Assembly (NCBI GenBank): GCA_965232605.1 | Contig: CBDDQA010000006.1 | Coordinates: 159,077-223,076 of the forward strand | Source: an uncultured Candidatus Binatia bacterium | GTDB lineage: Bacteria; Desulfobacterota; Binatia; Bin18 | Length of the DNA stretch: 64,000 nucleotides | Direction: 5' to 3' | In this document: positions 1 to 64,000 of the stretch, piece by piece | How the letters are laid out: each line of letters begins with the position of its first letter | How positions within the stretch are numbered: the stretch's first letter is position 1 | Program-made: the position numbers and the translations under genes | Notes under the pieces: model-generated | Databases searched by the model: none | Told to the model about the DNA's origin: nothing | Seen by the model: only the letters and a program-made list of their open reading frames with translations

Positions 1-54
1 TTTATCGAGGACGCGAAGGCGGTGTCCCAAGCGATACAACAATCAACATCATGA
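1..54 (+). CDS. 3' end of an upstream gene (partial). Its stop overlaps the hsdS ATG (ATGA). Genomic context suggests a type I RM methylase subunit (hsdM), but identity is not determinable.
   Basis: Open frame from position 1 ending in TGA at 52-54, overlapping the ATG at 51. Translational-coupling arrangement typical of hsdM-hsdS. Confidence 0.3.
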   Translation, partial: FIEDAKAVSQAIQQSTS

Positions 55-2243
55 CCCGGCAACTCAACGTCAAACCCCGCCACCGGGAACAGCTTACCCG
101 CTTGCTGCACGAGTATCTGCCCGGCGTAGAAGTGTGGGCCTACGGCAGCCGCGTCAACGGCAGAAGCCACGAAGGTAGCGACCTGGACCTGGTATTACGC
201 GCTCCCGGTCTCGCCAAAATCGGCCCCGCGCAACTGGCCGCATTCAACGAAGCAGTGCAGGAATCCACCATCCCCTTTCTCATAGAAGCGCGGGATTGGG
301 CACGGTTGCCGGACAGTTTTCAGCGGGAGATTGAGCGGGAGTATGTGGTGTTGGTGGAGAGGGAGGGGCGGGGTGGAGCGGGTGAGTTGCTTGAAACAAC
401 ATTGGGCGATCTCATCGACATCAAGCATGGCTTTGCCTTCAAAGGCCATGACATTCACGACGAACCATGCGGAGATGTGCTACTAACCCCTGGTAATTTC
501 GCTATTGGTGGGGGATTCAAGGGTGACAAGTTCAAGTACTACGATGGGTCCGTTCCAGAAGAGTTCGTGCTTCACGAAGGTGACTTGCTCGTCACTATGA
601 CTGACCTTAGTAAACAATCGGATACGCTCGGCTATCCAGCATTCGTACCTGCGCTTACGGATGGCCGCCGTTACCTGCATAATCAGCGTCTTGGCAAAAT
701 TTCTCTTAAAGAAAACTCAGAAATAGACCTGAGGTATATCTATTACGTTATGTGTGGCGCAGATTATCGCCACGAGGTACTAGCGAGCGCGACCGGGACC
801 ACTGTCAAGCATACGTCGCCCGACCGGATCAAGCGGTTTCGCTTCCTTCCCGTTCCGTTACCCGAACAGCACACCATCGCCCACATCCTCAGCACCCTTG
901 ACGACAAGATCGAATGCAACCGCCGCATGAACGCCACCCTCGAAGAGATGGCGCGGGTGCTCTTCAAGAGTTGGTTCATCGACTTCGACCCCGTACACGC
1001 CAAAGCCACCCTCCGGCGGCACGCCGCCACCAAAATCACTCCCCCCTTGAGGGGGAGTCGGCAAGCCAAGGGCGCCAGCCCGCCGGCGCGCCGGTGGGGG
1101 GGAATCAGACGCCTCTACTCCCCGCAAACCCTCCAAAAAGCCCACGCCCTGCGCCACAACCAAACCAATGCCGAGGGCCTGCTCTGGTACTACCTCCGCG
1201 CCAAACAACTCGACGGCTACAAATTCCGCCGTCAGCAGCCCATCGGCCCGTATATTGTCGATTTTGCCTGCCTGTCCGAAAAGCTGCTCATCGAACTCGA
1301 CGGCGGCCAACACGCGGAGCGGACAGCCTCCGATGCTCGGCGAGACAGATTTTTACAGAAAAAGGGGTACAGGGTCTTACGCTTTTGGAATCATGAAGTC
1401 TTCGAGAACTGTTTCGGCGTGTTGGAGAGCATTTATGCTGCCCTGCCTCATCACCCTCCCCTGCCTCATCACCCTCCCCTTGAGGGAGGGTCGAAAGACG
1501 CCAGTCTTTCGGGGAGGGGGTCCCCCCCACCGCCTCAGCCGGCGCCTAGCGGCTTGGCTTCTGCGACTCCCCCTCCAGGGGGGAGTGATTGGACGGTTGA
1601 GCGGGCGCGGGCGTATCTGGGCGGGATGGACCCTGGCGTTGCAGCGTTGTTCCCGGATCGTTTTGTGGATTCGGAGTTGGGGGAGATACCGGAGGGGTGG
1701 GAGGTGAAAGCGCTGGGAGAGGAGGTTGAGTTAGCCTACGGCAAAGCCCTGAAAGCAGCAGCACGGAAAGGTGGAGCCATTCCTGTGTACGGCTCAAATG
1801 GCCAGGTCGGTTGGCACGATAAGAAGTTGGCAACGGGACCAGGAATTATTGTCGGACGGAAAGGGAATCCCGGAGTAACCACATGGGTACAAAGTGATTT
1901 CTTTCCCATTGACACGACGTTCTATGTCGTACCCAAGGAAGGCCGACAAAGTCTGTACTTTTTATTCTATGCCCTGGAAAGACAGAGACTTGCAGACCTC
2001 ACTGCTGATTCTGCCGTGCCTGGCTTGAATCGCAATCTGGCCTACATGAACAAGCTGCTCATCCCTGATGGTATGACAATCGAGAGTTTTAACGATTATG
2101 CCAAGACGCTTTTCGCTCGTCGCCATCAGCTAGAGGAAGAATCCCGCACCCTCACCACCCTACGCGACACACTACTGCCGAAGCTCATATCCGGCGAACT
2201 GCGAGTCACGGACACCGAACGTTTCTTGGAATCCATGAATTAA
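51..2243 (+). CDS. hsdS: Type I restriction-modification specificity subunit HsdS with unusual architecture. It has an N-terminal minimal nucleotidyltransferase (MNT-type, GS...DxD) domain, a first target-recognition domain (TRD1), a central conserved region, an in-frame inserted DUF559/Vsr-like endonuclease domain, then TRD2 and the distal conserved region.
   Basis: The translation carries the MNT motif YGSRVNGRSHEGSDLDLVL. HsdS-like TRD and conserved-region motifs are present (LPEQHTIAHILSTLDDKIE...LFKSWFIDFDP and a C-terminal TLLPKLISGEL-type helix). The inserted segment matches the DUF559 consensus (GYKFRRQQPIGPYIVDFACLSEKLLIELDGGQHAE...GYRVLRFWNHEV). It is a single uninterrupted ORF. Confidence 0.85.
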   Translation: MTRQLNVKPRHREQLTRLLHEYLPGVEVWAYGSRVNGRSHEGSDLDLVLRAPGLAKIGPAQLAAFNEAVQESTIPFLIEARDWARLPDSFQREIEREYVVLVEREGRGGAGELLETTLGDLIDIKHGFAFKGHDIHDEPCGDVLLTPGNFAIGGGFKGDKFKYYDGSVPEEFVLHEGDLLVTMTDLSKQSDTLGYPAFVPALTDGRRYLHNQRLGKISLKENSEIDLRYIYYVMCGADYRHEVLASATGTTVKHTSPDRIKRFRFLPVPLPEQHTIAHILSTLDDKIECNRRMNATLEEMARVLFKSWFIDFDPVHAKATLRRHAATKITPPLRGSRQAKGASPPARRWGGIRRLYSPQTLQKAHALRHNQTNAEGLLWYYLRAKQLDGYKFRRQQPIGPYIVDFACLSEKLLIELDGGQHAERTASDARRDRFLQKKGYRVLRFWNHEVFENCFGVLESIYAALPHHPPLPHHPPLEGGSKDASLSGRGSPPPPQPAPSGLASATPPPGGSDWTVERARAYLGGMDPGVAALFPDRFVDSELGEIPEGWEVKALGEEVELAYGKALKAAARKGGAIPVYGSNGQVGWHDKKLATGPGIIVGRKGNPGVTTWVQSDFFPIDTTFYVVPKEGRQSLYFLFYALERQRLADLTADSAVPGLNRNLAYMNKLLIPDGMTIESFNDYAKTLFARRHQLEEESRTLTTLRDTLLPKLISGELRVTDTERFLESMN
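1038..1059. repeat. Perfect palindrome (ACTCCCCCC TTGA GGGGGGAGT-like) at the left border of the DUF559 insertion inside hsdS.
   Basis: Inverted repeat read directly from the sequence. A related copy lies at ~1566-1587. Confidence 0.6.
1444..1491. repeat. Two tandem 18-bp repeats (ctgcctcatcaccctccc x2, encoding PHHPPL PHHPPL) followed by a palindrome (CCCTCCCC TTGA GGGAGGG) at the right border of the DUF559 insertion.
   Basis: Direct tandem repeat and inverted repeat visible in the sequence. Confidence 0.6.
1566..1587. repeat. Second palindrome (ACTCCCCC TCCA GGGGGGAGT), a partner of the one at 1038-1059.
   Basis: Inverted repeat in the sequence. It encodes a Pro/Gly-rich linker in the hsdS frame. 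Confidence 0.55.
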
Positions 2244-2402
2244 AAGACTGATAGCGCCTATAAGAATACGCATTCAAGCAAGGGCAATAGAAGCATCTGA
2301 CTCTGCGAAATTCCGCGCCCACCTGCCCCGAATCCACCGTCGAAACAACATCCAGCATCGTCTATACTGGCCCGTTATCGTTTGGTTGTCGGAGGTGTAA
2401 CC

Positions 2403-2672
2403 GTGGAAATTTCCAAACCCCAGCGTATATGGACCGTAGCCGAAGCGAAGGCCCACCTGTCGGAAATTTTGCGGCTGGCCGAAGAGGAGGGGCCGCAGTA
2501 TATCGGTAAGAGAAACACTTTCGTCGTGGTGCCCAAACGACTGTGGCAAAAGCAATCGCCGCCGCGCAAGCCCTTTGGCCAGTGGCTCATTGAGAACGTA
2601 CCACGCGGTACCAATCTTGAGGTTTCGGACCGGCGCTCCAATCGCCCGATTCCCTTCATTGACATTGAGTAA
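2403..2672 (+). CDS. Orphan Phd/YefM-family antitoxin-like protein sitting between hsdS and hsdR. No cognate toxin is adjacent.
   Basis: The N-terminal motif VEISKPQRIWTVAEAKAHLSEILRLAEEEGPQYIGKRNTFVVVP resembles Phd/YefM antitoxins. A GGAGG RBS lies 6 nt upstream of the GTG at ~2403. The tracked ORF starts at the ATG at 2382. Confidence 0.5.
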   Translation: MEISKPQRIWTVAEAKAHLSEILRLAEEEGPQYIGKRNTFVVVPKRLWQKQSPPRKPFGQWLIENVPRGTNLEVSDRRSNRPIPFIDIE

Positions 2673-2765
2673 ATTGTTCAGCTATTTCCGGCCCCAGGCG
2701 GAAGATTTGGCCCGGCGCTTGTTGGAGCCACGCTGATTGAAACCCGTTGAGGACTGGCTGAAAAC

Positions 2766-5700
2766 ATGACCGCCTTCACCGAATCCACTGTCGAAGACGC
2801 CACCCTGACCTGGCTCGAAAGCCTCGGCTGGAACATCGCCCACGGGCCGGACACCGCGCCCGATACGCTGGGCGCGGAGCGTGGCGACTACGGAACGGTG
2901 GTGCTGGAACGGCGGCTGCGCGATGCTCTCGTCCGACTCAACCCCACCCTGCCGTCCGAAGCCCTGGACGACGCTTTTCGGAAGCTGACCCACCCGGAAG
3001 GACCAACGCTCGAAGCCCGTAACCGCGCCTTTCACCGGATGCTCGTGGATGGCGTAACGGTGGAGCGGCGTACAGATGACGGGACGGTCCGTGGGGCGCA
3101 GGCGCGAGTGATCGACTTTGATACGCCCGTCAATAACGACTGGCTGGCGGTCAATCAGTTTACGGTTGTTGAGAACAAGCACGAACGCCGGCCCGATGTG
3201 GTGCTGTTCGTCAATGGCCTGCCGCTCGGAGTGGTCGAACTCAAGAACCCGGCGGACGAAGACGCAACCATCTGGACCGCCTGGCAACAACTCCAGACCT
3301 ATAAGGCCGAACTGCCGACGCTGTTCAGCATGAACGCGGCCCTGTTGGTCTCGGACGGAGTTGAAGCGCGCATTGGCACGCTGACCGCCGGGCGGGAGTG
3401 GTTCAAGCCCTGGCGCACAATCTCGGGCGAAACCCTGGCCGACCCGCACCTGCCCCAATTGCAGGTCATGCTCGAAGGCGTGTGCCGACCGGGACGCTTT
3501 CTTTCGCTGATCCGCGACTTCATTGTGTTCGAGGATGACGGCAGCGGGGCATTGGTCAAGAAAATGGCCGGCTATCACCAGTTCCACGCGGTCAGGGTTG
3601 CCGTGACCGAGACGCTACGGGCTACAGAAGTGGAATTGGCGGAAGGCCGGATTTCCAGTGGGTTTGGCCGCTACGAGTCGGGCCGCAAACCGGGCGGCGA
3701 GCCCGGCGACCGGCGTATCGGCGTGGTGTGGCACACGCAGGGATCGGGCAAGAGCCTGACCATGGCCTTCTATGCCGGACGCATCATCCGTGAGCCGGCG
3801 ATGCAGAATCCGACCATCGTGATGCTGACCGACCGCAACGACCTGGACGACCAACTTTTCGGTACGTTCGCGCGTTGCCAGGACCTGTTGCGCCAGCCGC
3901 CGGTGCAAGCGGCAAGCCGGGCCGACCTGCGCGCCAAGCTCGCAGTCGAGTCGGGCGGCGTGGTCTTTACGACCATTCAGAAGTTCTTTCCTGATGAAGA
4001 GGGTGACCGACATCCGGTCCTGTCGGAGCGGCGCAATATCGTGGTCATTGCCGATGAGGCCCACCGCAGCCAGTACGACTTCATCGACGGCTATGCGCGG
4101 CATATGCGGGACGCCCTGCCCCACGCCTCGTTTGTCGGTTTCACCGGCACGCCGATTGAGTTGCAGGACGCCAACACCCGAGCCGTGTTTGGCGACTATA
4201 TCAGCATCTACGACATCCAGCGCGCGGTCGAGGACAAAGCGACCGTGCCGATCTATTACGAGAGTCGGCTGGCCAAACTGACGTTGGACGAGAACGAGCG
4301 GCCGAGGATCGATCCCGACTTCGAGGACGCAACCGAGGGCGAGGAGATCGCTCGTCAGGAAAGGCTCAAAACCAAATGGGCGCAACTCGAGGCGATTGTC
4401 GGCACGGAAAAGCGTGTGCAGCTCATCGCCCAGGATATCGTTACCCACTTCGAGCGGCGCCTGGAAGCGCTCGACGGCAAGGCCCTGGTCGTCTGCATGA
4501 GCCGGCGCATCTGTATCGAGCTGTACCGTGAACTGGTGCGGCTGCGCCCGGACTGGCATCGGGAGGAAGACGACCAGGGACAGATCAAAGTCGTGATGAC
4601 CGGTTCGGCATCCGACCCTCCCAACTGGCAGCCGCATATCCGCACCAAGTCGCAGCGCGAGGCCCTGGCAAAACGCTTCCGTTCCCCCGGCGACCCGCTC
4701 CGCCTGGTGCTGGTACGCGACATGTGGCTGACCGGCTTTGACGCGCCGAGCCTGCACACCATGTATGTGGACAAGCCCATGCGCGGCCACGGCCTGATGC
4801 AGGCCATCGCCAGGGTCAACCGGGTGTTCCGGGACAAGCCGGGCGGGCTGGTGGTGGACTACCTGGGGCTGGCGCAGGAATTGAAACGCGCGCTGACAAC
4901 CTACACCGAGAGCGGCGGCAGCGGAGGAACCGCATTCGACCAGGAGCAGGCGGTAGAGGTGATGATGGAGAAGTATGAGGTCTGTTGCGACCTGCTCCAC
5001 GGCTTTGACCGCTCGCAGTGGAGCACCGGCGCGCCAACGGAACGGCTGGCCCTGTTGCCGGCGGCGCAGGAACACATCCTGGCCCAGGAGAACGGCAAGG
5101 AGCGTTATCTTGTTGCCGTACGGGAGCTGTCTCAGGCATTTGCCCTGGCCGTCCCGCATGAAGCCGCGTTGCACATTCGGGACGAGGTCGCATTCTTTCA
5201 GGCCGTCCGGTCGGTCCTCGCCAAGCGAGCGCCCGGGGATACCCGTCCCGAGGAAGAGTTGGACCACGCGGTACGCCAGATCGTTTCGCGCGCCGTGGCC
5301 TCGGAAGGGGTGCTCGACATCTTCTCCGCCGCCGGGCTGGAGAAACCCGATATCTCGGTTCTGTCGGATGAATTCCTGGCCGAGGTGCGGGACATGCCGC
5401 AGCGCAACCTCGCGGTCGAACTGTTGCAGAAATTGTTGAAAGGTGAACTCGCCGTCCGCCGCCGGAAAAACCTTGTCCAGGCACGGTCGTTCGCCGAAAT
5501 GCTGGAACACACCCTGCGGCGCTATCAGAACCGGGCCGTTGAAGCCGCGCAGGTGATAGAAGAACTGATTCAACTCGCCCAGGAGTTGCGCGAGGCCAGC
5601 GCGCGGGGCGAAAAACTCGGCCTGTCGGAAGACGAGGTCGCGTTCTATGACGCGCTCGAAACAAATGACAGTGCGGTTCAGGTGCTCGGCGATGAAACCC

Positions 5701-5906
5701 TGCGCGATATCGCCCGTGAATTGGTGCAAACCGTGCGTAATAACGTCACCATTGACTGGACGCGGCGCGAGAATGTCCGCGCCAACCTGCGCCGCCTGGT
5801 TAAGCGCATTCTGCGCAAGCACGGTTATCCGCCTGACAAGCAGGAACGAGCGACCCGGACCGTACTGGAACAGGCCGAGGTGCTGTCCGCCGGCTGGGCG
5901 GTTTAA
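2766..5906 (+). CDS. hsdR: Type I restriction enzyme R subunit (HsdR), an SF2 helicase/endonuclease.
   Basis: Canonical HsdR N-terminus ([29 protein letters not shown]), Walker A motif GSGKSLT, DEAH box [11 protein letters not shown]. Length 1046 aa. Confidence 0.95.
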
Positions 5907-5934
5907 CCGGAGGCCGGTCGTCTCAAGAAAGTTC

Positions 5935-6033
5935 TCCTTGACCCCCGGATATAAACGCGCGATGGTGCCGAAACTGACACAGGCGGGGAGAAGCCAATGA
6001 CCACGGTCGGCACGGGCAAGATGGTCGGCGCCC
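5935..6033. repeat. Copy 1 of a ~99-bp direct repeat (~92% identical to 6998-7096). The repeat unit is the promoter/RBS/first 12 codons of the coxL-like gene.
   Basis: ccttgacccccggatataaacgcgcgatggtgcc...agccaATGaccacggtcggcacgggcaagatggtcggcgcc is present at both loci. Confidence 0.8.
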
Positions 6034-6090
6034 TGGCCTGGCTTGAAAGCCTCGGCTGGCGTATCGCTCACAGTTTCGATATCGCTTGGT
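6034..6090 (+). pseudogene. Fragment homologous to the 5' end of hsdR (LAWLESLGWRIAH), fused in frame to the duplicated coxL start. Forms a chimeric 31-codon ORF (5998-6090).
   Basis: Nucleotide similarity to hsdR positions ~2803-2850. Confidence 0.6.
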
Positions 6091-6127
6091 AACGCGGTCC
6101 GCTTGAAGTGAGGACAACAGGGTCATA

Positions 6128-6520
6128 TCACGCGGCAAGAACGTTGATATCTCGGCACTCGATCAGGCGCTGGTCCGCCGTGACAAGGGTCAGATCGAAT
6201 GTCTTTGCAGTGGCGGCGATGAGACGGTCCGCGGGGTCGCGATGCGGAAGATTGATGGACGCGCTCCCCAGCACCACATCCATCGTGAGGGGAATTTCTG
6301 AGACCGGACTTGCGGACATGGCCTTGCGCAACCATCTCGGCCCGTCCGGTTCCAGGACAAGCCGCCCCCGCTCGGCCAGCAGCAGAGTCTCCCACAAGCT
6401 GATAGACGCAAGGCGTAGCGCCGTCCCGCGCGCGGTGAGGGTGTCACGCACTGTGATTGAGAGCCGGTCCGGGTCAAGCAGACTCCAGAGCCAAATATGC
6501 GTATCAAGAAGTAGCGACAT
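6128..6520 (-). CDS. vapC: PIN-domain toxin VapC.
   Basis: LLDTHIWLW...D...TAD PIN acidic-residue pattern. 130 aa. Start overlaps the vapB stop. Confidence 0.9.
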   Translation of the reverse strand: MSLLLDTHIWLWSLLDPDRLSITVRDTLTARGTALRLASISLWETLLLAERGRLVLEPDGPRWLRKAMSASPVSEIPLTMDVVLGSASINLPHRDPADRLIAATAKTFDLTLVTADQRLIECRDINVLAA

Positions 6521-6781
6521 TTACGGGCTTGTCTTCCCAGGGCTATCGACCAAAACCTCCCAGTCGTCCGGCGCGGCGGCGGGCTCGACGAGGTCGCCGA
6601 TGATGGCGCCCCGTCTCCGCATGGCACCCAACCAGGCGTCGGAGGGAGCCTTTGTCGGAGGGATGACCTCGGCGACCGGCTTGCCAAAACGGGTTATCAG
6701 GACCGGCTGTCCCGTTCTGCCAACACGGTCAAGGACGGCCAGGCAGGTGGCCTTGAATTTCGAAATTTGAATTTCTTCCAT
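6521..6781 (-). CDS. vapB: Phd/YefM-type antitoxin VapB.
   Basis: MEEIQISKFKATCLAVLDRVGRTGQPVLITRFGKPVAEVIPP. 86 aa, abutting vapC. The longer tracked ORF (6521-7060) is an artefactual upstream extension. Confidence 0.8.
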   Translation of the reverse strand: MEEIQISKFKATCLAVLDRVGRTGQPVLITRFGKPVAEVIPPTKAPSDAWLGAMRRRGAIIGDLVEPAAAPDDWEVLVDSPGKTSP

Positions 6782-6852
6782 GATCGAATCGTACCATGGT
6801 ATCAGACCATGGTCTATTACTTCGGTCATCAGCATTATGAGGGCTGGTTGAA

Positions 6853-6990
6853 CACATGACCGGATTTGCCGAATCCACCGTCGAAACCGCCGCCCTAGCC
6901 TGGCTCGAAAATCTCCGCCCACGAACTGGACCATGCCCGATACGCTAGGCGCAGAGCGTGGTGAATACGGAATGGTGGTGCTGGAACGAC
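6853..6990 (+). pseudogene. Decayed second copy of the hsdR 5' end (MTGFAESTVETAALAWLENL...[17 protein letters not shown]) carrying internal deletions.
   Basis: Alignable by eye to hsdR nt ~2766-2910. No intact downstream ORF. Confidence 0.65.
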
Positions 6991-6997
6991 CATGAGC

Positions 6998-7096
6998 GCC
7001 TTGACCCCCGGATATAAACGCGCGATGGTGCCGGAACTGCCACAGTCGGAGGGAAGCCAATGACCACGGTCGGCACGGGCAAAATGGTCGGCGCCC
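6998..7096. repeat. Copy 2 of the ~99-bp direct repeat. This is the functional coxL-like promoter/RBS/start.
   Basis: See copy 1 (5935-6033). Confidence 0.8.
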
Positions 7097-9441
7097 AGGT
7101 GAAACGGGTCGAAGACCCGCGGGTGCTGTTGGGTCACAGCCAGTATGTCGATGATATCCACCTGCCCGGCGCCCTCGGGGTCGCGTTTGTCCGCAGCCCC
7201 TACCCGCATGCCCGGCTGCTCACGGTCGATGTCAGCGCCGCTCAAGCGTCTCCAGGGGTAGAGGCGGTCTTGACCGGGGCGGATGTGACCCAGGCGATCC
7301 GCCCCCTGCGCGTGGAGTATGATCCGGCCAAGGCCCCGAAACATAAACCGTGCAACTGGTCGGTGTTAGCCCAGGGCAAGGTTCGCTTCGTGGGAGAACC
7401 GGTGGCGGTCGTTGTCGCCTCGGACCGCTACACGGCAGAGGATGCCGCGGCTGGCGTGACAGTCGAGTATGAGCCCCTGGAGGTTGTGCGCGATATCGAA
7501 CAGGCCATGCAGCCGGACGCCCCGCTCATCCATGAGGAATGGGGCGACAATCTCATGCAGACGGTGGACATGCAGGCCGGCGCGATTGCCCAGGCTTTTC
7601 AGGCGGCAGATTGCATCGTGGCCGAGCGCTTTGCGACCGGTCGGCATGTGGCGCTGCCCATGGAAGCCCGTGGCTGTCTGGCCCACTATGAGCCGGCTTC
7701 AGGCTCCCTGACACTGTGGTCCTCGACCCAGGTGCCGCATCTGATGCGGGCTCACCTGGCCCGCCTGCTCGACTTTCCCGAGCACCATATTCGGGTCATC
7801 GCCCCGGATGTCGGCGGGGGGTTCGGACCCAAAGCCTACGTCTATCCCGAGGAAGTCCTGCTGACCTTTCTTGCCAAGCATATCGGCCGCCCGGTCAAGT
7901 GGATCGAAGACCGACGCGAAAACCTGTCCGCCTCGACCTTGCAGGCCAAGCAGCAAGTCGTGCAGGCGGAACTCGCCCTGACCAGGGAGGGGACTATCCT
8001 GGGGGTGAGGGGGCGTTTTATCTGCGACGTGGGGGCCTACTCGGCCTATCCGTGGGGCTCTGCCCTGGAGGCCGGCATGGCGGCTTCGGCCTTCCCAGGA
8101 GGCCCCTATAAGGTCCCGGCCTTCCGCTGCGAGGCCCTGTCGGTTGTGACTAACAAGACCACGAGTGGGGCCTATCGTGGGGTGGGTTTGCCGGTCAGCA
8201 TTCTGGTCATGGAACGCCTGCTCGACCTGGGGGCACAGAAACTGGGGCTCGACCCGGTCGAGCTGCGCCTGCGTAATATGATCCGCAAGGAGGAACATCC
8301 CTATCAGACCATCACCGGGGTTGAGATCGAAAGCGGCAGCCACCGGGAGGCTCTGCAAAAGGCCCTGGGCATGCTCGACTACCCGGCTTTCCGGGCCGAG
8401 CAGCAACAGGCGAGACAACATGGGCGCTACCTCGGCGTTGGCCTGGGCTGTTATGTCGAGAGCTCGTCCTACAGCTATCGCAGTTTTGAGCCGGTCGGCA
8501 TCACCTGGGGCGGCTATGAATCGGCTACCGTACGCATAGACGCAAACGGCAAGGTCACCGTCCTGGTCGGCACCCACTCGCACGGCCAGGGCCATGAGAC
8601 GACGTTTGCCCAGGTTGCGGCGGACGAGCTGGGTGTGCCCGTGGCTGACGTCAGGGTGATTCAGGGAGATACCACGACCGTTCCGCACGGCTGGGGAACG
8701 TGGGCCAGCCGCAGTGCCGTGCTCGGCGGCGGCGCCATTATTCAGGCGTCGAGCCAGTTGCGGGAGAAAATTCTGCGCACGGCCTCACGCCTGAGCGAAG
8801 TGCCGCAAGATGACCTTGAACTGGCCGAGGGATTAGTCCGGCGCAAGACGGATAGCCTGGTACTCATGCCGTTGCAGGACATCGCTCACCTGCTGGTTGT
8901 CCAGGCACCGGCAGGTCTACCGGAAGACGAAGAACCGGGTTTGGAGGCAACTGCGCACTACACCCCACCGCCCTGGACCCACGCCAACGCCACGGTTGTG
9001 GCGACGGTCGAGGTGGATATCGAAACCGGCTCCGTCCGGCTGCTGCGGCTGATTGTGGTCGAAGACTGCGGCACAATAATCAACCCGTTGGTGGTTGACG
9101 GACAGATCCAGGGCGGCGTGGCTCAGGGCATCGGATCGGCCCTGTACGAGCAGACGGTGTACGACGAGAACGGCCAACTGCTGACGGGGACGCTGATGGA
9201 CTATCTGGCTCCCACCGCGGTGGACGTTCCTCGGGTCGAAATCGGACATATCGAAACCCCAGCGCCGAACACGCCGCGCGGCATCAAGGGCATGGGCGAA
9301 GGCGGAGCCATTTCACCGCCGGCAGCCATAGCCAACGCCGTGGCGGACGCCCTGGCACCGTTGGGGGTACGGGTCAACGAGATTCCGCTCACCCCGGAGC
9401 GGGTTCTGGTCCTGATCGACCAGGCACGCCAGGGGGCGTGA
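7060..9441 (+). CDS. Xanthine dehydrogenase family molybdopterin-binding large subunit (CoxL/aerobic CO dehydrogenase-like). No adjacent medium or small subunits.
   Basis: N-terminus MTTVGTGKMVGAQVKRVEDPRVLLG and C-terminal GMGEGG motif. 793 aa. Confidence 0.9.
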   Translation: MTTVGTGKMVGAQVKRVEDPRVLLGHSQYVDDIHLPGALGVAFVRSPYPHARLLTVDVSAAQASPGVEAVLTGADVTQAIRPLRVEYDPAKAPKHKPCNWSVLAQGKVRFVGEPVAVVVASDRYTAEDAAAGVTVEYEPLEVVRDIEQAMQPDAPLIHEEWGDNLMQTVDMQAGAIAQAFQAADCIVAERFATGRHVALPMEARGCLAHYEPASGSLTLWSSTQVPHLMRAHLARLLDFPEHHIRVIAPDVGGGFGPKAYVYPEEVLLTFLAKHIGRPVKWIEDRRENLSASTLQAKQQVVQAELALTREGTILGVRGRFICDVGAYSAYPWGSALEAGMAASAFPGGPYKVPAFRCEALSVVTNKTTSGAYRGVGLPVSILVMERLLDLGAQKLGLDPVELRLRNMIRKEEHPYQTITGVEIESGSHREALQKALGMLDYPAFRAEQQQARQHGRYLGVGLGCYVESSSYSYRSFEPVGITWGGYESATVRIDANGKVTVLVGTHSHGQGHETTFAQVAADELGVPVADVRVIQGDTTTVPHGWGTWASRSAVLGGGAIIQASSQLREKILRTASRLSEVPQDDLELAEGLVRRKTDSLVLMPLQDIAHLLVVQAPAGLPEDEEPGLEATAHYTPPPWTHANATVVATVEVDIETGSVRLLRLIVVEDCGTIINPLVVDGQIQGGVAQGIGSALYEQTVYDENGQLLTGTLMDYLAPTAVDVPRVEIGHIETPAPNTPRGIKGMGEGGAISPPAAIANAVADALAPLGVRVNEIPLTPERVLVLIDQARQGA

Positions 9442-9484
9442 GACCGGCAAAACAGAGGAGCAGCCTCGGGTCTGAGTCCGCTCA

Positions 9485-10036
9485 TCACCTGCCGGTCTTC
9501 ATCTTGAAGCGGAAGTCGCAGTACTGGGCGCCCTTCATGATCGTTTGCGTCCGGGTCATGGTGACCTCAGGACCGCCCACCGCTTCGATATCCACGTCCA
9601 TCTCACACGTCAGCAGCGCGCCCAGCTCGGGTTCTCCCAGTTGCCGGAAGAAATCCGCGTAGCGGCAACTGGTGATATTGAACTCCCAGGCCTCTGGCTC
9701 CCGCTTGAGCGTCTCAAGGTCTACATCACCGCCGACCCGTTTCAACATGGCCTCATTGATGGCGTCCCATTTCTGCCGGGGGCTACCGGAGAGCTGGCCG
9801 CCGATTTCCTGGTAAAGCTTGCCCGACCACTCCCGCAGGGCCTGGCTGGCAATCTGGTTCGCCCGCTCCTCGCCCAACTCGGCCCGAAAGGCGCGGAGCA
9901 GAGGCACGAGCACCTGGGCTTGAATCTGGACCTTTTCAAGCAGGGAGAGACCGATCTTGCCAAACGCCGGCGCAAAAATATCCGGAGTAGCGTCCTCTTG
10001 CTGCTCGTTCGCCTTCAGATCATCGGTACTCGCCAT
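9485..10036 (-). CDS. L-2-amino-thiazoline-4-carboxylic acid (ATC) hydrolase-family protein, divergent from Rieske gene 1.
   Basis: C-terminal pattern ITSCRYADFFRQLGEPELGALLTCEMDVDIEAV...TRTQTIMKGAQYCDFRF. AGGAGG RBS before the ATG at 10036. The tracked ORF has a spurious 5' extension. Confidence 0.6.
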   Translation of the reverse strand: MASTDDLKANEQQEDATPDIFAPAFGKIGLSLLEKVQIQAQVLVPLLRAFRAELGEERANQIASQALREWSGKLYQEIGGQLSGSPRQKWDAINEAMLKRVGGDVDLETLKREPEAWEFNITSCRYADFFRQLGEPELGALLTCEMDVDIEAVGGPEVTMTRTQTIMKGAQYCDFRFKMKTGR

Positions 10037-10250
10037 AGCATTCCTCCTGTATTCATGGGCTGCACTTGGGGCAGCCGAGTTATGAGAATACCAGAGCAAA
10101 CCTCTAGGGGGCATGTCAACGAGCGGAACGCAATTAGTTCTCCGCAGCTCTTGACACAATCGATTTGAAAGATGCAGAAGGGCTGTGAGAGAGCGAGAAT
10201 TGAACCGAACGATTCTTGAGAAGATCACGCCAAAATAGGGAGGGATTGCC

Positions 10251-11444
10251 ATGCAAACCGCGACGGAGAACAGACGCTGGTCAAAGGAATACCCCGAGTT
10301 GGGGACGGGACCCGTGCCGGCGGAATCGTGCATTTCCCCGGAGTATTTTGAGCTTGAACGCGAACGGGTCTTTCGCCGTACCTGGCTCAACGTGGGCCGC
10401 GTCGATGATATTCCCAACGCGGGCGACTTTTTCGTGCGCGAGCTGGCGGTGTGTAAAACCTCGATTCTGGTCATCCGAGGCAAGGACGGCGTCATCCGCG
10501 GCTTTCACAATGTCTGCTCGCACCGTAGCAACAAGCTGGTCTGGGAAGAGCGTGGGACCTGCCGTGGGGCCTTAGCCTGCCATTTTCATAGTTGGGGGTA
10601 TAACGCCCAGGGGCAACTCACCGGCGTCCCGGACGAAGAGAACTTCCACGATATCAATAAGAGCGAGCTGGGACTCACCCCGGTGACTACCGACATCTGG
10701 GAAGGGTTTATCTTTGTCCATCTGGGTTCACAGCCCCAAGAGACGCTCACCGACTATCTGGGTGGCGTGGCTGACCAGATGAAAGGGGCCGCCTTTCATA
10801 AACGAAAACACACCCACACGTATAAAGTTGAAGAGCAGGCCAACTGGAAGGTTGCCCTGGACGCCCAGAACGAGGCGTATCACCTGCCCTTCCAGCATCG
10901 CTATTCCTTTCCCGGGATGTTCGTCCTCAAAGACAACCGCTATCTGCGTCTCTCGGGTGTGAAGCTGTATAATCATCACGCGGTCTGGTCGACCACCTAT
11001 AATTCGGAAAGTACGCCGACGCCGACTGGGGCGCTCATGAACCAGCTCAATACGGCCACCACCAACAGCCGCCTGCCCATGCTGGGGGATTTCGACTTTT
11101 TTGTGATCTTTCCCAATTTTGTCATTCTCCAGTTTCGGGGCATCGAAGACGACTATTACATGACCTATAATTTCTGGCCGCTGGCGGTGGATCGCTGCAT
11201 CTGGGAGATCAAATTTCATTTCCCGCCCGCCGAAACGGCCGGCCAGCGACTCAGCCAGGAATACCTCAAACACCGCATCTGCGATGTGCTCCAAGAGGAC
11301 GCCGTGGCGCATGAGACCCTGCAAACCGGTCTGAGCTCGCGGGCGAAAACACATCTCATCCTCCAGGATGATGAGATCCAGATTCGGCATTTTCACAAAG
11401 TGTTGGAAGACTATATGGGGTTCTTCAACGGACGGGGGCACTGA
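10251..11444 (+). CDS. Rieske [2Fe-2S] non-heme-iron oxygenase alpha subunit (paralog 1).
   Basis: CSHRSNKL...CHFHSWGY Rieske motif. Catalytic domain with E..H..YH/D ligand pattern. Confidence 0.9.
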   Translation: MQTATENRRWSKEYPELGTGPVPAESCISPEYFELERERVFRRTWLNVGRVDDIPNAGDFFVRELAVCKTSILVIRGKDGVIRGFHNVCSHRSNKLVWEERGTCRGALACHFHSWGYNAQGQLTGVPDEENFHDINKSELGLTPVTTDIWEGFIFVHLGSQPQETLTDYLGGVADQMKGAAFHKRKHTHTYKVEEQANWKVALDAQNEAYHLPFQHRYSFPGMFVLKDNRYLRLSGVKLYNHHAVWSTTYNSESTPTPTGALMNQLNTATTNSRLPMLGDFDFFVIFPNFVILQFRGIEDDYYMTYNFWPLAVDRCIWEIKFHFPPAETAGQRLSQEYLKHRICDVLQEDAVAHETLQTGLSSRAKTHLILQDDEIQIRHFHKVLEDYMGFFNGRGH

Positions 11445-11767
11445 TGGCCGAAGTGCCTCTGCCGGAGCCGTTTCAGGGCCTTGAGCCGTTCAGGGTCTGG
11501 GCCCTGGCCACGGAGCGCGAGCGTCGCGCCAAGCGTCTGTCCAGCAGCATGGAGGAGATTCAGGCGTTCTACGACGCGCTCTTTCCCCAGTTGGAGGCCG
11601 TGGTTGCCTATCTCGACCAGTTTCCGCTTGACCAACTCCCCGCACAGGCGCAGCCGCTCTACTATCTGACGCTTTCGCTGGTGGAAGTCACCAGCGCCGT
11701 AGAACTGTATCACAATCCCCATATCTTTGAGGCCATTGAGCCCGCCCGCTTCCGGCGAGTGGAATAA
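11444..11767 (+). CDS. Conserved ~107-aa protein of unknown function, translationally coupled to Rieske alpha 1. Paralogs at 28840 and 35999.
   Basis: ATGA overlap with the upstream stop. Shared motif WALATE.ER...RLSSSM..IQ..YD.L.P..EAV..YL..FP. No Cys, so not a ferredoxin. Confidence 0.6.
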   Translation: MAEVPLPEPFQGLEPFRVWALATERERRAKRLSSSMEEIQAFYDALFPQLEAVVAYLDQFPLDQLPAQAQPLYYLTLSLVEVTSAVELYHNPHIFEAIEPARFRRVE

Positions 11768-11807
11768 ACCTCTCACGAACGGTTTTCATTAGAAAGGAGC
11801 AGCGGCC

Positions 11808-12581
11808 ATGGCTGGGCAATTAGACGCAAGGGTAGCGCTGGTAACTGGTGGCGGCTCGGGCATTGGACGTGCCTCGGCGGTGGTTTTTGCCAGAGAAGGC
11901 GCCAGAGTTGTTGTTGCCGACGTGGATGAGGACGGCGGACAGGAGACGGTTCATCTGATCGAGGCGGCCGGCGGAACGGCGCGGTTCGTCCGCGCGGATG
12001 TCTCCCAGGCGGCGGAGGTGGCCGCCCTGGTCGAGCAGGCCGTTGCCACCTATGGCCGTTTGGACTGCGCCCTGAACAACGCCGGTATCCAGGGGGACAT
12101 CAAGCAGACCGCCGAGTGCAGCCAGGAGAACTGGGACCGGATTATTGCGACCAACCTGACCGGTGTGTGGTTATGTATGAAACACGAGATTCCGCCTATG
12201 TTGAGCCAGGGCGGAGGCGCGATCGTCAATACGGCCTCGAACTTCGGGCTGGTGGGCTCGAACGGGATGCCGGCCTATTCGGCCAGCAAACACGGCGTCC
12301 TCGGTCTGACGAAAACCGCGGCCCTGGAGTATGCCAAGTCCGGCATTCGGGTCAACGCCGTCTGCCCGGGGCCGGTCCAGACGCCGCTGGTCGATAAGGT
12401 CCTGGCCGCCCAGCCCGAGCTGGGAGACCAGATCATCAAAGCCATCGAGGCCAGGGAGCCGGTGGGGCGCATGGGGCAACCGGAGGAGATTGCCGAGGCC
12501 GTGGTCTGGTTGTGTTCCGCCGCGGCCTCTTTTGTGACCGGAACGGCCATGTCCGTGGATGGCGGCTTTGTCACGCAGTAG
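11808..12581 (+). CDS. SDR-family oxidoreductase.
   Basis: TGGGSGIGRA Rossmann motif, NNAG, YSASK catalytic motif. Confidence 0.9.
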   Translation: MAGQLDARVALVTGGGSGIGRASAVVFAREGARVVVADVDEDGGQETVHLIEAAGGTARFVRADVSQAAEVAALVEQAVATYGRLDCALNNAGIQGDIKQTAECSQENWDRIIATNLTGVWLCMKHEIPPMLSQGGGAIVNTASNFGLVGSNGMPAYSASKHGVLGLTKTAALEYAKSGIRVNAVCPGPVQTPLVDKVLAAQPELGDQIIKAIEAREPVGRMGQPEEIAEAVVWLCSAAASFVTGTAMSVDGGFVTQ

Positions 12582-12604
12582 CACAACAATCAGGGGAGGG
12601 AGCC

Positions 12605-13435
12605 ATGTCCAGCCAGGCGACGAGTCGCTATGCCACCATTAACGGTCTCAGGCTCCACTATGTGGAGTGGGGCGATGCGCAGGCAACGCCTCTGGTCTGT
12701 CTGCACGGCTTACGGGCCTACGGCCACTGGTTCGATGAGTTGGCCGCGGTCGTGAGCGACCGGTATCGGGTCCTGGCCCTGGACCAGCGCGGACGGGGTG
12801 AGACCGACTGGGCCGCGGACGGCGACTACACGCGGGAAGCCTACGTCTCGGATGTGGAGGCCTTTGTCGAGACGCTCCAACTCGACCGGTTCATCCTGGT
12901 CGGCCACTCGATGGGCGGTCTCAACGCCATCCACTATGCCGCGCGTCACCCCGAGCGGGTGCTGGCGCTGGGCATCCTGGACATCGGCCCGGAGATTGAC
13001 CCCGCCGGCATGCAGCGCATACGCGCCGAACTGGGGGAGACGCCGGCGGGGTTTGACTCCTGGCCGGCGGCCAAGGCGTTTCTGCAGATGCGCCATCCCA
13101 AAGCCTCGGAGGAAAACCGCCGGACGCGCCTCACCTGGATGCTCAAGGAGGACGCGGACGGCAGGATTGCGTGGCGGATAGACCAGGCCATTTTCGACCC
13201 GAACCTGAAGCCTGACGATCCACAGCAGACCTGGGACCTGCTGAGTCAGATTCGCTGCCCGACCCTGATCCTGCGCGGTGGGGAGTCGGACGTGCTGAGC
13301 GTTGACACCTGTCAAAAAATGCTCACCCGCATCCCGGACGGTCAATGGGTCGAAATTCCCGGCGCGGGTCATATGGTGCTTGAGGATAATCCCGAGGCGT
13401 GCAACGCGGCGCTGCGCGACTTCTTCAAACGTTAG
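12605..13435 (+). CDS. Alpha/beta-fold hydrolase.
   Basis: GHSMGG nucleophile elbow. GGAGGG RBS before the ATG at 12605. The tracked ORF extension overlaps the SDR gene and is rejected. Confidence 0.85.
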   Translation: MSSQATSRYATINGLRLHYVEWGDAQATPLVCLHGLRAYGHWFDELAAVVSDRYRVLALDQRGRGETDWAADGDYTREAYVSDVEAFVETLQLDRFILVGHSMGGLNAIHYAARHPERVLALGILDIGPEIDPAGMQRIRAELGETPAGFDSWPAAKAFLQMRHPKASEENRRTRLTWMLKEDADGRIAWRIDQAIFDPNLKPDDPQQTWDLLSQIRCPTLILRGGESDVLSVDTCQKMLTRIPDGQWVEIPGAGHMVLEDNPEACNAALRDFFKR

Positions 13436-13443
13436 GAGAATCT

Positions 13444-14589
13444 ATGGCTGCACCGCTCGCCCTTCAGGACTTCTCAAAAACGCGCCAGGACCTGCTGCAC
13501 GCCAGGCATTTGCCGGGCGAGTTTTACACCTCAGCCGAGATTTTCCAAAAAGAGATCGAACAGATCTTCATGAAAGACTGGCTGTGCGTCGGCCGGGTCG
13601 AGCAATACGCCAAGCCGGGCGACTACCGCGCCCTGCGGATCGCCGGCGAGCCGGTCCTGATCTGTAAGGATAAGAGCGGCCGGCTGCACGCCTTTGCCAA
13701 CGTGTGTCAGCATCGCGGGGTCGAAGTTGTCCGGGGTGAAGGGAATACCCAGGAGTTCAGCTGTCCGTATCACGCCTGGACCTACGGGCTGAACGGCGAG
13801 TTGACCGGTGCGCCCTATAGTGCACCGGTCACCACCTTCGACTGGGAGTCCTGCCGTTTGCCCACGGTTCAACTCGATACCTGGGCGGGCTATATCTTCA
13901 TTAACTTCGATCCCCAGGCGGAGAGCCTGGCCTCCTACCTCGCCGTTGACCGCGTGCAGGAAGCCGCCGGGTTTTTACACGCCGAAGACACCCGCATCGC
14001 CGACGAATACACCTTTGAGCTGGACTGCAACTGGAAATTTATCCCGGAAAACCTGATGGACATTTACCACGTCGGCGTGATTCACGGCTCGTCTTTCGGC
14101 AAGGTCTTTCCCGTAGACAAATTTCCGTTCTCCCTGACCCCGCACGGCTATCACTCGGAGTACGAGAGCCTGACCATGGCCCCGGACGGCGCCTGGCTGT
14201 TTGGCAAGGCCATGCCCTGGCTGGAGCAGAAGTCGCAGTCCTTCGCCTTTACCATCTTCATCCGGCCCAGTTTCAATATGTTTGCCCGGCCCGACATGCT
14301 CCAGCCGTGGTTCTGTCATCCCATCGCGCCGGACAAAACGCGCATTACCATCCTGACCCAATACCCGGCCGAGTGGTTTGAGCAGCCGGCCTTCGAGGCC
14401 AAGAACGCGGTGGTCAAGGATTTCATCCGGCTGGTCGCCGGCGAAGATAAGGAGATGATGCTCTCGCTCCAGAACGGCGTCGGCTCCCGCAACTTCCGCC
14501 CCGGGCCGACCATGGGCCTCGAAAAGGCCATCCACCATTTGCTGAACTCCTATCTCGATCGCATGTTCGGGGCGGAGATGGCGAGGTGA
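13444..14589 (+). CDS. Rieske oxygenase alpha subunit from a different subfamily. No small partner gene.
   Basis: CQHRG...CPYHAW Rieske motif. AGGAG RBS before the ATG at 13444. Confidence 0.9.
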   Translation: MAAPLALQDFSKTRQDLLHARHLPGEFYTSAEIFQKEIEQIFMKDWLCVGRVEQYAKPGDYRALRIAGEPVLICKDKSGRLHAFANVCQHRGVEVVRGEGNTQEFSCPYHAWTYGLNGELTGAPYSAPVTTFDWESCRLPTVQLDTWAGYIFINFDPQAESLASYLAVDRVQEAAGFLHAEDTRIADEYTFELDCNWKFIPENLMDIYHVGVIHGSSFGKVFPVDKFPFSLTPHGYHSEYESLTMAPDGAWLFGKAMPWLEQKSQSFAFTIFIRPSFNMFARPDMLQPWFCHPIAPDKTRITILTQYPAEWFEQPAFEAKNAVVKDFIRLVAGEDKEMMLSLQNGVGSRNFRPGPTMGLEKAIHHLLNSYLDRMFGAEMAR

Positions 14590-14661
14590 GTCCATCGATT
14601 CGCCCGTCTATTTTGGGTGGGCGATAATGCGCCTTCACACGCATCGGGATAGGAGGCAAGC

Positions 14662-15555
14662 ATGGAGCACGAGCGTTTCAGTTATTCACCGATTGTCGAG
14701 CGTAAACCGCTACGGTTTCCGAACGGCGCTCGCGTCGCGGTCTGGGTGATTCCCAACATCGAGCACTTTCACTTCGACAAGCCTGCGACCTCGATCACGC
14801 CGGTCACGGCGCATCTGAAGCCCGATGTCCTGAACTACTCCTGGCGCGATTACGGCGTACGGGTCGGCATCTGGCGCATGATGGAGGTCATGGATCAATA
14901 TAACGTGCCGGGTACGGTCGCCCTGAATTCGGAGGTCTGTGCGCACTATCCGCAGATCATCGAGGCCGGCAATCAGCGGCACTGGGAGTGGATGGGACAC
15001 GGCACGACGAACTCGGTGCTTCTCAACGAGCAAACCGAGGTCGAGGAACGGGCACTGATCCGGGACGTGGTAGACACCATCCGGTCGGCAACCGGGACCG
15101 CCCCCAAAGGCTGGCTGAGCCCGGCGCTGAGCGAATCCTACCGGACGCCAGACCTGCTGGCGGAGCATGGGATCGAGTACGTCTGCAACTGGGTGAATGA
15201 CGAGCAGCCCTACCCGATGCGGGTCGCCCAGGGACGCCTGATCTCCATGCCCTACTCGGTCGAGCTCAACGACATCCCGGCCTTCCTTGAGCGTGGCATG
15301 TCTGCGGAAGAGTTCTACCGGATGATCGTGGATCAGTTCGACGTGCTGTACGAGGACGGGGCCAAGACCGGGCGGGTCATGGCGATCTGTCTGCATCCCT
15401 TCCTGATCGGTCATCCCTTTCGCAGCAAATACTTCGCCAAGGCGCTCGCCCACATCACCCAGCGCGAAGAGGTGTGGATTGCCAAGGGCGGGGAGATCGC
15501 AGACTGGTATACGACCCACTATCTGGATGGGCTTGATGAGAGGGGTCAAGCATGA
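14662..15555 (+). CDS. Polysaccharide deacetylase (NodB-homology, PuuE-like) family protein.
   Basis: Family-typical length and His/Asp pattern. The stop overlaps the next start. Confidence 0.8.
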   Translation: MEHERFSYSPIVERKPLRFPNGARVAVWVIPNIEHFHFDKPATSITPVTAHLKPDVLNYSWRDYGVRVGIWRMMEVMDQYNVPGTVALNSEVCAHYPQIIEAGNQRHWEWMGHGTTNSVLLNEQTEVEERALIRDVVDTIRSATGTAPKGWLSPALSESYRTPDLLAEHGIEYVCNWVNDEQPYPMRVAQGRLISMPYSVELNDIPAFLERGMSAEEFYRMIVDQFDVLYEDGAKTGRVMAICLHPFLIGHPFRSKYFAKALAHITQREEVWIAKGGEIADWYTTHYLDGLDERGQA

Positions 15556-15806
15556 AAACGCGTAAAAGCAAGGAGCTCGGACAGTACATCGTCGTAGACC
15601 CGGACATCTGTCATGGCCAGCCGACCTTCAAGGGAACCCGGATCATGGTCAAGAGCGTCCTTGAAATGCTTGTCAAAGGCTGGGACTGGGATCGGATCTC
15701 GGCGGCGTATGATAGCCGGATCGATCACGACGCAATCGCTGAGGTCCTCTCGCTTGCGGGCGAGGCTCTCATCGAAAAGGCTGAAGAACGGCAGCGGGCG
15801 GCGTGA
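15552..15806 (+). CDS. DUF433-domain protein (antitoxin-like), pair 1.
   Basis: Motif VDPDICHGQPTFKGTRIMVKSVLEML. Overlapping start and stop with neighbours. Confidence 0.8.
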   Translation: MKTRKSKELGQYIVVDPDICHGQPTFKGTRIMVKSVLEMLVKGWDWDRISAAYDSRIDHDAIAEVLSLAGEALIEKAEERQRAA

Positions 15807-16189
15807 ACATTCTGGATGAAGACATCAGCGTCCTCGAACGAGATAGGCTCCGCGCTCGCAAGATTCACTTCCGACAGATTGGTTTTGAAATCGGTCGTTT
15901 CGGGATGAAGGATCGAGACGATATCATCCCGTTGCTGCATACTCTTCGCCGTCCAACGTTTTTCACACGCGATCACGGTTTCTACCATCCCAGCTTGATT
16001 CATTCCGCTTACTGCCTCGTGTATCTTGACGTCGCTTTCGATGAGACCGCCGAATTCATCCGCCGTTTCTTACGGCATCCCGCCTTTCGTACACAGGCAC
16101 AGCGCATGGGAAAAGTCGTCCGCGTCCACCGCAACGGGGTGAGTTACCGGCAAGTGCACATGAAAAAGGCTCAGGCGCTCCGCTGGTGA
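15803..16189 (+). CDS. Divergent DUF5615-like PIN-like protein (putative toxin partner of the DUF433 protein).
   Basis: ILDEDIS...FFTRDHGFY...LVYLDV pattern parallels the canonical DUF5615 protein at 59592-59969. Confidence 0.55.
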   Translation: MNILDEDISVLERDRLRARKIHFRQIGFEIGRFGMKDRDDIIPLLHTLRRPTFFTRDHGFYHPSLIHSAYCLVYLDVAFDETAEFIRRFLRHPAFRTQAQRMGKVVRVHRNGVSYRQVHMKKAQALRW

Positions 16190-16327
16190 CCAAGCCTCTC
16201 GTGCTGGGTTCTGCAGTTTCATTCGAATATATGCACTAGCCTTCTTAATAACAGAAGGTTAAGACTAAAAAGCTTATAGTCCAAGCACTTAGGGCCTCTA
16301 ATCGACTATAATAGAGAAAGGAGAGCG

Positions 16328-18265
16328 ATGGTCTGGGATGATAAGCTAGAAGGAACCCATCGAGAAATTGCGGCTGAAGCGAGTTCACCCATCCAAGTGC
16401 TCGCTGGTCCAGGGACGGGCAAGACATTTGCTATGATGCGCCGTGTAGCCCGATTGCTCGAAGATGGTATTAACCCGGAACGTATCTTGGCAGTAACATT
16501 CACCCGTACCGCAGCCCGAGATCTCAAAGAACAGCTTTCCAACCTTGGTATCGAAAGCGCAGAAGATGTCCAGGCGGTGACACTCCATGCTCTCTGTTAC
16601 TCAATACTCGCAAAAGAAGAGTTTTTCGATGCTACGGGTCGTAAAGCCCGTCCCCTCCTCTCGTTTGAACGAGACCAACTCGTCAATGATCTATCTGGAA
16701 ATTTTCAAGGAAAGCAAAAAACGAAAGCCTTACTGGAGGCTTACGAAGCCGCGTGGGCACGCTACCAGTTCGAGGAGGCCGGATCACCCACGGAGTCTAC
16801 GGATCAAGCGTTCCAAAGCGTCTTACTCGACTGGTTGGGTTTCCATCGCTGTATGTTGATCGGAGAACTTGTCCCACTCACGCTCTCATATGCTCAACAG
16901 AATCCAGCGTTGAGTCTGTTACCAGAATTTGATCACGTGCTTGTTGACGAGTACCAAGATCTCAATAAGGCCGACCAAACGTTAGTTGAGACGCTTGGCC
17001 AATCGGGATCATTTGTTGTGATTGGTGACGATAATCAATCGATCTACAGCTTTCGGCATGCGAATCCAGAAGGAATACGGACGTTCCAGGACACCCATGC
17101 TGGAACGACAGCTTTCACGATTGACGAATGTCGGCGATGTCCTCCCAACATCGTTGAGATGAGCAATTCGCTTATCAGCTATGACCAGAGACGGTCTAGG
17201 CCCGTCCCTCTCACACCCGATCCTAGCCGCCCTCTTGCGAGTATCTATATTGTCCAACATCAAACTGCGGACGAAGAAGTTGGCAGTACCGCAGACTATG
17301 TAGACCATTATTTGAACGTCCATCCAGATATCAACCCTGGACAAGTCTTGGTCCTTGCTACGCGACGATTCATAGGAAACCGTATTCGCGATGCGCTAAT
17401 CTCTCGTCGAAGAAATGCCCTGAGCTACTTTTCTGAGGACGCGGTGGAGAAACCTGCCGCCGCGCAAGGATTTTGTCTGTTGACCTTACTCGTTTTTCCT
17501 GAGGACCGGGCCGCTCTGCGTGCATGGTTTGGACTCGGCCAAACGGAGAATGGATTCTCGAAGCAGTACGCACGAGTACGTGCACATGCACAAAATGAAG
17601 GTATAGAAATTCGTGAAGTCCTTGAGCGACTAAGAGCGGGAGCCATAACAATCGCCCATACAGCAGGGATTCTTGCCCGTTACGCAGAACTGAAGGGGCG
17701 CCTGAACGCACTTTCGTCTCTAAAAGGATTGGAACTCGTGAGTGTGCTCTGGCCTTCTAACGAAGAAGATTCCCGACATATACGTGTTCTAGCGGAGAAC
17801 TTAGCCATTGAAGACGGAGAACCGTCAGATCTGTTAGAGGCGCTCCGTCATGAAGTCACGCAGCCTGATTTACCAGACTCCACCGGTGATGTGATACGGG
17901 TCATGAGTCTCCATAAGTCGAAAGGGCTCACCGCGTCTTTGGTTATCGTCACCGGTTGCATGTCTGGCACCCTGCCGACCATTACGACGGGTGCCTCACA
18001 AGTAGAGAGGGATCGTCAATTTGATGAGCAGAGACGATTATTTTATGTAGCGATCACCAGGAGTACCAACACGTTGGTGATAAGCTCAGCGATAACTCTG
18101 CCAAATAGTGAGGCGCTTGCTAATGGCATCGACATTCTTCGAGCTAGACGTGTCAATGGCATCTGGACAGCTTGGACTTCAGCAAGCCCCTTCATTGCAC
18201 AGCTAGGGTCATCAGCTCCCAGCCCTCTAACGACAAGCTTATGGCGAGCCCAAGCTGGCTTCTAG
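16328..18265 (+). CDS. Stand-alone UvrD/Rep-like SF1 helicase (645 aa) in a lower-GC islet.
   Basis: Motifs GPGTGKT (I), TFTRTAA (Ia), LVDEYQD (II), VIGDDNQSIY (III), VMSLHKSKGL (V), YVAITRS (VI). Local GC is about 50% versus about 63% in the flanks. Confidence 0.9.
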   Translation: MVWDDKLEGTHREIAAEASSPIQVLAGPGTGKTFAMMRRVARLLEDGINPERILAVTFTRTAARDLKEQLSNLGIESAEDVQAVTLHALCYSILAKEEFFDATGRKARPLLSFERDQLVNDLSGNFQGKQKTKALLEAYEAAWARYQFEEAGSPTESTDQAFQSVLLDWLGFHRCMLIGELVPLTLSYAQQNPALSLLPEFDHVLVDEYQDLNKADQTLVETLGQSGSFVVIGDDNQSIYSFRHANPEGIRTFQDTHAGTTAFTIDECRRCPPNIVEMSNSLISYDQRRSRPVPLTPDPSRPLASIYIVQHQTADEEVGSTADYVDHYLNVHPDINPGQVLVLATRRFIGNRIRDALISRRRNALSYFSEDAVEKPAAAQGFCLLTLLVFPEDRAALRAWFGLGQTENGFSKQYARVRAHAQNEGIEIREVLERLRAGAITIAHTAGILARYAELKGRLNALSSLKGLELVSVLWPSNEEDSRHIRVLAENLAIEDGEPSDLLEALRHEVTQPDLPDSTGDVIRVMSLHKSKGLTASLVIVTGCMSGTLPTITTGASQVERDRQFDEQRRLFYVAITRSTNTLVISSAITLPNSEALANGIDILRARRVNGIWTAWTSASPFIAQLGSSAPSPLTTSLWRAQAGF

Positions 18266-18339
18266 ATCAGGATCAATACGTTGACAGCACCCTCACCACG
18301 TCATACGACTGCTGACAGCAAAAAGGGGGTGCGAGACCT

Positions 18340-19332
18340 ATGACCGCTGTCAAACTGGACGAACCGCTATCGATTCTCATTCTGCTCGGGCTGACCCTGC
18401 CCGAAGTGTCTGAGGGCGACCTGGCAAAGATTCAGGCCGCGGCGCCCGGCTCGACCGTCAAGGTGGCTCCTCGGGTGGGCGATGCCATTGCCATGGCCGA
18501 TGATGTCGCGGTCATCCTCGGTTTCCTGCCCGAAGCATTATTTCAGGCCGCTCCCCGCCTGCGCTGGGTGCATGCCATCGCCTCGGGGGTGGATATGTTT
18601 CTCTACCCGGCGATGCGGGACTCCGACGTGGTGCTGACCGGCGAGAAAGGCCTGGTAGGCGGACACCTGGCGGATACCGGGTTCGGCCTGCTCCTGGCGC
18701 TCACCCGCCAGATCGCAACCGCCATCCGCCTCGGCTCGGCCAGTTGGCAGGAACGTGAGGCCATGCGCCGCAAAGAGATTGAGCTTGAGGGGCTGACCAT
18801 GGGCATTGTCGGCTTCGGGGGGACCGGTCGGGCCATGGCCCGCCGGGCGGTGGCGTTTGGTATGCACGTGTTAGCCCTGGACGAGCAGCCCGTCCCGGCG
18901 TCGGACGGAGTGGAGGCGGTGTGGGGACGGGAGCGGTTGGCCGAGTTGCTGGCGGCCTCTGATGTGGTTGCGATCTGCTGTCCGCTCACAGCCGAGACGC
19001 GGCAGATGTTCAATGCGGCAACGTTCGACCACCTGAAGCCGGGCGCGCTGCTGGTCAACGTCACCCGGGGTGAGATCATAGACGGGGAGGCCCTGGTACA
19101 GGCGCTGCAAGACGGCCGGTGTGGCGGCGCGGCGCTCGATGTCGCCCCGGTCGAGCCCCTGCCGGCCGATCATCCCCTGTGGACGTTCGAGAACGTCGTC
19201 ATGACGCCACACACGGCCGGCGCCAGCCAACTGCGCGCGACGCGCAACCTCGACCGTTTTTGTGAGAACCTGCGCCGTGCCCAGCGAGGCGAGCCCCTCC
19301 TCGGGGTTGTCGACAAACAGCTCGGCTACTAA
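18340..19332 (+). CDS. D-isomer-specific 2-hydroxyacid dehydrogenase family, NAD-binding.
   Basis: GIVGFGGTGRAMA Rossmann motif and catalytic R/E/H pattern. Confidence 0.85.
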   Translation: MTAVKLDEPLSILILLGLTLPEVSEGDLAKIQAAAPGSTVKVAPRVGDAIAMADDVAVILGFLPEALFQAAPRLRWVHAIASGVDMFLYPAMRDSDVVLTGEKGLVGGHLADTGFGLLLALTRQIATAIRLGSASWQEREAMRRKEIELEGLTMGIVGFGGTGRAMARRAVAFGMHVLALDEQPVPASDGVEAVWGRERLAELLAASDVVAICCPLTAETRQMFNAATFDHLKPGALLVNVTRGEIIDGEALVQALQDGRCGGAALDVAPVEPLPADHPLWTFENVVMTPHTAGASQLRATRNLDRFCENLRRAQRGEPLLGVVDKQLGY

Positions 19333-19407
19333 GGCCAGTCGCAGGGAAAAGGCAAAGGCTACGCGAAACGATTCCTGAGCATTTCCCTTCGATATCAGCA
19401 CCGGGCT

Positions 19408-20655
19408 TTACGGAGGGGTGACGGGCGCGATCTCTTTCAGCCGGGGCAGCACCTCCCTGGCAAAGAGTCTGATGCCCTTCTCGGCCTCGGCATGGGTCAT
19501 GAATCCTGACCGCCCAATCATGACCAGATGACCAAAGCCACCGACCTTGCGGTAAAAATCCATGATTTGCTGGTAGACGGTATCAGGGCTGCCGGCGAAC
19601 AGGATTCCCCGCGCCATAGCTTGTGCGGTATCGATATTCGTGAGCCCTCCGACGTTGAGGATGGCCGGAGCGACAGGCTTATCTGCCTTCGCGGTCTGCG
19701 CCCGGCTGCTGGCCGCCGGCCCCTCGGCCCGAGTGTCTGGCCTAGGTGCGGTACGGTAGACCTGGGGCGCAAAGTGGGGCGGTGTCGCCCCAGGCAGGAA
19801 CTGGGCGTACTGGGGCGCCATCTTCAGACTCGTGTTGAGGAACCACAACAGCTTGCTCCCGATCTCGACACCCTCTTCATGGGTGTCGCCGACATAGACC
19901 AGGGCCGCATACGCAAAGTGGTCGGTCATAAGCTTGGGCAGCCCAGCCTCCGCGCGCGCCTGACGATACGCGGCCCAGGCCCGCCTGGTCCCCTCCTCAC
20001 CGCGCAGCACTAACACATTGACCATCCCCCGCCGACCGGCCTCGCTCGCCGTTTCCGGGTCGCCCGTCGCCGCCCATATTGGTGGATGCGGCTGCTGCCA
20101 CGGGCGCGGCCAGATGTTCACGTGCCGGTGCGTGTAGTGCTTGCCCTCCCAACTGAACGGCCCCTCCTGAAAGGTCAACGCCTTGGTGACGAGATCGATC
20201 GCCTCCCAGTAGCGCTCAATATTCGTTACCGGGTTGGCATTGTTGGACGCCATCTCACTCGCGCCCGACTTCACGAAGCCGATATCCAGACGTCCACGGG
20301 AAATGACATCCGCCGTGGCGTACTCCTCTGCGACTCTGACCGGGTCTGGCCGCAGCGAGATCAAGGTCCCCATACTGAGAATGCGGACCTTACGTATCTG
20401 GCGGGCCAGGATACCCAGGACCAGCGGGTTGGCCCCAAATAGGGAATTAATTCCAGCGTGATGCTCGATGGCGACAACATTGATTCCCCACTCGTCGCAC
20501 AGCATGAACTCGTCAAAGGTTTCCTCGAACAAGTCCGCGGCGATCTGGGGGTCGCAATACTTATTCGGCAGGCTGGCCCGGACGGAATCGGCGCGATCGA
20601 GCACGTCTGGTGGGACGAAGGGATACGGGTTCTCGTTGTGATACCAGACTTCCAT
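19408..20655 (-). CDS. LLM-class (luciferase-like) flavin-dependent oxidoreductase, copy 1.
   Basis: TIM-barrel LLM signature along the full length. Confidence 0.85.
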   Translation of the reverse strand: MEVWYHNENPYPFVPPDVLDRADSVRASLPNKYCDPQIAADLFEETFDEFMLCDEWGINVVAIEHHAGINSLFGANPLVLGILARQIRKVRILSMGTLISLRPDPVRVAEEYATADVISRGRLDIGFVKSGASEMASNNANPVTNIERYWEAIDLVTKALTFQEGPFSWEGKHYTHRHVNIWPRPWQQPHPPIWAATGDPETASEAGRRGMVNVLVLRGEEGTRRAWAAYRQARAEAGLPKLMTDHFAYAALVYVGDTHEEGVEIGSKLLWFLNTSLKMAPQYAQFLPGATPPHFAPQVYRTAPRPDTRAEGPAASSRAQTAKADKPVAPAILNVGGLTNIDTAQAMARGILFAGSPDTVYQQIMDFYRKVGGFGHLVMIGRSGFMTHAEAEKGIRLFAREVLPRLKEIAPVTPP

Positions 20656-20681
20656 GGTGTGCTCCTCAGCCTCCTCCTCGC

Positions 20682-21479
20682 TCAGCTCTCTTGTGCCAAG
20701 AAGGCAGCCACGCGCTCAACAAAAGCCTCGGGCTGCTCGATCTCGGGATGGTGTCCCGCCTCGGCAATGACCTCAAAGCACGAGCCAGGGATCAACGCGC
20801 TGTAGGCCCGTCCGTAGGCCGGCGTCACGATCCCGTCGCTCGCCCCCCACAGCACCAGCGTCGGTCGACTGATCCGACGCAGCCAACGCTTGAGCTGAGG
20901 GTTGTACATATAGGGCTGCCAGCCGTACAGGCACAGCGCGTCCCAGTTCCGGGCGTGGACGACGATGTCGTCATCCGGTAGCGCGTTAAAGTCCGGCGCC
21001 CACTTCTCGGGGTCGTGCCAGCGGTTCCGCTCCACTTCCTGGGGAGAGGTGTTAAAGACGTCCAGGATATCCGGGGTCTCGCGATCGCTGATCTTGATGC
21101 CAAAGGCATCCACCAGGACGAGCCGGTCAATACGATGGCTGCACGCGACCGCGATTTCCGCCGCCAGCCAGCCGCCAAAGGACAATCCCACGAGGCTGAC
21201 CCGCTCATACGGCAGCGCTTCGAGGACGTCTAAATACAGGCGTACCAAGTCGTACACCGTGTCGAAGTCCGTCGGGCGCGCAGAGTGGCCAAAGCCGGGG
21301 TGTGAGGGGGCTATGATCTCTGCCCGCCGGCCGAGCAGATCGAGGAAACGCGCCCGCGGATTGACGGTGTGCATACCGTGCAGGAGCAGGACTGGCCGAC
21401 CCATGCCCCGGCGTATCACTTCGAGCTCAATGTCCTCGACCGACACACGCTCTCCGACCGGGGCCTCGATATCATTCAT
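20682..21479 (-). CDS. Alpha/beta-fold hydrolase.
   Basis: GLSFGG nucleophile elbow. Confidence 0.85.
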   Translation of the reverse strand: MNDIEAPVGERVSVEDIELEVIRRGMGRPVLLLHGMHTVNPRARFLDLLGRRAEIIAPSHPGFGHSARPTDFDTVYDLVRLYLDVLEALPYERVSLVGLSFGGWLAAEIAVACSHRIDRLVLVDAFGIKISDRETPDILDVFNTSPQEVERNRWHDPEKWAPDFNALPDDDIVVHARNWDALCLYGWQPYMYNPQLKRWLRRISRPTLVLWGASDGIVTPAYGRAYSALIPGSCFEVIAEAGHHPEIEQPEAFVERVAAFLAQES

Positions 21480-21794
21480 CGTGACTTCCTACGGATATTC
21501 ATTCTCCGTGCTCTACTGCCACAATCCCGACCGAGTACAAAAATACGGGCGATATGCTCGTCCAAGAGACCATAAGCGACCCAGATCGTGTTCTCAAGCT
21601 CAGAGCGATAGTCCCAGAATGAGGTAGGACGTGGTTGGATTATTTTTGATGACCAGCAGCTCGAAGTTTTCCACGGTTGGCCTCCCGATCTGTATTTTTC
21701 GGACTGTGATAGGGAGGTCTGGTAGGTCCGGAAGATCTGATGAATCTGACAGCGCTTCCCCGGCGCAAGCCACAGACGCGGGATGTTGATCCGG

Positions 21795-23072
21795 TTAGGC
21801 GGCGGCAGTGCGCAGTCGGGCCGCTCGTCTGACCTGTGGTTCCTTATGGAACGCACCGTCCTTCATGATCATGAGGAGATTGTCCGGGTCCTGGAGTAGG
21901 CTGATATCCTCGACGGGATTGCCATCGACTAGGATCAGATCGGCCAGATAACCCTCTTTGATCAGTCCAAGCTGGTCACCGAAACACTCACCACCGGACT
22001 TGGTCGCCATCATGAGCGTTTCAGCTGGGCTGAATCCCATCAGATTCACAAAGTGTTCGAGGTCCCGGGCATCCTGACCGATCCGGTTCCAGGCAAAGCC
22101 ATAGTCACCAAACGGCAAGACGCGCACCCCGCGTCTGTGGAGTTCTTGCGTGGCGTGTATGGCGCTTTCCAGTTCGTGCTCAAAGCCCCACGCTTCGGCC
22201 ATAGCCCGAGTGACACCGTACTCTTCCATGTGGTTCAGCGTGGCATAACTGAGGCCGATGGCTGGATTGACGAAGTACTCGTCCTTGTTGGCTTCGAGTA
22301 AGTCGAGCGCTTCTTCGTCGCAAAAATTCGCGTGGTAGATGAGTGTGATGCCGTGCCGGATGCACATCTTGACAGATTCAGCCGTACGCGCATGCGCGAC
22401 TACGCGCCGGTTGTGCGCGTGCGCCAGACTACAGCAGGCTGCCACTTCGTCCTCCTGCATCACGGTCATTTGCGCGGTCCCGGTTCGCACGAAGTTGTCC
22501 CCCGAAATCATGAGTTTAATCACGTCGACGCCCTCACGGATCATCAGCCGGGTGTATTTCCGAATCTCTTCGGGGCCGTCGAGGACCTCCGCGAAACCCT
22601 CATGGTATATATGCAGTTGCCTCAAGTCGCCCAGCCCGCCGGTCACGGTGAGTTCTGGCGTGGCCGCTTGCATGCGTGGCCCCGGGATCTTGCCGGCATT
22701 AATCTCATTACGGATAACAATATCGAGTCTCGCCTTGGCAGAGGAGCCGTTCACCAGGGCGGTGAAACCATGATCGAGCATGGTCTTCACGTTATGCATG
22801 GTGATGAGCACATGCTCCTCCACGGGGATTTCGCCGGTCTCGTAGAGGTCTGCTCCCATGTTGGGATAGGTTGGGTGCCCGTGACAGTTGACCAAGCCGG
22901 GCATCAGTGTGGCACCGTCACCGTTGACGACTGTGGCACCGTCCCAAGCCACGGTGTGAGCACCGGCAGCGATAGTCTTGATACGCGTATCCCGGACGAG
23001 GACCTCGCCCAAGTACGGCGCACTCCCACTTCCGTCGAGAATCATCACGTTGGTGAATACAGTATCCGACAT
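21795..23072 (-). CDS. Metal-dependent amidohydrolase family protein.
   Basis: HGHPTY metal-binding start and HxH...D pattern. AAGGAGGG RBS before the ATG at 23072. The tracked ORF is N-terminally over-extended. Confidence 0.8.
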   Translation of the reverse strand: MSDTVFTNVMILDGSGSAPYLGEVLVRDTRIKTIAAGAHTVAWDGATVVNGDGATLMPGLVNCHGHPTYPNMGADLYETGEIPVEEHVLITMHNVKTMLDHGFTALVNGSSAKARLDIVIRNEINAGKIPGPRMQAATPELTVTGGLGDLRQLHIYHEGFAEVLDGPEEIRKYTRLMIREGVDVIKLMISGDNFVRTGTAQMTVMQEDEVAACCSLAHAHNRRVVAHARTAESVKMCIRHGITLIYHANFCDEEALDLLEANKDEYFVNPAIGLSYATLNHMEEYGVTRAMAEAWGFEHELESAIHATQELHRRGVRVLPFGDYGFAWNRIGQDARDLEHFVNLMGFSPAETLMMATKSGGECFGDQLGLIKEGYLADLILVDGNPVEDISLLQDPDNLLMIMKDGAFHKEPQVRRAARLRTAAA

Positions 23073-23327
23073 GGGCCTGCCCTCCTTCATGGTCGATAGT
23101 GGTCGCCTTGGGCCACCAGACCAACTATGCGACATTATGTCATGGATGCGTGCGTTCCAGAAGATGAAGGATTGAGGACCTTTACTCGCGAATGGCTTCT
23201 TCTTCTCGCTTGCCGGCTTGACAAACCCGCCCCCCAGAAGAGTAGGCTGAATTGACCGAATACAGAGCTGACCCTGCACAATGCGGGCGATACTGCCACC
23301 CTTAGAGTAAGCGCATGGAGGGACACG

Positions 23328-23510
23328 ATGAACCACCGACAAATCGTCGAGGCAAAGCTTTTAGAAGTGGGGATCACACTCGGCAACGAGGACCTTGAGC
23401 AGCTCACTACGGCCTATGCCGCGTTGCTCGAATGGGAATCTGTCGTGCAGGGCATGGTGCGACCGGAGACAGAGCCCGCCTTGATCTTTAAGGCAGCAGT
23501 GGAGGACTAA
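23328..23510 (+). CDS. GatC/AtzG-like mini-protein (60 aa) immediately upstream of an amidase.
   Basis: Small helical protein 4 nt upstream of the amidase start. Mirrors the pair at 49652-49855/48253-49662. Confidence 0.5.
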   Translation: MNHRQIVEAKLLEVGITLGNEDLEQLTTAYAALLEWESVVQGMVRPETEPALIFKAAVED

Positions 23511-23513
23511 ACA

Positions 23514-24914
23514 ATGGCACGCTCAAGCTCCGAATTCGCTTATATGTCGCTCGCAGAGGCCGCTGACCTCATCAAAAACGGTGAACTGTCTCCAGTCGAA
23601 CTGACCCAAGCCATGGTGAAACGCATTGCCGCGCTCGACTCGCAGGTTCACGCCTACGTCACAGTCTTTGCCGAAGAGGCGCTCGCTGCCGCTCGGGAGG
23701 CAGAAGAGCAAATCCAGGCTGGAGACTATCGAGGCCCGTTGCACGGCATTCCTCTGGCCGTCAAAGACATCTATGAAGCAGGCCGGACGACCGGCGGCTC
23801 AAAGTTACGGAGAGATTATACGGCTCGGCAGGACTGTACTTCCGTTGCGAAACTCAAGCAGGCCGGTGGGCTGCTGCTCGGGAAGTTAGCAACCTACGAG
23901 TTTGCGGCAGGGACGCCAACCCTGGCTTCGCATTTCCAGCCGGCCCGTAATCCCTGGAACCTTGAGATTGATCCGGGCGGATCGAGCAGCGGTTCAGGAG
24001 CGGCCCTGGCCGGCGGAATGATTTTCGGTGCCATGGGGAGTGATACCGGCGGCTCCATACGCTGGCCCGCTTTCTGCTGTGGTATTGTCGGTATGAAGGC
24101 CACGTACGGCCGGGTGAGCCGCACGGGCGTTTTCCCCCTGTCATGGAATCTCGACCACACGGGGCCCATGACTCGAACCGTTCAAGATAGTGCGCTCATG
24201 CTCCAGGCCTGTGCTGGCTACGACCCCCTCGATCCGGCGTCTGCTAAGGTACCAGTTCCCGATTTTAGTGAAAAGTTGGGCCGCGATATCAAAGGCCTGC
24301 GTCTCGGCATTCCGCGCACGCTCTTCCAGGACAACTGCGGGAAGGAGATTCTCGCCACGTTTAATGCAGCCGTGACACAAATGGAAACGCTTGGGGCTGA
24401 GATCGTCGACGTGAAATCAATCACGCTTGGCGAACTCCAAGCAACCTTCTGGCCGCTCCTCTGTGCCGATGCGGCTGCGTATCATCTGGCAGACATGCAG
24501 ACTCAGGCCGAGGACTACAACCAAGACCTGCGTCTCATCCTTGCGCTGGGCAATCTCGTGCGAGGAACGACCTATCTGCAATGTCAGAGAGTCCGGGAGC
24601 AAATCCGTACTCAGCTGCTGCAGCAATTGGAGACCGTTGACCTGTTCATGCTCCCCACGACTGGGGTGATGCCCGCACCGATCCGGTCGGAGTCGCCCGG
24701 CCTGTACCTGATGGCCAAAGACTTCGCAACTTACACGCCGTTGTTCAACCTGACAGGCTTTCCCGCGCTTGCCCTCCCCTGCGGCTTCAGTAGTGCCGGG
24801 CTGCCCATTGGCTTCCAACTCGCAGGTCGGCCGTTTGATGAGGCGACGGTTTTTCAGGCTGGGCATAGCTACGAACAGTCAACACCGTGGCACACCCAGC
24901 ATCCGTCGCTCTAA
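23514..24914 (+). CDS. Amidase-signature family enzyme (GatA/AtzE-like).
   Basis: GGSSSGSGAA AS-signature motif, Ser-cisSer-Lys triad context. Confidence 0.9.
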   Translation: MARSSSEFAYMSLAEAADLIKNGELSPVELTQAMVKRIAALDSQVHAYVTVFAEEALAAAREAEEQIQAGDYRGPLHGIPLAVKDIYEAGRTTGGSKLRRDYTARQDCTSVAKLKQAGGLLLGKLATYEFAAGTPTLASHFQPARNPWNLEIDPGGSSSGSGAALAGGMIFGAMGSDTGGSIRWPAFCCGIVGMKATYGRVSRTGVFPLSWNLDHTGPMTRTVQDSALMLQACAGYDPLDPASAKVPVPDFSEKLGRDIKGLRLGIPRTLFQDNCGKEILATFNAAVTQMETLGAEIVDVKSITLGELQATFWPLLCADAAAYHLADMQTQAEDYNQDLRLILALGNLVRGTTYLQCQRVREQIRTQLLQQLETVDLFMLPTTGVMPAPIRSESPGLYLMAKDFATYTPLFNLTGFPALALPCGFSSAGLPIGFQLAGRPFDEATVFQAGHSYEQSTPWHTQHPSL

Positions 24915-24940
24915 ACGAAGACAAGATTCGCCCCTGTGAA

Positions 24941-25110
24941 TGGAATCGTAAATTGCGCTAGGGCAGTTTACGGTAGGTTGGAGCGATGCCTGTAGGCGCT
25001 CGGCCCGGGCTCTCGTAGGGTGCGCCCTGCGCACCAGGAAGCTGGTGCATGGGATGCACCCTACGGAAGGGAACGGGGGGCTATACGGAATCGTAAATTG
25101 CTCTAGCCGG
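24941..25110. repeat. REP/MITE-like element: 23-bp direct repeats (ggaatcgtaaattgcKctagSc) flanking a ~125-bp core with a long perfect hairpin, in a convergent intergenic gap.
   Basis: The terminal motif atcgtRaaNNgctctagcc is shared with the copies at 33400-33535 and 41900-42101. Confidence 0.55.
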
Positions 25111-26170
25111 TCGCCACGCAGTAGACCTGATCGGCATCCGCCGGTAGCGCCTGTGCACTCCAGGTCGCCCCGGCGTCGGCGCTGGTGAACACCTGACCCT
25201 TTTTGCTGGCGCAGACCATACGGTCGGTATGGAGTTGGTCGATGGACATGGCGAACAGGGTGCTGTTGACCGCATGGCCGATATCCACCCGCTCCCAACT
25301 CAGACCGCCGTCCTCGCTGTGGAACAGGCCACCGACGTTGCTCTCGAAATCACCCCCGCCGGACAGCCACAGCCTGGTGGGCATACCCGGCACCTCGCGC
25401 AGGCAGCGGCAATAGGTGGTGCCCTTCTCGTTCAGTGGCTCGATGGGCACGCGCTGCCAGTGGTCGCCCCGGTCGGTGCTGCGAAACATGCCGACGCGAC
25501 AGATGGCCGTGACCGTTCCTGGGCTCAGACGGCTGGCCAGCACGCCGTGCATGTCGACGGTATCGTCGGTGAGGTATTGGCCGTGGCTGAGGTTCTCCCA
25601 GTGCTCTCCCCCGTCCAAAGACCGGAGCAGTCCGCCGACCTCCAGGGAGGCGTACAGTTCGTCCCGGTCGGCAATGCTGCCGGACATCATCAGCACCCGC
25701 TTAGCCGGTATGCCCTGAGGGGGCATGGTCACGTCGGGGAAGCGGACGCTCACCGGGAGCTGGCGCCAGCGCTCTCCGGCGTCGTCGCTGCGGTATATCT
25801 CCGCCGACTCGTAGCCGGCGAACATGACCTGCGGGTCGGCCGGATGGAATAATAACGACCACATGGGCAGACCGTGATCAGGAACCACCACCTTCTCCCA
25901 GTGGTCGCCGTGGTCATCGCTGCGGTACGGGCCATCTTGAGTAGCGACGTAGACCACCTCGGGCCGCTGAGGATGGATGGTGATGGCGCGGACCTCGGGC
26001 GCGTCCGGCAGCCCTTGTGTGAGCGGCTCCCAGCCCCCCTGCCCGAACACACTCCGATACAGGCCGCTTTTGATCACCAGCTTGATGCCCATATGCTTTT
26101 CCACCCATTCGATGCCTGGGCTGGTGTCACCGGCCAGACCGGCGAAAACGTAGGATGTGCTCTTATCCAT
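25103..26170 (-). CDS. BNR/Asp-box beta-propeller protein (sialidase/Ycf48-like fold). Function unknown.
   Basis: Repeated S.D.G..W motifs. Confidence 0.6.
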   Translation of the reverse strand: MDKSTSYVFAGLAGDTSPGIEWVEKHMGIKLVIKSGLYRSVFGQGGWEPLTQGLPDAPEVRAITIHPQRPEVVYVATQDGPYRSDDHGDHWEKVVVPDHGLPMWSLLFHPADPQVMFAGYESAEIYRSDDAGERWRQLPVSVRFPDVTMPPQGIPAKRVLMMSGSIADRDELYASLEVGGLLRSLDGGEHWENLSHGQYLTDDTVDMHGVLASRLSPGTVTAICRVGMFRSTDRGDHWQRVPIEPLNEKGTTYCRCLREVPGMPTRLWLSGGGDFESNVGGLFHSEDGGLSWERVDIGHAVNSTLFAMSIDQLHTDRMVCASKKGQVFTSADAGATWSAQALPADADQVYCVATG

Positions 26171-26183
26171 GGTCTTTTCCTCC

Positions 26184-27377
26184 TTATTTGAGCGGCGGGA
26201 CTATCTCGCTCGGGTCGAGCCCGAGTTCCAGGCTGCCGACGCTGGACAGACAATAATCGCTGGGCGGAAACTGGACCGGGCCAACGGCGCCGTCCCGGAA
26301 CAGTCGCTCAAGCGGGACGGTCTTGAAGAGCGTATGGGCACCGCCCAGCGTGAGCGCGGTCCGCGTAATCCGCGCCCCGGCCTCGCCGACCAGATACTTG
26401 GCGCGGAACAGCGCCGCCACGGTTTCCTGGGTCGGTCCCTGGGTGTCGCTGAGCCAGGCCGAATGATAGGTCAGCAGCCGGGCGGCCTCCAGATCCACGC
26501 TCATGTCAGCCACCCGCCGGCGCACGTCCGGATGGTAGGCCATCGGCTGGGTATAGCCCCGCGGGACCCTTTCCTGCACCAGCTCCCGCACGGTGTTGTA
26601 GGCCGCCGCGGCCACACCCAGATACACCGCCGTATAGGAGGCCCACAGCCAGTTCGCCCCGCTACGGATGAACGGCAGGATGTCGTCGGTCCGGTAGAGT
26701 ACGGCGTCCTGAGACACGAAACAGTCTTCGAGAATCAGGGAGTCACTGCGCGTCGCCCGCATACCGAGCGTATCCCAGACCTCGTCGACGCGCCGGCCCG
26801 GCGCCCGGCGGGGAATCAGCAGCAAGAGAGCGGCCCCCGGCGTATCGATCTCCTCGGGGTGCGCCAGCACCGCACAGAAGTCAGCCGCCTCCAACATGGA
26901 GGCAAACGCTTTTCTGCCCGTGATCTGATACCCACCCGCAACCTGCCGGGCGCGCGTGGCCGGTTGGTAGGTGGCCAGCAGGCCGGACGTCCGCGGCTCG
27001 GAGAAGTTCCCGGCAATCAGCCTTTGCTCTTTGACGACCAGGTCGGCCAGACGCCGCTTGGTGTCCGGCGGAACGATGGGACTCTCGAACAGGGGGCCGA
27101 TGATCGAGAGGTGCATATTGAACGAGAGGGCCGTGGCCGGACAGCCCTGGGCGAGTTCCTCGGCCGCCAGGGAGTAGTCGAGCAGCCCGACGCCCTCCCC
27201 CCCCATCTCGGTAGGAACATTGAGGCTGTAGAATCCCTCCCGGCGTAGGGCCGCATAGTTTTCCAGCGGATGGCTGGCTTCCTGATCATGCGCGGCGGCG
27301 CGGGTGGCGAAGTCTGCTGCCAGCCGCCGACTCCGCTGCTGGAGGCGTGTCCCTGCTTCGCTGACCTGAAAATTCAT
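26184..27377 (-). CDS. Acyl-CoA dehydrogenase family protein.
   Basis: Three-domain ACAD pattern. Confidence 0.8.
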   Translation of the reverse strand: MNFQVSEAGTRLQQRSRRLAADFATRAAAHDQEASHPLENYAALRREGFYSLNVPTEMGGEGVGLLDYSLAAEELAQGCPATALSFNMHLSIIGPLFESPIVPPDTKRRLADLVVKEQRLIAGNFSEPRTSGLLATYQPATRARQVAGGYQITGRKAFASMLEAADFCAVLAHPEEIDTPGAALLLLIPRRAPGRRVDEVWDTLGMRATRSDSLILEDCFVSQDAVLYRTDDILPFIRSGANWLWASYTAVYLGVAAAAYNTVRELVQERVPRGYTQPMAYHPDVRRRVADMSVDLEAARLLTYHSAWLSDTQGPTQETVAALFRAKYLVGEAGARITRTALTLGGAHTLFKTVPLERLFRDGAVGPVQFPPSDYCLSSVGSLELGLDPSEIVPPLK

Positions 27378-27501
27378 GACCGCCCTCCTTTGTTCAGCTC
27401 CGAGGTCAGGCTGTCCGGGATCGGGGAAGAAACCTACATTATACGGCTTTATCTCCCCGCAGCAGCCTGCCTGTCAACCCAACGGCCTCCGAGCAAGAGA
27501 A

Positions 27502-28836
27502 ATGATTCAGCCGGCGCGGCGTCCATTGTATTCCCGGCCGAGATGGAGCAGGATAACATCATATTCACAGACAACACATCGACGAGGGATACCATGCAAG
27601 ACAGCGTACACACACACCAATGGCAAACGCTGGACGCTCGACCACCCGGAGCTGGGAACCGGACCGCTGCCCGTCACGCCCTATCTTTCCGCAGCGTATT
27701 TTGAGCAGGAGCGCGAGAAAATTTTTACCCGCACCTGGTTGTGTACGGGTAAGAAAATCGAGGAAATCCCGCAGCCGGGCGATTATCTGGTGCTGGATAT
27801 TGCGGTCGGCAAAACCTCGGTCCTGCTCGTCCGGGGTAAAGACGGCCGGGTGCGCGGGTTTCACAATGTGTGCAAACATCGTGGTAATCGACTGGCCTGG
27901 AACGATCGCGGCGCCTGTGGCTCCGGGTTGACGTGTCGCTTCCACGGCTGGACCTATGCCGCGGACGGCCGCCTGGTCGGGGTGCCGGAAGAAGATATGT
28001 TCTTTGACTTTGACAAGCGGGACTACGGCCTGAGTCCGGTCGCCACGGATGTCTGGGCAGGCTTTATCTTTATCAACCTCGATCCCGACCCGCCGGAAAC
28101 GCTGCACCAGTATCTGGGCGAAGTGGTTGACCTGCTGCGCGGCTATGCGTTTGACCGCCTGCCGCTGAGCTGGTCGTATACGGCCGAGCAGAAGTGCAAC
28201 TGGCGGATTCTGCGCGACTCGCAGCTCGAGTTCTATCACGGCAAGGCGCTGCACCAGCAGTTCGCCGGCAAGGTGATGATGAATAAGCGGCAGCCGTCCT
28301 GCCACGTCCTCGACGTCAAACTCTTTCGCCGCCACAGCATGATGTCGTTTTACGGCGACCGCCGGAATACCCAACGCACGCCCATGGAGCTGTTGATGGC
28401 CCAATTCGGGGCCAGCTTCAAAACCTTTCCCAGCGCGCGGGATATGGACCGCTGGCCCCTCGGGGTCAATCCCACCCGTAGCCGGCAGTGGTTCTTTGAT
28501 ATCTATTATATCTTTCCCAATTTTCATCTGGTGATTCTGAGCCCCTTTCTGTTTGTCGCCCACACCATGTTGCCGGAGACGGTCAATCGCTCGACCTGGA
28601 ACGCGCGGGGCTATTTCCCGCAGCCCACGACTGCCGCAGAGACAGTGACGCGCGAATATAATAAATGCCTGGCGCGGGACGTGTGGCTGGAAGATGGCAG
28701 TACCCTGGAAAACACCCAGCGCGGGATCGAGTCGGGCGTCCTCAGCCAGTATCCGGTCCAGGACCAGGAACTACTGATCCGCCACGCCCATCAGGTGGCG
28801 GAAGAGTTGCTCGGCAGCAACGGGCAAACGGGATGA
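27502..28836 (+). CDS. Rieske oxygenase alpha subunit (paralog 2).
   Basis: CKHRGNRL...CRFHGWTY. Start placed at the first in-frame ATG downstream of the untranslatable-looking extension. The true start is uncertain. Confidence 0.8.
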   Translation: MIQPARRPLYSRPRWSRITSYSQTTHRRGIPCKTAYTHTNGKRWTLDHPELGTGPLPVTPYLSAAYFEQEREKIFTRTWLCTGKKIEEIPQPGDYLVLDIAVGKTSVLLVRGKDGRVRGFHNVCKHRGNRLAWNDRGACGSGLTCRFHGWTYAADGRLVGVPEEDMFFDFDKRDYGLSPVATDVWAGFIFINLDPDPPETLHQYLGEVVDLLRGYAFDRLPLSWSYTAEQKCNWRILRDSQLEFYHGKALHQQFAGKVMMNKRQPSCHVLDVKLFRRHSMMSFYGDRRNTQRTPMELLMAQFGASFKTFPSARDMDRWPLGVNPTRSRQWFFDIYYIFPNFHLVILSPFLFVAHTMLPETVNRSTWNARGYFPQPTTAAETVTREYNKCLARDVWLEDGSTLENTQRGIESGVLSQYPVQDQELLIRHAHQVAEELLGSNGQTG

Positions 28837-28839
28837 GGC

Positions 28840-29181
28840 ATGGCCGATACGAGCCTGCCCGAGGCGTTCGCCGACCTTGAGCCGCTGGCCGCGGTCTGGG
28901 CGCTGGCGACCGAAACCGAGCGCAACCAGCAGCGTCTCAGCAGCAGCATGGCGCAGATTCAAGCCTGCTACGACACCCTGCTGCCCCGCATGGAGGCCGT
29001 TCTCACCTATCTGAGTACATTCCCGCCAGAGCCGCCAGATGCACTGCCCCAAGAGGCCCGGCGGCTCTTATACCTGGCCCTGGCCCTGGCCGAAATCACC
29101 ACCGCGGTGGAACTCCATCAACAGCCGGGCGTGCCCGCCGGCTTTGATCCGCAGCGCTTTATTCCCGACCACGAGCGGTAA
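28840..29181 (+). CDS. Conserved ~113-aa partner protein (paralog 2), 3 nt after the Rieske stop.
   Basis: MADTSLPEAFADLEPLAAVWALATETERNQQRLSSSMAQIQACYDTLLP... Confidence 0.6.
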   Translation: MADTSLPEAFADLEPLAAVWALATETERNQQRLSSSMAQIQACYDTLLPRMEAVLTYLSTFPPEPPDALPQEARRLLYLALALAEITTAVELHQQPGVPAGFDPQRFIPDHER

Positions 29182-29189
29182 CAACCGGG

Positions 29190-30230
29190 CTACGATCTCT
29201 TTTGAAAATGGGGCATCACCTCTTTGGCGAAGAGCCGCATGGCCCGGACCGTTTTCGCATACTCCACACCGGGGAACTGCATCCAGCACAGCAGATAGTC
29301 CATGCCTAGTTCTTGCTGGTATTTCTCGATCTCCCGAATACAATGCTCCGGGTCGCCGATAATGAAACGCTCCCGGTGGGTGTCAAAGGTCACGCTTGCC
29401 GGGTCCTTGACCAACTCGCCCTTATCGTCTTTGAGCGGTCGGACGTTGGCCCACTTGCCGTACATCCCGGCGTGCAGATACATGATGCCCGCCCGGGCCT
29501 CCTCCTCGGCCTGGGCCGTGGTCTCGGCAACATAGACCTCGCGAATGACCGGCGTGGCGCTGGCCGTCTTATTGAAGCGCTGGAGCTGCTGCCGGTACAT
29601 CCGGTAGTGCTCTTTCAACTCGTTGATATGATGCCGGGGGGAGGCCACCAAGGCCGACCCCCACTGGGCCGCCCGGCGCACCCCGCCGCGGGTTGAGGCC
29701 CCAATCCAGATCGGCGGGTGCGGCTGTTGGACGGGCTTAGGGGTAATGGACAGGTCTTCCACCTGGTAGTACTGGCCCGAAAACGAGAAGCGCTCCGTCG
29801 TCCAGCCTCGAATCATCAGATCGAGCTGTTCTTCCATGCGTGGCTCACGCCCCGAACGCTGTTCTTCATACGCGGCGAACTCCTCGGGTCGATAGCCGGT
29901 CGCAACGCCGAGGATGAAACGACCCGCGGCGATATTATCGAGCACCGCCACGTCCTCGGCTGTCTGGACCGGCCGATGGAGCGGCAAGAGATACATGCTC
30001 GTCCCGATGATGAGCTTTGATGTTCGCGCGGCCATGGCCGCGGCCGTGACCAAAAGCGAGGGGCAGATACCGTCTTCCAGAAAGTGGTGCTCGACGAGCC
30101 AGGCCGATTCAAACCCAATCTCTTCGGCAATGACAATCTGGTCCAGCATCTCGCGATAGAGCTGTGCGTGCGTTTGGCCAGAGCCTGGCCGGAGCTGCAT
30201 AGAGAACGGACCGATCCCGAATCGCATCAT
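29190..30230 (-). CDS. LLM-class flavin-dependent oxidoreductase, copy 2.
   Basis: LLM TIM-barrel signature. Confidence 0.85.
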   Translation of the reverse strand: MMRFGIGPFSMQLRPGSGQTHAQLYREMLDQIVIAEEIGFESAWLVEHHFLEDGICPSLLVTAAAMAARTSKLIIGTSMYLLPLHRPVQTAEDVAVLDNIAAGRFILGVATGYRPEEFAAYEEQRSGREPRMEEQLDLMIRGWTTERFSFSGQYYQVEDLSITPKPVQQPHPPIWIGASTRGGVRRAAQWGSALVASPRHHINELKEHYRMYRQQLQRFNKTASATPVIREVYVAETTAQAEEEARAGIMYLHAGMYGKWANVRPLKDDKGELVKDPASVTFDTHRERFIIGDPEHCIREIEKYQQELGMDYLLCWMQFPGVEYAKTVRAMRLFAKEVMPHFQKRS

Positions 30231-30319
30231 ACCCTGCCCTCCTTTGGTGAAGCCGCTGAAATTATTCTCCTCTGAAAAAAGACTGTCAACGTTTGGAGCG
30301 ACCGAAGTTGGCTCTTAAT

Positions 30320-31795
30320 TCACCGTTGGTCTGACCGTTCTTGCATGGCTGGCGGGCCATAACTCGCCATCAACTCATCGACGATGGTGTGAAACTCGTC
30401 CCACGGAGTCTCCCGATAGGCGTGGCCACGTACAATGAATGAGGCCCCGGCATAGAACTTCTCATACTGCTGATGCCGGCCCGCGAACTCGGAGCCGACC
30501 ATATCCCAGGCCAGCTTGAACAGCTTCATGCGTGCTACCGCGTCTGCCTGGGGTGTCTGAAAGTAGGCTTCAAACTGCTCAGCGAGTTTTTCGTCCTCCA
30601 TGACCGAGATATCCGCCGGCATCTGAAACACGCCCCCGCCGCACAGATCACGCAGTTGGTCGATAAACTGGCTATAGTTCTGGGTGCACCAGTCGAGGGC
30701 CGCGTACATCATCCGCCGGTTAAAACACACATGGCCGTCCGGCCAGCTCTCACAGGCGTTGATCTGGCCGTGTACCATGCCGGCAATGGCGCCCTCGACC
30801 GAGGCCATTTTGCCAAGCGCATCTCGCACGGCCGGAATTTGGGCCGCGCCGGTTACGTGGGCAATCTTGCTACACAGGCCGAGCAGCAGGCGCATCTTCG
30901 ACCAATACCGCACGTTGGACTGATGATTGCCAAAGCAGTGGCTCGGGGTCTTGAGATAGATGTCCCGCGACAACACTGCATCATTATGAACAAAAACCTT
31001 CTCCCAGGGCACCTTCACTTGGTCGCACATCACCATGCTGTCGGTTTCGTCGTATCGATAGGCCAGTGGCGAATCAAACTCCGAGCGGCAAGCAGCTTCC
31101 ATGGATTTACGTGACCACAGACTCAGCCCTGGTGCATTGCACGGCACGGCACACGTAATCGCCTCTTTTTTCTGGTCAGGTGACAGGGGGATGACATTCC
31201 CGATCCAGATGTCATTGGCGAACACCGCGCCCGTCGCCAGCATCTTCATGCCAGAAATAATTACGCCGTCATCTTCCTCACGGACGACGCGGAGGGTGGG
31301 GACCGGCAGATTCTGGCGCTGATAGAACTCCGGGTCTCGGGCGGCCTGGGGAGGCAGCACGGCATAGACGGTGTAGATATCGTTATCGCGCACGTAGCGA
31401 TAATAGGCGAGCAGGTTGTCCGGATTACCGCACGGCGGCTTGAGCTCATCCGACTTCATGGCCATACCGGTCACAAAGCTGGCTACGTGGTCGGGCGAAC
31501 GCCCGAACATGCCGTAGGTCAGGTCCGCGATTTTTCGGTGCCCGACCATCCGCCGCTGCAGGTCGTCGCGCGTTTTGGCTCGTAAATAGTAAATCGAGTG
31601 CCGGCCGCCGTTCTCTTCGAAGGTCAGCGTCTCGCGATTGCCCGGGTCCGCCTTCATATCGTAGATGGCAGCCACCGTGCGGGCGGCGTTGCGGAACGCC
31701 GGATGGGTGGTGACATCCTCGACCCGTTCGCTGCCAATATAGACCACCCGTCCGTCCCGCAGGGACTCTAAATGCTCCTGACCGGTCTTCAGCAT
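30320..31795 (-). CDS. 4-hydroxyphenylacetate 3-hydroxylase (HpaB) family, oxygenase component of a two-component flavin monooxygenase.
   Basis: Family-wide similarity. AAGGAGA RBS before the ATG at 31795. Confidence 0.85.
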   Translation of the reverse strand: MLKTGQEHLESLRDGRVVYIGSERVEDVTTHPAFRNAARTVAAIYDMKADPGNRETLTFEENGGRHSIYYLRAKTRDDLQRRMVGHRKIADLTYGMFGRSPDHVASFVTGMAMKSDELKPPCGNPDNLLAYYRYVRDNDIYTVYAVLPPQAARDPEFYQRQNLPVPTLRVVREEDDGVIISGMKMLATGAVFANDIWIGNVIPLSPDQKKEAITCAVPCNAPGLSLWSRKSMEAACRSEFDSPLAYRYDETDSMVMCDQVKVPWEKVFVHNDAVLSRDIYLKTPSHCFGNHQSNVRYWSKMRLLLGLCSKIAHVTGAAQIPAVRDALGKMASVEGAIAGMVHGQINACESWPDGHVCFNRRMMYAALDWCTQNYSQFIDQLRDLCGGGVFQMPADISVMEDEKLAEQFEAYFQTPQADAVARMKLFKLAWDMVGSEFAGRHQQYEKFYAGASFIVRGHAYRETPWDEFHTIVDELMASYGPPAMQERSDQR

Positions 31796-32121
31796 GGTCG
31801 TCTCCTTTCCAACAGCGCAGTACGAGCCGTGCATAGCACGCTTTGCGGGCGAAATCGCGTTCGATACCCATGGGAGAGGAACTCTTCTCGCTGAGGCCCG
31901 ACCATCGGCAGAGATGAAGCGGATACAGATTCTCCCGAAATCAATTGAATATGAGAGAGGGGCGGGAGGGCGCTCATCACAGTAAGTGATGATATGTAAA
32001 CGAAAAGAGGAGTCTTACTTGACTTTTGCCGCCAACTGACCCAGTTTCTCTCCAATGTTGTCTGGATGGGCCCGCCACCACTGAAGAGCGCACGCACGGG
32101 CGCGCGCAAAAGGAACGTCAG

Positions 32122-33318
32122 ATGTACGAAATGTTATCCGGCCTGCGCGTGGTCGAAATGGGCCATATTGCCCTTGGCCCCCTGGCTTCCCAGATGTTGG
32201 GTGACTATGGGGCGGAAGTCATCAAAATCGAGCCGCCGAGCGGCGATGTGTACCGCGCCCTCGGAATAAGCCGTAACCAGGGCATGAGCGCCCAATGGAT
32301 GGCCTGCAATCGCAACAAACGCAGCGTGGCTATCGACCTCAAGCGTGAGGAAGGCCGGCAACTGCTGCGCGACTTGCTGAAGACGGCGGACGCGTTCCTG
32401 CACAATATGCGTCCACCCGCTATTCGCCGCTTGGGCTTCGACTACGCGGCGGTGCGCAAAATCAACCCCGACATCGTCTACTGCTTCTCCGGCGGCTTCG
32501 GACAGGATGGGCCGTATAAGGATTACCCGGCGTTCGACGATATCATCCAAGCATACTCGGGTATCGCTGCTGTCAATAGCCTGCAAACAGGACAACCCGA
32601 ACTGGTCCCCATGGTGGTGTGCGACACCATGACGGGACAAGCGCTCGGGCAAGCTCTCCTCGCCGGGCTCCTCAGTCGGCAACTGCACGGCCAAGGCGTC
32701 TGCATCGAAGTACCGATGTACGAGTTGGTTGTGAGCGCGCTCATGAATCAACATCTGAACGGCGAAGGCTTCGTCCCCGCGGAAGGGCCGCTTGGTTACA
32801 ACCGCGTGCTGAACCCCTCAAGACGCCCGTGTCGAACGAAAGACGGCTTCATGGTGCATGGCGTCTACAAGGTCGAGAACTGGCGCAAGTTATGCAAGGC
32901 GATAGGCCGTCACGACTTGCTCGACAGCGGCATGCTGGACGACCAACACACCGTCGCGGCCAACATCTCGACCCTGTACACAATCATGCTCGAAGAGATC
33001 ATGCCGCAACGTACGAATACCGAATGGGTCGCGCTCTTCAATGCACTGGACATTCCGTACGCTGAAGTCCAGCAGTTGGACACCTTAATGGACGACGCGC
33101 ACTTGCGGGCCGTGGGGTTGTTCGAAGAATATGAGCATCCGACAGAAGGTGCCGTGCGGCAAATTCGCCAACCGATCAATGTGACTGGATGTGACCGCCG
33201 CAGCGACCGGCCCCCGCCGCAGCTCGGCCAAGACACCGTCACCGTCTTGAACGAGCTGTACGGCGACGAGGACCAGGTGCGCCAGCTCATCGATGACGGC
33301 ATTGTCGTCGCCAAGTAA
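32122..33318 (+). CDS. Family III CoA-transferase (CaiB/BaiF).
   Basis: LSGLRVVEMGHIALGP... family signature. Start at the internal ATG of the tracked ORF. Confidence 0.85.
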   Translation: MYEMLSGLRVVEMGHIALGPLASQMLGDYGAEVIKIEPPSGDVYRALGISRNQGMSAQWMACNRNKRSVAIDLKREEGRQLLRDLLKTADAFLHNMRPPAIRRLGFDYAAVRKINPDIVYCFSGGFGQDGPYKDYPAFDDIIQAYSGIAAVNSLQTGQPELVPMVVCDTMTGQALGQALLAGLLSRQLHGQGVCIEVPMYELVVSALMNQHLNGEGFVPAEGPLGYNRVLNPSRRPCRTKDGFMVHGVYKVENWRKLCKAIGRHDLLDSGMLDDQHTVAANISTLYTIMLEEIMPQRTNTEWVALFNALDIPYAEVQQLDTLMDDAHLRAVGLFEEYEHPTEGAVRQIRQPINVTGCDRRSDRPPPQLGQDTVTVLNELYGDEDQVRQLIDDGIVVAK

Positions 33319-33399
33319 ACACAGGCGAAGGAATCGTACGTATTGCCGGCGAATTTGTATTTTTAGGAACGCGCGCCCGTCTGCGAGAGCAAATAACGG

Positions 33400-33535
33400 T
33401 GCTGTGTCGCCGCCCAGTCATTCCTGCGCAAGAACGTCACCCCTGCGAAAGCAGGGGCAGGAATCCAGCCTCCCGGCCTCTGGATGACGAAAGCGTACTG
33501 GCACGGCTACAACGTATCGTGAAACGCTCTAGCCC
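33400..33535. repeat. REP/MITE-like element copy (hairpin ccctgcgaaagcaggg plus terminal ...acggctacaacgtatcgtgaaacgctctagcc), in a convergent gap.
   Basis: The ~40-bp terminal block is near-identical to 42062-42101. Confidence 0.55.
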
Positions 33536-34302
33536 ATATTCTTCACCATTCCGCCGTCGATGTCATACGCAGCCCCCGTGATGAAGCTGGCTCGTTCTGA
33601 GCACAGAAAGGCGACCAGATCGGCAATCTCTTCGGATCGGCCAAACCGACCGAGCGGAATATGGGCGGTGGCAAAGTCGTTGATCATGCCGTCCGGGTCG
33701 TCGGGATTCAACGTCTTTGACAGACCATCCCACAGTGGAGTCCGCGTCGGCCCTGGGCAGACGGCGTTCACCAGGATGTTATCCTTGGCCAGTTCGTCGG
33801 CCAAGGTTTTGCTCAGACTGATGATGGCCGCTTTCGTGGCGTTGTAGTCGATCAATCCGGCGTTGGGCTGTTTGCCGAAGATCGACGCATTATTGACAAT
33901 CCGGCCCCATTTTTGTTTTTGCATCAGGGGAACGGCAAGCCGGGAGCAGCGAATCACGCTGAACAGATTGATATCAAGATTATCCTGCCACTCCTCATCT
34001 GACAGACCCAGCCCCTGACTCAGATGGTACCAGCCAGCATTATTGACCAGGATATCAAGCTTGCCGAACTGCTGTACCGTTGTGTCAAAAAGGGTCTGGA
34101 TGTCTGCGGCTTTACTGACATCAGCCTGGACTGCCAGGGCCTGCGGACCTAAAGCTTGGGCGGTGCGAGCTAATTGCTCCTCACCGCGTGCGCAAATCAC
34201 GACGTGGGCTCCCTCTTTGACCAGACGCTGGGCCATGGCCTCGCCCAGACCGTAGCTCGCTCCAGTAATGACCGCTACGCGGTCTTTTAAACCAAGATCC
34301 AT
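33529..34302 (-). CDS. SDR-family oxidoreductase.
   Basis: ITGASYGLG Rossmann motif, NNAG, Y...K. Confidence 0.9.
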   Translation of the reverse strand: MDLGLKDRVAVITGASYGLGEAMAQRLVKEGAHVVICARGEEQLARTAQALGPQALAVQADVSKAADIQTLFDTTVQQFGKLDILVNNAGWYHLSQGLGLSDEEWQDNLDINLFSVIRCSRLAVPLMQKQKWGRIVNNASIFGKQPNAGLIDYNATKAAIISLSKTLADELAKDNILVNAVCPGPTRTPLWDGLSKTLNPDDPDGMINDFATAHIPLGRFGRSEEIADLVAFLCSERASFITGAAYDIDGGMVKNMG

Positions 34303-34668
34303 ATCTCCCTCCTTCCGACGTTATCGCCTATCAATTCGGGGGTACGATAGCAAACGATACTGGAGAAGTCATAAGGGACGTTACAGTCTTAGCGGGGCAA
34401 TGGCAACGATGAGGGGAAAAGTGGGTCACGTGAAAGTGAAAGGTCAGGGATTTGTAATGCGCATCTCTACTGAAGTCACTGAACGGCTCAACCGCTTCTG
34501 GAGTACGTCCCGTTTCGTAAAATGGCTCATTTTCTGACGAATCGTTGCCGGCTCCCATAAAGGACGTCCGTTTTGAAAAGGCGCCCGCCTTTACAGCATT
34601 GACAGCCTGAGGCCGGCTCACGTAGTTAGGGCGCGGGGAAAAAATAGTTCGTTGTGAGGGAGGGCTCT

Positions 34669-35958
34669 ATGGCTGAATCTGTTGAAGGCGGACGAGTGCC
34701 AGAGATAGGCAACCCGCACGGGATGGACTGGACTCCGCTCCGAGATGTTGGGAAGGCGGAGATTCCCGTCTCTCGATACGTCTCAGACGACTACTACGCG
34801 AGAGAGAAGGAACGTATCTGGCGACGTTCGTGGCTGTTGATCGGACGCGAGTCGGACGTTTCGAAAGCCGGAGATTTTTTCACCTTCTACCTCCACGTTC
34901 TGAGCACGCTGGTCATCGTGATTCGCGGAAAGGACGGGGAGCTGCGAGCGTTTCACAACGTCTGTCAGCACCGGGGGGCCCAGATCCAACACGAAGCCTG
35001 TGGCAGTTGCAGGGCGCTTACCTGTGCATTTCACGGATGGGTGTATGATCTGGACGGCTCGCTCCTTAACGTGCCTCAGGCCGAGCAGTTTGAAGAACTC
35101 GACTACGAGGAGCGGCAACTGAAGAGGATCCATCTTGATACCTGGGGCGGCTTCGTCTTCATCAACCTGGACCCGGCCGACCAGCCCGAACACACGCTCG
35201 CAGAATGGCTCGGTCCGATGCCGGGGCCGCTTGGCGAGTATTTCGCGAAGGAGAACTGGATCTGGCGGGTCGGTTGGAAAGGTATCTTCGAGGCCAATTG
35301 GAAAATCATGGTCGACGTTCAGCTGGAGGGCTACCACGTCAATGCGCTCCACGCCAAGACCATCGGAGGGGTCTTCGGCCCAGCGCAGCTTCAGAACCTC
35401 GCCTTTCCAGATACGCCGGGAATGCCGACCAAGCTCGAGTTCATGCGCCCGGACATTTCGAAAGACAAGAGCTTCCGGCGTCCAATTCAAACGCCCGTGA
35501 TGAAAGCGGCCGTGGAGTACGGGGCCACATCTCCCTTTACTGACAAAGACGCCTCCTCGGGCGGTATTCCCCTCCGCGCGAACCACTACCCCGGAGCAAT
35601 CAACAGGCTGGACGACCCTCTTTGGATCTTCGACGACTACCTGATCTTTCCGAACGTGGTGATGATGGCGCAGACCGACCACATCTGGTTGCAACGAGTG
35701 TGGCCGATTTCCCAGCATCGCACAGCCTGGGAGTTCGAGTGGTATTTCATCGATTGGCCCAAAAGCTTCGGCGAGTGGTTTGCCTGGGAGCAGGCCTACT
35801 GCCATTTTCGAGATGTGACAACCCAAGACATGGTGAACGTCGAAGGAATGCAAAAGGCCTACCGCGCCGGCTCCATCAGTACAATGGTCGTCTCAGATAT
35901 CGAGGGCGGCGTACGGTGCTTTCAGGACAAAGTCACCCAGATCGTTGGCGCAGAGTGA
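34669..35958 (+). CDS. Rieske oxygenase alpha subunit (paralog 3).
   Basis: CQHRGAQI...CAFHGWVY. GAGGGAGGG RBS before the ATG at 34669. Confidence 0.85.
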   Translation: MAESVEGGRVPEIGNPHGMDWTPLRDVGKAEIPVSRYVSDDYYAREKERIWRRSWLLIGRESDVSKAGDFFTFYLHVLSTLVIVIRGKDGELRAFHNVCQHRGAQIQHEACGSCRALTCAFHGWVYDLDGSLLNVPQAEQFEELDYEERQLKRIHLDTWGGFVFINLDPADQPEHTLAEWLGPMPGPLGEYFAKENWIWRVGWKGIFEANWKIMVDVQLEGYHVNALHAKTIGGVFGPAQLQNLAFPDTPGMPTKLEFMRPDISKDKSFRRPIQTPVMKAAVEYGATSPFTDKDASSGGIPLRANHYPGAINRLDDPLWIFDDYLIFPNVVMMAQTDHIWLQRVWPISQHRTAWEFEWYFIDWPKSFGEWFAWEQAYCHFRDVTTQDMVNVEGMQKAYRAGSISTMVVSDIEGGVRCFQDKVTQIVGAE

Positions 35959-35998
35959 ACTCCACAAGGCCCGTAGACCGAAAACAAGGAGGCTGAGC

Positions 35999-36349
35999 AT
36001 GCCGGACTTCCGTCACCTGAAGGACTACATCGAAACGTGGGGTCTCCCGACGCGGGAGGCCCGCCTGGAGAAGCGTTTAACGAGTTCGTTCCAAGAACTC
36101 AAAGACTTCTACGAAGCAGTGGGCCCACACCTCGACGAAATCATCGCCTTCCTGAATCAATGGCCCCTGGACGAGATCCCCCCAGAACATCGGAGCCTCG
36201 CCGACACCGCACTGATGCTGTGCGAGGCCGACAACCCGGTCACTAAGTGGCGATCGACCACGCTCACATCCGGTGTCGATCCGCGGCGACTCGAGGTGAA
36301 AGCCAACCCGTACGACTCGCCTCAGCTCGACGCAACGAAACGTCCGTAG
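35999..36349 (+). CDS. Conserved ~116-aa partner protein (paralog 3).
   Basis: AAGGAGG RBS. MPDFRHLKDYIETWGLPTREARLEKRLTSSFQELKDFYEAVGPHLDEIIAFLNQWPLDEIP shares the motif skeleton of the other two partners. Confidence 0.55.
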   Translation: MPDFRHLKDYIETWGLPTREARLEKRLTSSFQELKDFYEAVGPHLDEIIAFLNQWPLDEIPPEHRSLADTALMLCEADNPVTKWRSTTLTSGVDPRRLEVKANPYDSPQLDATKRP

Positions 36350-36558
36350 GGATCTCTGCGAGAGTTCCTCGTGGGTGGTCTCCAGGCCGGCGATACCAGC
36401 AGAAGAGCGCTGGTCATCGGACCTCACATTGAGTGATCTTTGTGCTCTGCACCAGCAACTTGACACCGCGTCGAACCATGGTATGCACGATCATTATCGG
36501 TCTGAGATATCTCTAAGCGACCTGAAAACCTCCAGGGGATACGGGAGGGGGGAACACC

Positions 36559-38196
36559 ATGGCAAACGGAGCGATCGAGCACTATGACGTGGTGGTCATC
36601 GGGGCGGGCTTTGGCGGCTTGTACGCCCTGCACCATCTACGCGGGATGGGCCTCTCGGTGCGCGTCTACGACGGCGCCGCCGGCGTGGGCGGCACGTGGT
36701 GGTGGAACCGCTATCCCGGCGCGCGGGTCGATTTTCCGGGCAGCCCCTTCTACTGCTATACGTTCTCAGAAGAACTCGTGCGGGAGTGGGACTGGCCCGA
36801 GACCCAGCCCGATCAGCCCACGGTGCTGGCCTATTTGGCGTACGTCGCCGACCGGTTCGACCTGCGCCGCGACATCCAGCTCGAAACCTGGATGCGCAAC
36901 GCCTGCTACGACGAAGAGGCGCAACGCTGGATGCTCGAAACCAGCGCCGGCGAGCACGTTTCGGCCCAGTTTCTGATCTGCGCGGTCGGCACTCTCTCGG
37001 CGACGCATAAGCCAGACCTCCCTGGGCTCGATACCTTTACCGGCGAGTGTTACCACACCGGCCGCTGGCCGCGTGAGCCCGTCTCCTTTACGGGTAAGCG
37101 CGTCGGCGTGATCGGGACCGGCTCCTCGGGGGTGCAGGCGATTCCCGAGATCGCCCGCGAGGCCGCATACCTGACCGTGTTCCAGCGCACGCCGCAGTAC
37201 AGCATCCCGGTTCGCAACCGCCCCATGGACCCCGAGGTAGTGCGACAGGCCCGCGAGAACTGGGCTGCAATCCGCGCGAAGATGAACGCCTCGCCCCTGG
37301 GCGCACCGTTCGAGGTCTCCGAGCGCTCGGCCTTCGAGGATACGCCCGAGCAGCGCCAGGCGCTCTACGAAGAGCTCTGGCAGAAGGGTGGCTTCCATAT
37401 CCTCTTTGGCAGCTATGCCGACCTCCTGACCAATAAGGAGGCCAACCGCACGCTGGCCGACTTCGTGCGCGGCAAGATTCGTGAGATCGTACGCGACCCC
37501 GCGACCGCCGAGAAGTTGATGCCCGACTACTATATGGGCACCAAGCGCCAACTCCTCGACGACGGCTATTACGAGACCTTTAACCGCGACAACGTCGCTC
37601 TGGTCGATCTGCGCCAAGACCCGATTCAGGAGATCACGCCCGAAGGCGTGCGCACCGCCAACAGCGAACACCTGCTCGACATACTCGTGCTGGCGACGGG
37701 CTTCGACGCCATCACCGGCGCGCTGGTGCGCCTCAACCCAAAGGGACGTGGCGGCGTCAGCCTCCAGGAGAAGTGGCGCACGCGCTTCGACACCTACCTC
37801 GGCATGACCATAGCCGACTTCCCCAACCTCTTTATGCTCCACGGCCCTGGGTCGCCCTCGGTGCTCTTCAATATGCCGCTCGGCGCCGAGCTCGAGTCGG
37901 CATGGATCGGCGATTGCATGCGTTACCTGCGCAAACACGGCCTGGGTGCCATCGAGCCGACCCCCGACGCCGAGAAAAACTGGGACCGAGAGGTCGCCGA
38001 GATCGCCAACGAGACGCTCTACCCCCTCACCGACTCGTGGTACACGGGGGCGAACATCCCGGGCAAGCACCGCCAATTCTGCGTGTATCTGGGCGGCCCC
38101 GACTACTTCCGGCGCCTCGCCGAGGTCGCCTCCCAAGGCTACGAGGGCTTCGTATTTGAGGAGGAACACCGCGCGGAGGTTGCCGCCGCGTCCTGA
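36559..38196 (+). CDS. Type I Baeyer-Villiger (flavin-containing) monooxygenase.
   Basis: Two GxGxxG motifs and the BVMO fingerprint FTGECYHTGRWP. Confidence 0.9.
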   Translation: MANGAIEHYDVVVIGAGFGGLYALHHLRGMGLSVRVYDGAAGVGGTWWWNRYPGARVDFPGSPFYCYTFSEELVREWDWPETQPDQPTVLAYLAYVADRFDLRRDIQLETWMRNACYDEEAQRWMLETSAGEHVSAQFLICAVGTLSATHKPDLPGLDTFTGECYHTGRWPREPVSFTGKRVGVIGTGSSGVQAIPEIAREAAYLTVFQRTPQYSIPVRNRPMDPEVVRQARENWAAIRAKMNASPLGAPFEVSERSAFEDTPEQRQALYEELWQKGGFHILFGSYADLLTNKEANRTLADFVRGKIREIVRDPATAEKLMPDYYMGTKRQLLDDGYYETFNRDNVALVDLRQDPIQEITPEGVRTANSEHLLDILVLATGFDAITGALVRLNPKGRGGVSLQEKWRTRFDTYLGMTIADFPNLFMLHGPGSPSVLFNMPLGAELESAWIGDCMRYLRKHGLGAIEPTPDAEKNWDREVAEIANETLYPLTDSWYTGANIPGKHRQFCVYLGGPDYFRRLAEVASQGYEGFVFEEEHRAEVAAAS

Positions 38197-38482
38197 GTAC
38201 CTGAGAAAATCAACCCTGGGGCCACGCCGTACTGATCTGCTTTCGTAACAGGATGTATACAGAAGGGGATCACGAGGCCGTTGCTCTCCTGGCAACTGGC
38301 CTCGTACTCGTTAGCAGAGTCCGGACAAGTGGACATATTGAAGCCGTAGGATTCTCTGTTTGGTCTCAAAGCTGGGCCGCTGATAGGCCGACCCGGCAAA
38401 TCGTGGGATGACTTTACAATACGGGGGGCAGGGACTAGAAGGTGAGTTGCCATATGGGCAGGTGATTCAGAAGGAGGCAACG

Positions 38483-39703
38483 ATGGCGATGGGACTGGAC
38501 CAGGTACAACCAGCGGCCCCGCTGGATTTTTTAATGATTGATGCCGACCACCATTATTATGAGCCAGATGATTGCTTCACGCGTCATATGGAATCAGCCT
38601 ATGCCAACCGTGCGGTCAATATCCGCAGGGGCGAGGGCAAGTTTGGACGGGTGTATATCGGTGATGAACGGATGCGATTTTTCAGCGTCATTCCCGGCGA
38701 CCACACCGGCGGGCCGGGCGCACTGCAGGAGTTTCTCAAGAGCCACTCAGGCGAGGGCGATGGCCTGGTCTCGGGCGAGACGGTCTCAGCGGCAACGTTT
38801 CCCGAATCAACAGACTCCAAGGTACGGTTGCGCAAGATGGATGAACAAGGGGTTGAGGCCGCCCTGATGCTTCCGACGCTAGGTGTCGGCATCGCGCATG
38901 AGCTCCGCCACGAGCCGCAGGCGTTGTTCGCCAATTTGCGCGCGTTTAACCGCTGGCTCGAAGAGGACTGGAGCTTTGGGCAGGATGGCCGTCTGTATGG
39001 TATTCCCGTCTTGTCGCTCGTGGATATTGACCTCGCGGTCGCCGAACTCGAACGGGTCCTCGCCTTGGGCGCGCGCAGTGTGAACCTGACGCCGGGGCCG
39101 GTCAATGGGCGCTCGCCGGCAGACCCGCTGTACGATCCGTTCTGGGCGCGCTGTCAGGAAGCCGGCATTCCGGTGGTGTTTCATCTGGGCAATGACGGCC
39201 TGACCGAAATATACTCGTCACAATGGAGTGAGAACCCCTCCCCTCCGAGCCACCGACTCAGTCCGTTCCAACGGGTGATCGCTTCGACGGAACGCGCGAC
39301 GGCTGATACCCTGAGCGCGCTCGTGTTCCACAATCTGTTTGGTCGATTTCCGAGCCTGCAGGTCGTAAGCATTGAGAACGGGGCCGCGTGGATTGCGCCC
39401 TTACTCAAGGCCATGGACCACGCGGCACGGCTGTCGGGTCCGCGAGATTGGACATTCGGCCATGCTCCGGACCGACCCAGCGAAATTTTCAAGCGACACA
39501 TTAAAGTCTCTCCCTTTCCGGAAGAGGACATTCCGGCGCTGGTAGAGGTCATCGGGCCAGAAAACGTGTTGGCCGGTTCCGACTGGCCGCATCCTGAGGG
39601 CTGTGCTGAGCCGATTGATTATGTGGAAGGGCTGAAGGGCCTGTCGCCTGAGGTGGTTCGGGCGGTGATGCGCGATAACACACAGAAGCTCTTTGGCGTC
39701 TAA
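38483..39703 (+). CDS. Amidohydrolase-2 (PF04909-like, ACMSD/LigI-type) family protein.
   Basis: DADHHYYEP start and downstream His/Asp pattern. GAAGGAGG RBS. Confidence 0.75.
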   Translation: MAMGLDQVQPAAPLDFLMIDADHHYYEPDDCFTRHMESAYANRAVNIRRGEGKFGRVYIGDERMRFFSVIPGDHTGGPGALQEFLKSHSGEGDGLVSGETVSAATFPESTDSKVRLRKMDEQGVEAALMLPTLGVGIAHELRHEPQALFANLRAFNRWLEEDWSFGQDGRLYGIPVLSLVDIDLAVAELERVLALGARSVNLTPGPVNGRSPADPLYDPFWARCQEAGIPVVFHLGNDGLTEIYSSQWSENPSPPSHRLSPFQRVIASTERATADTLSALVFHNLFGRFPSLQVVSIENGAAWIAPLLKAMDHAARLSGPRDWTFGHAPDRPSEIFKRHIKVSPFPEEDIPALVEVIGPENVLAGSDWPHPEGCAEPIDYVEGLKGLSPEVVRAVMRDNTQKLFGV

Positions 39704-39847
39704 CCCGACCCCACAGGTCTTTACGTGTCCCACGGGTCAAACGGGATATCCACACCCGTATTGAGGAGATGGGTCTCACCTATACGATCGTTATCCCGGT
39801 CTCCCCCGAGTCCCGTGAACTGTTTGTGCATGAGGTGAGGCCCGAGT

Positions 39848-40648
39848 TTGTGGCGTGAGGAGACAGTGCCAGTCGAACGGAGAAAAGCTGTGAGCGATAT
39901 CAAGCAATCCATACACGATCAGTTCGGTCGGGCAGCCGCCCAGTATAAAACCAGCCAGGTCCATGCCACGGGCGATGATTTGGCCCGGATTGCCAAGCTG
40001 GTGCAACAGCAGGAACCGCCGGACGTCCTGGATGCGGGCTGTGGAGCGGGCCATACCTCGATAGCCGTCGCACCACACAGCCGCCGGGTCGTCGCCCTTG
40101 ACCTCACCCCGCATATGCTGGAGCAGGTCGAGCAGTTGGCCGCCGAACGCGGCTTCTCCCATATCGAAACGCGCCAGGGCGATGTCGAACAGATTCCGTT
40201 CGCCGACAACAGCTTTGACCTTGTGGTCTCCCGCTATAGCGCCCATCACTGGCCGAACCCCCTGACGGCGCTCCAGGAATGCCATCGCGTGCTGAAGCCT
40301 GGCGGGCGGTTTATTCTGAGCGATATTATCTCGCCCGAAGAGCCGGCCTGCGACACCTTTTTACAAACGTTTGAACTCCTACGTGACGCCTCGCACGTCC
40401 GGGACCACACGGTGGCCCAGTGGCAGGCCATGTTTGAACGCAGCGGATTTCAGTCACGTGTCGTTTCCACCTGGCGCCTGCCGCTGGACTTTCAGGCCTG
40501 GACGGCACGGATGGCGACTCCGCCGGCACGAGTCGCCATGGTGCAGCACCTGTACGACAGCGCGCCCGAGGAAATCCGAACGGCTTTCGCGATTCAGGAC
40601 AATTACGATTTTGCCCTGTACGGGGCGCTGTTTGAGGCGACCCGCTAA
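39848..40648 (+). CDS. Class I SAM-dependent methyltransferase.
   Basis: VLDAGCGAGH motif I and acidic motif II. Confidence 0.8.
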   Translation: MWREETVPVERRKAVSDIKQSIHDQFGRAAAQYKTSQVHATGDDLARIAKLVQQQEPPDVLDAGCGAGHTSIAVAPHSRRVVALDLTPHMLEQVEQLAAERGFSHIETRQGDVEQIPFADNSFDLVVSRYSAHHWPNPLTALQECHRVLKPGGRFILSDIISPEEPACDTFLQTFELLRDASHVRDHTVAQWQAMFERSGFQSRVVSTWRLPLDFQAWTARMATPPARVAMVQHLYDSAPEEIRTAFAIQDNYDFALYGALFEATR

Positions 40649-40660
40649 CAGGAGGCGGCC

Positions 40661-41887
40661 ATGGGCACGATAGTCTTACGCGACGGCGTCATCTTCGACG
40701 GCCACAGTCCCGAGTTGCTTGACGGGGCGGACGTCCTGATCGAAGATGGTGCAATCAAGGAGGTTTCCGAGCGGCCGCTCAAGACCGCCGGCGCCCAGGA
40801 AATCCGTCTGGGCGGCCGTTTTCTCATGCCCGGTCTGATCGACGCCCACTTCCATGCCTATGCCGCCCGCGTCAATCTTCCCAGCCTGGACGATTGGCCC
40901 ATGTCGCTTCTGAGTCAACACGCCCGCACGCTGCTGGAAGACGCCCTCCAGCGTGGCTTTACCAGCATACGGGATGCGGCCGGAGCCGACTTCGGTCTGG
41001 CCGCCGCAATTGAGCAGGGCTTGATCAAGGGGCCCCGTCTGTTTTTCTCGGGCCGGGCCCTGAGCCAGACCGGCGGGCATGGCGATACGCGGCCGGTCAA
41101 ACATTTTGAGCCGTGCGCCTGCGGGTTTCAGGGCTGTCTGTCACAGGTCGCCGACGGGGTGGACGCGGTCCGTCGGGCGGCCCGGGAAGAGCTGCGCAAA
41201 GGGGCACATCAGATCAAGATCATGGCCACGGGCGGCCTCTCCTCACCGACCGACCCGGTGTGGATGCTGCAATACTCGGACGAGGAAATCCGCGCCGCGG
41301 TCGAAGAGGCGGCCTCGCGGCGCACCTATGTCATGGCCCACGCCTACACCGCGGAAGCCATTGCCCGCGTCGTCAAGCTGGGAGTGCGCTCAATCGAGCA
41401 CGCCAACCTGATCGACCAACCAACCGCAGAACTGGTCGCCCAGCACGGAGCCTATGTCGTCCCCACCCTGGTGACGTATGAAACCCTCGGAGAGCTGGGC
41501 AAGGAGTTGGGCCTGCCCGAGGGCAATATCGTCAAGCTGAAAGAAATTCAGACCGCGGGCCTGACCTCGCTTGAGCTGTGTCAGGCGGCCGGGATCAAGC
41601 TGGGCTACGGAACCGATCTGCTGGGGCCCCTCCACGCCCAGCAGTGCCGCGAGTTCCTGATCCGGCGGGAGGTCCTCAACCCCATCGACATCCTGCGCTC
41701 AGCAACGACGATCAACGCCGAAATCCTGAACCAGTCGGGAAAACTTGGAACGGTTGCTCCGGGAGCGTACGCCGACCTGGTTGTGTTTGATGGCAACCCG
41801 CTTGAAGACCTCGGTGTCTTACAGCCCGAGGCCGGCGGGCCGCGGCTGGTTATGAAGGCCGGCGCGATCTACAAGAACTCGTTGTGA
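40661..41887 (+). CDS. Metal-dependent amidohydrolase family protein.
   Basis: PGLIDAHFH metal-binding motif. Confidence 0.85.
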   Translation: MGTIVLRDGVIFDGHSPELLDGADVLIEDGAIKEVSERPLKTAGAQEIRLGGRFLMPGLIDAHFHAYAARVNLPSLDDWPMSLLSQHARTLLEDALQRGFTSIRDAAGADFGLAAAIEQGLIKGPRLFFSGRALSQTGGHGDTRPVKHFEPCACGFQGCLSQVADGVDAVRRAAREELRKGAHQIKIMATGGLSSPTDPVWMLQYSDEEIRAAVEEAASRRTYVMAHAYTAEAIARVVKLGVRSIEHANLIDQPTAELVAQHGAYVVPTLVTYETLGELGKELGLPEGNIVKLKEIQTAGLTSLELCQAAGIKLGYGTDLLGPLHAQQCREFLIRREVLNPIDILRSATTINAEILNQSGKLGTVAPGAYADLVVFDGNPLEDLGVLQPEAGGPRLVMKAGAIYKNSL

Positions 41888-41899
41888 TGATACGGTTTA

Positions 41900-42101
41900 T
41901 CCGCAACTAACGGGAGGCCGCTTGTTCCGAGCGCCCTTCGCCTGGGCTCAGTAAGTAGGTCGGATTAGCGTAGCGTAATCCGACAAGGACGAGCTGTCGG
42001 CTTACGCCTGCGGCTAACCCGACCTACAAGGCTGCTGGCGGATCAAGTCCGGCATGACGAGAGCGTACCGGTACGGTTACAACTTATCGTGAAACGCTCT
42101 A
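41900..42101. repeat. REP/MITE-like element copy (hairpin gtcggattagcgtagcgtaatccgac plus the shared terminal block), in a convergent gap.
   Basis: See 33400-33535. Confidence 0.55.
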
Positions 42102-42593
42102 GCCTTCGACCTGTTCGGCGAGTCGCTGGGCCGTATCAATCAAGGGCTGGGTCAGGGCCGCCACCTCGGGATCGGCACACATTATAATCTTGTCCGGGTC
42201 CGCAGCGAGCGGGTCAACGTCCACATGGCGGTGCGCAATGCGCCACTGTCCGTCCTGTTTCACCAAGCGGTCCACGTAGCGCCCCTGGCCAAATATCTTA
42301 TACCCGCCTGGGGTCGCCAGCGCGGCCAGGACGCTGACCTGTCCGGTCGCTTCGTTCCCGTTGACCTCATACAGTAAATTGCTGGTCATATGCCGACAGC
42401 GAATCTCCCGCACGTGCACGCGGGCATACTCGCGCAGGGCCGCGTGGCCGCGCACCACCCAGGTTGCGACCTGAAAGCCTCCGTTGGGGGTGAAGCACTG
42501 CACCCAGGCTTCCGGCTCCAGATTGTCTATCGCATGCGCATAGCGAGCACACAATTCTTGGATAGCGAGTTTCTCGATCCAGGTCTGTTCCAT
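42099..42593 (-). CDS. NTF2-like (SnoaL/ring-hydroxylating beta-subunit-like fold) protein.
   Basis: ~165-aa NTF2-like pattern. Start uncertain. Confidence 0.55.
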   Translation of the reverse strand: MEQTWIEKLAIQELCARYAHAIDNLEPEAWVQCFTPNGGFQVATWVVRGHAALREYARVHVREIRCRHMTSNLLYEVNGNEATGQVSVLAALATPGGYKIFGQGRYVDRLVKQDGQWRIAHRHVDVDPLAADPDKIIMCADPEVAALTQPLIDTAQRLAEQVEG

Positions 42594-42700
42594 ACCGCAC
42601 CTCTCTTTCTTCCCACTCTCTTTCATGAAGACAGCGCCGGATTCAAGAGTTGTTGCGAGCGAAAGAGGAATGGTGCTAGGGATCGGACGGAAGGATCTCT

Positions 42701-43714
42701 GTGATGAATCGTTTCGGTATCTCTATGGGCATCAGTCCCCGCGAGCCGCTCGTCAGGGTCGGAGAGGTAGCCAAAGCAATTGAGGAGAGGGGGTTCGAGG
42801 CCCTGTGGTTCATTGATTTTCAGCTCGGCCTGAAGGATGTCTATACGGGCATGTCTCTTGCCGCTCTGGCGACCGAAAAGATCGCCATCGGTCCGGCGGT
42901 GACGAATGTGATCACCCGGCACCCAACCGTCACTGCCAACGCCATAACCGCCCTGGATGAGCTTTCGGAGGAGCGCGCCCTGTTGGGACTGGGCGTGGGT
43001 TGGTCGGCCGTACAGGCGGCTGGCTATAAACCGTCTACTGTGAACGAGGTCCGCGCCGGGATACACGCATTCCGTCAGATGTTTACCAGCGAGGAGGTCG
43101 CCCTGTACGGGACGCGCGTTCAGCTTGCGACCGCTCGCCGTCAGATTCCGCTCTACCTGGCGGCGGCCCAGCCGCGCATGCTCCGCTTGTGCGGCGAAAC
43201 CTGCGACGGGCTCATCCTCATGGGAGCCGCCGAGCCTGAGTTTTGCAACTGGCAGATCAACTCTCTGTATGAAGGTTTGGAGAAGGCGGGCCGAAAGCGG
43301 AGTGAGCTGACCATCGACCTGTTTGTGGCGATGAGCATCAACGAGGATGAAAACCTGGCTCTCAATGATGTCCGCGCCTGGGCCACCAGTCAGGCCGCAA
43401 CCTTCTCTACCTGGAAACATCTGCCCCCGACCTGGGAGCGCTTTCGGCCAGAGTTCGAGCGCGCGGCGCGGCACTACCAGTTGGTTGAGCACCTGTCCTT
43501 ACGAGCCGGTCACAAAGAAATCGTGAGTGATGAGTTTGTGCAGTCCGTCGCTATTGCGGGTAATAGGCGCACGTGTATCGATCGACTGCACGAGTTGGCC
43601 CGGCTTGATATTGACCGGATTACGTTTGCTCTCCTGTCTGGGGGACGGATACGCCGCTTAGACGAGTTGGCAAACCATGTGATGCCCGCCCTTGCCGGGG
43701 TCGAGCCAAGCTGA
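42701..43714 (+). CDS. LLM-class flavin/F420-dependent oxidoreductase, copy 3.
   Basis: LLM signature. Confidence 0.85.
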   Translation: MMNRFGISMGISPREPLVRVGEVAKAIEERGFEALWFIDFQLGLKDVYTGMSLAALATEKIAIGPAVTNVITRHPTVTANAITALDELSEERALLGLGVGWSAVQAAGYKPSTVNEVRAGIHAFRQMFTSEEVALYGTRVQLATARRQIPLYLAAAQPRMLRLCGETCDGLILMGAAEPEFCNWQINSLYEGLEKAGRKRSELTIDLFVAMSINEDENLALNDVRAWATSQAATFSTWKHLPPTWERFRPEFERAARHYQLVEHLSLRAGHKEIVSDEFVQSVAIAGNRRTCIDRLHELARLDIDRITFALLSGGRIRRLDELANHVMPALAGVEPS

Positions 43715-43717
43715 GTG

Positions 43718-44056
43718 TCAGGTCAGTGGGATAAAATCGTATTCGCCGGTCTGCAAAACCAGGAACACCACCGACTCCTCCCCAGCGTTCGTCACCAGGT
43801 GGGGACGGCGTGGGGCCACTGCGTATGTCTCACCGGGTGCCAGATAGATGTCTTCTTTGGGGTCTCGCATAAATATACGCAGGCGGCCGTGGAGAACGTA
43901 GAAGGTGTCCTGGACCTCGGTGTGGCAGTGCCAGGGAACTTTCTGGCTTGGGCTGAGTTGCAGTTCGGCGATCTGAAATCCCGGTCGCTCGGCGTGATAG
44001 ACCAGGCGCTCAACGTCCAATAGAGAACTCGGATTCTTGATCGGTTCCGTTTTCAT
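43718..44056 (-). CDS. Cupin-domain protein.
   Basis: H.H....E...H cupin motifs. Internal start at the ATG at 44056. Confidence 0.7.
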   Translation of the reverse strand: MKTEPIKNPSSLLDVERLVYHAERPGFQIAELQLSPSQKVPWHCHTEVQDTFYVLHGRLRIFMRDPKEDIYLAPGETYAVAPRRPHLVTNAGEESVVFLVLQTGEYDFIPLT

Positions 44057-44247
44057 TGGCGTGTTCCTCGTTGACTCGATCTCATGCGTAGATAAACCAT
44101 GAGCAACGGACAAGGCAACGCTGACCGCACCATGACATTCTGTCCGGCTTTGCAATCCCGTACGGGCTTGCATTATCCTGTGTCCGGAAATTGTCCACTC
44201 AGCCCCGCTCTGTCTGAAAAGGGAGAGCAAAATAAGGAGGTGTGCGC

Positions 44248-44697
44248 ATGAAAAAAGAAGCGATCAATCCCGATAATGTCTGGAAGCCGGAAGACTACTT
44301 CAATATCTACCACTCTCCCGGTTTGCCCACGGTTCCGCCCGAAAAATCGGGCTGGGAACAAGCCGTCAAAAAGGGCAACTGGCTGTTCATCTCGGGCCAG
44401 ACGCCGACCACGCCGGACGGAAAAACGGTTGCCACCGATATGCACGCCCAACTCCGACAGGCGCTGCAAAATACCCGGAATATTGTCGAGAGCGTGGGCG
44501 GCACGATGGATGACATTGTTTCGATCCGCTACTACTTCAAGGCCGGGTATATGGAGGAGGGGCTGGCCGCGCTGCGGGATTTGGGCGGCGAGTATTTTCA
44601 GAGCCCCTACCCCTCCACGACCTGCGTCGAAGTCGTGCGGGTGGCCTGGGCCGACCATCATTTGGAGATTGAGGCCATTGCCATGCTGGATGCGTGA
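44248..44697 (+). CDS. RidA/YjgF family protein.
   Basis: Family-wide similarity. AGGAGG RBS. Confidence 0.85.
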   Translation: MKKEAINPDNVWKPEDYFNIYHSPGLPTVPPEKSGWEQAVKKGNWLFISGQTPTTPDGKTVATDMHAQLRQALQNTRNIVESVGGTMDDIVSIRYYFKAGYMEEGLAALRDLGGEYFQSPYPSTTCVEVVRVAWADHHLEIEAIAMLDA

Positions 44698-44717
44698 GGA
44701 GAATTCTCTCTACAGTC

Positions 44718-45515
44718 TCAGTCGGTAAAGGTCGCTTCGACGCGTCCGAGCGGACCAAAGTCGCCCAGCACCCGGACACCCGGAGCGATACCAGTCGGCT
44801 GGATACACGTTCCCGTCGTCACGATCTGTCCGGCCTTGAGACCGTCTGCCCGGACCGTGAGTTCATTGGCCAGCCAGGTGAGGGCAATACGTGGGTCGCC
44901 GAGCACGTTGGCACCGCTGCCCTCGCCAGCCCGGACCCCGTTCAGGCTGAGCCGGACGGGATGGGCGGCAAGGTCAATCGTTCGCCAGTCAGCTGCGGCC
45001 GCGCTTCCCCATACGAACAGCCCGGCGCAGGCACTGTCCGCGATGAGCTGGGCGGGGCCGGCGATGCTGAAATCCAGAAATCGCGAGTCGGGAACCTCGA
45101 TGGCCGGATGCAGGCTCGCCACACTGGCCAGAACCTCGTCCAGCGCGTACTCATGACCGCGCGGTGGCAGGTCACGCGCCAGACGGAAGGCAAACTCAAG
45201 CTCCACCACGCGCATCCCATTCGCACCGAGCGAGAGCGTTGCCGGGCTCCGGTCGATCTTCCCCGCCAGCAGCCGCCCGGCCAGCGGCCCGTCCACCCCA
45301 ATATGCGCCTGTCCGGCCTGACTGGTGGCGGCAATCTTCCAGCCTGAAACGGACTGCCCCGAATTGCTGGCCAGCCTGGCCTGAACCGCATACCCGTCCT
45401 TGATGGTCAGCGGCCGACACGCCTCGGGTAGTCGTTCGAGCTTGCGGCCAGCCTGCCAGGCGTCCCAGAGTAACTGGGCCGCCTCTTGTATTTGTGCGTG
45501 GTCCATACGTTTCAT
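44718..45515 (-). CDS. 2-keto-4-pentenoate hydratase (MhpD/FAH-fold) family protein.
   Basis: Family-wide similarity, 265 aa. Confidence 0.8.
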   Translation of the reverse strand: MKRMDHAQIQEAAQLLWDAWQAGRKLERLPEACRPLTIKDGYAVQARLASNSGQSVSGWKIAATSQAGQAHIGVDGPLAGRLLAGKIDRSPATLSLGANGMRVVELEFAFRLARDLPPRGHEYALDEVLASVASLHPAIEVPDSRFLDFSIAGPAQLIADSACAGLFVWGSAAAADWRTIDLAAHPVRLSLNGVRAGEGSGANVLGDPRIALTWLANELTVRADGLKAGQIVTTGTCIQPTGIAPGVRVLGDFGPLGRVEATFTD

Positions 45516-45559
45516 CCATTCTCAATACGGAATCATGGGAAGAGTCTCAGAGAGTCCTA

Positions 45560-46033
45560 CTATTGTGCAGCTTTTACTTGCCACTCCTTCGTAATCCGTT
45601 CCTCTTCTCCGCCAGGCGTCCAAATCACCAAGGCGTGCACCGGGTCCTTGGACTTTACCGTGTGCCGCGTCGTCGTGTTGGCTGGGACCAGACAGGCCAT
45701 GCCGGCGGTGAGCGTCTGTACCTTTCCCTCACTCGTTTGTTCCATCTCTCCGGACAGCATATAAAAAGTTTCGGTCGACTGATGGATGTGGTTGGGCACA
45801 TCCACTCCGGGTGGCACGACTAAGTACCCGAGCGTGAGCTCGGTCGTCCCCCCGAGGTGTTGGTCAATCAGGATAGTCACTTCTGTCTTTGTGACCGGGT
45901 CGATATAGGTCGTTGCCTGGTCGGGGCGGACGAACCGTGACACCTCCTCGGCCGGGGCGGTTGGAACCATGAACCCGAGCCCCGCCAGTATCACAGCAAG
46001 ACTCGTCCAACGTGAGAGACACAGAATCGGCAT
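45560..46033 (-). CDS. Secreted cupin-domain protein.
   Basis: N-terminal signal peptide followed by cupin motifs. Confidence 0.6.
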   Translation of the reverse strand: MPILCLSRWTSLAVILAGLGFMVPTAPAEEVSRFVRPDQATTYIDPVTKTEVTILIDQHLGGTTELTLGYLVVPPGVDVPNHIHQSTETFYMLSGEMEQTSEGKVQTLTAGMACLVPANTTTRHTVKSKDPVHALVIWTPGGEEERITKEWQVKAAQ

Positions 46034-46168
46034 CGTTGAAATCTCCTTTTGACATTCACTCCCGTTTGGCGGGATAATACCGACCAGCCAACACCGGAAG
46101 CGCTCAGGGCCAGCTTAGGACGATCACTCGGGCGACGGCAAGAGCCGTGCAGAACAGGAGGGGTTCTT

Positions 46169-47281
46169 ATGGCCGGCAAAGATAGCAGCGATCGCAGCCT
46201 GCGTATCGCCTCAATGAAAACCATGCTGGATTATCACTGGATGTTTCTACGCACCCTCTCGTCTTCGGTCCGGGAGTATCTGGGCGAGGCCGGTCTGGCA
46301 GCACTTGAGCGCGGCTTCCGACGGGCGGGGTATTATCGCGGCCAACGCATACGCGACCGCCCAGAGACCTTTGCCGAAGGACGCGACACGCTGGCGCTGA
46401 TCCGCCACTGGGATATGGGTGAACATGCCATGGCCGCGGAGACGGGGTCGTTTGCCGTCAGCGGCACCGGGGCGCGGGCGACCGTCACCCTGCCCCACGT
46501 TCCCGGCGCGGATTACTTCAGCGCTCACGTCGGGGGTGACATACTCGAGCCCTATTGGCGCAATACCCTGGCGGGTATTGCCGAAGGCTATGATGCGGCA
46601 ACCGGGGTCGAGTGCTCTGCCGTGACGTCAGACCTGAACACGCCGTGGCAGCTTACCTGGACCTACCAGGGCGAAGCTGAAGATGTCGCAGCCGAGCCAC
46701 CGGAGGATGTTTTCGCCCAGCCGGCCAAGGCCATCCAGCTCACCCGCAGTACCTTTGCCGCGTTTGCCGTGATGCAGATGTATGTCGGCTTTGAGCTGAT
46801 TGACCGGTTTGACGCCTCGGGCGAGCGGGCGCTGCGTGAGGCCCTGTATCAGTTCGGGGTCGAGCGCGGCCAAGGCATGCGCGAACAGGCGCTGAGCCAG
46901 GGGCGACCGCTGGACTTTCAGTCCTGGTTCGAGGTGCTCCAGGAACGCGACCCGGCCGAGTCGGTTTTCGTTTTTCGCGGCGATACCCGTATCTCCCCCG
47001 GCGTCATGCAGGCCGAGTGTACCTATTGCCCGCTGGCCGAGGTCTGGTCGGAAGAAGGTGAGCGGGGGCTGAAGCTGGGCTATATGTACGATGTCGAGGT
47101 CCACCGGGGTCTGGTGGAATCCTATCATCCGGGTGGTCGGATTGGCTGGAATACGGTCAAGACCCGCGGGGATCGGACGTGCAAATTCCATTTCTCAATC
47201 CCGGACCTGGTGACGGCCGATGATCCCGATTGGGCCCAGCCCCGCCGAACAAAACCGGGCCAGGCTCAACCAAAAAGCTGA
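46169..47281 (+). CDS. ATC-hydrolase-family protein, long form.
   Basis: C-terminal AECTYCPLAEVW...GLKLGYMYDVEVHRG...TRGDRTCKFHF parallels the 9485-10036 protein. AGGAGG RBS. Confidence 0.55.
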   Translation: MAGKDSSDRSLRIASMKTMLDYHWMFLRTLSSSVREYLGEAGLAALERGFRRAGYYRGQRIRDRPETFAEGRDTLALIRHWDMGEHAMAAETGSFAVSGTGARATVTLPHVPGADYFSAHVGGDILEPYWRNTLAGIAEGYDAATGVECSAVTSDLNTPWQLTWTYQGEAEDVAAEPPEDVFAQPAKAIQLTRSTFAAFAVMQMYVGFELIDRFDASGERALREALYQFGVERGQGMREQALSQGRPLDFQSWFEVLQERDPAESVFVFRGDTRISPGVMQAECTYCPLAEVWSEEGERGLKLGYMYDVEVHRGLVESYHPGGRIGWNTVKTRGDRTCKFHFSIPDLVTADDPDWAQPRRTKPGQAQPKS

Positions 47282-47317
47282 ACGACGTGGTTCATGACCG
47301 CGTAGAGGAGGCGCATC

Positions 47318-48256
47318 ATGCTCGATATGCTCGACAACCCCGTTCCGTGGCCCGACGGCGCGCGCTGCGCAGCATCCATCACGTTCGACATGGATACGGA
47401 CAGCGCCCTGCACCTGTCGCATGCCGACGCCTACAAACGAGTGGCCGCCCTGTCGTGGTTACGCTACGACGAGGTGGCGGTGCCGCGGATCGTGAAGCTG
47501 TTTAACCACTATCATATCAAGGGAACCTTTTTCGTACCGGGCTGGTGCGTTGAACGCTATCCGGCCACGGTCGAGCCGATTGTCGCCAGTGGCCACGAAC
47601 TGGCCTATCACGGCTATTTGCACGAGAACCCCATGGACCAGACCCGCGAGGGCGAACGCTACTGGTTGGAGCGCAGCATTGAGGCGATCGAGCGGCTCAG
47701 CGGCAAACGACCGGCCGGCGGGCGGGCGCCGTATTACAATTACTCGCCCCACTCCACCGGGCTGCTGGCCCAGGCCGGCTTTGTGTATGATTCGAGTCTC
47801 ATGGCTGACAGCCAGCCCTACGTCATGCGCGCGCCCGAGGGCGAGGTCATCGAACTGCCGACCGACTGGGCCATGGACGACTGGCCGCAATACGCGCATA
47901 GCCCGGACTTTCGGTATCTGATGCCGACGCGCGCGCCGGATAAAGCCATGGAAATTTTCATGGCCGAGTTCGAGGCGGCTTATGCGTGCGGCGGCCTGTG
48001 GGTCACGGTCTGGCATCCGTTCGTGACCGGGCGGCTGGCTCGCCTGGCCGAAGTGGCAAAGATGATAGAAGCGATGCAAAACCGTGGCGACGTGTGGTTT
48101 GCCACCATGGAGGAAATCGCCCTGCACGTGCGGCGCTGTATTGCTGACGGAAGCTATACCCCGCGCGTTGTTGCCATGCCCTATTACGAGGAACCCATTC
48201 CGGAATTGACCGAGGGATTTCCCGCCGGCCTGGAACTCAGAAAACCGCGCGGTTAG
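47318..48256 (+). CDS. Polysaccharide deacetylase family protein (second copy).
   Basis: NodB-homology motifs. Confidence 0.8.
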   Translation: MLDMLDNPVPWPDGARCAASITFDMDTDSALHLSHADAYKRVAALSWLRYDEVAVPRIVKLFNHYHIKGTFFVPGWCVERYPATVEPIVASGHELAYHGYLHENPMDQTREGERYWLERSIEAIERLSGKRPAGGRAPYYNYSPHSTGLLAQAGFVYDSSLMADSQPYVMRAPEGEVIELPTDWAMDDWPQYAHSPDFRYLMPTRAPDKAMEIFMAEFEAAYACGGLWVTVWHPFVTGRLARLAEVAKMIEAMQNRGDVWFATMEEIALHVRRCIADGSYTPRVVAMPYYEEPIPELTEGFPAGLELRKPRG

Positions 48257-49662
48257 GCCGGACGCCGTTTGTGCCAGGCTGTGCTCTGCTCGTAGGCATA
48301 CGCCAGGTGCAGGACCGTCGCTTCCTCAAACGGTCGTCCGACAATCTGGAGCCCGACCGGGAGACCCTCGGGTGTAAGCCCGCACGGCACTGAAATGGCG
48401 GGCAGGCCGGTCATATTAAACGGTCGAGTTGCCCGAGCGATATGGGCCGCAACCGGGAATTCCTGGTCGCCTATGGTGACGGTCGGCTGGTCTATCCTGC
48501 TGGCCGCCAGGACGGTGGTCGGCGTCACCAACGCATCGACCTGGCCGAGCAGGTCGAGCATCTCCTGACATAACAGCGACCGAAAGCGTTGGGCCTTGAG
48601 ATATTGCGCGGCCGGCACGCAGGCGCCGAGCAACAGCCGGGTGCGTACGTCAGCGCCATAGTCCTGGCTGCGAGTCTGCATGGTCCGGGCATGAATCTCG
48701 TATGCCTCCGCGGCAATAATGGCGGTCGAGCTGGCAATCACATGTGGAATGCTGGGGATGGAGACGGCTTCGACGGTCGCCCCTAAGTCAGACAAATGCT
48801 GTATGGCGGCCTGCACCCTCTCCCGGACCGCCGGCTCAATATCGTCAAAAAAATACTCTTGTGGCACGCCGAGACGGAGCCCACGGATGTCCTCCTTCAG
48901 GGCCACCGCATAATCTGGCACCGCTACCGCGCTGGCGGTCGGGTCGTTGGGGTCGGGGCCGGCGATGGCGTGCAGCAATATGGCAGCATCGGCAACCGTT
49001 CTGACCATGGGGCCGACATGATCGCACGAATGGCTGAGCGGATAGACCCCGAACCGACTCACCCGCCCATACGTCGGTTTAAGACCCACGATGCCGCTCA
49101 GCGAGGCTGGGATACGGACCGAGCCGCCCGTATCTGTCCCGAGCGTTCCCAGGGCCAGGCCGGCCGCCATAGCTACCGCCGAGCCGCCGCTCGACCCACC
49201 GGGAAGACGCCTGCGGTCCCACGGGTTGCGGGGGGTGCCATAGTGCGGGTTGAGCGAGGTTCCACCCCAGGCGAACTCGTGCATATTGAGTTTTCCCAGC
49301 AATATCGTGCCGGCCTGCCGGAGGCGGGTGACGACCGTAGCGTCGCTCTCCGCGATATGGTCGGCCAGAATTTTTGAGCCGCAGGTCATGCGGACACCCT
49401 TGACCGCAAACAGGTCCTTGAGCGCGATGGGAATGCCGTGGAGCGGCCCTCTGTATTGCCCGTGCACGATTTCCTGTTCCGCGGCGCGTGCCGCGGCCAG
49501 CGCTGCGTCTCTCAATATGGTGAGATAGGCCAGGTATTCGTCATTCAGGCGGTTAATCCGGTCAAGATAAACCTGGGTCACCTCCAGGGGAGAGACTTCT
49601 TTCTTTTGGATGCGGGGCGCTAACTCGGCAATACTCGTAAAGGCGAACTCTTCAGCCTTCAT
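48253..49662 (-). CDS. Amidase-signature family enzyme (second copy).
   Basis: GGSSGGSAVA AS-signature. Confidence 0.9.
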   Translation of the reverse strand: MKAEEFAFTSIAELAPRIQKKEVSPLEVTQVYLDRINRLNDEYLAYLTILRDAALAAARAAEQEIVHGQYRGPLHGIPIALKDLFAVKGVRMTCGSKILADHIAESDATVVTRLRQAGTILLGKLNMHEFAWGGTSLNPHYGTPRNPWDRRRLPGGSSGGSAVAMAAGLALGTLGTDTGGSVRIPASLSGIVGLKPTYGRVSRFGVYPLSHSCDHVGPMVRTVADAAILLHAIAGPDPNDPTASAVAVPDYAVALKEDIRGLRLGVPQEYFFDDIEPAVRERVQAAIQHLSDLGATVEAVSIPSIPHVIASSTAIIAAEAYEIHARTMQTRSQDYGADVRTRLLLGACVPAAQYLKAQRFRSLLCQEMLDLLGQVDALVTPTTVLAASRIDQPTVTIGDQEFPVAAHIARATRPFNMTGLPAISVPCGLTPEGLPVGLQIVGRPFEEATVLHLAYAYEQSTAWHKRRPA

Positions 49663-49855
49663 GGCGTTCGCCCTCCGACATGACCAGGCGCACCGCCGGC
49701 TCTATATGGCTGAGGTTCAGCGCGTCCAGGGCGTCCAGGCCCGCGGACAATTGCCCATACAGCGTGGTCAGCTCTTCCAGAGCATCTTCGCTCAGCGGTT
49801 CCGCGAGCTTGTCTCGGAGAAGAGCAGCCACGAGTTCTCGATCTCTCATGTCCAT
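49652..49855 (-). CDS. GatC/AtzG-like mini-protein (~67 aa) upstream of and overlapping amidase 2.
   Basis: MDMRDRELVAALLRDKLAEPLSEDALEELT... GatC-like helix pattern. GAGGAAGG RBS. Confidence 0.55.
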   Translation of the reverse strand: MDMRDRELVAALLRDKLAEPLSEDALEELTTLYGQLSAGLDALDALNLSHIEPAVRLVMSEGERHEG

Positions 49856-49926
49856 TTCACCTTCCTCAGACGTTGTTGCCTGTGGATCAGCGCCGAGTGG
49901 TCCGGCGCCCAGATTTTGCGAGCTTG

Positions 49927-50514
49927 TCATTCTGAGAGGCGAAGGTAAAAAATGACAACAGGCATCTTCGCGAAGGGAAATTCTCTCAATACCGTCACCA
50001 CCTCGCCCAGATACTGCTGCAAGGTTTCCTGCGGGTGGGGATGCAGATGGATAAAGATAAACCCGCCACAGATGTCTGTGGTAACCCGAGTCAGAGCATA
50101 TTCCTTTTTTTCGAAATCAAAGAACATCTCCTCTTCCGGCACCCCGACCAGTTGGCCGTCTGGGGCATACGTCCAGCCGTGGAATTTGCACGTCAATTTC
50201 TGGCACGAACCCGACCCATGCCAAGCAAGCTTATTCCCTCGATGTTTACACACATTATGGAAAGCCCGCACCACGCCGTCCTGTCCGCGAACCACAAGAA
50301 TCGAGGTATTGCCCACGGCAAGGTCCTGAACAAAGTAGTCTCCGGCCTGCGAAATTTCTTCTACTCTTCCGACGTTGAGCCATACCCGCCGAAAGATCCG
50401 TTCACGTTCCAACTCAAAGTATTCCGGCGAAATATAGGATTCAATCGACGCTGGGCCGGTTCCCAGCTCAGGATATTGTGTGGTCCAGCGTGGCTTGTTG
50501 GTGGCAGGCTCCAT
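49927..50514 (-). pseudogene. Truncated Rieske oxygenase alpha subunit. The Rieske domain is intact but the catalytic domain is missing, and the ORF ends where the GatC-like/amidase cassette begins.
   Basis: The first 180 aa are near-identical to paralogs 1 and 2 (CKHRGNKL...CKFHGWTY). The sequence diverges and stops after FPFAKMP. Confidence 0.65.
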
Positions 50515-50562
50515 GCTCTCCCTCCTTATCTGAACGTGTTTTGAGGGGAACCTAGCGCCAGG

Positions 50563-50958
50563 CTAGAGCAGGTCTGCCCCGGCCTGAGCACACTCCTCGT
50601 CCTGCTGACCAGTCCCCCCACCAACACCGCACCCGCCCTCAAGGACCCCATCGCGCATGAGCGCAACGCCCCCCTGGCTGGCGATCATGTGGCCCCCTTC
50701 TGCGGCAACAATGCCGCGTACAATCGGGCTGTCGGCCATCTGTTGGAGGGCGCCACTGGGCCGGGCAAAGCCAGCCGAAGCGACAGCCTTCCCCTGAGAG
50801 CCGTAGACGCCGGCCCATAGGGCATCGTCCATGCGATTGAACGCCACGAGGCGTCCCCCAGCATCACACACGGCTACGCTGATCTTGATGTTAAGCTCTT
50901 GCGCCTTGGCTATGGCCCCGGCAACAACACGGTTGGCTTCCTCTAATGTCAGTGCCAT
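50563..50958 (-). CDS. GlcG/DUF336 heme-binding family protein.
   Basis: Family-wide similarity, 131 aa. Confidence 0.8.
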   Translation of the reverse strand: MALTLEEANRVVAGAIAKAQELNIKISVAVCDAGGRLVAFNRMDDALWAGVYGSQGKAVASAGFARPSGALQQMADSPIVRGIVAAEGGHMIASQGGVALMRDGVLEGGCGVGGGTGQQDEECAQAGADLL

Positions 50959-51078
50959 ACGACAAACCCTCCTCTCTCATTCTAAAAATTGAACTTGCAA
51001 ATTCCGGGCAATTTTGCAAACGATGCAGAGGCCAAAGAAGGCAACCGTTCGAGCAGCGTACAGAAAAGGAGGAGCGAT

Positions 51079-51792
51079 ATGAGAGCAGAGAGTCTGGAAT
51101 ATAAAGACGGGGATGTCACCCTCAAAGGATTTGTGGCGCTGGATGACCAGAGCGACCATCAGCGGCCCGGCATTCTGGTGATGCCCGAGGCGTTTGGATT
51201 GGGCCAGCAGGCCAAGAACCGCGCCCTGCGACTGGCCTCGCTCGGCTACGCTGCGCTGGCGGGCGACCCCTATGGTAACGGCCTTGAGGTCAGCGATTTG
51301 CAGGATGCGATTAAACACGCCGGGGCCATACGTGAGGATAACACCAAGTTTCGCCAACGCATCCGCGCCGGACTCGACGCGCTGACGGCGCTACCCCAGG
51401 TGGACACCGACCGGCTTGTGGTCATGGGCTATTGCATGGGGGGGACCTGTTCCCTGGAGATGGCGCGGGACGGCGCGCCGCTCAAGGGCGTGGTCTCATT
51501 CCACGGGGCGCTGGAAACCCAGAGTCCGGCAGAGCCGGGCAAGGTCCAGGCCAAGGTCCTGGTGTGCCACGGTGCGGATGATCCCTTTGTTCCGGTCGAA
51601 CAGGTCACTGCCTTTGAAGAGGAGATGAGACAGGCCGGGGTGGACTGGCAGGTCATCAGCTACGGCGGCACGGTGCACAGCTTTACGAACCCGGAGGCCG
51701 ACGGATCCATCGAGGGCATTTGCTATAATAAACAGGCGGATGAGCGCTCGTGGCAGGCCATGCAGGCCTTCTTTGACGAGATTTTCGCCTAG
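51079..51792 (+). CDS. Dienelactone hydrolase family protein.
   Basis: GYCMGG nucleophile motif. GGAGGAG RBS. Confidence 0.85.
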   Translation: MRAESLEYKDGDVTLKGFVALDDQSDHQRPGILVMPEAFGLGQQAKNRALRLASLGYAALAGDPYGNGLEVSDLQDAIKHAGAIREDNTKFRQRIRAGLDALTALPQVDTDRLVVMGYCMGGTCSLEMARDGAPLKGVVSFHGALETQSPAEPGKVQAKVLVCHGADDPFVPVEQVTAFEEEMRQAGVDWQVISYGGTVHSFTNPEADGSIEGICYNKQADERSWQAMQAFFDEIFA

Positions 51793-51795
51793 CCG

Positions 51796-52461
51796 CTATA
51801 CCGACCGGCCCGACCGAATCGCATACACATCGACCTCTTCACGTCCAGCCATCCAGGCCGTCTCGCGGTGCTGGACCTGGACGTGAAAGCGGGCGGCCGC
51901 AAGCTGTTCTAAAAATTTGGCGACCCCCTCCCGGCGCGGGTCGCCAAAAAAGGCCATGCCGCCTGTTGTGAGCGTGGCCGTCAGGAGCTTATACATCCAG
52001 CCGCCGTCAACTGCCTCGTACAACACATCAGCCCCGACAAGCACATCGTACCGGCCAAGCTGCTGCACGCTGTTCTCGTCCAGCCAGCAGCGGCACTGTT
52101 CCTGAACGCCGGGGACGGAGTTGAGTTCGCAATTCCGCTGAACCAGCCGCAGGGACTCGGGGATATGATCAAGCGCGGTGACCTGCGCGCCCAATGAAGC
52201 CAACACCACACTCTCCAGCCCGACCCCACAGCCAATCACCAGGGCATGCTTCTCGCGCCACCACTCCGCAGGATAAGTCGAGGCGAGATACTGCGACAGG
52301 GCGAGGCTGGCCGGCCAGGCCAGATGCCAGTAGTCGTTCGCGCCGCAGTACGGACAGCGGGAAAATTCGGGCTGGACGTTGCGGAGTTCAATCAGCCGCA
52401 CGACAAGCTGTGGCGTGATCCGGTACGGGAGAATACTTTCCTCAAATAACTGTGTCGCCAT
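51796..52461 (-). CDS. Class I SAM-dependent methyltransferase (METTL21/Methyltransf_16-like).
   Basis: VIGCGVGLES motif I. Confidence 0.7.
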   Translation of the reverse strand: MATQLFEESILPYRITPQLVVRLIELRNVQPEFSRCPYCGANDYWHLAWPASLALSQYLASTYPAEWWREKHALVIGCGVGLESVVLASLGAQVTALDHIPESLRLVQRNCELNSVPGVQEQCRCWLDENSVQQLGRYDVLVGADVLYEAVDGGWMYKLLTATLTTGGMAFFGDPRREGVAKFLEQLAAARFHVQVQHRETAWMAGREEVDVYAIRSGRSV

Positions 52462-52544
52462 GGTCTTGAGATTCAAGTATTTTCTGCGGCCCTTTCTGGC
52501 CCATGCTCTTTTCGCGGCGGGTGCGGGATTTGTATAAGAATCAA

Positions 52545-53192
52545 TTATGGATTGATAATGACTTCGTGGGCCGGCCCTTTGAATAATATCTCTAGCCGGT
52601 TCAGTACGTCTCGCCCAAGAATCCGTTCTTGACCAGTGAAGTCTGCTTGCAGCCGACACGGATAGTTTCTACCATCAAAGAATGCCCACGCTCGAAAAAC
52701 TAATGTCGCAGTAGCTGTTTCTCCAACACCTCCCATCAAACCCGGGACACCCTCTTGTGGATCGAAGGCTAACTGCTCGCAGTCTGCCCACGGAAGCGCA
52801 CTGGCATCCGCACCCGTATCTGGAATCACCTTCTCCAGTATAGTCCCCGGAGTTTCAGCCTGCTTTCGAAATTCTACAGTCATCACCGGCAGCGCTTCGC
52901 CAGGATACCCGTCGTCATACGGAAATATAGCTCGGCGCATACGACAGGGTTCATTTTCATGTCCGACGCATGTGACAAAAGGGTGGAGTTCTGACTCCTG
53001 GGCCGCATGAAAGACTTCCACCGGACTGCTCCCAGATACAATCACCTGACCGTTTGCGAAGCCAACCCACTGGTCGTGATATTGCGAGAGTAACTGTTCA
53101 CGCTGCGCCCAGTACTCGGCTTCATTTTTACACCAGTCAGGGTGAATCTTCTGAGCCACTTCCGGCGGCAGGCCTTCAATCAGGCTTTTCAT
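52545..53192 (-). CDS. Protein with a C-terminal retropepsin-like (clan AA, DTGA) aspartic protease domain.
   Basis: VIPDTGADASALP...ILGRDVL pattern. Local GC is lower than the flanks. Confidence 0.5.
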   Translation of the reverse strand: MKSLIEGLPPEVAQKIHPDWCKNEAEYWAQREQLLSQYHDQWVGFANGQVIVSGSSPVEVFHAAQESELHPFVTCVGHENEPCRMRRAIFPYDDGYPGEALPVMTVEFRKQAETPGTILEKVIPDTGADASALPWADCEQLAFDPQEGVPGLMGGVGETATATLVFRAWAFFDGRNYPCRLQADFTGQERILGRDVLNRLEILFKGPAHEVIINP

Positions 53193-53391
53193 ACAACACC
53201 TCAAAGGAACTCGTCCTATTTTTTCCAAGGATTATACACCGATACCGACTCCGGTAGCGAGCCGGGGAAGCAGGAATCGACTCGGTCTCAGGTCGGGAGA
53301 CCCATTTTCGCTTGACAGTAGCCGTTCCGGTGCACTAGGACGGAGACACGGGAGAGGCGCGGAGAGTACGCACTATTTCTTTCAGTCAACA

Positions 53392-54009
53392 TTGAGCGGG
53401 AGGAGGGACACTATGGCACGGCTCAGTCTCGTGGACCACAAGCAGATGAGTCCGCAGTATGCGCAACTGGTGGAACGGGTAAAAAGCGCTGACGGTTATG
53501 TCAATTTTCTGAGCATGATGGCCCACCGCCAGGAGGTCGTTGAGCCCATGTGGCGGGCCTATGTCGATATGTTCGAGGAGGGCGTTGTCGAGCCACCCCT
53601 CAAGGAGTTGGTCCGCATCAAAATTGCCTATCTGAACGGGTGTTTATTTTGACAGGGCTTTCGCTACGCATCGGTGATGCGGAAAGGACTGACCGAAGAA
53701 AAAATCGCCCAGCTTGAGGATTATGCAAACAGCCCGGCCTTTACTCCGCGCGAAAAGAGCGCCCTCCGGTTTGCCGAGAAGCTGGCCATTGACTATGACT
53801 CGATTGATAACGACGAGTTCTTTATCGGGCTCCAACAGCATTTTACCGACGCCGAGATCGTCGAGCTCGGTATCGTGATCGGCTATGACATCGCTTTTGG
53901 TCGGCTGCTGCGCGTGTTTGACGCCGACCCGAAGGTGTGTGAGGTTCCGGAGCATCGTGAGGTTGGCATAGACGTTGCCGAATCTCCGGCTCTGTCCACA
54001 GCAAAATAA
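53392..54009 (+). CDS. AhpD/carboxymuconolactone decarboxylase-family protein with an in-frame TGA at 53650-53652. It is a candidate selenoprotein with a CxxU motif (NGCLF-U-QGF).
   Basis: The two tracked ORFs (53392-53652 and 53674-54009) are in the same frame, separated by a single TGA plus 7 codons. The TGA sits at the position of the second Cys of the family's NGCxYC redox motif. A SECIS-like hairpin follows immediately. Confidence 0.55.
53653..53691 (+). promoter_or_regulatory. SECIS-like stem-loop directly 3' of the in-frame UGA: CAGGGCUUUC-GCUA-CGCAUC-GGU-GAUGCG-GAAAG-GACUG.
   Basis: Lower stem CUUUC/GAAAG, 4-nt bulge, 6-bp upper stem, GGU apical loop with G and U. Position is 1-40 nt after the UGA, as in bacterial SECIS elements. 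Confidence 0.45.
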
Positions 54010-54076
54010 TGAATGCCACGGGTGGGTCAGAAACGACCCACCCTGTTCTGTTGGTTAGCCGAGCGGAACGGTTTCC

Positions 54077-55306
54077 TCAGATCCGTTCGATAATCGTGGC
54101 AATGCCCATGCCGCCACCGATACACATGGTGACCAGCCCGGTGGTTTTATCCCGACGTTCGAGTTCGTCGAGAACAGTGCCCATGAGCATGCTGCCGGTC
54201 GCGCCAAGCGGATGACCCAGGGCAATGGCCCCACCGTTGACGTTGACCGTGTCCGGGTCCATGTCACAGTCGCGCATGGTTTTCAGGGGGACGACCGCGA
54301 ATGCCTCGTTGATTTCAATCAGGTCGATATCCTTGATCGTCATGCCGGCTTTTTTGAGCACCTTTCTGGTCGCCGGAACCGGCGCGGTCAACATGATGAT
54401 GGGCTCATCTCCCGCGGTTGCGGTGGCGACAATCCGAGCGCGCGGCTTCATACCGTGGCTGCGGGCATACTCCGGAGAGGCGAGCAGCAGGGCTCCCGCG
54501 CCGTCAACAATGCCCGACGAATTGCCGGCGTGATGCACGTGGTTGATCTCGTTCACGTCCGTGTAGCGGGACAGCGCCTTTTCGTCGAAACTCAGCGTGT
54601 CGCCCTTTTGCACATACTTCCCCAGTTCCGCAAAGGACGGCGGCAGTTGACCAAGCCCCGCAAGCGTCGTGTTTGGCCGGGGATATTCGTCGCGCTCTAA
54701 GATCACCGTACCGTCAGCACCGCACACCGGAATCAGGCTCTTTTTCAGGCGATCCTCTGCATGAGCCCTTGTGTAGCGCTGCTGGCTCGACAGCGCGAAG
54801 GTGTCACAATCCTCGCGGCTGAAGCCCTCGCGGGTGGCAATCAGATCGCCCGAGATGCCTTGCTGGACAAGCGGGTGGAGTTGGCGCAGATGCCGATTAT
54901 GGCCGTCAATCCCGCCGCGGTCCGCATTCATCGGCACGCGGGACATGGACTCCACTCCACCGGCGACCACCAGGTCCTGCTCACCGGACTTGATACCCAT
55001 GGCCGCAAAATTGACCGCCTGCTGTCCCGAGCCGCAGAAACGGTTAATCGTCACCCCGGTCGAATCGTTCGGCCACTCGGCTGCCAGCACGGACATCCGG
55101 GCAATACACATGGCCTGCTCGCCGTACGCGGTCACACAGCCGACCACCACGTCGTCCACATCACGCGGGTCCAGGTCGTTTCTTTCTTTTGTGGCGTTCA
55201 GAACTTGTGCCATGAGTTCCTGGGGATGGATCCCCGCCAGCGCCCCATCCTGCTTTCCCCGCCCACGCGGGGTTCGAACGGCATCAATAATCCAAGCTTC
55301 ACCCAT
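54077..55306 (-). CDS. Acetyl-CoA C-acyltransferase (thiolase).
   Basis: Thiolase N- and C-terminal signatures (active-site Cys regions). Confidence 0.9.
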
Positions 55307-55381
55307 GACTTCCTCCATTCTTTCCGGTCGGGTAATGCAGTCGGGCGAGACGGTGCTGCTGACACCGCTGTGACGGTCGGC

Positions 55382-56035
55382 TCAGTGCGGCGAGATGGCC
55401 ATGGCCATCATGACCGACCGCTCAATTTCGGCGATCACGCTGCCGACTTCGTGACCGATCAGGTCCATCTTGCGCAGTTGCTCGACACGAGGGGTGATGC
55501 GCTCGATTTCCCGGTCAGAGAAGATGTCGCGCAGGAAACCGGCGGCATCAACCAGACAGATCATGGCGACATCTCTAGGGTCGGGGATATCGTCGGACAG
55601 CAACACATCCGAAATCCGCAGTCTGGCCTCGCGTTCGACACGTCCATCGACCGTCGGATAGCGGCGCGCCCGGAAGACCCACAAGAATTTCTTATCCTGG
55701 GCCTCCAGAATGCCACGCTCAACCAGACTGGCCAGGGCCTGCTGCCGGATTTCGGTCGTCTCCTGGCCGGCCAGGGTCTCTATCCAGCCCCTGGTATCCT
55801 TGATCTGACTGGGGTTCGCAATATGCGCCAGGGCCTGGTCGAGAATCGGGTTGCCGGTCGGCGTCGCGTCGAGACAGGTGAGATGCTCAAAGTCGGTATC
55901 GACGCGGTTGGCAAAGGCCAGGTCCATCAGCACCGCGCCGGCGAGAATGTATTCCATCGCCCCGCCCCGGGTCGGCAGAAACGACCCGTCGTCATCCAGT
56001 ATCAGCAGCAGGACTTCTTCGGCAAAGGTCAGCAT
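55382..56035 (-). CDS. GPP34/GOLPH3-family protein.
   Basis: N-terminal LTFAEEVLLLILDDDGSF pattern typical of bacterial GPP34. Confidence 0.6.
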   Translation of the reverse strand: MLTFAEEVLLLILDDDGSFLPTRGGAMEYILAGAVLMDLAFANRVDTDFEHLTCLDATPTGNPILDQALAHIANPSQIKDTRGWIETLAGQETTEIRQQALASLVERGILEAQDKKFLWVFRARRYPTVDGRVEREARLRISDVLLSDDIPDPRDVAMICLVDAAGFLRDIFSDREIERITPRVEQLRKMDLIGHEVGSVIAEIERSVMMAMAISPH

Positions 56036-56043
56036 ATCTCTCC

Positions 56044-56379
56044 TCAGGACTGGGCCGCCAGGGCGCTCTCACGGCTGTCGTAGTAGTCGAGCATGGTCAG
56101 GAAGCCGCTGACCTCCATGACGGATTTGCAGGTCGCCCGAAGCGTGCAGAGCATCAGCTTGCCCCCGCCCTGCTGGCATCTCTTGGCGCCGGCAAGCATG
56201 ATGCGCAGGCCGGTGCTGCCGATGTAATCCATCTTGCTGCAATCGAGCACTATCCGGGTATCACCGCGTTCAACGACATCCGAGATATGCCGCTCCAGGT
56301 TCGGGGCGGTGGAACCGTCAACCCGCCCGTCCAGTGAGACAATCACTACAGAGTCTACCGTTTGCTCTTCAATCTTCAT
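56044..56379 (-). CDS. STAS-domain anti-sigma-factor antagonist, tandem copy A.
   Basis: SpoIIAA-like STAS with DYIGSTGL phospho-site region. 111 aa. Confidence 0.8.
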   Translation of the reverse strand: MKIEEQTVDSVVIVSLDGRVDGSTAPNLERHISDVVERGDTRIVLDCSKMDYIGSTGLRIMLAGAKRCQQGGGKLMLCTLRATCKSVMEVSGFLTMLDYYDSRESALAAQS

Positions 56380-56389
56380 TGGCGCGTCC

Positions 56390-56725
56390 TCAGGATTGGG
56401 CCGCCAGGGCGCTCTCACGGCTGTCGTAGTAGTTGAGCATGGTCAGGAAGCCGCTGACCTCCATGACGGATTTGCAGGTCGCCCGGAGCGTGCAGAGCAT
56501 CAGCTTGCCCCCACCCTGTTGGCATTTCTTGGCCCCAAGGAGCAGGACGCGCAGGCCGGCGCTGCTGATGTAATCCATCTTGCCGCAATCGAGCAATATC
56601 TGGGCATGACCGCGTTCAACGACATCCGAGATGTGCCGCTCCAGGTCCGGCGCAGCAGCACCGTCAACCCGCCCGTCCAGTGAAACAATCACTACAGAGT
56701 CTACCGTTTGCTCTTCAATCTTCAT
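56390..56725 (-). CDS. STAS-domain anti-sigma-factor antagonist, tandem copy B (~90% identical to copy A).
   Basis: Near-identical protein. 346-bp tandem period. Confidence 0.8.
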   Translation of the reverse strand: MKIEEQTVDSVVIVSLDGRVDGAAAPDLERHISDVVERGHAQILLDCGKMDYISSAGLRVLLLGAKKCQQGGGKLMLCTLRATCKSVMEVSGFLTMLNYYDSRESALAAQS

Positions 56726-56937
56726 TGGACAGCCTCTCTCTTCGGTCTCAACCGACTGGTCGCATTTAGCCGTTTGGCTGAGGCAGGGATAGCACAGTGA
56801 CCGATAGGCGGCAACCCGTTTTTTGACCGCCAGCGGAGTCGCCTGTGGCAATCTTCACTCTTGGCGAGGCGGGCAATTGCTGGCAGAATACCCTGAAGTC
56901 AAGTGACTGGACACGACAATCGAACAGGGAGATGCGT

Positions 56938-58158
56938 ATGGACAACGGAATTCTATCAGGACTGCGCGTAATCGACTGCGGGACCTATGTTGCCGGGCCG
57001 GCCTCGACAACCATCATGTCGGACTTCGGGGCCGAGGTATTGAAGATCGAGCGCCCACAGGGCGGAGACCTCTATCGCGCCATGTCGGATTTACCCGGCT
57101 TTGCCAAGGCAGACCTCAACTGGGGTTGGATTCTGACCAGTCGGAACAAGAAGAGCGTCGCCCTCGACCTGGCTTCGCCCCAGGGCAGAGACATACTCAT
57201 GCGGCTGGTCAAGACCGCGGACGTGTTTGTCTCCAACTACCAGCATCCGCTGCTCGAAAAATTCCGGCTGACCTGGAAGGACCTTCAACCGGAAAACGAC
57301 CGGCTCATCTATGCCCATCTGAGCGGCTACGGAGATGAAGGTGAAGATGCCGACGCGCCCACGTATGACGCGCTGGCCTATTGGGCGCGCTCGGGCCTGA
57401 TGATGAGCGTCGTGGGCATGGACGGCACACCGGGCGGCCCGCGTCCGGGCATGGGCGACCACCCGACCTCGGTATCCCTGTTTAGCGCGATTATGCTCGG
57501 CCTGTATCAGCGCGAACGGACCGGACGGGGATTGAAAGTCGGCACCTCGTTACTGGCCAGCGGAGCCTGGGCCAACGCCTGCGACCTCCAGGCCAAACTC
57601 TGCAACGCCACCTTTCCGGAACGCGACGAAGACGGCACACCGCCGAACCCGCTGGCCGCCGGCTATCGGAGTCGTGACGGCAAAGCCTTCCTGGCCATTC
57701 TGCTCGATCCCGACAAGGAACTCCCCAATCTGTGCAAGGCCCTCGGCCAGGCCGAACTGGCCACCAACCCGCTGTTTGCCACCAACGAGGCCAGGTCGGA
57801 GAACGCCGCGGCCCTGTTTGCCATTCTACAGGGCCAGTTTGAATCGCGGGACCTCGATGAGTGGCGGGTGCTGTTCAAGCAGGCCGACATCAAATGGGCG
57901 CCCCTGCCCGTGCGGGACGAGGTGGTCGAAGACCCGCAGATGCGGGCCGCCGGCGCGTTCGTGGACATGGACTACCCTGGGCACGGCAAGCTGACGACCA
58001 TCAACAGCCCCATTTTCACGACCGACGGAGAAAAGCGCACCCCAAGCCCGGCCCCGCAGTTGGGCGACCATACCAGCGAAATCCTGCGCGACCTGGGGTA
58101 TGACGACGCGGCCATAGCCGCACTGGTGCGTGACGGCATAGCGGCAGTGGGCGGGTGA
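56938..58158 (+). CDS. Family III CoA-transferase (second copy).
   Basis: LSGLRVIDCGTYVAGP... family signature. GGGAGA RBS. Confidence 0.85.
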   Translation: MDNGILSGLRVIDCGTYVAGPASTTIMSDFGAEVLKIERPQGGDLYRAMSDLPGFAKADLNWGWILTSRNKKSVALDLASPQGRDILMRLVKTADVFVSNYQHPLLEKFRLTWKDLQPENDRLIYAHLSGYGDEGEDADAPTYDALAYWARSGLMMSVVGMDGTPGGPRPGMGDHPTSVSLFSAIMLGLYQRERTGRGLKVGTSLLASGAWANACDLQAKLCNATFPERDEDGTPPNPLAAGYRSRDGKAFLAILLDPDKELPNLCKALGQAELATNPLFATNEARSENAAALFAILQGQFESRDLDEWRVLFKQADIKWAPLPVRDEVVEDPQMRAAGAFVDMDYPGHGKLTTINSPIFTTDGEKRTPSPAPQLGDHTSEILRDLGYDDAAIAALVRDGIAAVGG

Positions 58159-58167
58159 CTTTAACCA

Positions 58168-58210
58168 GTAGTGTCGGATGACGCCTCCGGCTCATCCGAC
58201 CTACGGGACT
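58168..58210. repeat. REP-like hairpin repeat, family 2, copy 1 (gtcggatgacgcctccggctcatccgacctacgggact).
   Basis: Near-identical copy at 58800-58842. Confidence 0.55.
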
Positions 58211-58223
58211 GTCTCAATCTAAA

Positions 58224-58254
58224 GCCTTCCCAAACGCACTTGGGAAGGCTTTTT
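58224..58254 (+). terminator. Rho-independent terminator-like hairpin (GCCTTCCC-loop-GGGAAGGC followed by TTTTT) after the CoA-transferase.
   Basis: GC-rich stem plus T-tract, read from the sequence. Confidence 0.45.
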
Positions 58255-58328
58255 AAGTCATCCCTTTTTAGTTGACCGCCATGCTCAAACAGCTTCAGGT
58301 CGAAAAGCGCGACTTCTGAGGAGGAGTC

Positions 58329-58766
58329 ATGCAATACGTCTATCCATGTAATCTCGCTCCTGACCTGGAAGAGGGCGAAGGATACGTCGTGACCTTCCCG
58401 GACGTTCCCGAGGCTATCACCGGCGCGCGAACCAAAAAGGAATCCCTTGTTCTGGCCGAGGATGCCCTAGCCGTCGCGCTCGGCGCATACGTCGAGAACC
58501 ATGAAGACATCCCAATCCCAAGCACTGCCGTGGACGGCCAGGTCTTGGTCGCCCTCCCGTCCATCGTTGCCGCCAAATTGGCGCTCTACACGGCGATGCG
58601 CCGCCAAAGCATTACCAATGTTGCCCTGGCCAAGCGTCTGGGCTTGAACGAGTCCGCGGTCCGTAGGCTGGTCAATCTCCATCATCGTTCGCACATCAGT
58701 AGCGTTGAAGTGGCCCTGCGCGCCGTCGGACGCGGCTTGGTGGTGGGAGACCGGGCGGTGGCGTGA
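58329..58766 (+). CDS. hicB: HicB-family antitoxin (orphan; no intact hicA).
   Basis: YVYP...EEGEGYVVTFPDVPEAITGARTKKESLVLAEDAL plus a C-terminal HTH. Confidence 0.75.
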   Translation: MQYVYPCNLAPDLEEGEGYVVTFPDVPEAITGARTKKESLVLAEDALAVALGAYVENHEDIPIPSTAVDGQVLVALPSIVAAKLALYTAMRRQSITNVALAKRLGLNESAVRRLVNLHHRSHISSVEVALRAVGRGLVVGDRAVA

Positions 58767-58799
58767 CACCGATTACGACCTCTCACCCTAGTCCCGCAG

Positions 58800-58842
58800 G
58801 TCGAATGACGCCTCCGGCTCATCTGACCTGCGGGACTCATCC
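58800..58842. repeat. REP-like hairpin repeat, family 2, copy 2.
   Basis: gtcgaatgacgcctccggctcatctgacctgcgggact. Confidence 0.55.
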
Positions 58843-59043
58843 ATTTTGTTACAACTCGGTATCGATTTTGGCGTAGATGGTTTGAGGGTATTCTCTTTCC
58901 GGGTCTGTCACACCGTAGCTGACAAGGTGTAATGTCACAGGGTTCCTTTTCCGTGTGGCTGAGCCAGGTTGCATGTTTCAACAAACCAGTGGGCATAACA
59001 GGTTTACTCTCTGCTCGGGACCCAGCAAGAAAGGAGCGCAACC

Positions 59044-59595
59044 TTGGAACGAAGAATCGGTATACTCGCCCTGAGTCTGATCCCCGTCTTCTGTCTCGGT
59101 CTCGTTAATCTCTCCTTTTCCGATGATGCGATTCGTCTGGAAAGCTGGCGGCAGAGGCCGCATGAGGGCAACTTTGCCCAAGGGATTGCGGGAGTCTACC
59201 TCATTCGTCGCCTCACAGACGAGGGAACGCCGAGTTCCTTCCGCTTGATTTCCTTAACCGCAGAGGGGCACTGGGCCAGCACCCATTCCGGTCAGCACGA
59301 CAGCTTCGGTTCCGCCCGATTCAGTGACCAACACGGGGTCTGGGCGCGGTCGGGCTGGCGGGAAATTACGGCGGAGGTGGTCGATTTCAACCTCGACGCC
59401 GCGACCGGAGCGCATACCGGTATCGTGCGCGTCCGTTATGTAGTGCAATTCAGCAAAGATTTACAGTCCCTCACCGGCACGCAGATGGGACGAGTCTTTC
59501 CGCTCGACCAAGACCCGTTTGACCCTGATGCCGTGCCAGCCTTTCGGTTTGGCTCGCCATTCTCAGGACGGCGCGTGACGGTCGAGTCCGATTAG
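59044..59595 (+). CDS. Hypothetical secreted protein with an N-terminal signal peptide.
   Basis: Hydrophobic N-terminus ILALSLIPVFCLGLV. No recognisable domain. Confidence 0.45.
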   Translation: MERRIGILALSLIPVFCLGLVNLSFSDDAIRLESWRQRPHEGNFAQGIAGVYLIRRLTDEGTPSSFRLISLTAEGHWASTHSGQHDSFGSARFSDQHGVWARSGWREITAEVVDFNLDAATGAHTGIVRVRYVVQFSKDLQSLTGTQMGRVFPLDQDPFDPDAVPAFRFGSPFSGRRVTVESD

Positions 59596-59969
59596 CAATG
59601 GCGCATGTGCTGAGGTAAGCTCCGCAGACGATAGCGGTGGGGTTCTACGACGCAATAGCATTGCTTGAGATACTCTTCCGTATGTTCTCTCAAGAGGCGT
59701 TGTAGCTGTTGATGGGCGTCCTCAAAATCGGAGGGAGTTATACGGAGAAGAATAACACCTTTCGATGAAGCGACTTTCAAGAAAACCAACGCCCCAAAGT
59801 CCTTATCCCTCGTGAGAAAAATCCTATCCAACTCCAATGCTTTCCGTAAAAGTGCCTCATCCTCTGTTCGGTGCAGGCCCAATTCCTTGGCAGTGACAAC
59901 GTTGTGCCCTTCTTGCCTGAGCCAGAGAATTGTAGAGTGGTAAACGTCCTGATCGGTCAGGAGGCGCAT
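59592..59969 (-). CDS. DUF5615 PIN-like protein (toxin-like), pair 2.
   Basis: MRLLTDQDV...LTRDKDFG pattern. Confidence 0.75.
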   Translation of the reverse strand: MRLLTDQDVYHSTILWLRQEGHNVVTAKELGLHRTEDEALLRKALELDRIFLTRDKDFGALVFLKVASSKGVILLRITPSDFEDAHQQLQRLLREHTEEYLKQCYCVVEPHRYRLRSLPQHMRHC

Positions 59970-60202
59970 TATGCAGTTTCGAGATGGATCTCTTCGGCCC
60001 GAACGAGTTCCGTAGCATAGGCCATACAGGCTTTCACATCGTCAATATCAAGGTCGGGGTAATACTTTTCACTAATCTCCTCAAAGGAAATGCCTTCTTG
60101 GGCCAGTTCCAGAACATGCTCAACTAATATCCGTGTCCCCCGGATACACGGTTTTCCGAAATGGACTTGTGAGTCCACACTGAGACGGTCACGATACTTC
60201 AT
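59969..60202 (-). CDS. DUF433-domain protein (antitoxin-like), pair 2.
   Basis: VHFGKPCIRGTRILVEHVLEL motif. Overlapping start and stop with the DUF5615 gene. Confidence 0.8.
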   Translation of the reverse strand: MKYRDRLSVDSQVHFGKPCIRGTRILVEHVLELAQEGISFEEISEKYYPDLDIDDVKACMAYATELVRAEEIHLETA

Positions 60203-60292
60203 AGAATGTCCACCCCCCTGAGTGTCAGTCTGAGATATCTGAGCGTGCCTCTGAGATAAACAGTCACCTCACCCCTGCTCGTTCAACCACAC

Positions 60293-61177
60293 TTAACGTG
60301 GGTCGTTGGGAAGCGCACGCTGAGTGAAACCGACAACCATGCCAAAGGCTTGCTCCGGCCCGAGAATGATGGTGTCTGCGCCGTCCGGTTCGGGTCGGAG
60401 TTGCTTGTCTCTCAGAAAGTCCTGGGCTTGGCCGAGGTTCGCGGTCTTGAATATCAGGGAATAAATGCCCTCGCCGTTTTGCTCCAACTCTTGGCCTTCC
60501 GGGCTGGTCGCAGAGAGCGGCTGGACCAGTTCCACGATCGTATCTTCCCCAATAGCAACAAAGGCACTCTGCTTGCGGCCCTCGGTGTGCTCCTCGTGGA
60601 GCAGGGTTCCGTCCAGCATGTCGCAATACAACCGCTTGGCCGCGGACAGGTCTCTGACGACGACACCGATATGCGAGGCGCGCTGGATGCCGAGCGGATG
60701 CTGGCGCCAGGGGTCGCTGGACCAATCCGGTTCCAGGCGCGGATCGGCGATGTAATCGCCGGACAGGGCAAACTCCAGTTGACCGGGGGTCTGTCTCGGA
60801 TGCGTCCAGATGGCCGCCGTGTCATACGGTGGCTTTACCGTTTTGCCGACCAGGTTATACAGCCGCAGGCCGGCCGTATCGAGCCGGGCGGCAATGGCCG
60901 CAACATCATCCACATACCAGGCGATGGAGTGGAAGTGCCGCCCGAAACGGTCGTGAAATTTTTTCACCGACGGGTTTTTGAGGTTCTCCACGCGGGCGGG
61001 CATCATCGGCTCCATGATGACGTCCCCGATGGCAATCAGGGAGGCGTTGCGTCCGGCCAGCTCTTCATAGCCGTTATAGAAGCGCGTGACCGAGAACACG
61101 TCGTCATACCACCGGTCAACAGCTTCGAGGTCGTCCACAACATGGGTGAGATGAAACAGCTTGCCTATGGTGAACAT
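60293..61177 (-). CDS. Two-module VOC-family protein (glyoxalase/extradiol-dioxygenase fold).
   Basis: Two beta-alpha-beta-beta-beta modules with His/Glu metal-ligand pattern. GGGGAGG RBS. Confidence 0.75.
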   Translation of the reverse strand: MFTIGKLFHLTHVVDDLEAVDRWYDDVFSVTRFYNGYEELAGRNASLIAIGDVIMEPMMPARVENLKNPSVKKFHDRFGRHFHSIAWYVDDVAAIAARLDTAGLRLYNLVGKTVKPPYDTAAIWTHPRQTPGQLEFALSGDYIADPRLEPDWSSDPWRQHPLGIQRASHIGVVVRDLSAAKRLYCDMLDGTLLHEEHTEGRKQSAFVAIGEDTIVELVQPLSATSPEGQELEQNGEGIYSLIFKTANLGQAQDFLRDKQLRPEPDGADTIILGPEQAFGMVVGFTQRALPNDPR

Positions 61178-61232
61178 GCTTGCCTCCCCTTGCTCTGCAC
61201 GCGCCCGCCCAGTCACAGCCGCGCCGATTTGC

Positions 61233-61691
61233 TCAGTCGTTGTTGGCCCAGCTCTCTTCGTAGTTCGTGCTCATGCGGCCACGCGCGCGGAGGTGCTGTA
61301 TCTTCCACTCCCCATTGACTCTGACGTAATCGTCTTCATAGCGCGCCGCCAGCCACTTGGCCTGATTGTCCTTGTAGAACGTGAACGGCCCAAAGAAGTA
61401 CCAGATGCCCGTAGCCCGCTCCCCGTCGATTTTGATGATCGGATTCATCACCTGGTGTTGAGAGAAACTGATCATCGTCTGGAATTTTTTGAACAGCTCA
61501 CGAATGGCCGTATGGCCCTGGGCCTTGCCGAAACCCGCGCCTTCCCAGATGCCGTCTTCGGCAAAAATCGTGGTGATACGCTCCGGGTTGTGGTCGTCAT
61601 CGCAAATATCGCAGTAGGTGGCCTTGAGCTGTTTGATGGCCTCAAGGTCTTCAATCCGCGTGATACGTTGTTCCAACTCGGTCATATCCAT
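61233..61691 (-). CDS. NTF2-like (SnoaL/DUF4440-type) protein.
   Basis: Family-typical length and pattern. Confidence 0.7.
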   Translation of the reverse strand: MDMTELEQRITRIEDLEAIKQLKATYCDICDDDHNPERITTIFAEDGIWEGAGFGKAQGHTAIRELFKKFQTMISFSQHQVMNPIIKIDGERATGIWYFFGPFTFYKDNQAKWLAARYEDDYVRVNGEWKIQHLRARGRMSTNYEESWANND

Positions 61692-61720
61692 TGGTGTCCG
61701 CTCCTTTCTTCGTTTCGGGC

Positions 61721-63424
61721 TTATTGCTCATAAGTGCGGAGCACCTGCCCCGGCAGGCCGCCGACATATTCTCCCTCTTCGTACAGTACGTGTCCGTTCA
61801 CAATCGTGTGGGTGATCCCTTCCGACTGCGTGACGAGCCGACGGCCGCCGCCGGGTAAATCATGCCGAACCTCCGGGCGTTCCGGGGAGCGCACGGTGTT
61901 CAGGTCGAAAATGGTGATGTCCGCCGCCATGCCGGGCCGCAAGAGGCCGCGCTGGGACAGGCCGAAATACTGCGCTGGCTCGGAGGTGATACGCTTCACC
62001 GCATGTTCCAGCGTAATCGCCTGTTTGTCGCGCACGAAGGTGCCCAACAGATAGGTTGGATAGCCGGCGTTACACAGCATATCGACGTGCGCGCCACCGT
62101 CGGAGATACCGATCAGCGTGCGCGGGTCGCTGAACTTCCGTGCGACCCGTTCTTCGTTGATGTCGAGCCGCGGCAGCATATAGTCGAGCCCGAGCCCATC
62201 TTCAAGCGAGACATCAAAGAAGGCGTCGAGCGGCGCCGCGCCACGCTCCTGAGCTATCTGGGCGATCGTTTTCCACTCGAGCGCCTTGAGGGCGGGCCGC
62301 GTGGCTTCCTTTACCTGGGTATTCTTCCAGATGTCGCGAAAAAGCGGACGGTGTTCCAGGTCGGCGGCAAAGGCGCGGCGAAACGCCGCGTCCGCATAGG
62401 TCCGCTTTTGATCTTCGAGCGAGGCATCACCGAATACCGGCTTCATGGAGCGCAGACTGGCGAACAGGAACGGGTTGCGCAGATTAAACTCGACCGTCAG
62501 TGGCCGCACGGCCACCTGAGGGCGGCAACCGCGGGCCAGCAGCGGCGCAACCTGGTCCAGGGTGTCGGTCCAGGCTGTTGGCGCATCGTCCCGGTCGCGC
62601 AGATTGAGCCAGGTGACGGGCCGTCCGCTCTCGGCCGCGAGCAGCTCAAGCAGCGCGTATTCTTTTGCGGAAACCGTGCTCGGCTGTTTCGTCAGCGCGA
62701 TTTCAATTGTGCCGCGGCCGCGTTCTGCGAGGAGCCTGGAATAGGTCCGCAGTTCATCCCGGCTTGCCAGACGGCAGGCCAGCGGTTTGGCTTTGTAGCC
62801 GATATGCTGGGGCAGGACCGTGAGCGAGAAGCCGAGTGCGCCAGCGTCAAGCGCCTCGCCCAGCAGCGCGCCGATCTTCTCCGTTTCACCCTGTGTCGCC
62901 TCACGCTCCATAGCGTCGTTCCCCATGACGAACTGACGGAACGGCGACAGGGCGGCCAGAAATCCGACGTTGATACCAACCCCGCGCTGAGCCGCCGCGG
63001 CCATATACTGCGGGAAACTTTCCCAGTCCCACGGGAGGCCCTGGCTGAGGACTTCATACGGAATCGCCTCAACGTGGACGAGGTTCGAGGTCGCAATATC
63101 GCGCTCTTCGGGCCGACAGGGAGCCAGTCCGACACCGCAGTTGCCCATGATGACGCTGGTCACGCCATGCCAGGATGAACAGGTGACCAGCGGATCCCAA
63201 CAGATTTGGGCATCATAATGGGTATGCGGATCAATAAAGCCCGGCGCAACAATGAGGTCGGCGGCGTCGATGACGCGCGTGGCTCCAGCCGTGATTCTGT
63301 CCGAGCCCTTACCTATCTCGACGATACGACCGGCCCGGACGGCCAGGTCGGCCCGAAAAGCGGGCTGCCCGCTGCCATCGACGAGGGTCCCGTTTTTTAT
63401 GAGTAGATCGTAGGCCATTGTCAT
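61721..63424 (-). CDS. N-acyl-D-amino-acid deacylase (D-aminoacylase) family amidohydrolase.
   Basis: GFIDPHTH metal site, 567 aa. Confidence 0.85.
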   Translation of the reverse strand: MTMAYDLLIKNGTLVDGSGQPAFRADLAVRAGRIVEIGKGSDRITAGATRVIDAADLIVAPGFIDPHTHYDAQICWDPLVTCSSWHGVTSVIMGNCGVGLAPCRPEERDIATSNLVHVEAIPYEVLSQGLPWDWESFPQYMAAAAQRGVGINVGFLAALSPFRQFVMGNDAMEREATQGETEKIGALLGEALDAGALGFSLTVLPQHIGYKAKPLACRLASRDELRTYSRLLAERGRGTIEIALTKQPSTVSAKEYALLELLAAESGRPVTWLNLRDRDDAPTAWTDTLDQVAPLLARGCRPQVAVRPLTVEFNLRNPFLFASLRSMKPVFGDASLEDQKRTYADAAFRRAFAADLEHRPLFRDIWKNTQVKEATRPALKALEWKTIAQIAQERGAAPLDAFFDVSLEDGLGLDYMLPRLDINEERVARKFSDPRTLIGISDGGAHVDMLCNAGYPTYLLGTFVRDKQAITLEHAVKRITSEPAQYFGLSQRGLLRPGMAADITIFDLNTVRSPERPEVRHDLPGGGRRLVTQSEGITHTIVNGHVLYEEGEYVGGLPGQVLRTYEQ

Positions 63425-63453
63425 TACTCCCCTTTTTGGGCTCCGGGGCGAGA

Positions 63454-63999
63454 CTAATCACTGCCCGTGGCCAGCGCAAGTTCGGGCTGCTCCCCAGGCT
63501 GTCCGATCTGCCATTCACGGGCGAGGTCCTGAGCCCGTACCATGCGGGCATAGGCCCGGTTGTGGACCAGCAGACTCTCGTGTGTGCCTTGCTCCACCAC
63601 CCGGCCGTGGTCCAGGACCACGATCAGGTCGGCGTTGCGGATGGTGCTGAGACGGTGGGCTATGGCCACGGTGGTGCGCTGGGCGGTGAGCCGCGAAATC
63701 GCCTCCTGGATCAAATGTTCGGTTTCGGTGTCGACCGACGAGGTCGCCTCGTCGAGGATCAGAACGGGGGCGTCTTTGAGCAGCGCCCGCGCAATGGACA
63801 GACGCTGCTTCTGCCCCGCGGATAAGCGGACCCCGCGCTCGCCAATCAGGGTGTCATAGCCCTGGGGCAAGTCGCGGATGAATTCCTCGGCATTGGCCGC
63901 CTGCGCCGCGGCGCGCAGCTCGGCCTCCGAGGCGTCCGGCCGGCCAAAGAGAAGATTCTGGCGAACGGTGCCGTGGAAGAGAAAGACATCCTGCAACAC
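63454..63999 (-). CDS. ABC transporter ATP-binding domain (C-terminal part of an exporter-type ABC protein). Partial, runs off the window end.
   Basis: LSGGQKQR signature, Walker B ILDEATS, H-loop AHRL. Confidence 0.8.
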   Translation of the reverse strand: MLQDVFLFHGTVRQNLLFGRPDASEAELRAAAQAANAEEFIRDLPQGYDTLIGERGVRLSAGQKQRLSIARALLKDAPVLILDEATSSVDTETEHLIQEAISRLTAQRTTVAIAHRLSTIRNADLIVVLDHGRVVEQGTHESLLVHNRAYARMVRAQDLAREWQIGQPGEQPELALATGSD

Positions 64000-64000
64000 C

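Follow-up and report, generated by a model that had tools for sequence, protein, structure and literature searches.

The housekeeping helicases UvrD, PcrA and Rep share a four-domain architecture and the full set of helicase motifs, and UvrD and PcrA carry an extra C-terminal tail that mediates contacts with partners. In Gabija, the OLD/TOPRIM nuclease GajA is partnered by GajB, a UvrD-type SF1A helicase without a nuclease domain, encoded in defence contexts rather than in repair operons. Two validated defences combine a helicase with a toxin: type II Gabija, which joins a GajB homologue to the MazF-like GajC, and DarHTG, which joins the UvrD-like DarH to DarTG (PMC13069673). The BREX-related, DUF499-centred Hma system consists of the SNF2 helicase HmaA, the DUF1156 methylase HmaB and the DUF499 ATPase HmaC. 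Genes embedded in it were selected by Payne et al. on the principle of "guilt-by-embedding", and seven of the nine tested acted as autonomous defences (bioRxiv 10.1101/2024.01.29.577857). The text and figure legends of that preprint name no helicase as a candidate type, and in the examined parts of its tables the only UvrD matches were weak P-loop matches of other proteins. On a smaller scale, DUF433–DUF5615 cassettes are regarded as PIN-like toxin-antitoxin candidates.

Here we describe an islet in which a DUF433/DUF5615-type pair precedes a UvrD-like helicase gene, located in the window, that is, the whole stretch of 64,000 nucleotides analysed, from an uncultured Candidatus Binatia bacterium. 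Like DarHTG and type II Gabija, the islet encodes a UvrD-family helicase beside a toxin-antitoxin-type nuclease module (PMC13069673); unlike in those systems, the neighbouring pair is independent of the helicase, and the helicase has the 2B domain that DarH lacks. It resembles GajB in the traits listed above, but no gajA adjoins it, and its 645 aa include a complete helical 2B domain.

Results

The islet (15552–18265; 2714 bp) lies between a polysaccharide-deacetylase gene and a 2-hydroxyacid dehydrogenase gene and comprises three co-directional open reading frames (Table 1), whose coordinates and gene calls had been given correctly in the first-pass annotation. Its GC content was 0.515, compared with a window value of 0.600, and no other 2714-bp stretch of the 64 kb was lower, in agreement with the lower GC that had been claimed; the GC content of the window was not uniform. 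The helicase gene had a GC content of 0.509 (z = −2.5) and a GC3 of 0.474 (z = −3.1 relative to the 59 other ORFs in the window), whereas GC3 was 0.612 in the 128-aa gene and a host-like 0.706 in the DUF433 gene, indicating that the helicase is mainly responsible for the anomaly and suggesting separate origins for the pair and the helicase. Ten flanking genes (about 6 kb on each side) were analysed with PADLOC; nine gave no match and one gave a weak oxidoreductase match. Neither Hma genes nor GajA or any other ATPase/TOPRIM gene was found among them, the immediate neighbours of the helicase being the DUF433/DUF5615 pair and the dehydrogenase. No helicase partner was found within 6 kb, no defence island surrounded the islet, and no second UvrD-like gene was present in the 64-kb window; the helicase thus stands alone and without an ATPase/TOPRIM partner, as had been noted. 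The window yielded no tRNA gene, and no Rfam family matched positions 15000–19000.

Table 1. Features of the islet and its right border (nucleotide positions in the window; motif positions in residues of the helicase).
Feature	Position	Strand	Basis or remark
DUF433 protein, 84 aa, antitoxin-like first gene of the pair	15552..15806	+	Pfam DUF433 (PF04255), 5.1e-15
Divergent DUF5615-type (PIN-like) protein, 128 aa, putative toxin/nuclease	15803..16189	+	Homology via family members
AT-rich intergenic region, 138 bp	16190..16327	+	Read from sequence
Inverted repeat CCTTCT-N7-AGAAGG	16240-16258		Spacer 5' of helicase
TATAAT hexamer	16307-16312		Spacer 5' of helicase
Shine-Dalgarno-like AAAGGAGAG	16317-16325		Spacer 5' of helicase
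UvrD/PcrA-type SF1A helicase, 645 aa, domains 1A-1B-2A-2B	16328..18265	+	Pfam, AlphaFold, Foldseek
Walker A GPGTGKT	aa 27-33		Conserved in family
DEYQD	aa 207-211		Conserved in family
GDDNQSIYSFR	aa 233-243		Conserved in family
Motif V MSLHKSKGLT	aa 526-535		Conserved in family
Motif VI EQRRLFYVAITR	aa 567-578		Conserved in family
Right junction	18266..18339	+	Host-type sequence 5' of the 2-hydroxyacid dehydrogenase gene; common to L094, a relative without the islet

The first gene of the pair matched DUF433 with a Pfam score of 55.5 bits (gathering cut-off 23.6), and its ATG shares bases with the deacetylase stop codon; about 120 bp that separate the deacetylase stop from the DUF433 start in three relatives (L001, L002 and L004) are missing in the window, between two CGTGAAA repeats. 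The DUF433 gene precedes the 128-aa gene, and the two share 4 bp, in three unrelated contexts, namely the window (GTGA start/stop), L091 and L093. Although the 128-aa protein itself gave no Pfam match at any E-value up to 10, 50 of the 71 members of its family (35–60% identical to it) matched PF18480 (DUF5615; best 6e-8), two matched PIN_10 and two Mut7-C. Its homologues of about 128 aa number at least 1464, and a profile search yielded 881 clusters at 50% identity; none of the 120 close homologues listed carried a precomputed Pfam domain. Acidic residues D5, E6, D37, D57 and E81 are invariant in the family and D76 is nearly so, and strands and helices alternate in the low-confidence AlphaFold model (pLDDT 55); both traits would be compatible with a PIN-like fold. 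The gene had a dN/dS of 0.18 relative to L004; it carries a 1-nt frameshift in L001 and L002, and just a 64-aa ORF was called in L003. As for the TA-like pair proposed in the first-pass annotation, the DUF433 assignment was therefore upheld by Pfam, and the DUF5615-type assignment is indirectly confirmed, by way of intermediate sequences. The two genes form a putative two-gene cassette of the toxin-antitoxin type, which resembles other DUF433–DUF5615 cassettes in gene order, 4-bp overlap, protein sizes and the PF18480 matches of its relatives; it differs from them in that its subfamily is so divergent that neither the 128-aa protein nor any of the 120 close homologues listed has a Pfam call, and in carrying about 60 extra C-terminal residues.

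The spacer between the pair and the helicase was 96% identical to that of L001. An IS630-like element interrupts the spacer of L004 5' of its last ~95 bp, which are conserved. A consensus promoter scan of the spacer gave no sigma-70-type match on the + strand; judging from its sequence features, the helicase gene probably has its own promoter.

The helicase matched UvrD-helicase (1.4e-42), UvrD_C (2.9e-15) and AAA_19 in Pfam, and motifs I, Ia, II, III, IV, V and VI were invariant in an alignment of 32 family members, so that the complete set of SF1 motifs reported earlier is indeed present. Motif IV reads CRRCPPN, and a near-invariant histidine, H11, appears to be in register with the Q-motif glutamine. 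The protein ends with the helicase core and lacks the UvrD-type C-terminal tail, which makes it shorter than UvrD/PcrA (645 against ~720–725 aa), as had been pointed out; family members measure 639–663 aa, with a mean column identity of 66% across phyla. The AlphaFold model (pLDDT 89.5) had its best Foldseek matches in the UvrD/PcrA/Rep group (4c2t, 2is1 and 3pjr; TM 0.70–0.76 over ~680 alignment columns). By its motifs and model, the helicase is predicted to be catalytically complete, with a four-domain UvrD/PcrA core. No nuclease or other effector domain was found in the 645 aa; this counts against a defence role, as it is not obvious how a helicase lacking an effector could kill either phage or cell.

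The reading frame of the helicase was intact in all five copies of the lineage (87–99% identity). Comparison with L001 gave 121 synonymous and 93 non-synonymous changes, no indels and a dN/dS of 0.21. The dN was 0.066, against 0.013–0.030 for the flanks, and the changes cluster in the 2B and C-terminal parts (23–25% of sites, against 11–12% in 1A/1B). The helicase thus evolves faster than the neighbouring genes, under purifying selection.

The relation of the helicase to the housekeeping enzymes was examined with the NCBIfam equivalogs, by comparing whole-protein scores with curated cut-offs. Scores were far below the cut-offs for pcrA (173.4 against 911.2), rep (136.7 against 951.45), PRK11773 (133.2 against 965) and uvrD (123.2 against 1144.45), although the best PDB sequence matches belonged to the UvrD/PcrA/Rep group (UvrD1, 3e-33). 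Housekeeping UvrD, PcrA or Rep was rejected on these scores, on the patchy occurrence of the family across phyla and on the lack of the gene at the corresponding site of a close relative, consistent with the earlier view that this is not the housekeeping helicase. The domain architecture and all helicase motifs are held in common, but the window helicase shares 19–22% identity with those enzymes and is set apart from them by the missing tail, H11, CRRCPPN, mobility, patchy distribution and foreign composition. The specific likeness to GajB that had been proposed was not supported. GajB profiles were the top-scoring defence models in PADLOC (best 5.7e-46), but the best of them reached 155 bits in two pieces against 173 bits for the PcrA model; solved GajB chains (~495 aa) aligned just to residues 200–280 (~1e-6), and no GajB was among the 50 best Foldseek matches. 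A GajB-like identity was rejected because the profile was no better than that of PcrA, the PDB match was weak and short, and structural matches to GajB were lacking among those 50.

As shown by close relatives, the insertion site is polymorphic. In L094, whose flanks are 92–95% identical to the window, a HEPN/MNT pair replaces the islet, and the alignment of the window, L001 and L094 is collinear from CAATACGTTGACAGC on, immediately past the helicase stop codon. The window and L001–L003 carry the DUF433/DUF5615-type genes and the helicase, the 128-aa gene being broken in L001–L003 while the helicase is intact. L004 contains an expanded mosaic of the islet, the IS630-like element, an MNT gene and four genes without assigned function. 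Four configurations of the site were counted among relatives with 92–95% identical flanks, which is best explained by a small recombination hotspot with variable cargo between the deacetylase and dehydrogenase genes. The outlying composition and the polymorphic site together support the horizontal acquisition of the islet that had been suggested. The first-pass annotation had described the pair together with the helicase, as a single islet; however, L091 and L093 contain the pair but no helicase, none of ~48 other loci of the helicase family has the DUF433/toxin pair beside the helicase, and the toxin gene is broken where the helicase is intact. The two are independent modules, each probably mobile.

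The helicase family is distributed patchily over many phyla, with 53–61% identity across them; PADLOC-DB v2, NCBIfam and Pfam contain no model built for it and no name for it. Four members, from Bacillota, Dehalococcoidia, Planctomycetota and Alphaproteobacteria (L012, L013, L015 and L018), share the arrangement HmaA-helicase-HmaB(-HmaC), and in L012 the helicase gene overlaps its Hma neighbours by 4 bp. Other members adjoin Hma genes (L017, L019, L032 and L050) or are flanked by Hma remnants (L014). The regular position and the codon overlap suggest that the embedded helicase may genuinely belong to an Hma subtype as its fourth subunit rather than form an independent system. The position of the Hma-embedded members is of the kind that yielded the autonomous defences of Payne et al. 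These members, and with them L019 and L032, fall in a sister clade (43–47% identity) outside the window's own clade, so that guilt-by-embedding is one step removed from the window helicase, which, unlike its relatives between hmaA and hmaB, is embedded in nothing. Elsewhere, the family helicase adjoins Avs2 (L005; 1689 bits), an Avs-like gene (L156), SIR2 and two RM systems (L008), or Type I RM, a CD-NTase/patatin (CBASS) and an integrase (L154).

In a seed search, 17 of 48 family loci matched, 16 with a defence gene, which is a lower bound for loci with known defence genes, and one with an integrase only. Other UvrD-like helicases intended as a negative control (L052–L090) had Hma, Type I RM and HEC-05 surroundings as well, so that neighbour counts give no clean enrichment statistic. 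No recognisable defence neighbour was seen at L006, L010 or L155, and core genes surround some relatives, as in L010; such loci, like the window, which has no defence island, speak against a defence role. Co-directional ParB-DUF932-helicase rows occur in L005 and L156, the latter with a Replic_Relax relaxase gene upstream, and these were the only two of the 48 loci matched by ParB/DUF932 seeds; the rows fit a role for the mobile element itself. The 106 genes within 1.5 kb (genome-derived loci and L005–L010) included one ParB, in L005, together with one IS66 transposase and two integrases. A search of 50,697 phage records gave no family member, and among 72,556 plasmids there was only one carrier, Rhizobium pRL23b4, a conjugative plasmid on which the gene lies between IS elements.

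Discussion

We read the islet as hotspot cargo of two modules and its helicase as most likely an accessory immune helicase, a reading that we hold with middling confidence. It rests on the structure of the gene and its fold class, on intact motifs and purifying selection, on a site that is mobile and varies among relatives, and on the genomic associations of the family. The earlier description of a defence-associated helicase thus finds support at the level of the family only (Hma, Avs2, SIR2/RM, and Type I RM with CBASS on integrative elements), and no defence island marks the window itself; the window helicase is a credible candidate for such an accessory helicase. It would use ATP to move, presumably 3'→5', on the single-stranded DNA of an invader, probably at replication or recombination intermediates or at DNA ends, and would unwind the DNA or strip proteins off it. 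Replication would then be blocked, or the DNA exposed to nucleases from the host or from neighbouring systems, with a presumed anti-phage effect. More tentatively, the family might protect alone, without a nuclease, NADase or other effector, and also act as a plug-in fourth subunit of Hma, the window copy being the minimal single-gene version. Such immunity would proceed by mechanical dismantling of the invader's replication or recombination intermediates, or by nucleotide hydrolysis triggered by DNA ends.

Rolling-circle plasmids and some ICEs need host PcrA/UvrD-type helicases, and the helicase could instead be carried by integrative or conjugative elements and serve them in replication, transfer, establishment or counter-defence, for instance by processing single-stranded DNA as it enters or by helping rolling-circle replication, with the window copy a stranded remnant of such cargo. 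The ParB-like and DUF932 genes directly upstream in L005 and L156, the relaxase in L156, the integrase in the L154 island and the setting of the sole plasmid copy are in keeping with this. We nevertheless think it rather unlikely, since most family loci have no transfer genes (ParB/DUF932 at 2 of 48), the overlapping-codon embedding in Hma operons of four phyla does not fit transfer, phage records contained no member and plasmids a single one, and the gene of the window lineage is intact and under purifying selection with no element around it. That selection also bears on the idea of a selfish or neutral hitchhiker, without current function and too recent to be lost, which would account for the missing partner, island and obvious effector, the decay of the adjacent toxin gene in relatives and a helicase dN three to five times that of the flanks. 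Five intact frames, the absence of indels relative to L001, the excess of synonymous changes (dN/dS 0.21), and a length and column identity maintained across phyla make it improbable.

A single three-gene system, in which the helicase would sense invader DNA and free or activate a DUF5615 PIN-like nuclease restrained by DUF433, has in its favour that the genes are co-directional, adjacent and co-inherited in the window, L001–L003 and L004, and that helicase-plus-toxin defences have experimental support (PMC13069673). The association is, however, limited to one lineage, each module occurs without the other, the toxin gene is frameshifted or called as a 64-aa ORF in relatives whose helicase is conserved, an IS element separates pair and helicase in L004, a 138-bp spacer with a separate predicted ribosome-binding site does so in the window, and GC3 differs strongly between the two; we consider such a system quite improbable. 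Scarcely probable, finally, is a host repair or replication paralogue, that is, a UvrD/PcrA/Rep-like housekeeping or back-up helicase of odd composition. A complete UvrD/PcrA core fold that retains every catalytic motif, the purifying selection and the relatives among core genes would suit it, but the PcrA, Rep and UvrD equivalogs scored 110–173 bits overall against cut-offs of 911–1168, L094 lacks the gene at this site, the gene is patchy across phyla, foreign in GC3 and outside a repair operon, and its product stops at the helicase core.

Taken together, the accessory immune helicase remains our preferred reading of the window gene. The family to which it belongs appears, from sequence comparison, to be a widespread non-housekeeping group of ~645-aa helicases that moves between phyla and is found repeatedly in conflict loci.

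Composition and Gene Content of the Islet

The first-pass annotation had read positions 15552-18265 as a horizontally acquired islet of lower GC content, and calculation agreed: the GC content there was 0.515 against 0.600 for the window, the lowest of any 2714-bp stretch in the 64 kb, with values of about 0.62-0.65 in the flanks dropping to 0.50-0.54 in the islet region. This anomaly stems mostly from the helicase gene, whose GC3 was 0.474 (z = -3.1 against the 59 other called ORFs); that of the 128-aa gene was intermediate (0.612) and that of the DUF433 gene host-like (0.706). Together with the polymorphism of the site among relatives, this outlying composition bears out the foreign origin. 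Other low-GC patches of the window, listed in the table (GC 0.50-0.54; GC3 z of their ORFs -1.6 to -2.9), may be further small foreign inserts.

The helicase stands alone, as had been proposed. No second UvrD-like gene was found elsewhere in the window, and a PADLOC scan of the ten flanking genes gave no defence match, only one weak oxidoreductase match. The window yielded no tRNA gene, no Rfam family matched positions 15000-19000, which include the AT-rich spacer (E <= 1), and a search of 15300-18500 for flanking repeats or att sites returned only short repeats at chance level. A consensus scan of the plus strand gave no match to a promoter of the helicase's own; read by eye, the spacer shows no more than a TATAAT hexamer and a Shine-Dalgarno-like sequence. 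The solitary helicase of the window is a clean test case, without local support for a role in defence.

Table. Features of the islet and of the loci compared with it
Feature	Locus and coordinates	Strand	Remarks
DUF433 gene, 84 aa	window 15552-15806	+	ORF, co-directional with the other two
128-aa gene	window 15803-16189	+	GTG start overlaps TGA stop of preceding ORF
Helicase gene, 645 aa	window 16328-18265	+	downstream of 138-bp AT-rich spacer
Low-GC patch	window 34331-34621	-
Low-GC patch	window 49927-50514	-
Low-GC patch	window 52501-53500
Low-GC patch	window 59501-60500		includes ORF 59592-59969 (-)
IS630-like insertion	L004:840-1860
Five extra genes	L004:3820-6940		further on from the insertion
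Second copy, start of DUF433 gene	L004:4353-4463
Segment at islet site	L094:5143-5905	-
Hma operon with helicase	L012:8-10183
Hma operon with helicase	L013:6209-18939
Embedded helicase	L015 and L018 (10001-11905)		HmaA ~6430-9990; HmaB from ~11940
Helicase between hma fragments	L014:9582-12315
Second-group helicase region	L054:959-10207
Second-group helicase region	L062:6551-14935
Second-group helicase region	L052:7436-14909
DUF433 gene near second-group helicase	L053:12203-15062
Window's own clade	L005		ParB and DUF932 upstream; Avs2 (1689 bits) downstream
Window's own clade	L156		relaxase, ParB-like and DUF932 upstream; Avs-like and TIR-TPR downstream
Window's own clade	L008		SIR2 protein, Type IIG RM, Dcm-Vsr-BglII
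Window's own clade	L154		Type I RM, CD-NTase and patatin (CBASS-like), integrase
Window's own clade	L006, L010, L155		no defence neighbour recognised

The Helicase Protein

Pfam searches of the helicase returned UvrD-helicase (1.4e-42), AAA_19 and UvrD_C. Against the NCBIfam equivalogs PcrA, Rep and UvrD it scored 110-173 bits, far under their cut-offs of 911-1168, and by this measure it is not a housekeeping enzyme, as the first-pass annotation had held. The label "GajB-like" from the same source could not be kept. GajB profiles were the top PADLOC matches, with 155 bits in two pieces, not better than the PcrA score of 173 bits; among solved structures searched by sequence, UvrD1, PcrA, UvrD and Rep matched at 3e-33 to 7e-28, and GajB matched over residues 200-280 only, at about 1e-6. 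A PADLOC match to RTasHel (153 bits) was rejected as a generic helicase match spanning residues 4-344, the N-terminal half only; of the genes scanned, none matched a reverse-transcriptase model.

An AlphaFold model of the helicase (pLDDT 89.5, pTM 0.83) had its best PDB fold matches in full-length, DNA-bound UvrD, PcrA and Rep (TM 0.70-0.76, 19-22% identity), and GajB was absent from the best 50 structural matches. The protein is thus predicted to form a complete SF1A motor (1A-1B-2A-2B) whose end coincides with that of the UvrD core, and no nuclease or other effector domain was found in it. It is indeed shorter than housekeeping UvrD/PcrA, but only through a missing C-terminal tail. In an alignment of 32 family members (639-663 aa, 66% mean column identity), motifs I, Ia, II, III, IV, V and VI were invariant, the family-specific motif IV reading CRRCPPN in the inferred register. 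H11 (window 16358-16360), which by inferred register occupies the place of the Q-motif Gln of UvrD/PcrA, is His in at least 90% of the members, a substitution that hints at altered nucleotide recognition.

The DUF433/128-aa Pair

The 84-aa protein is a DUF433 protein (Pfam, 5e-15). Its 128-aa partner matched nothing in Pfam, NCBIfam or PADLOC, even at E = 10, and a precomputed Pfam domain was absent from all 120 listed homologues. Its family comprises at least 1464 proteins, nearly all of exactly 128 aa, and a profile search of 1.8 billion representatives gave 881 clusters at 50% identity. When 71 diverse members with 35-60% identity to the window protein were scanned singly, 50 matched PF18480 (DUF5615; best 6e-8), two matched PIN_10 and two Mut7-C. 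The DUF5615 label given at first is thus right by transitive homology, although the window protein itself fails the model. This assignment rests on the Pfam matches of the family members, because the AlphaFold model of the 128-aa protein (pLDDT 55) was too poor for a fold test and a profile search of the PDB returned nothing at E <= 10. D5, E6, D37, D57 and E81 are invariant in the family and D76 nearly so, a set of acidic residues that would fit a PIN-like nuclease.

The DUF433/128-aa arrangement recurs without the helicase in unrelated contexts (L091/L092 and L093), with the 4-bp overlap kept. Judged from its sequence and distribution, the pair is probably an autonomous two-gene cassette of the toxin-antitoxin (TA) type, the 128-aa protein being the putative toxin. 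At one locus of a second group of UvrD-like helicases (L053), a DUF433 gene that lacks a DUF5615 partner is found about 1.5 kb downstream of the helicase, flanked on one side by a Type I specificity-subunit-like gene and on the other by a 395-aa ORF taken for an ATPase; both neighbours were identified from translations only.

The Islet Site in Close Relatives

Three relatives (L001-L003), whose helicases are 87% identical to that of the window, share its gene order of deacetylase, DUF433, toxin, helicase and 2-hydroxyacid dehydrogenase. The putative toxin gene carries a 1-nt deletion in L001 and L002, and only a 64-aa ORF was called for it in L003. In a fourth relative, L004, an IS630-like insertion separates the toxin and helicase genes, and five further genes, four longer than 100 aa and one of them NTP_transf_2/MNT, lie from the helicase to the dehydrogenase. 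These encode a 184-aa NTP_transf_2 protein with weak PDC-S09 matches and ORFs of 314, 288, 43 and 158 aa; no Pfam or PADLOC match was obtained for the 314-, 288- and 158-aa ORFs, and no Pfam match is on record for the 43-aa ORF. In L004, the first 110 bp of the DUF433 gene are also present a second time (86% identical).

A further relative, L094, has flank proteins 92-95% identical to those of the window and none of the three islet genes. Exactly at the islet site it carries a 0.8-kb segment read, from translations only, as a HEPN/MNT pair, whose MNT gene is the same gene that stands right of the helicase in L004 (89.6% nucleotide identity). The junction on the right is sharp: directly past the helicase stop codon, the sequence becomes collinear with L094. 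On the left side (window 15540-15560), about 120 bp kept by the relatives have been lost between two CGTGAAA repeats; the deacetylase therefore gains a few codons, its stop overlaps the DUF433 ATG, and read-through from the metabolic operon may now extend into the TA pair.

Compared with L001, the flanks, TA pair and spacer were 92-96% identical in nucleotide sequence and the helicase 89%. For the helicase, dN was 0.066, dS 0.315 and dN/dS 0.21; dN of the flanking genes was 0.013-0.030. Amino acid changes affected 23-25% of sites in 2B and the C-terminal 50 residues versus 11-12% in 1A/1B. These rates point to a helicase under purifying selection, yet evolving faster than its neighbours, mainly on non-catalytic surfaces.

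Distribution and Neighbours of the Helicase Family

At E <= 1e-10, a word-indexed search returned 4618 proteins; over 100 of these are full-length, with identities of 53-61%, and Gemmatimonadaceae and actinobacterial soil entries are among them. When one genome per species was scanned, about 40 full-length members with identities of 34-53% were retrieved, which belong to Acidobacteriota, Chloroflexota, Bacillota, Planctomycetota, Alpha-, Beta- and Gammaproteobacteria and Bacteroidota. A phage or plasmid origin was rejected, since no family member occurred in 50,697 phage records and the only match among 72,556 plasmids, lying between IS elements, was partial (a 465-aa annotated gene that covers residues 159-601 of the query).

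Clustering of every gene up to four positions from the helicase revealed no constant partner; the only recurrent non-syntenic neighbours were the PADLOC Hma trio, namely an SNF2 helicase with NOV_C (HmaA), a DUF1156 methylase (HmaB) and a DUF499 ATPase (HmaC). By tblastn with neighbour seeds, 17 of 48 non-redundant family loci were matched within their available flanks, 16 to a defence gene and one to an integrase only, a lower bound given the small seed set. More distant UvrD-like helicases from the same scan (L052-L090) were rejected as a negative control, as they too lie in HmaA/B, Type I RM and HEC-05 contexts; the association is therefore given as a count (16/48) rather than as an enrichment. 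The suggested link to defence holds for the family, with its Hma, Avs, SIR2, RM and CBASS neighbours, and finds no local support in the window. The second-group helicases of L052-L066 (576-652 aa, with 27-32% identity to the window protein) lie between large Hma-like genes or beside HEC-05/Type I RM, and UvrD-type helicases within such systems seem to be a broader theme. PADLOC-DB v2, Pfam and NCBIfam contain no dedicated model for the family, so searches of these libraries cannot identify it as a distinct system.

At four loci from four phyla (L012, L013, L015 and L018), the order is hmaA - helicase - hmaB - hmaC, with 4-bp overlaps in L012, an apparent four-gene Hma subtype. Hma adjoins the helicase in L019 and L032, and one hma gene is in reach in L017 and L050. 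L014 is a decayed Hma operon with the helicase as sole survivor: the intact gene lies between a 132-aa ORF, an internal part of HmaA, and a 136-aa ORF corresponding to the first 133 residues of HmaB (65% identity). The embedded helicase may be a true Hma subunit rather than a random embedded gene. Hma was defined by PADLOC (PMC8565338), and Payne et al. showed embedded genes in 62.7% of Hma systems, with seven of nine tested candidates defending alone (bioRxiv 10.1101/2024.01.29.577857). The text and figure legends of that preprint name no helicase among the candidate types, and in the parts of its tables consulted UvrD appears only in weak P-loop matches of other proteins (bioRxiv 10.1101/2024.01.29.577857). 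A 2026 survey recast Hma as a DUF499-centred, BREX-related system, with UvrD unmentioned.

Discussion

To our knowledge, UvrD-like helicases act in defence only as partners of effectors, such as GajA in Gabija, the MazF-like GajC in type II Gabija and DarT in DarHTG. The helicases of these systems have an effector partner, whereas the family described here has no fused or constant one. A 2026 screen validated type II Gabija (a GajB homologue with MazF-like GajC) and DarHTG (UvrD-like DarH with DarTG) (PMC13069673). No description of the family as a defence gene was found in this domain-centric screen, in the BREX/DUF499 survey or in the Hma-embedding preprint and the parts of its tables consulted.

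We propose that the islet is hotspot cargo composed of two mobile modules independent of each other, and that its helicase, a member of a conflict-associated family, is an accessory motor of the UvrD/PcrA type. Such a motor would translocate 3'->5' along single-stranded invader DNA and thereby unwind it or displace proteins, acting alone or with nucleases supplied in trans. Our confidence in the structural part of this explanation is much higher than in the functional part, action on invader DNA, to which we give an even chance. A helicase that instead serves mobile elements is unlikely, though the rows of ParB, DUF932 and helicase genes speak for such a role. That it is a functionless hitchhiker is improbable in view of the dN/dS of 0.21 and the conserved length. 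The validated helicase-plus-toxin systems led us to consider a three-gene TA-helicase system as well; this is very improbable, since the parts are distributed independently, the putative toxin is frameshifted in relatives and, in L004, an IS element has inserted into the arrangement. We attach the least probability to a housekeeping paralogue; the equivalog scores argue against it, as do the polymorphism of the site and the composition.

Our preferred reading, an accessory helicase carried as hotspot cargo, concerns a large, length-conserved family from many phyla whose members repeatedly lie within Hma operons or share islands with Avs, SIR2, RM and CBASS genes. The site, for its part, gives a compact example of how modules of TA and defence type are swapped among near-identical strains at a chromosomal hotspot. 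If the helicase protects by itself, an immune effector or sensor can consist of no more than a bare SF1A motor; as a genuine fourth Hma subunit, it would offer a handle on the mechanism of Hma and of DUF499 BREX-related systems.

Follow-up and report, generated by a model that had tools for sequence, protein, structure and literature searches.

The window analysed here, a 64,000-nucleotide stretch of DNA from an uncultured Candidatus Binatia bacterium, carries five genes for Rieske ring-hydroxylating alpha subunits (one of them truncated), three luciferase-like monooxygenases, an HpaB-type hydroxylase and an FMO/Baeyer-Villiger-type monooxygenase, together with a molybdenum hydroxylase, amidases, amidohydrolases, CoA-transferases, an acyl-CoA dehydrogenase and a thiolase. 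The initial annotation had described this setting as a catabolic island. The catabolic character is borne out by such a richness in oxygenases and hydrolases, whereas a recent acquisition is not, as the immediate neighbourhood of the gene studied here is syntenic across Binatia species. Distant relatives of the gene have other neighbours, for example a Cu/Zn superoxide dismutase in one metagenomic locus (L007) and a luciferase-like monooxygenase in another (L009). Synteny across Binatia, together with these differing neighbours, indicates a stand-alone gene that belongs neither to a fixed operon nor to a recently acquired island.

On the forward strand of the window, an open reading frame ending with a TGA is directly followed by a second one in the same frame, which runs to a TAA (Table 1). 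Translation confirms this arrangement, which had been noticed in the initial annotation, and shows that the frame opened by the ATG at 53413 contains exactly one internal stop, the TGA at codon 80. The feature had previously been made to start from a TTG at 53392, with an expected product of about 205 residues; the ATG at 53413 is the likely start, given the AGGAGGG that precedes it and the starts of the orthologues, and the product is then 198 residues long. An ATG is in fact present at the equivalent site in every orthologue but two (L004, which has GTG there, and L012, where the upstream sequence differs), and the AGGAGGG is kept in all orthologous loci with a readable upstream region, with the exception of L012. 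Both neighbouring genes lie on the opposite strand and a terminator-like hairpin follows the TAA, so that the gene looks monocistronic. TGA is also the most common ordinary stop among the long open reading frames of the window (16 out of 37), and therefore there is no global reassignment of this codon. Taken as a whole, the sequence makes it very probable that we are dealing with one gene coding for an AhpD-like redox protein, whose UGA codon 80 would be decoded as selenocysteine (Sec).

Table 1. Coordinates of the predicted selenoprotein gene and its associated signals in the window
Feature	Position	Strand	Remarks
Shine-Dalgarno sequence AGGAGGG	53401..53407	+	5 nt upstream of the ATG at 53413
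Single coding sequence, 198 codons	53413..54009	+	Sec at codon 80; TAA stop at 54007-54009; predicted AhpD-like, YciW-related thiol/selenol oxidoreductase
CxxU redox motif, Cys77-Leu78-Phe79-Sec80 (TGT TTA TTT TGA)	53641..53652	+	aligned with CLFC of Cys homologues and with C48-A-Y-C51 of PA0269
In-frame UGA, codon 80, putative Sec	53650..53652	+	invariant in 27 distinct orthologous sequences
Bacterial SECIS hairpin (candidate)	53653..53691	+	lower stem 53653-53655/53689-53691 and 53658-53662/53682-53686; upper stem 53667-53672/53676-53681; GGU apical loop 53673-53675
Terminator-like hairpin GGGTGGGTC-AGAAAC-GACCCACCC with T-rich tail	54020..54053	+	11 nt past the stop codon; from a terminator scan

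In every public copy that we found, gene calling splits the gene into a short hypothetical of 79 aa and an open reading frame of 110 aa. The nearest database proteins, 75-94% identical, are all about 110 residues long and correspond to the C-terminal half only, and therefore the identical split exists elsewhere. We assembled orthologues from the contigs that code for these nearest proteins and from a scan of a collection of species-representative genomes (GTDB). This gave full-length matches in 13 metagenome loci and 19 genomes, nearly all of them titled Candidatus Binatia (Binatota), with identities to the window at the DNA level ranging from 97% down to 76%. All have TGA at codon 80 (19 genomes of Candidatus Binatia species plus eight further distinct metagenome copies), and none of these full-length orthologues has any other stop or a frameshift. 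Nei-Gojobori estimates of dN/dS lie between 0.03 and 0.12 for codons 1-79 and likewise for codons 81-175, with dS reaching about 1 or above, showing that both halves of the gene are under strong purifying selection. The carriers of the gene include complete Binatia chromosomes, such as OZ242288.1, OY282457.1, OX638322.1 and OZ243979.1.

These data bear on an alternative left open by the initial annotation, namely a recent pseudogene in which a Cys codon (TGC or TGT) mutated to TGA and the gene has started to decay. Such a scenario would agree with the 79-aa and 110-aa public gene calls and with the lack of Sec machinery in the window and related loci (see below). However, an identical TGA is shared by 19 species-level genomes and the metagenome copies despite dS values above 1, it is accompanied by no other lesion, and selection is equally strict on either side of it. 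Nor are the orthologous loci assembly duplicates of one genome, given their 76-97% DNA identity to the window. Moreover, we found one copy that has truly decayed (L116), in which AGG CGT stands for GGG TGT, with loss of the Cys and thus of the motif, TGG replaces TGA, and an extra TAG and frameshifts are present. Real decay of this gene therefore looks quite unlike what is seen in the window, and we regard the pseudogene reading as refuted.

Concerning the protein family, we searched Pfam and NCBIfam with the read-through protein, placing a Cys at the stop. The AhpD/CMD membership proposed in the initial annotation was recovered: residues 53-122 match the Pfam CMD domain (PF02627) with 45.9 bits against a threshold of 23, and among solved structures the nearest in sequence is the AhpD-like PA0269 from Pseudomonas aeruginosa (E = 5e-13 for residues 58-162; PDB 2O4D/2IJC). 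Such matches to PDB sequences suffice to establish the fold. Within NCBIfam, the highest score is obtained with NF053654, 'YciW-related (seleno)protein' (GroundWater_YciW), a family whose definition includes selenoproteins and to which the protein aligns end to end (residues 1-167 with profile positions 1-170 of 179). The sequences before and after the TGA are thus homologous to a single protein family. Its score of 82.4 bits is nonetheless below the equivalog cutoff of 310, so that the protein is not named automatically by this model, and its group is a sister clade of the NF053654 family and not part of it. The score against TIGR01926 (peroxidase-related enzyme) is also below the cutoff, with 38.9 bits against 81.8. 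Eight distant relatives with a TGA score 42-93 bits against NF053654, likewise below its cutoff. It is because scores fall under these narrow curated NCBIfam models that public annotation splits the gene. The assignment to the YciW/COG2128 type is putative. Finally, gamma-carboxymuconolactone decarboxylases (PcaC) contain neither the CxxC motif nor the relay residues, and are characterised by a three-helix motif of their own (PMC3141380). The protein of the window has instead a CxxU centre and the relay Glu, and therefore falls on the AhpD-like side of the superfamily.

Alignment to Cys-containing homologues supports the proposal that the UGA stands where these proteins have the second Cys of the redox motif. 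The segment NGCLF-U-QGFR of the window corresponds to NGCLFCQDWR in full-length Cys homologues (about 40% identical; from Nocardia, among other sources), and PA0269 has NGCAYC; the TGA is thus aligned with the second Cys of NGC-x-x-C in all of them. An Arg corresponding to Arg84 of the window protein is also conserved in the Cys homologues of the clade.

A hairpin lies immediately after the UGA, with the sequence CAG..CUUUC....CGCAUC-GGU-GAUGCG-GAAAG..CUG and a folding energy of -14.9 kcal/mol. The model of bacterial SECIS elements (bSECIS) quoted in a 2026 review requires an apical loop of 3-9 nt in which a G is found within the first two positions (most often as GG or GU), an upper stem of 4-16 bp, a distance from UGA to loop of 16-37 nt and a minimum free energy of -7.5 kcal/mol or lower (PMC13188914). 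The hairpin agrees with the initial description of a SECIS-like element with a GGU loop and lies within all of these published limits: the loop is GGU, the upper stem has 6 bp, the spacing is 20 nt after the UGA, and the energy is as given above. The significance of the fold in the single sequence is modest (z = -2.1, with 6 of 200 shuffled sequences folding equally well). An Rfam scan of 53300-54100 with E values up to 10 matched no family, a result that says little on SECIS elements.

Comparison of the orthologues and of more distant relatives, on the other hand, places the hairpin well outside what chance would produce. Among 13 distinct hairpin variants in Binatia, pairing is maintained in 97.6% of cases, with one compensatory pair from C-G to U-A. 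This pair involves a synonymous position, the third base of Tyr85: TAC or TAT at this codon covaries without exception with Arg (CGN) or Gln (CAR) at residue 90, preserving either the C-G or the U-A pair. RNA pairing thus appears to drive the Arg/Gln change at residue 90. In addition, the silent third positions of Ala86, Ser87, Val88 and Leu93, all within the hairpin, are invariant in the 27 distinct sequences. Covariation within Binatia alone concerns one base pair and probably represents one or two events.

The conserved hairpin also has a bearing on a further reading, according to which the TGA is a true terminator and the locus codes for a 79-residue peptide and a separate C-terminal protein starting from GTG 53674 or ATG 53677, the two perhaps associating. 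It would be in line with the GTG-ATG at 53674-53679, which is conserved in all orthologues and is the start site chosen by gene callers. However, this conservation is explained by the location of GTGATG inside the loop and stem of the SECIS element. Furthermore, comparison of the orthologues revealed no Shine-Dalgarno sequence upstream of the internal GTG/ATG comparable to the conserved AGGAGGG at the first ATG. A break at this point would fall exactly on the catalytic Cys position and destroy the CxxC centre, and the Cys homologues are contiguous across it. In distant relatives, finally, the TGA is often followed by no nearby start codon and by different residues, and the hairpin is still kept. 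Two separately translated proteins are consequently an unlikely outcome, to which we give very little weight.

A family-wide comparison was made possible by these distant relatives. Searching representative proteins with the C-terminal 118 residues returned 691 relatives, many of which are 90-120 residues long and begin just past the Sec position, which suggests that many more genes of this family are split. Scanning metagenomes with an alignment built from such sequences identified 80 loci from soil, freshwater and marine environments, at 34-57% identity. The codon aligned with U80 is TGA in 66 of these loci and TGC in about 11 (12 were counted, one of them a spurious pattern match).

The residues after the TGA diverge widely in these distant forms (KKARFPSAME, MSVRYAGARQ, QRSRTAQAVQ, KGARFALAARQ and others). 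Nearly all of them possess an 8-bp stem of differing sequence capped by a GG[C/U] triloop, at a distance of exactly 20 nt from the UGA. When 61 distinct sequences were aligned without gaps, compensatory changes were seen in seven of the eight stem pairs (136 cells), and pairing is observed in 91.6% of cells, against 31-50% when the partners are slid by one to three columns. Similarly, the covariation score is 0.746, compared with at most 0.14 in the slid controls. The Cys forms do not have the hairpin in that register, with 3.45 of 8 pairs formed on average against 7.04 of 8 in the TGA forms, and a GG loop occurs in 2 of 11 Cys forms against 50 of 56 TGA forms. Conservation across the family concerns the upper stem with its GG[U/C] triloop (53667-53681); that of the lower stem, adjacent to the UGA, is limited to close Binatia orthologues. 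Family-wide covariation, together with absence from the Cys forms, indicates from comparative sequence data that the hairpin is a selected RNA structure that co-occurs with the UGA, as expected of a SECIS.

Downstream hairpins can in principle also stimulate read-through. The UGA might accordingly be passed without selenium, by a near-cognate Trp or Cys tRNA or by a Cys-charged tRNA(Sec), the hairpin being a general stimulator; the lack of Sec machinery in the window and related loci would agree with this. Yet what the hairpin displays is the signature specific to bSECIS elements (a small apical loop with GG or GU, at a fixed spacing), and it is present only together with a UGA whose counterpart in homologues is a Cys codon. 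Such a signature has been accepted for Sec genes of the AhpD-like family (PMC1088965). Elsewhere in the window, moreover, UGA is an efficient ordinary stop. Selenium-free read-through therefore seems to us a very improbable explanation, and decoding as Sec is by far the preferred one.

The initial annotation had reported no selA, selB, selC or selD in the window, and this is correct: ARAGORN detected no tRNA gene there, hence no tRNA-Sec, and tblastn with the E. coli SelA, SelB and SelD proteins, run against the window and the related loci, gave no match. The searched loci represent 0.7 Mb of one syntenic region, and Binatia genomes have a size of roughly 4.5-5.2 Mb. Since all loci correspond to the same region, the lack of sel genes in them is unsurprising. 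A search for a Binatia SelA in a large protein database with the E. coli protein as query was uninformative, the best 120 of 8000 matches being all enterobacterial.

Two approaches, a scan for same-frame open reading frames split by TGA (scored for coding potential) and a covariance model built on the SECIS, identified no further selenoprotein genes in the window and the Binatia loci. This model scores 53.3 bits at 53653-53691 and finds no second credible site in the window. Its best other match (7861-7897, reverse strand, 14.7 bits) is antisense to the molybdenum hydroxylase gene and was attributed to chance. Among the TGA-split candidates, the one at 28834 (forward strand) consists of a Rieske oxygenase gene and a separate gene starting from the next ATG, that at 7701 (reverse strand), like others of its type, lies antisense to a real gene, and the STAS/GPP34 cases are adjacent genes.

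As stated in the initial annotation, AhpD-like selenoproteins exist in the literature, where CxxU forms have been known since 2005 (PMC1088965, PMC2398784). AhpD-like selenoproteins with a CxxU motif (COG2128/YciW type) were represented by 27 sequences in the Sargasso Sea study (Zhang and Gladyshev, 2005; PMC1088965), and the family ('AhpD-like 1') was the fourth most abundant one of the GOS selenoproteome of 2008, with 299 Sec forms and 902 Cys homologues (PMC2398784). CxxU AhpD-like proteins are thus among the most abundant marine selenoprotein families (PMC1088965, PMC2398784), and reviews of 2022 and 2026 list them with the related CMD-like and AhpD-related selenoprotein families (2026: PMC13188914). 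The protein of the window shares with the AhpD-like family of Zhang and Gladyshev membership of the AhpD/CMD fold family, the location of Sec as the second residue of CxxU, the existence of many Cys homologues, a bSECIS just after the UGA with a G in a small apical loop, and abundance in marine and other metagenomes. Every sequence feature that defines these selenoproteins is present, and the gene is predicted to work in the same way. It differs in scoring under the cutoff of TIGR01926, the model given for AhpD-like selenoproteins in the 2026 review (PMC13188914). Its host phylum, Binatota, was not mentioned in the selenoprotein literature that we searched, and our literature searches likewise returned no mention of selenium use by Binatota/Binatia.

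PA0269 provides the best structural reference for the predicted active site. This AhpD-like protein reduces H2O2 weakly in a thiol-dependent manner and has a proton relay formed by Glu36, Cys48, Tyr50, Cys51 and His55 (PMC3141380). Glu36, Cys48 and Cys51 correspond to Glu65, Cys77 and Sec80 in the window, the Glu being 11 residues before the first Cys in both proteins. By contrast, Phe79 and Arg84 take the places of Tyr50 and His55, respectively, PA0269 has Cys where the window has Sec, and the window protein possesses about 55 extra N-terminal residues as well as a variable 25-residue tail. AhpD of Mycobacterium tuberculosis (PDB 1GU9), an adaptor that re-reduces the peroxiredoxin AhpC, also has a CxxC-type centre in a two-helix hairpin and a Glu-based relay, although sequence similarity is very low and the motif is located elsewhere in the chain. 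By analogy, the general chemistry of the window protein is likely the same. In M. tuberculosis AhpD, the second Cys of the motif is reportedly the attacking nucleophile.

From these comparisons we infer the following mechanism. SelB loaded with Sec-tRNA(Sec) would be recruited by the hairpin after the UGA and would bring the tRNA to this codon, competing there with release factor 2. In the resulting protein, the Cys77-x-x-Sec80 centre would be placed at the turn of the conserved AhpD-like two-helix hairpin, with Glu65 at the position of the proton-relay Glu. The enzyme would then cycle between a selenol/thiol and a selenenyl-sulfide form, reducing a peroxide or an oxidised partner, for example a peroxiredoxin; this cycle is proposed because Sec holds the position of the second Cys, which is said to be the nucleophilic one. 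No ahpC or lipoamide-system gene was found among the genes flanking the selenoprotein gene. A role in removing peroxides produced by uncoupled oxygenases is plausible in the setting of the window.

The gene represents an unannotated addition to the well-known CxxU AhpD-like selenoproteins, which is expected and leaves current understanding unchanged. The gain is mainly one of annotation, as a real redox enzyme is missing from Binatia genomes and from many soil and marine metagenomes. The very regular SECIS of the clade (GG[C/U] triloop at exactly 20 nt from the UGA) lends itself to the re-annotation of such genes by means of a covariance model. Sec decoding at this locus would also imply a selenium requirement in Binatia. 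More tentatively, and with less than even confidence, we suggest that the gene may be the first sign of Sec use in Binatota and may belong to a Sec-dominant YciW-like AhpD clade (about 85% UGA forms among the sampled metagenomic relatives) that has an Arg for the relay His of AhpD and falls under every curated selenoprotein model, hence being routinely annotated as two fragments. Its members may function as stand-alone selenol peroxide/disulfide reductases protecting catabolic genomes that are unusually rich in oxygenases.

The window is unusually dense in oxygenases. It packs five paralogous genes for Rieske ring-hydroxylating oxygenase alpha subunits into 64 kb (see table), together with three luciferase-like monooxygenases and several amidohydrolases. 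We could not recognise any beta-subunit or reductase genes adjoining the five alpha-subunit genes. The paralogue nearest to the selenoprotein gene codes for a [2Fe-2S] domain only, and its orthologues in the syntenic loci, i.e. the Binatia contigs that share the gene order around the selenoprotein gene, are 405-406 aa long and possess the catalytic domain Ring_hydroxyl_A. Moreover, in the related loci L001 and L005 the Rieske gene is separated from the amidase by a pair of small ORFs, of 112 and 67 aa, which are missing from the window. A deletion of about 1 kb appears to have occurred here, truncating the Rieske oxygenase.

Features of the window with their coordinates and strands
Feature	Position	Strand
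Type I restriction-modification cluster, start of window	51-5906	+
Small ORF after the cluster, opposite strand	6128-6520	-
UvrD/REP-type helicase gene	16328-18265	+
Rieske alpha-subunit paralogues (five)	10251-11444, 13399-14589, 27376-28836, 34654-35958, 49927-50514	
Apparently truncated Rieske oxygenase gene (one of the five), [2Fe-2S] domain only, 195 aa	49927-50514	-
227-aa ORF between methyltransferase and selenoprotein genes	52545-53228	-

The type I restriction-modification cluster encodes a 1046-aa HsdR subunit and a protein of 730 aa in which an HsdS specificity domain is fused to a DUF559 endonuclease-like domain. From its sequence, the small ORF that follows looks like it carries a putative PIN-domain toxin-like N-terminus. 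Concerning the helicase gene, its third-position G+C (0.47) is much below that of its neighbours (0.7-0.8), which suggests a foreign origin.

No Pfam family matches the 227-aa ORF beside the selenoprotein gene. The ORF includes a D-T-G-A motif (IPDTGADAS) that is reminiscent of retropepsin-like aspartic proteases, and the corresponding position in the syntenic loci holds a 101-aa ORF at most, or nothing.

Clear orthologues of the selenoprotein are also present in two genome records titled ‘uncultured Enterobacteriaceae bacterium’ (CAZBUD010000044.1, 88% protein identity) and ‘Thermodesulfobacteriota bacterium’ (OZ219926.1, 96%). As all remaining ortholog-bearing records are titled Binatia, these two look like mislabelled or mis-binned MAGs.

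We found a decayed copy of the selenoprotein gene in a different metagenome (ENA ERZ23495044 scaffold_263348, about 620-1130), where GGG TGT has become AGG CGT and the TGA has become TGG, with an additional in-frame TAG and frameshifts. The sequence of the SECIS hairpin is still recognisable in this copy. Nature thus provides a decayed gene to set against the intact ones, the orthologues that keep the TGA at codon 80 with no other stop or frameshift.

Within the hairpin (53665-53682) and at the orthologous loci, an Arg90 (CGN)/Gln90 (CAR) polymorphism goes with a synonymous TAC/TAT change at Tyr85, with zero exceptions. This coupling keeps either a C-G or a U-A pair in the SECIS stem, and the RNA structure of the SECIS apparently shapes the protein sequence at residue 90.
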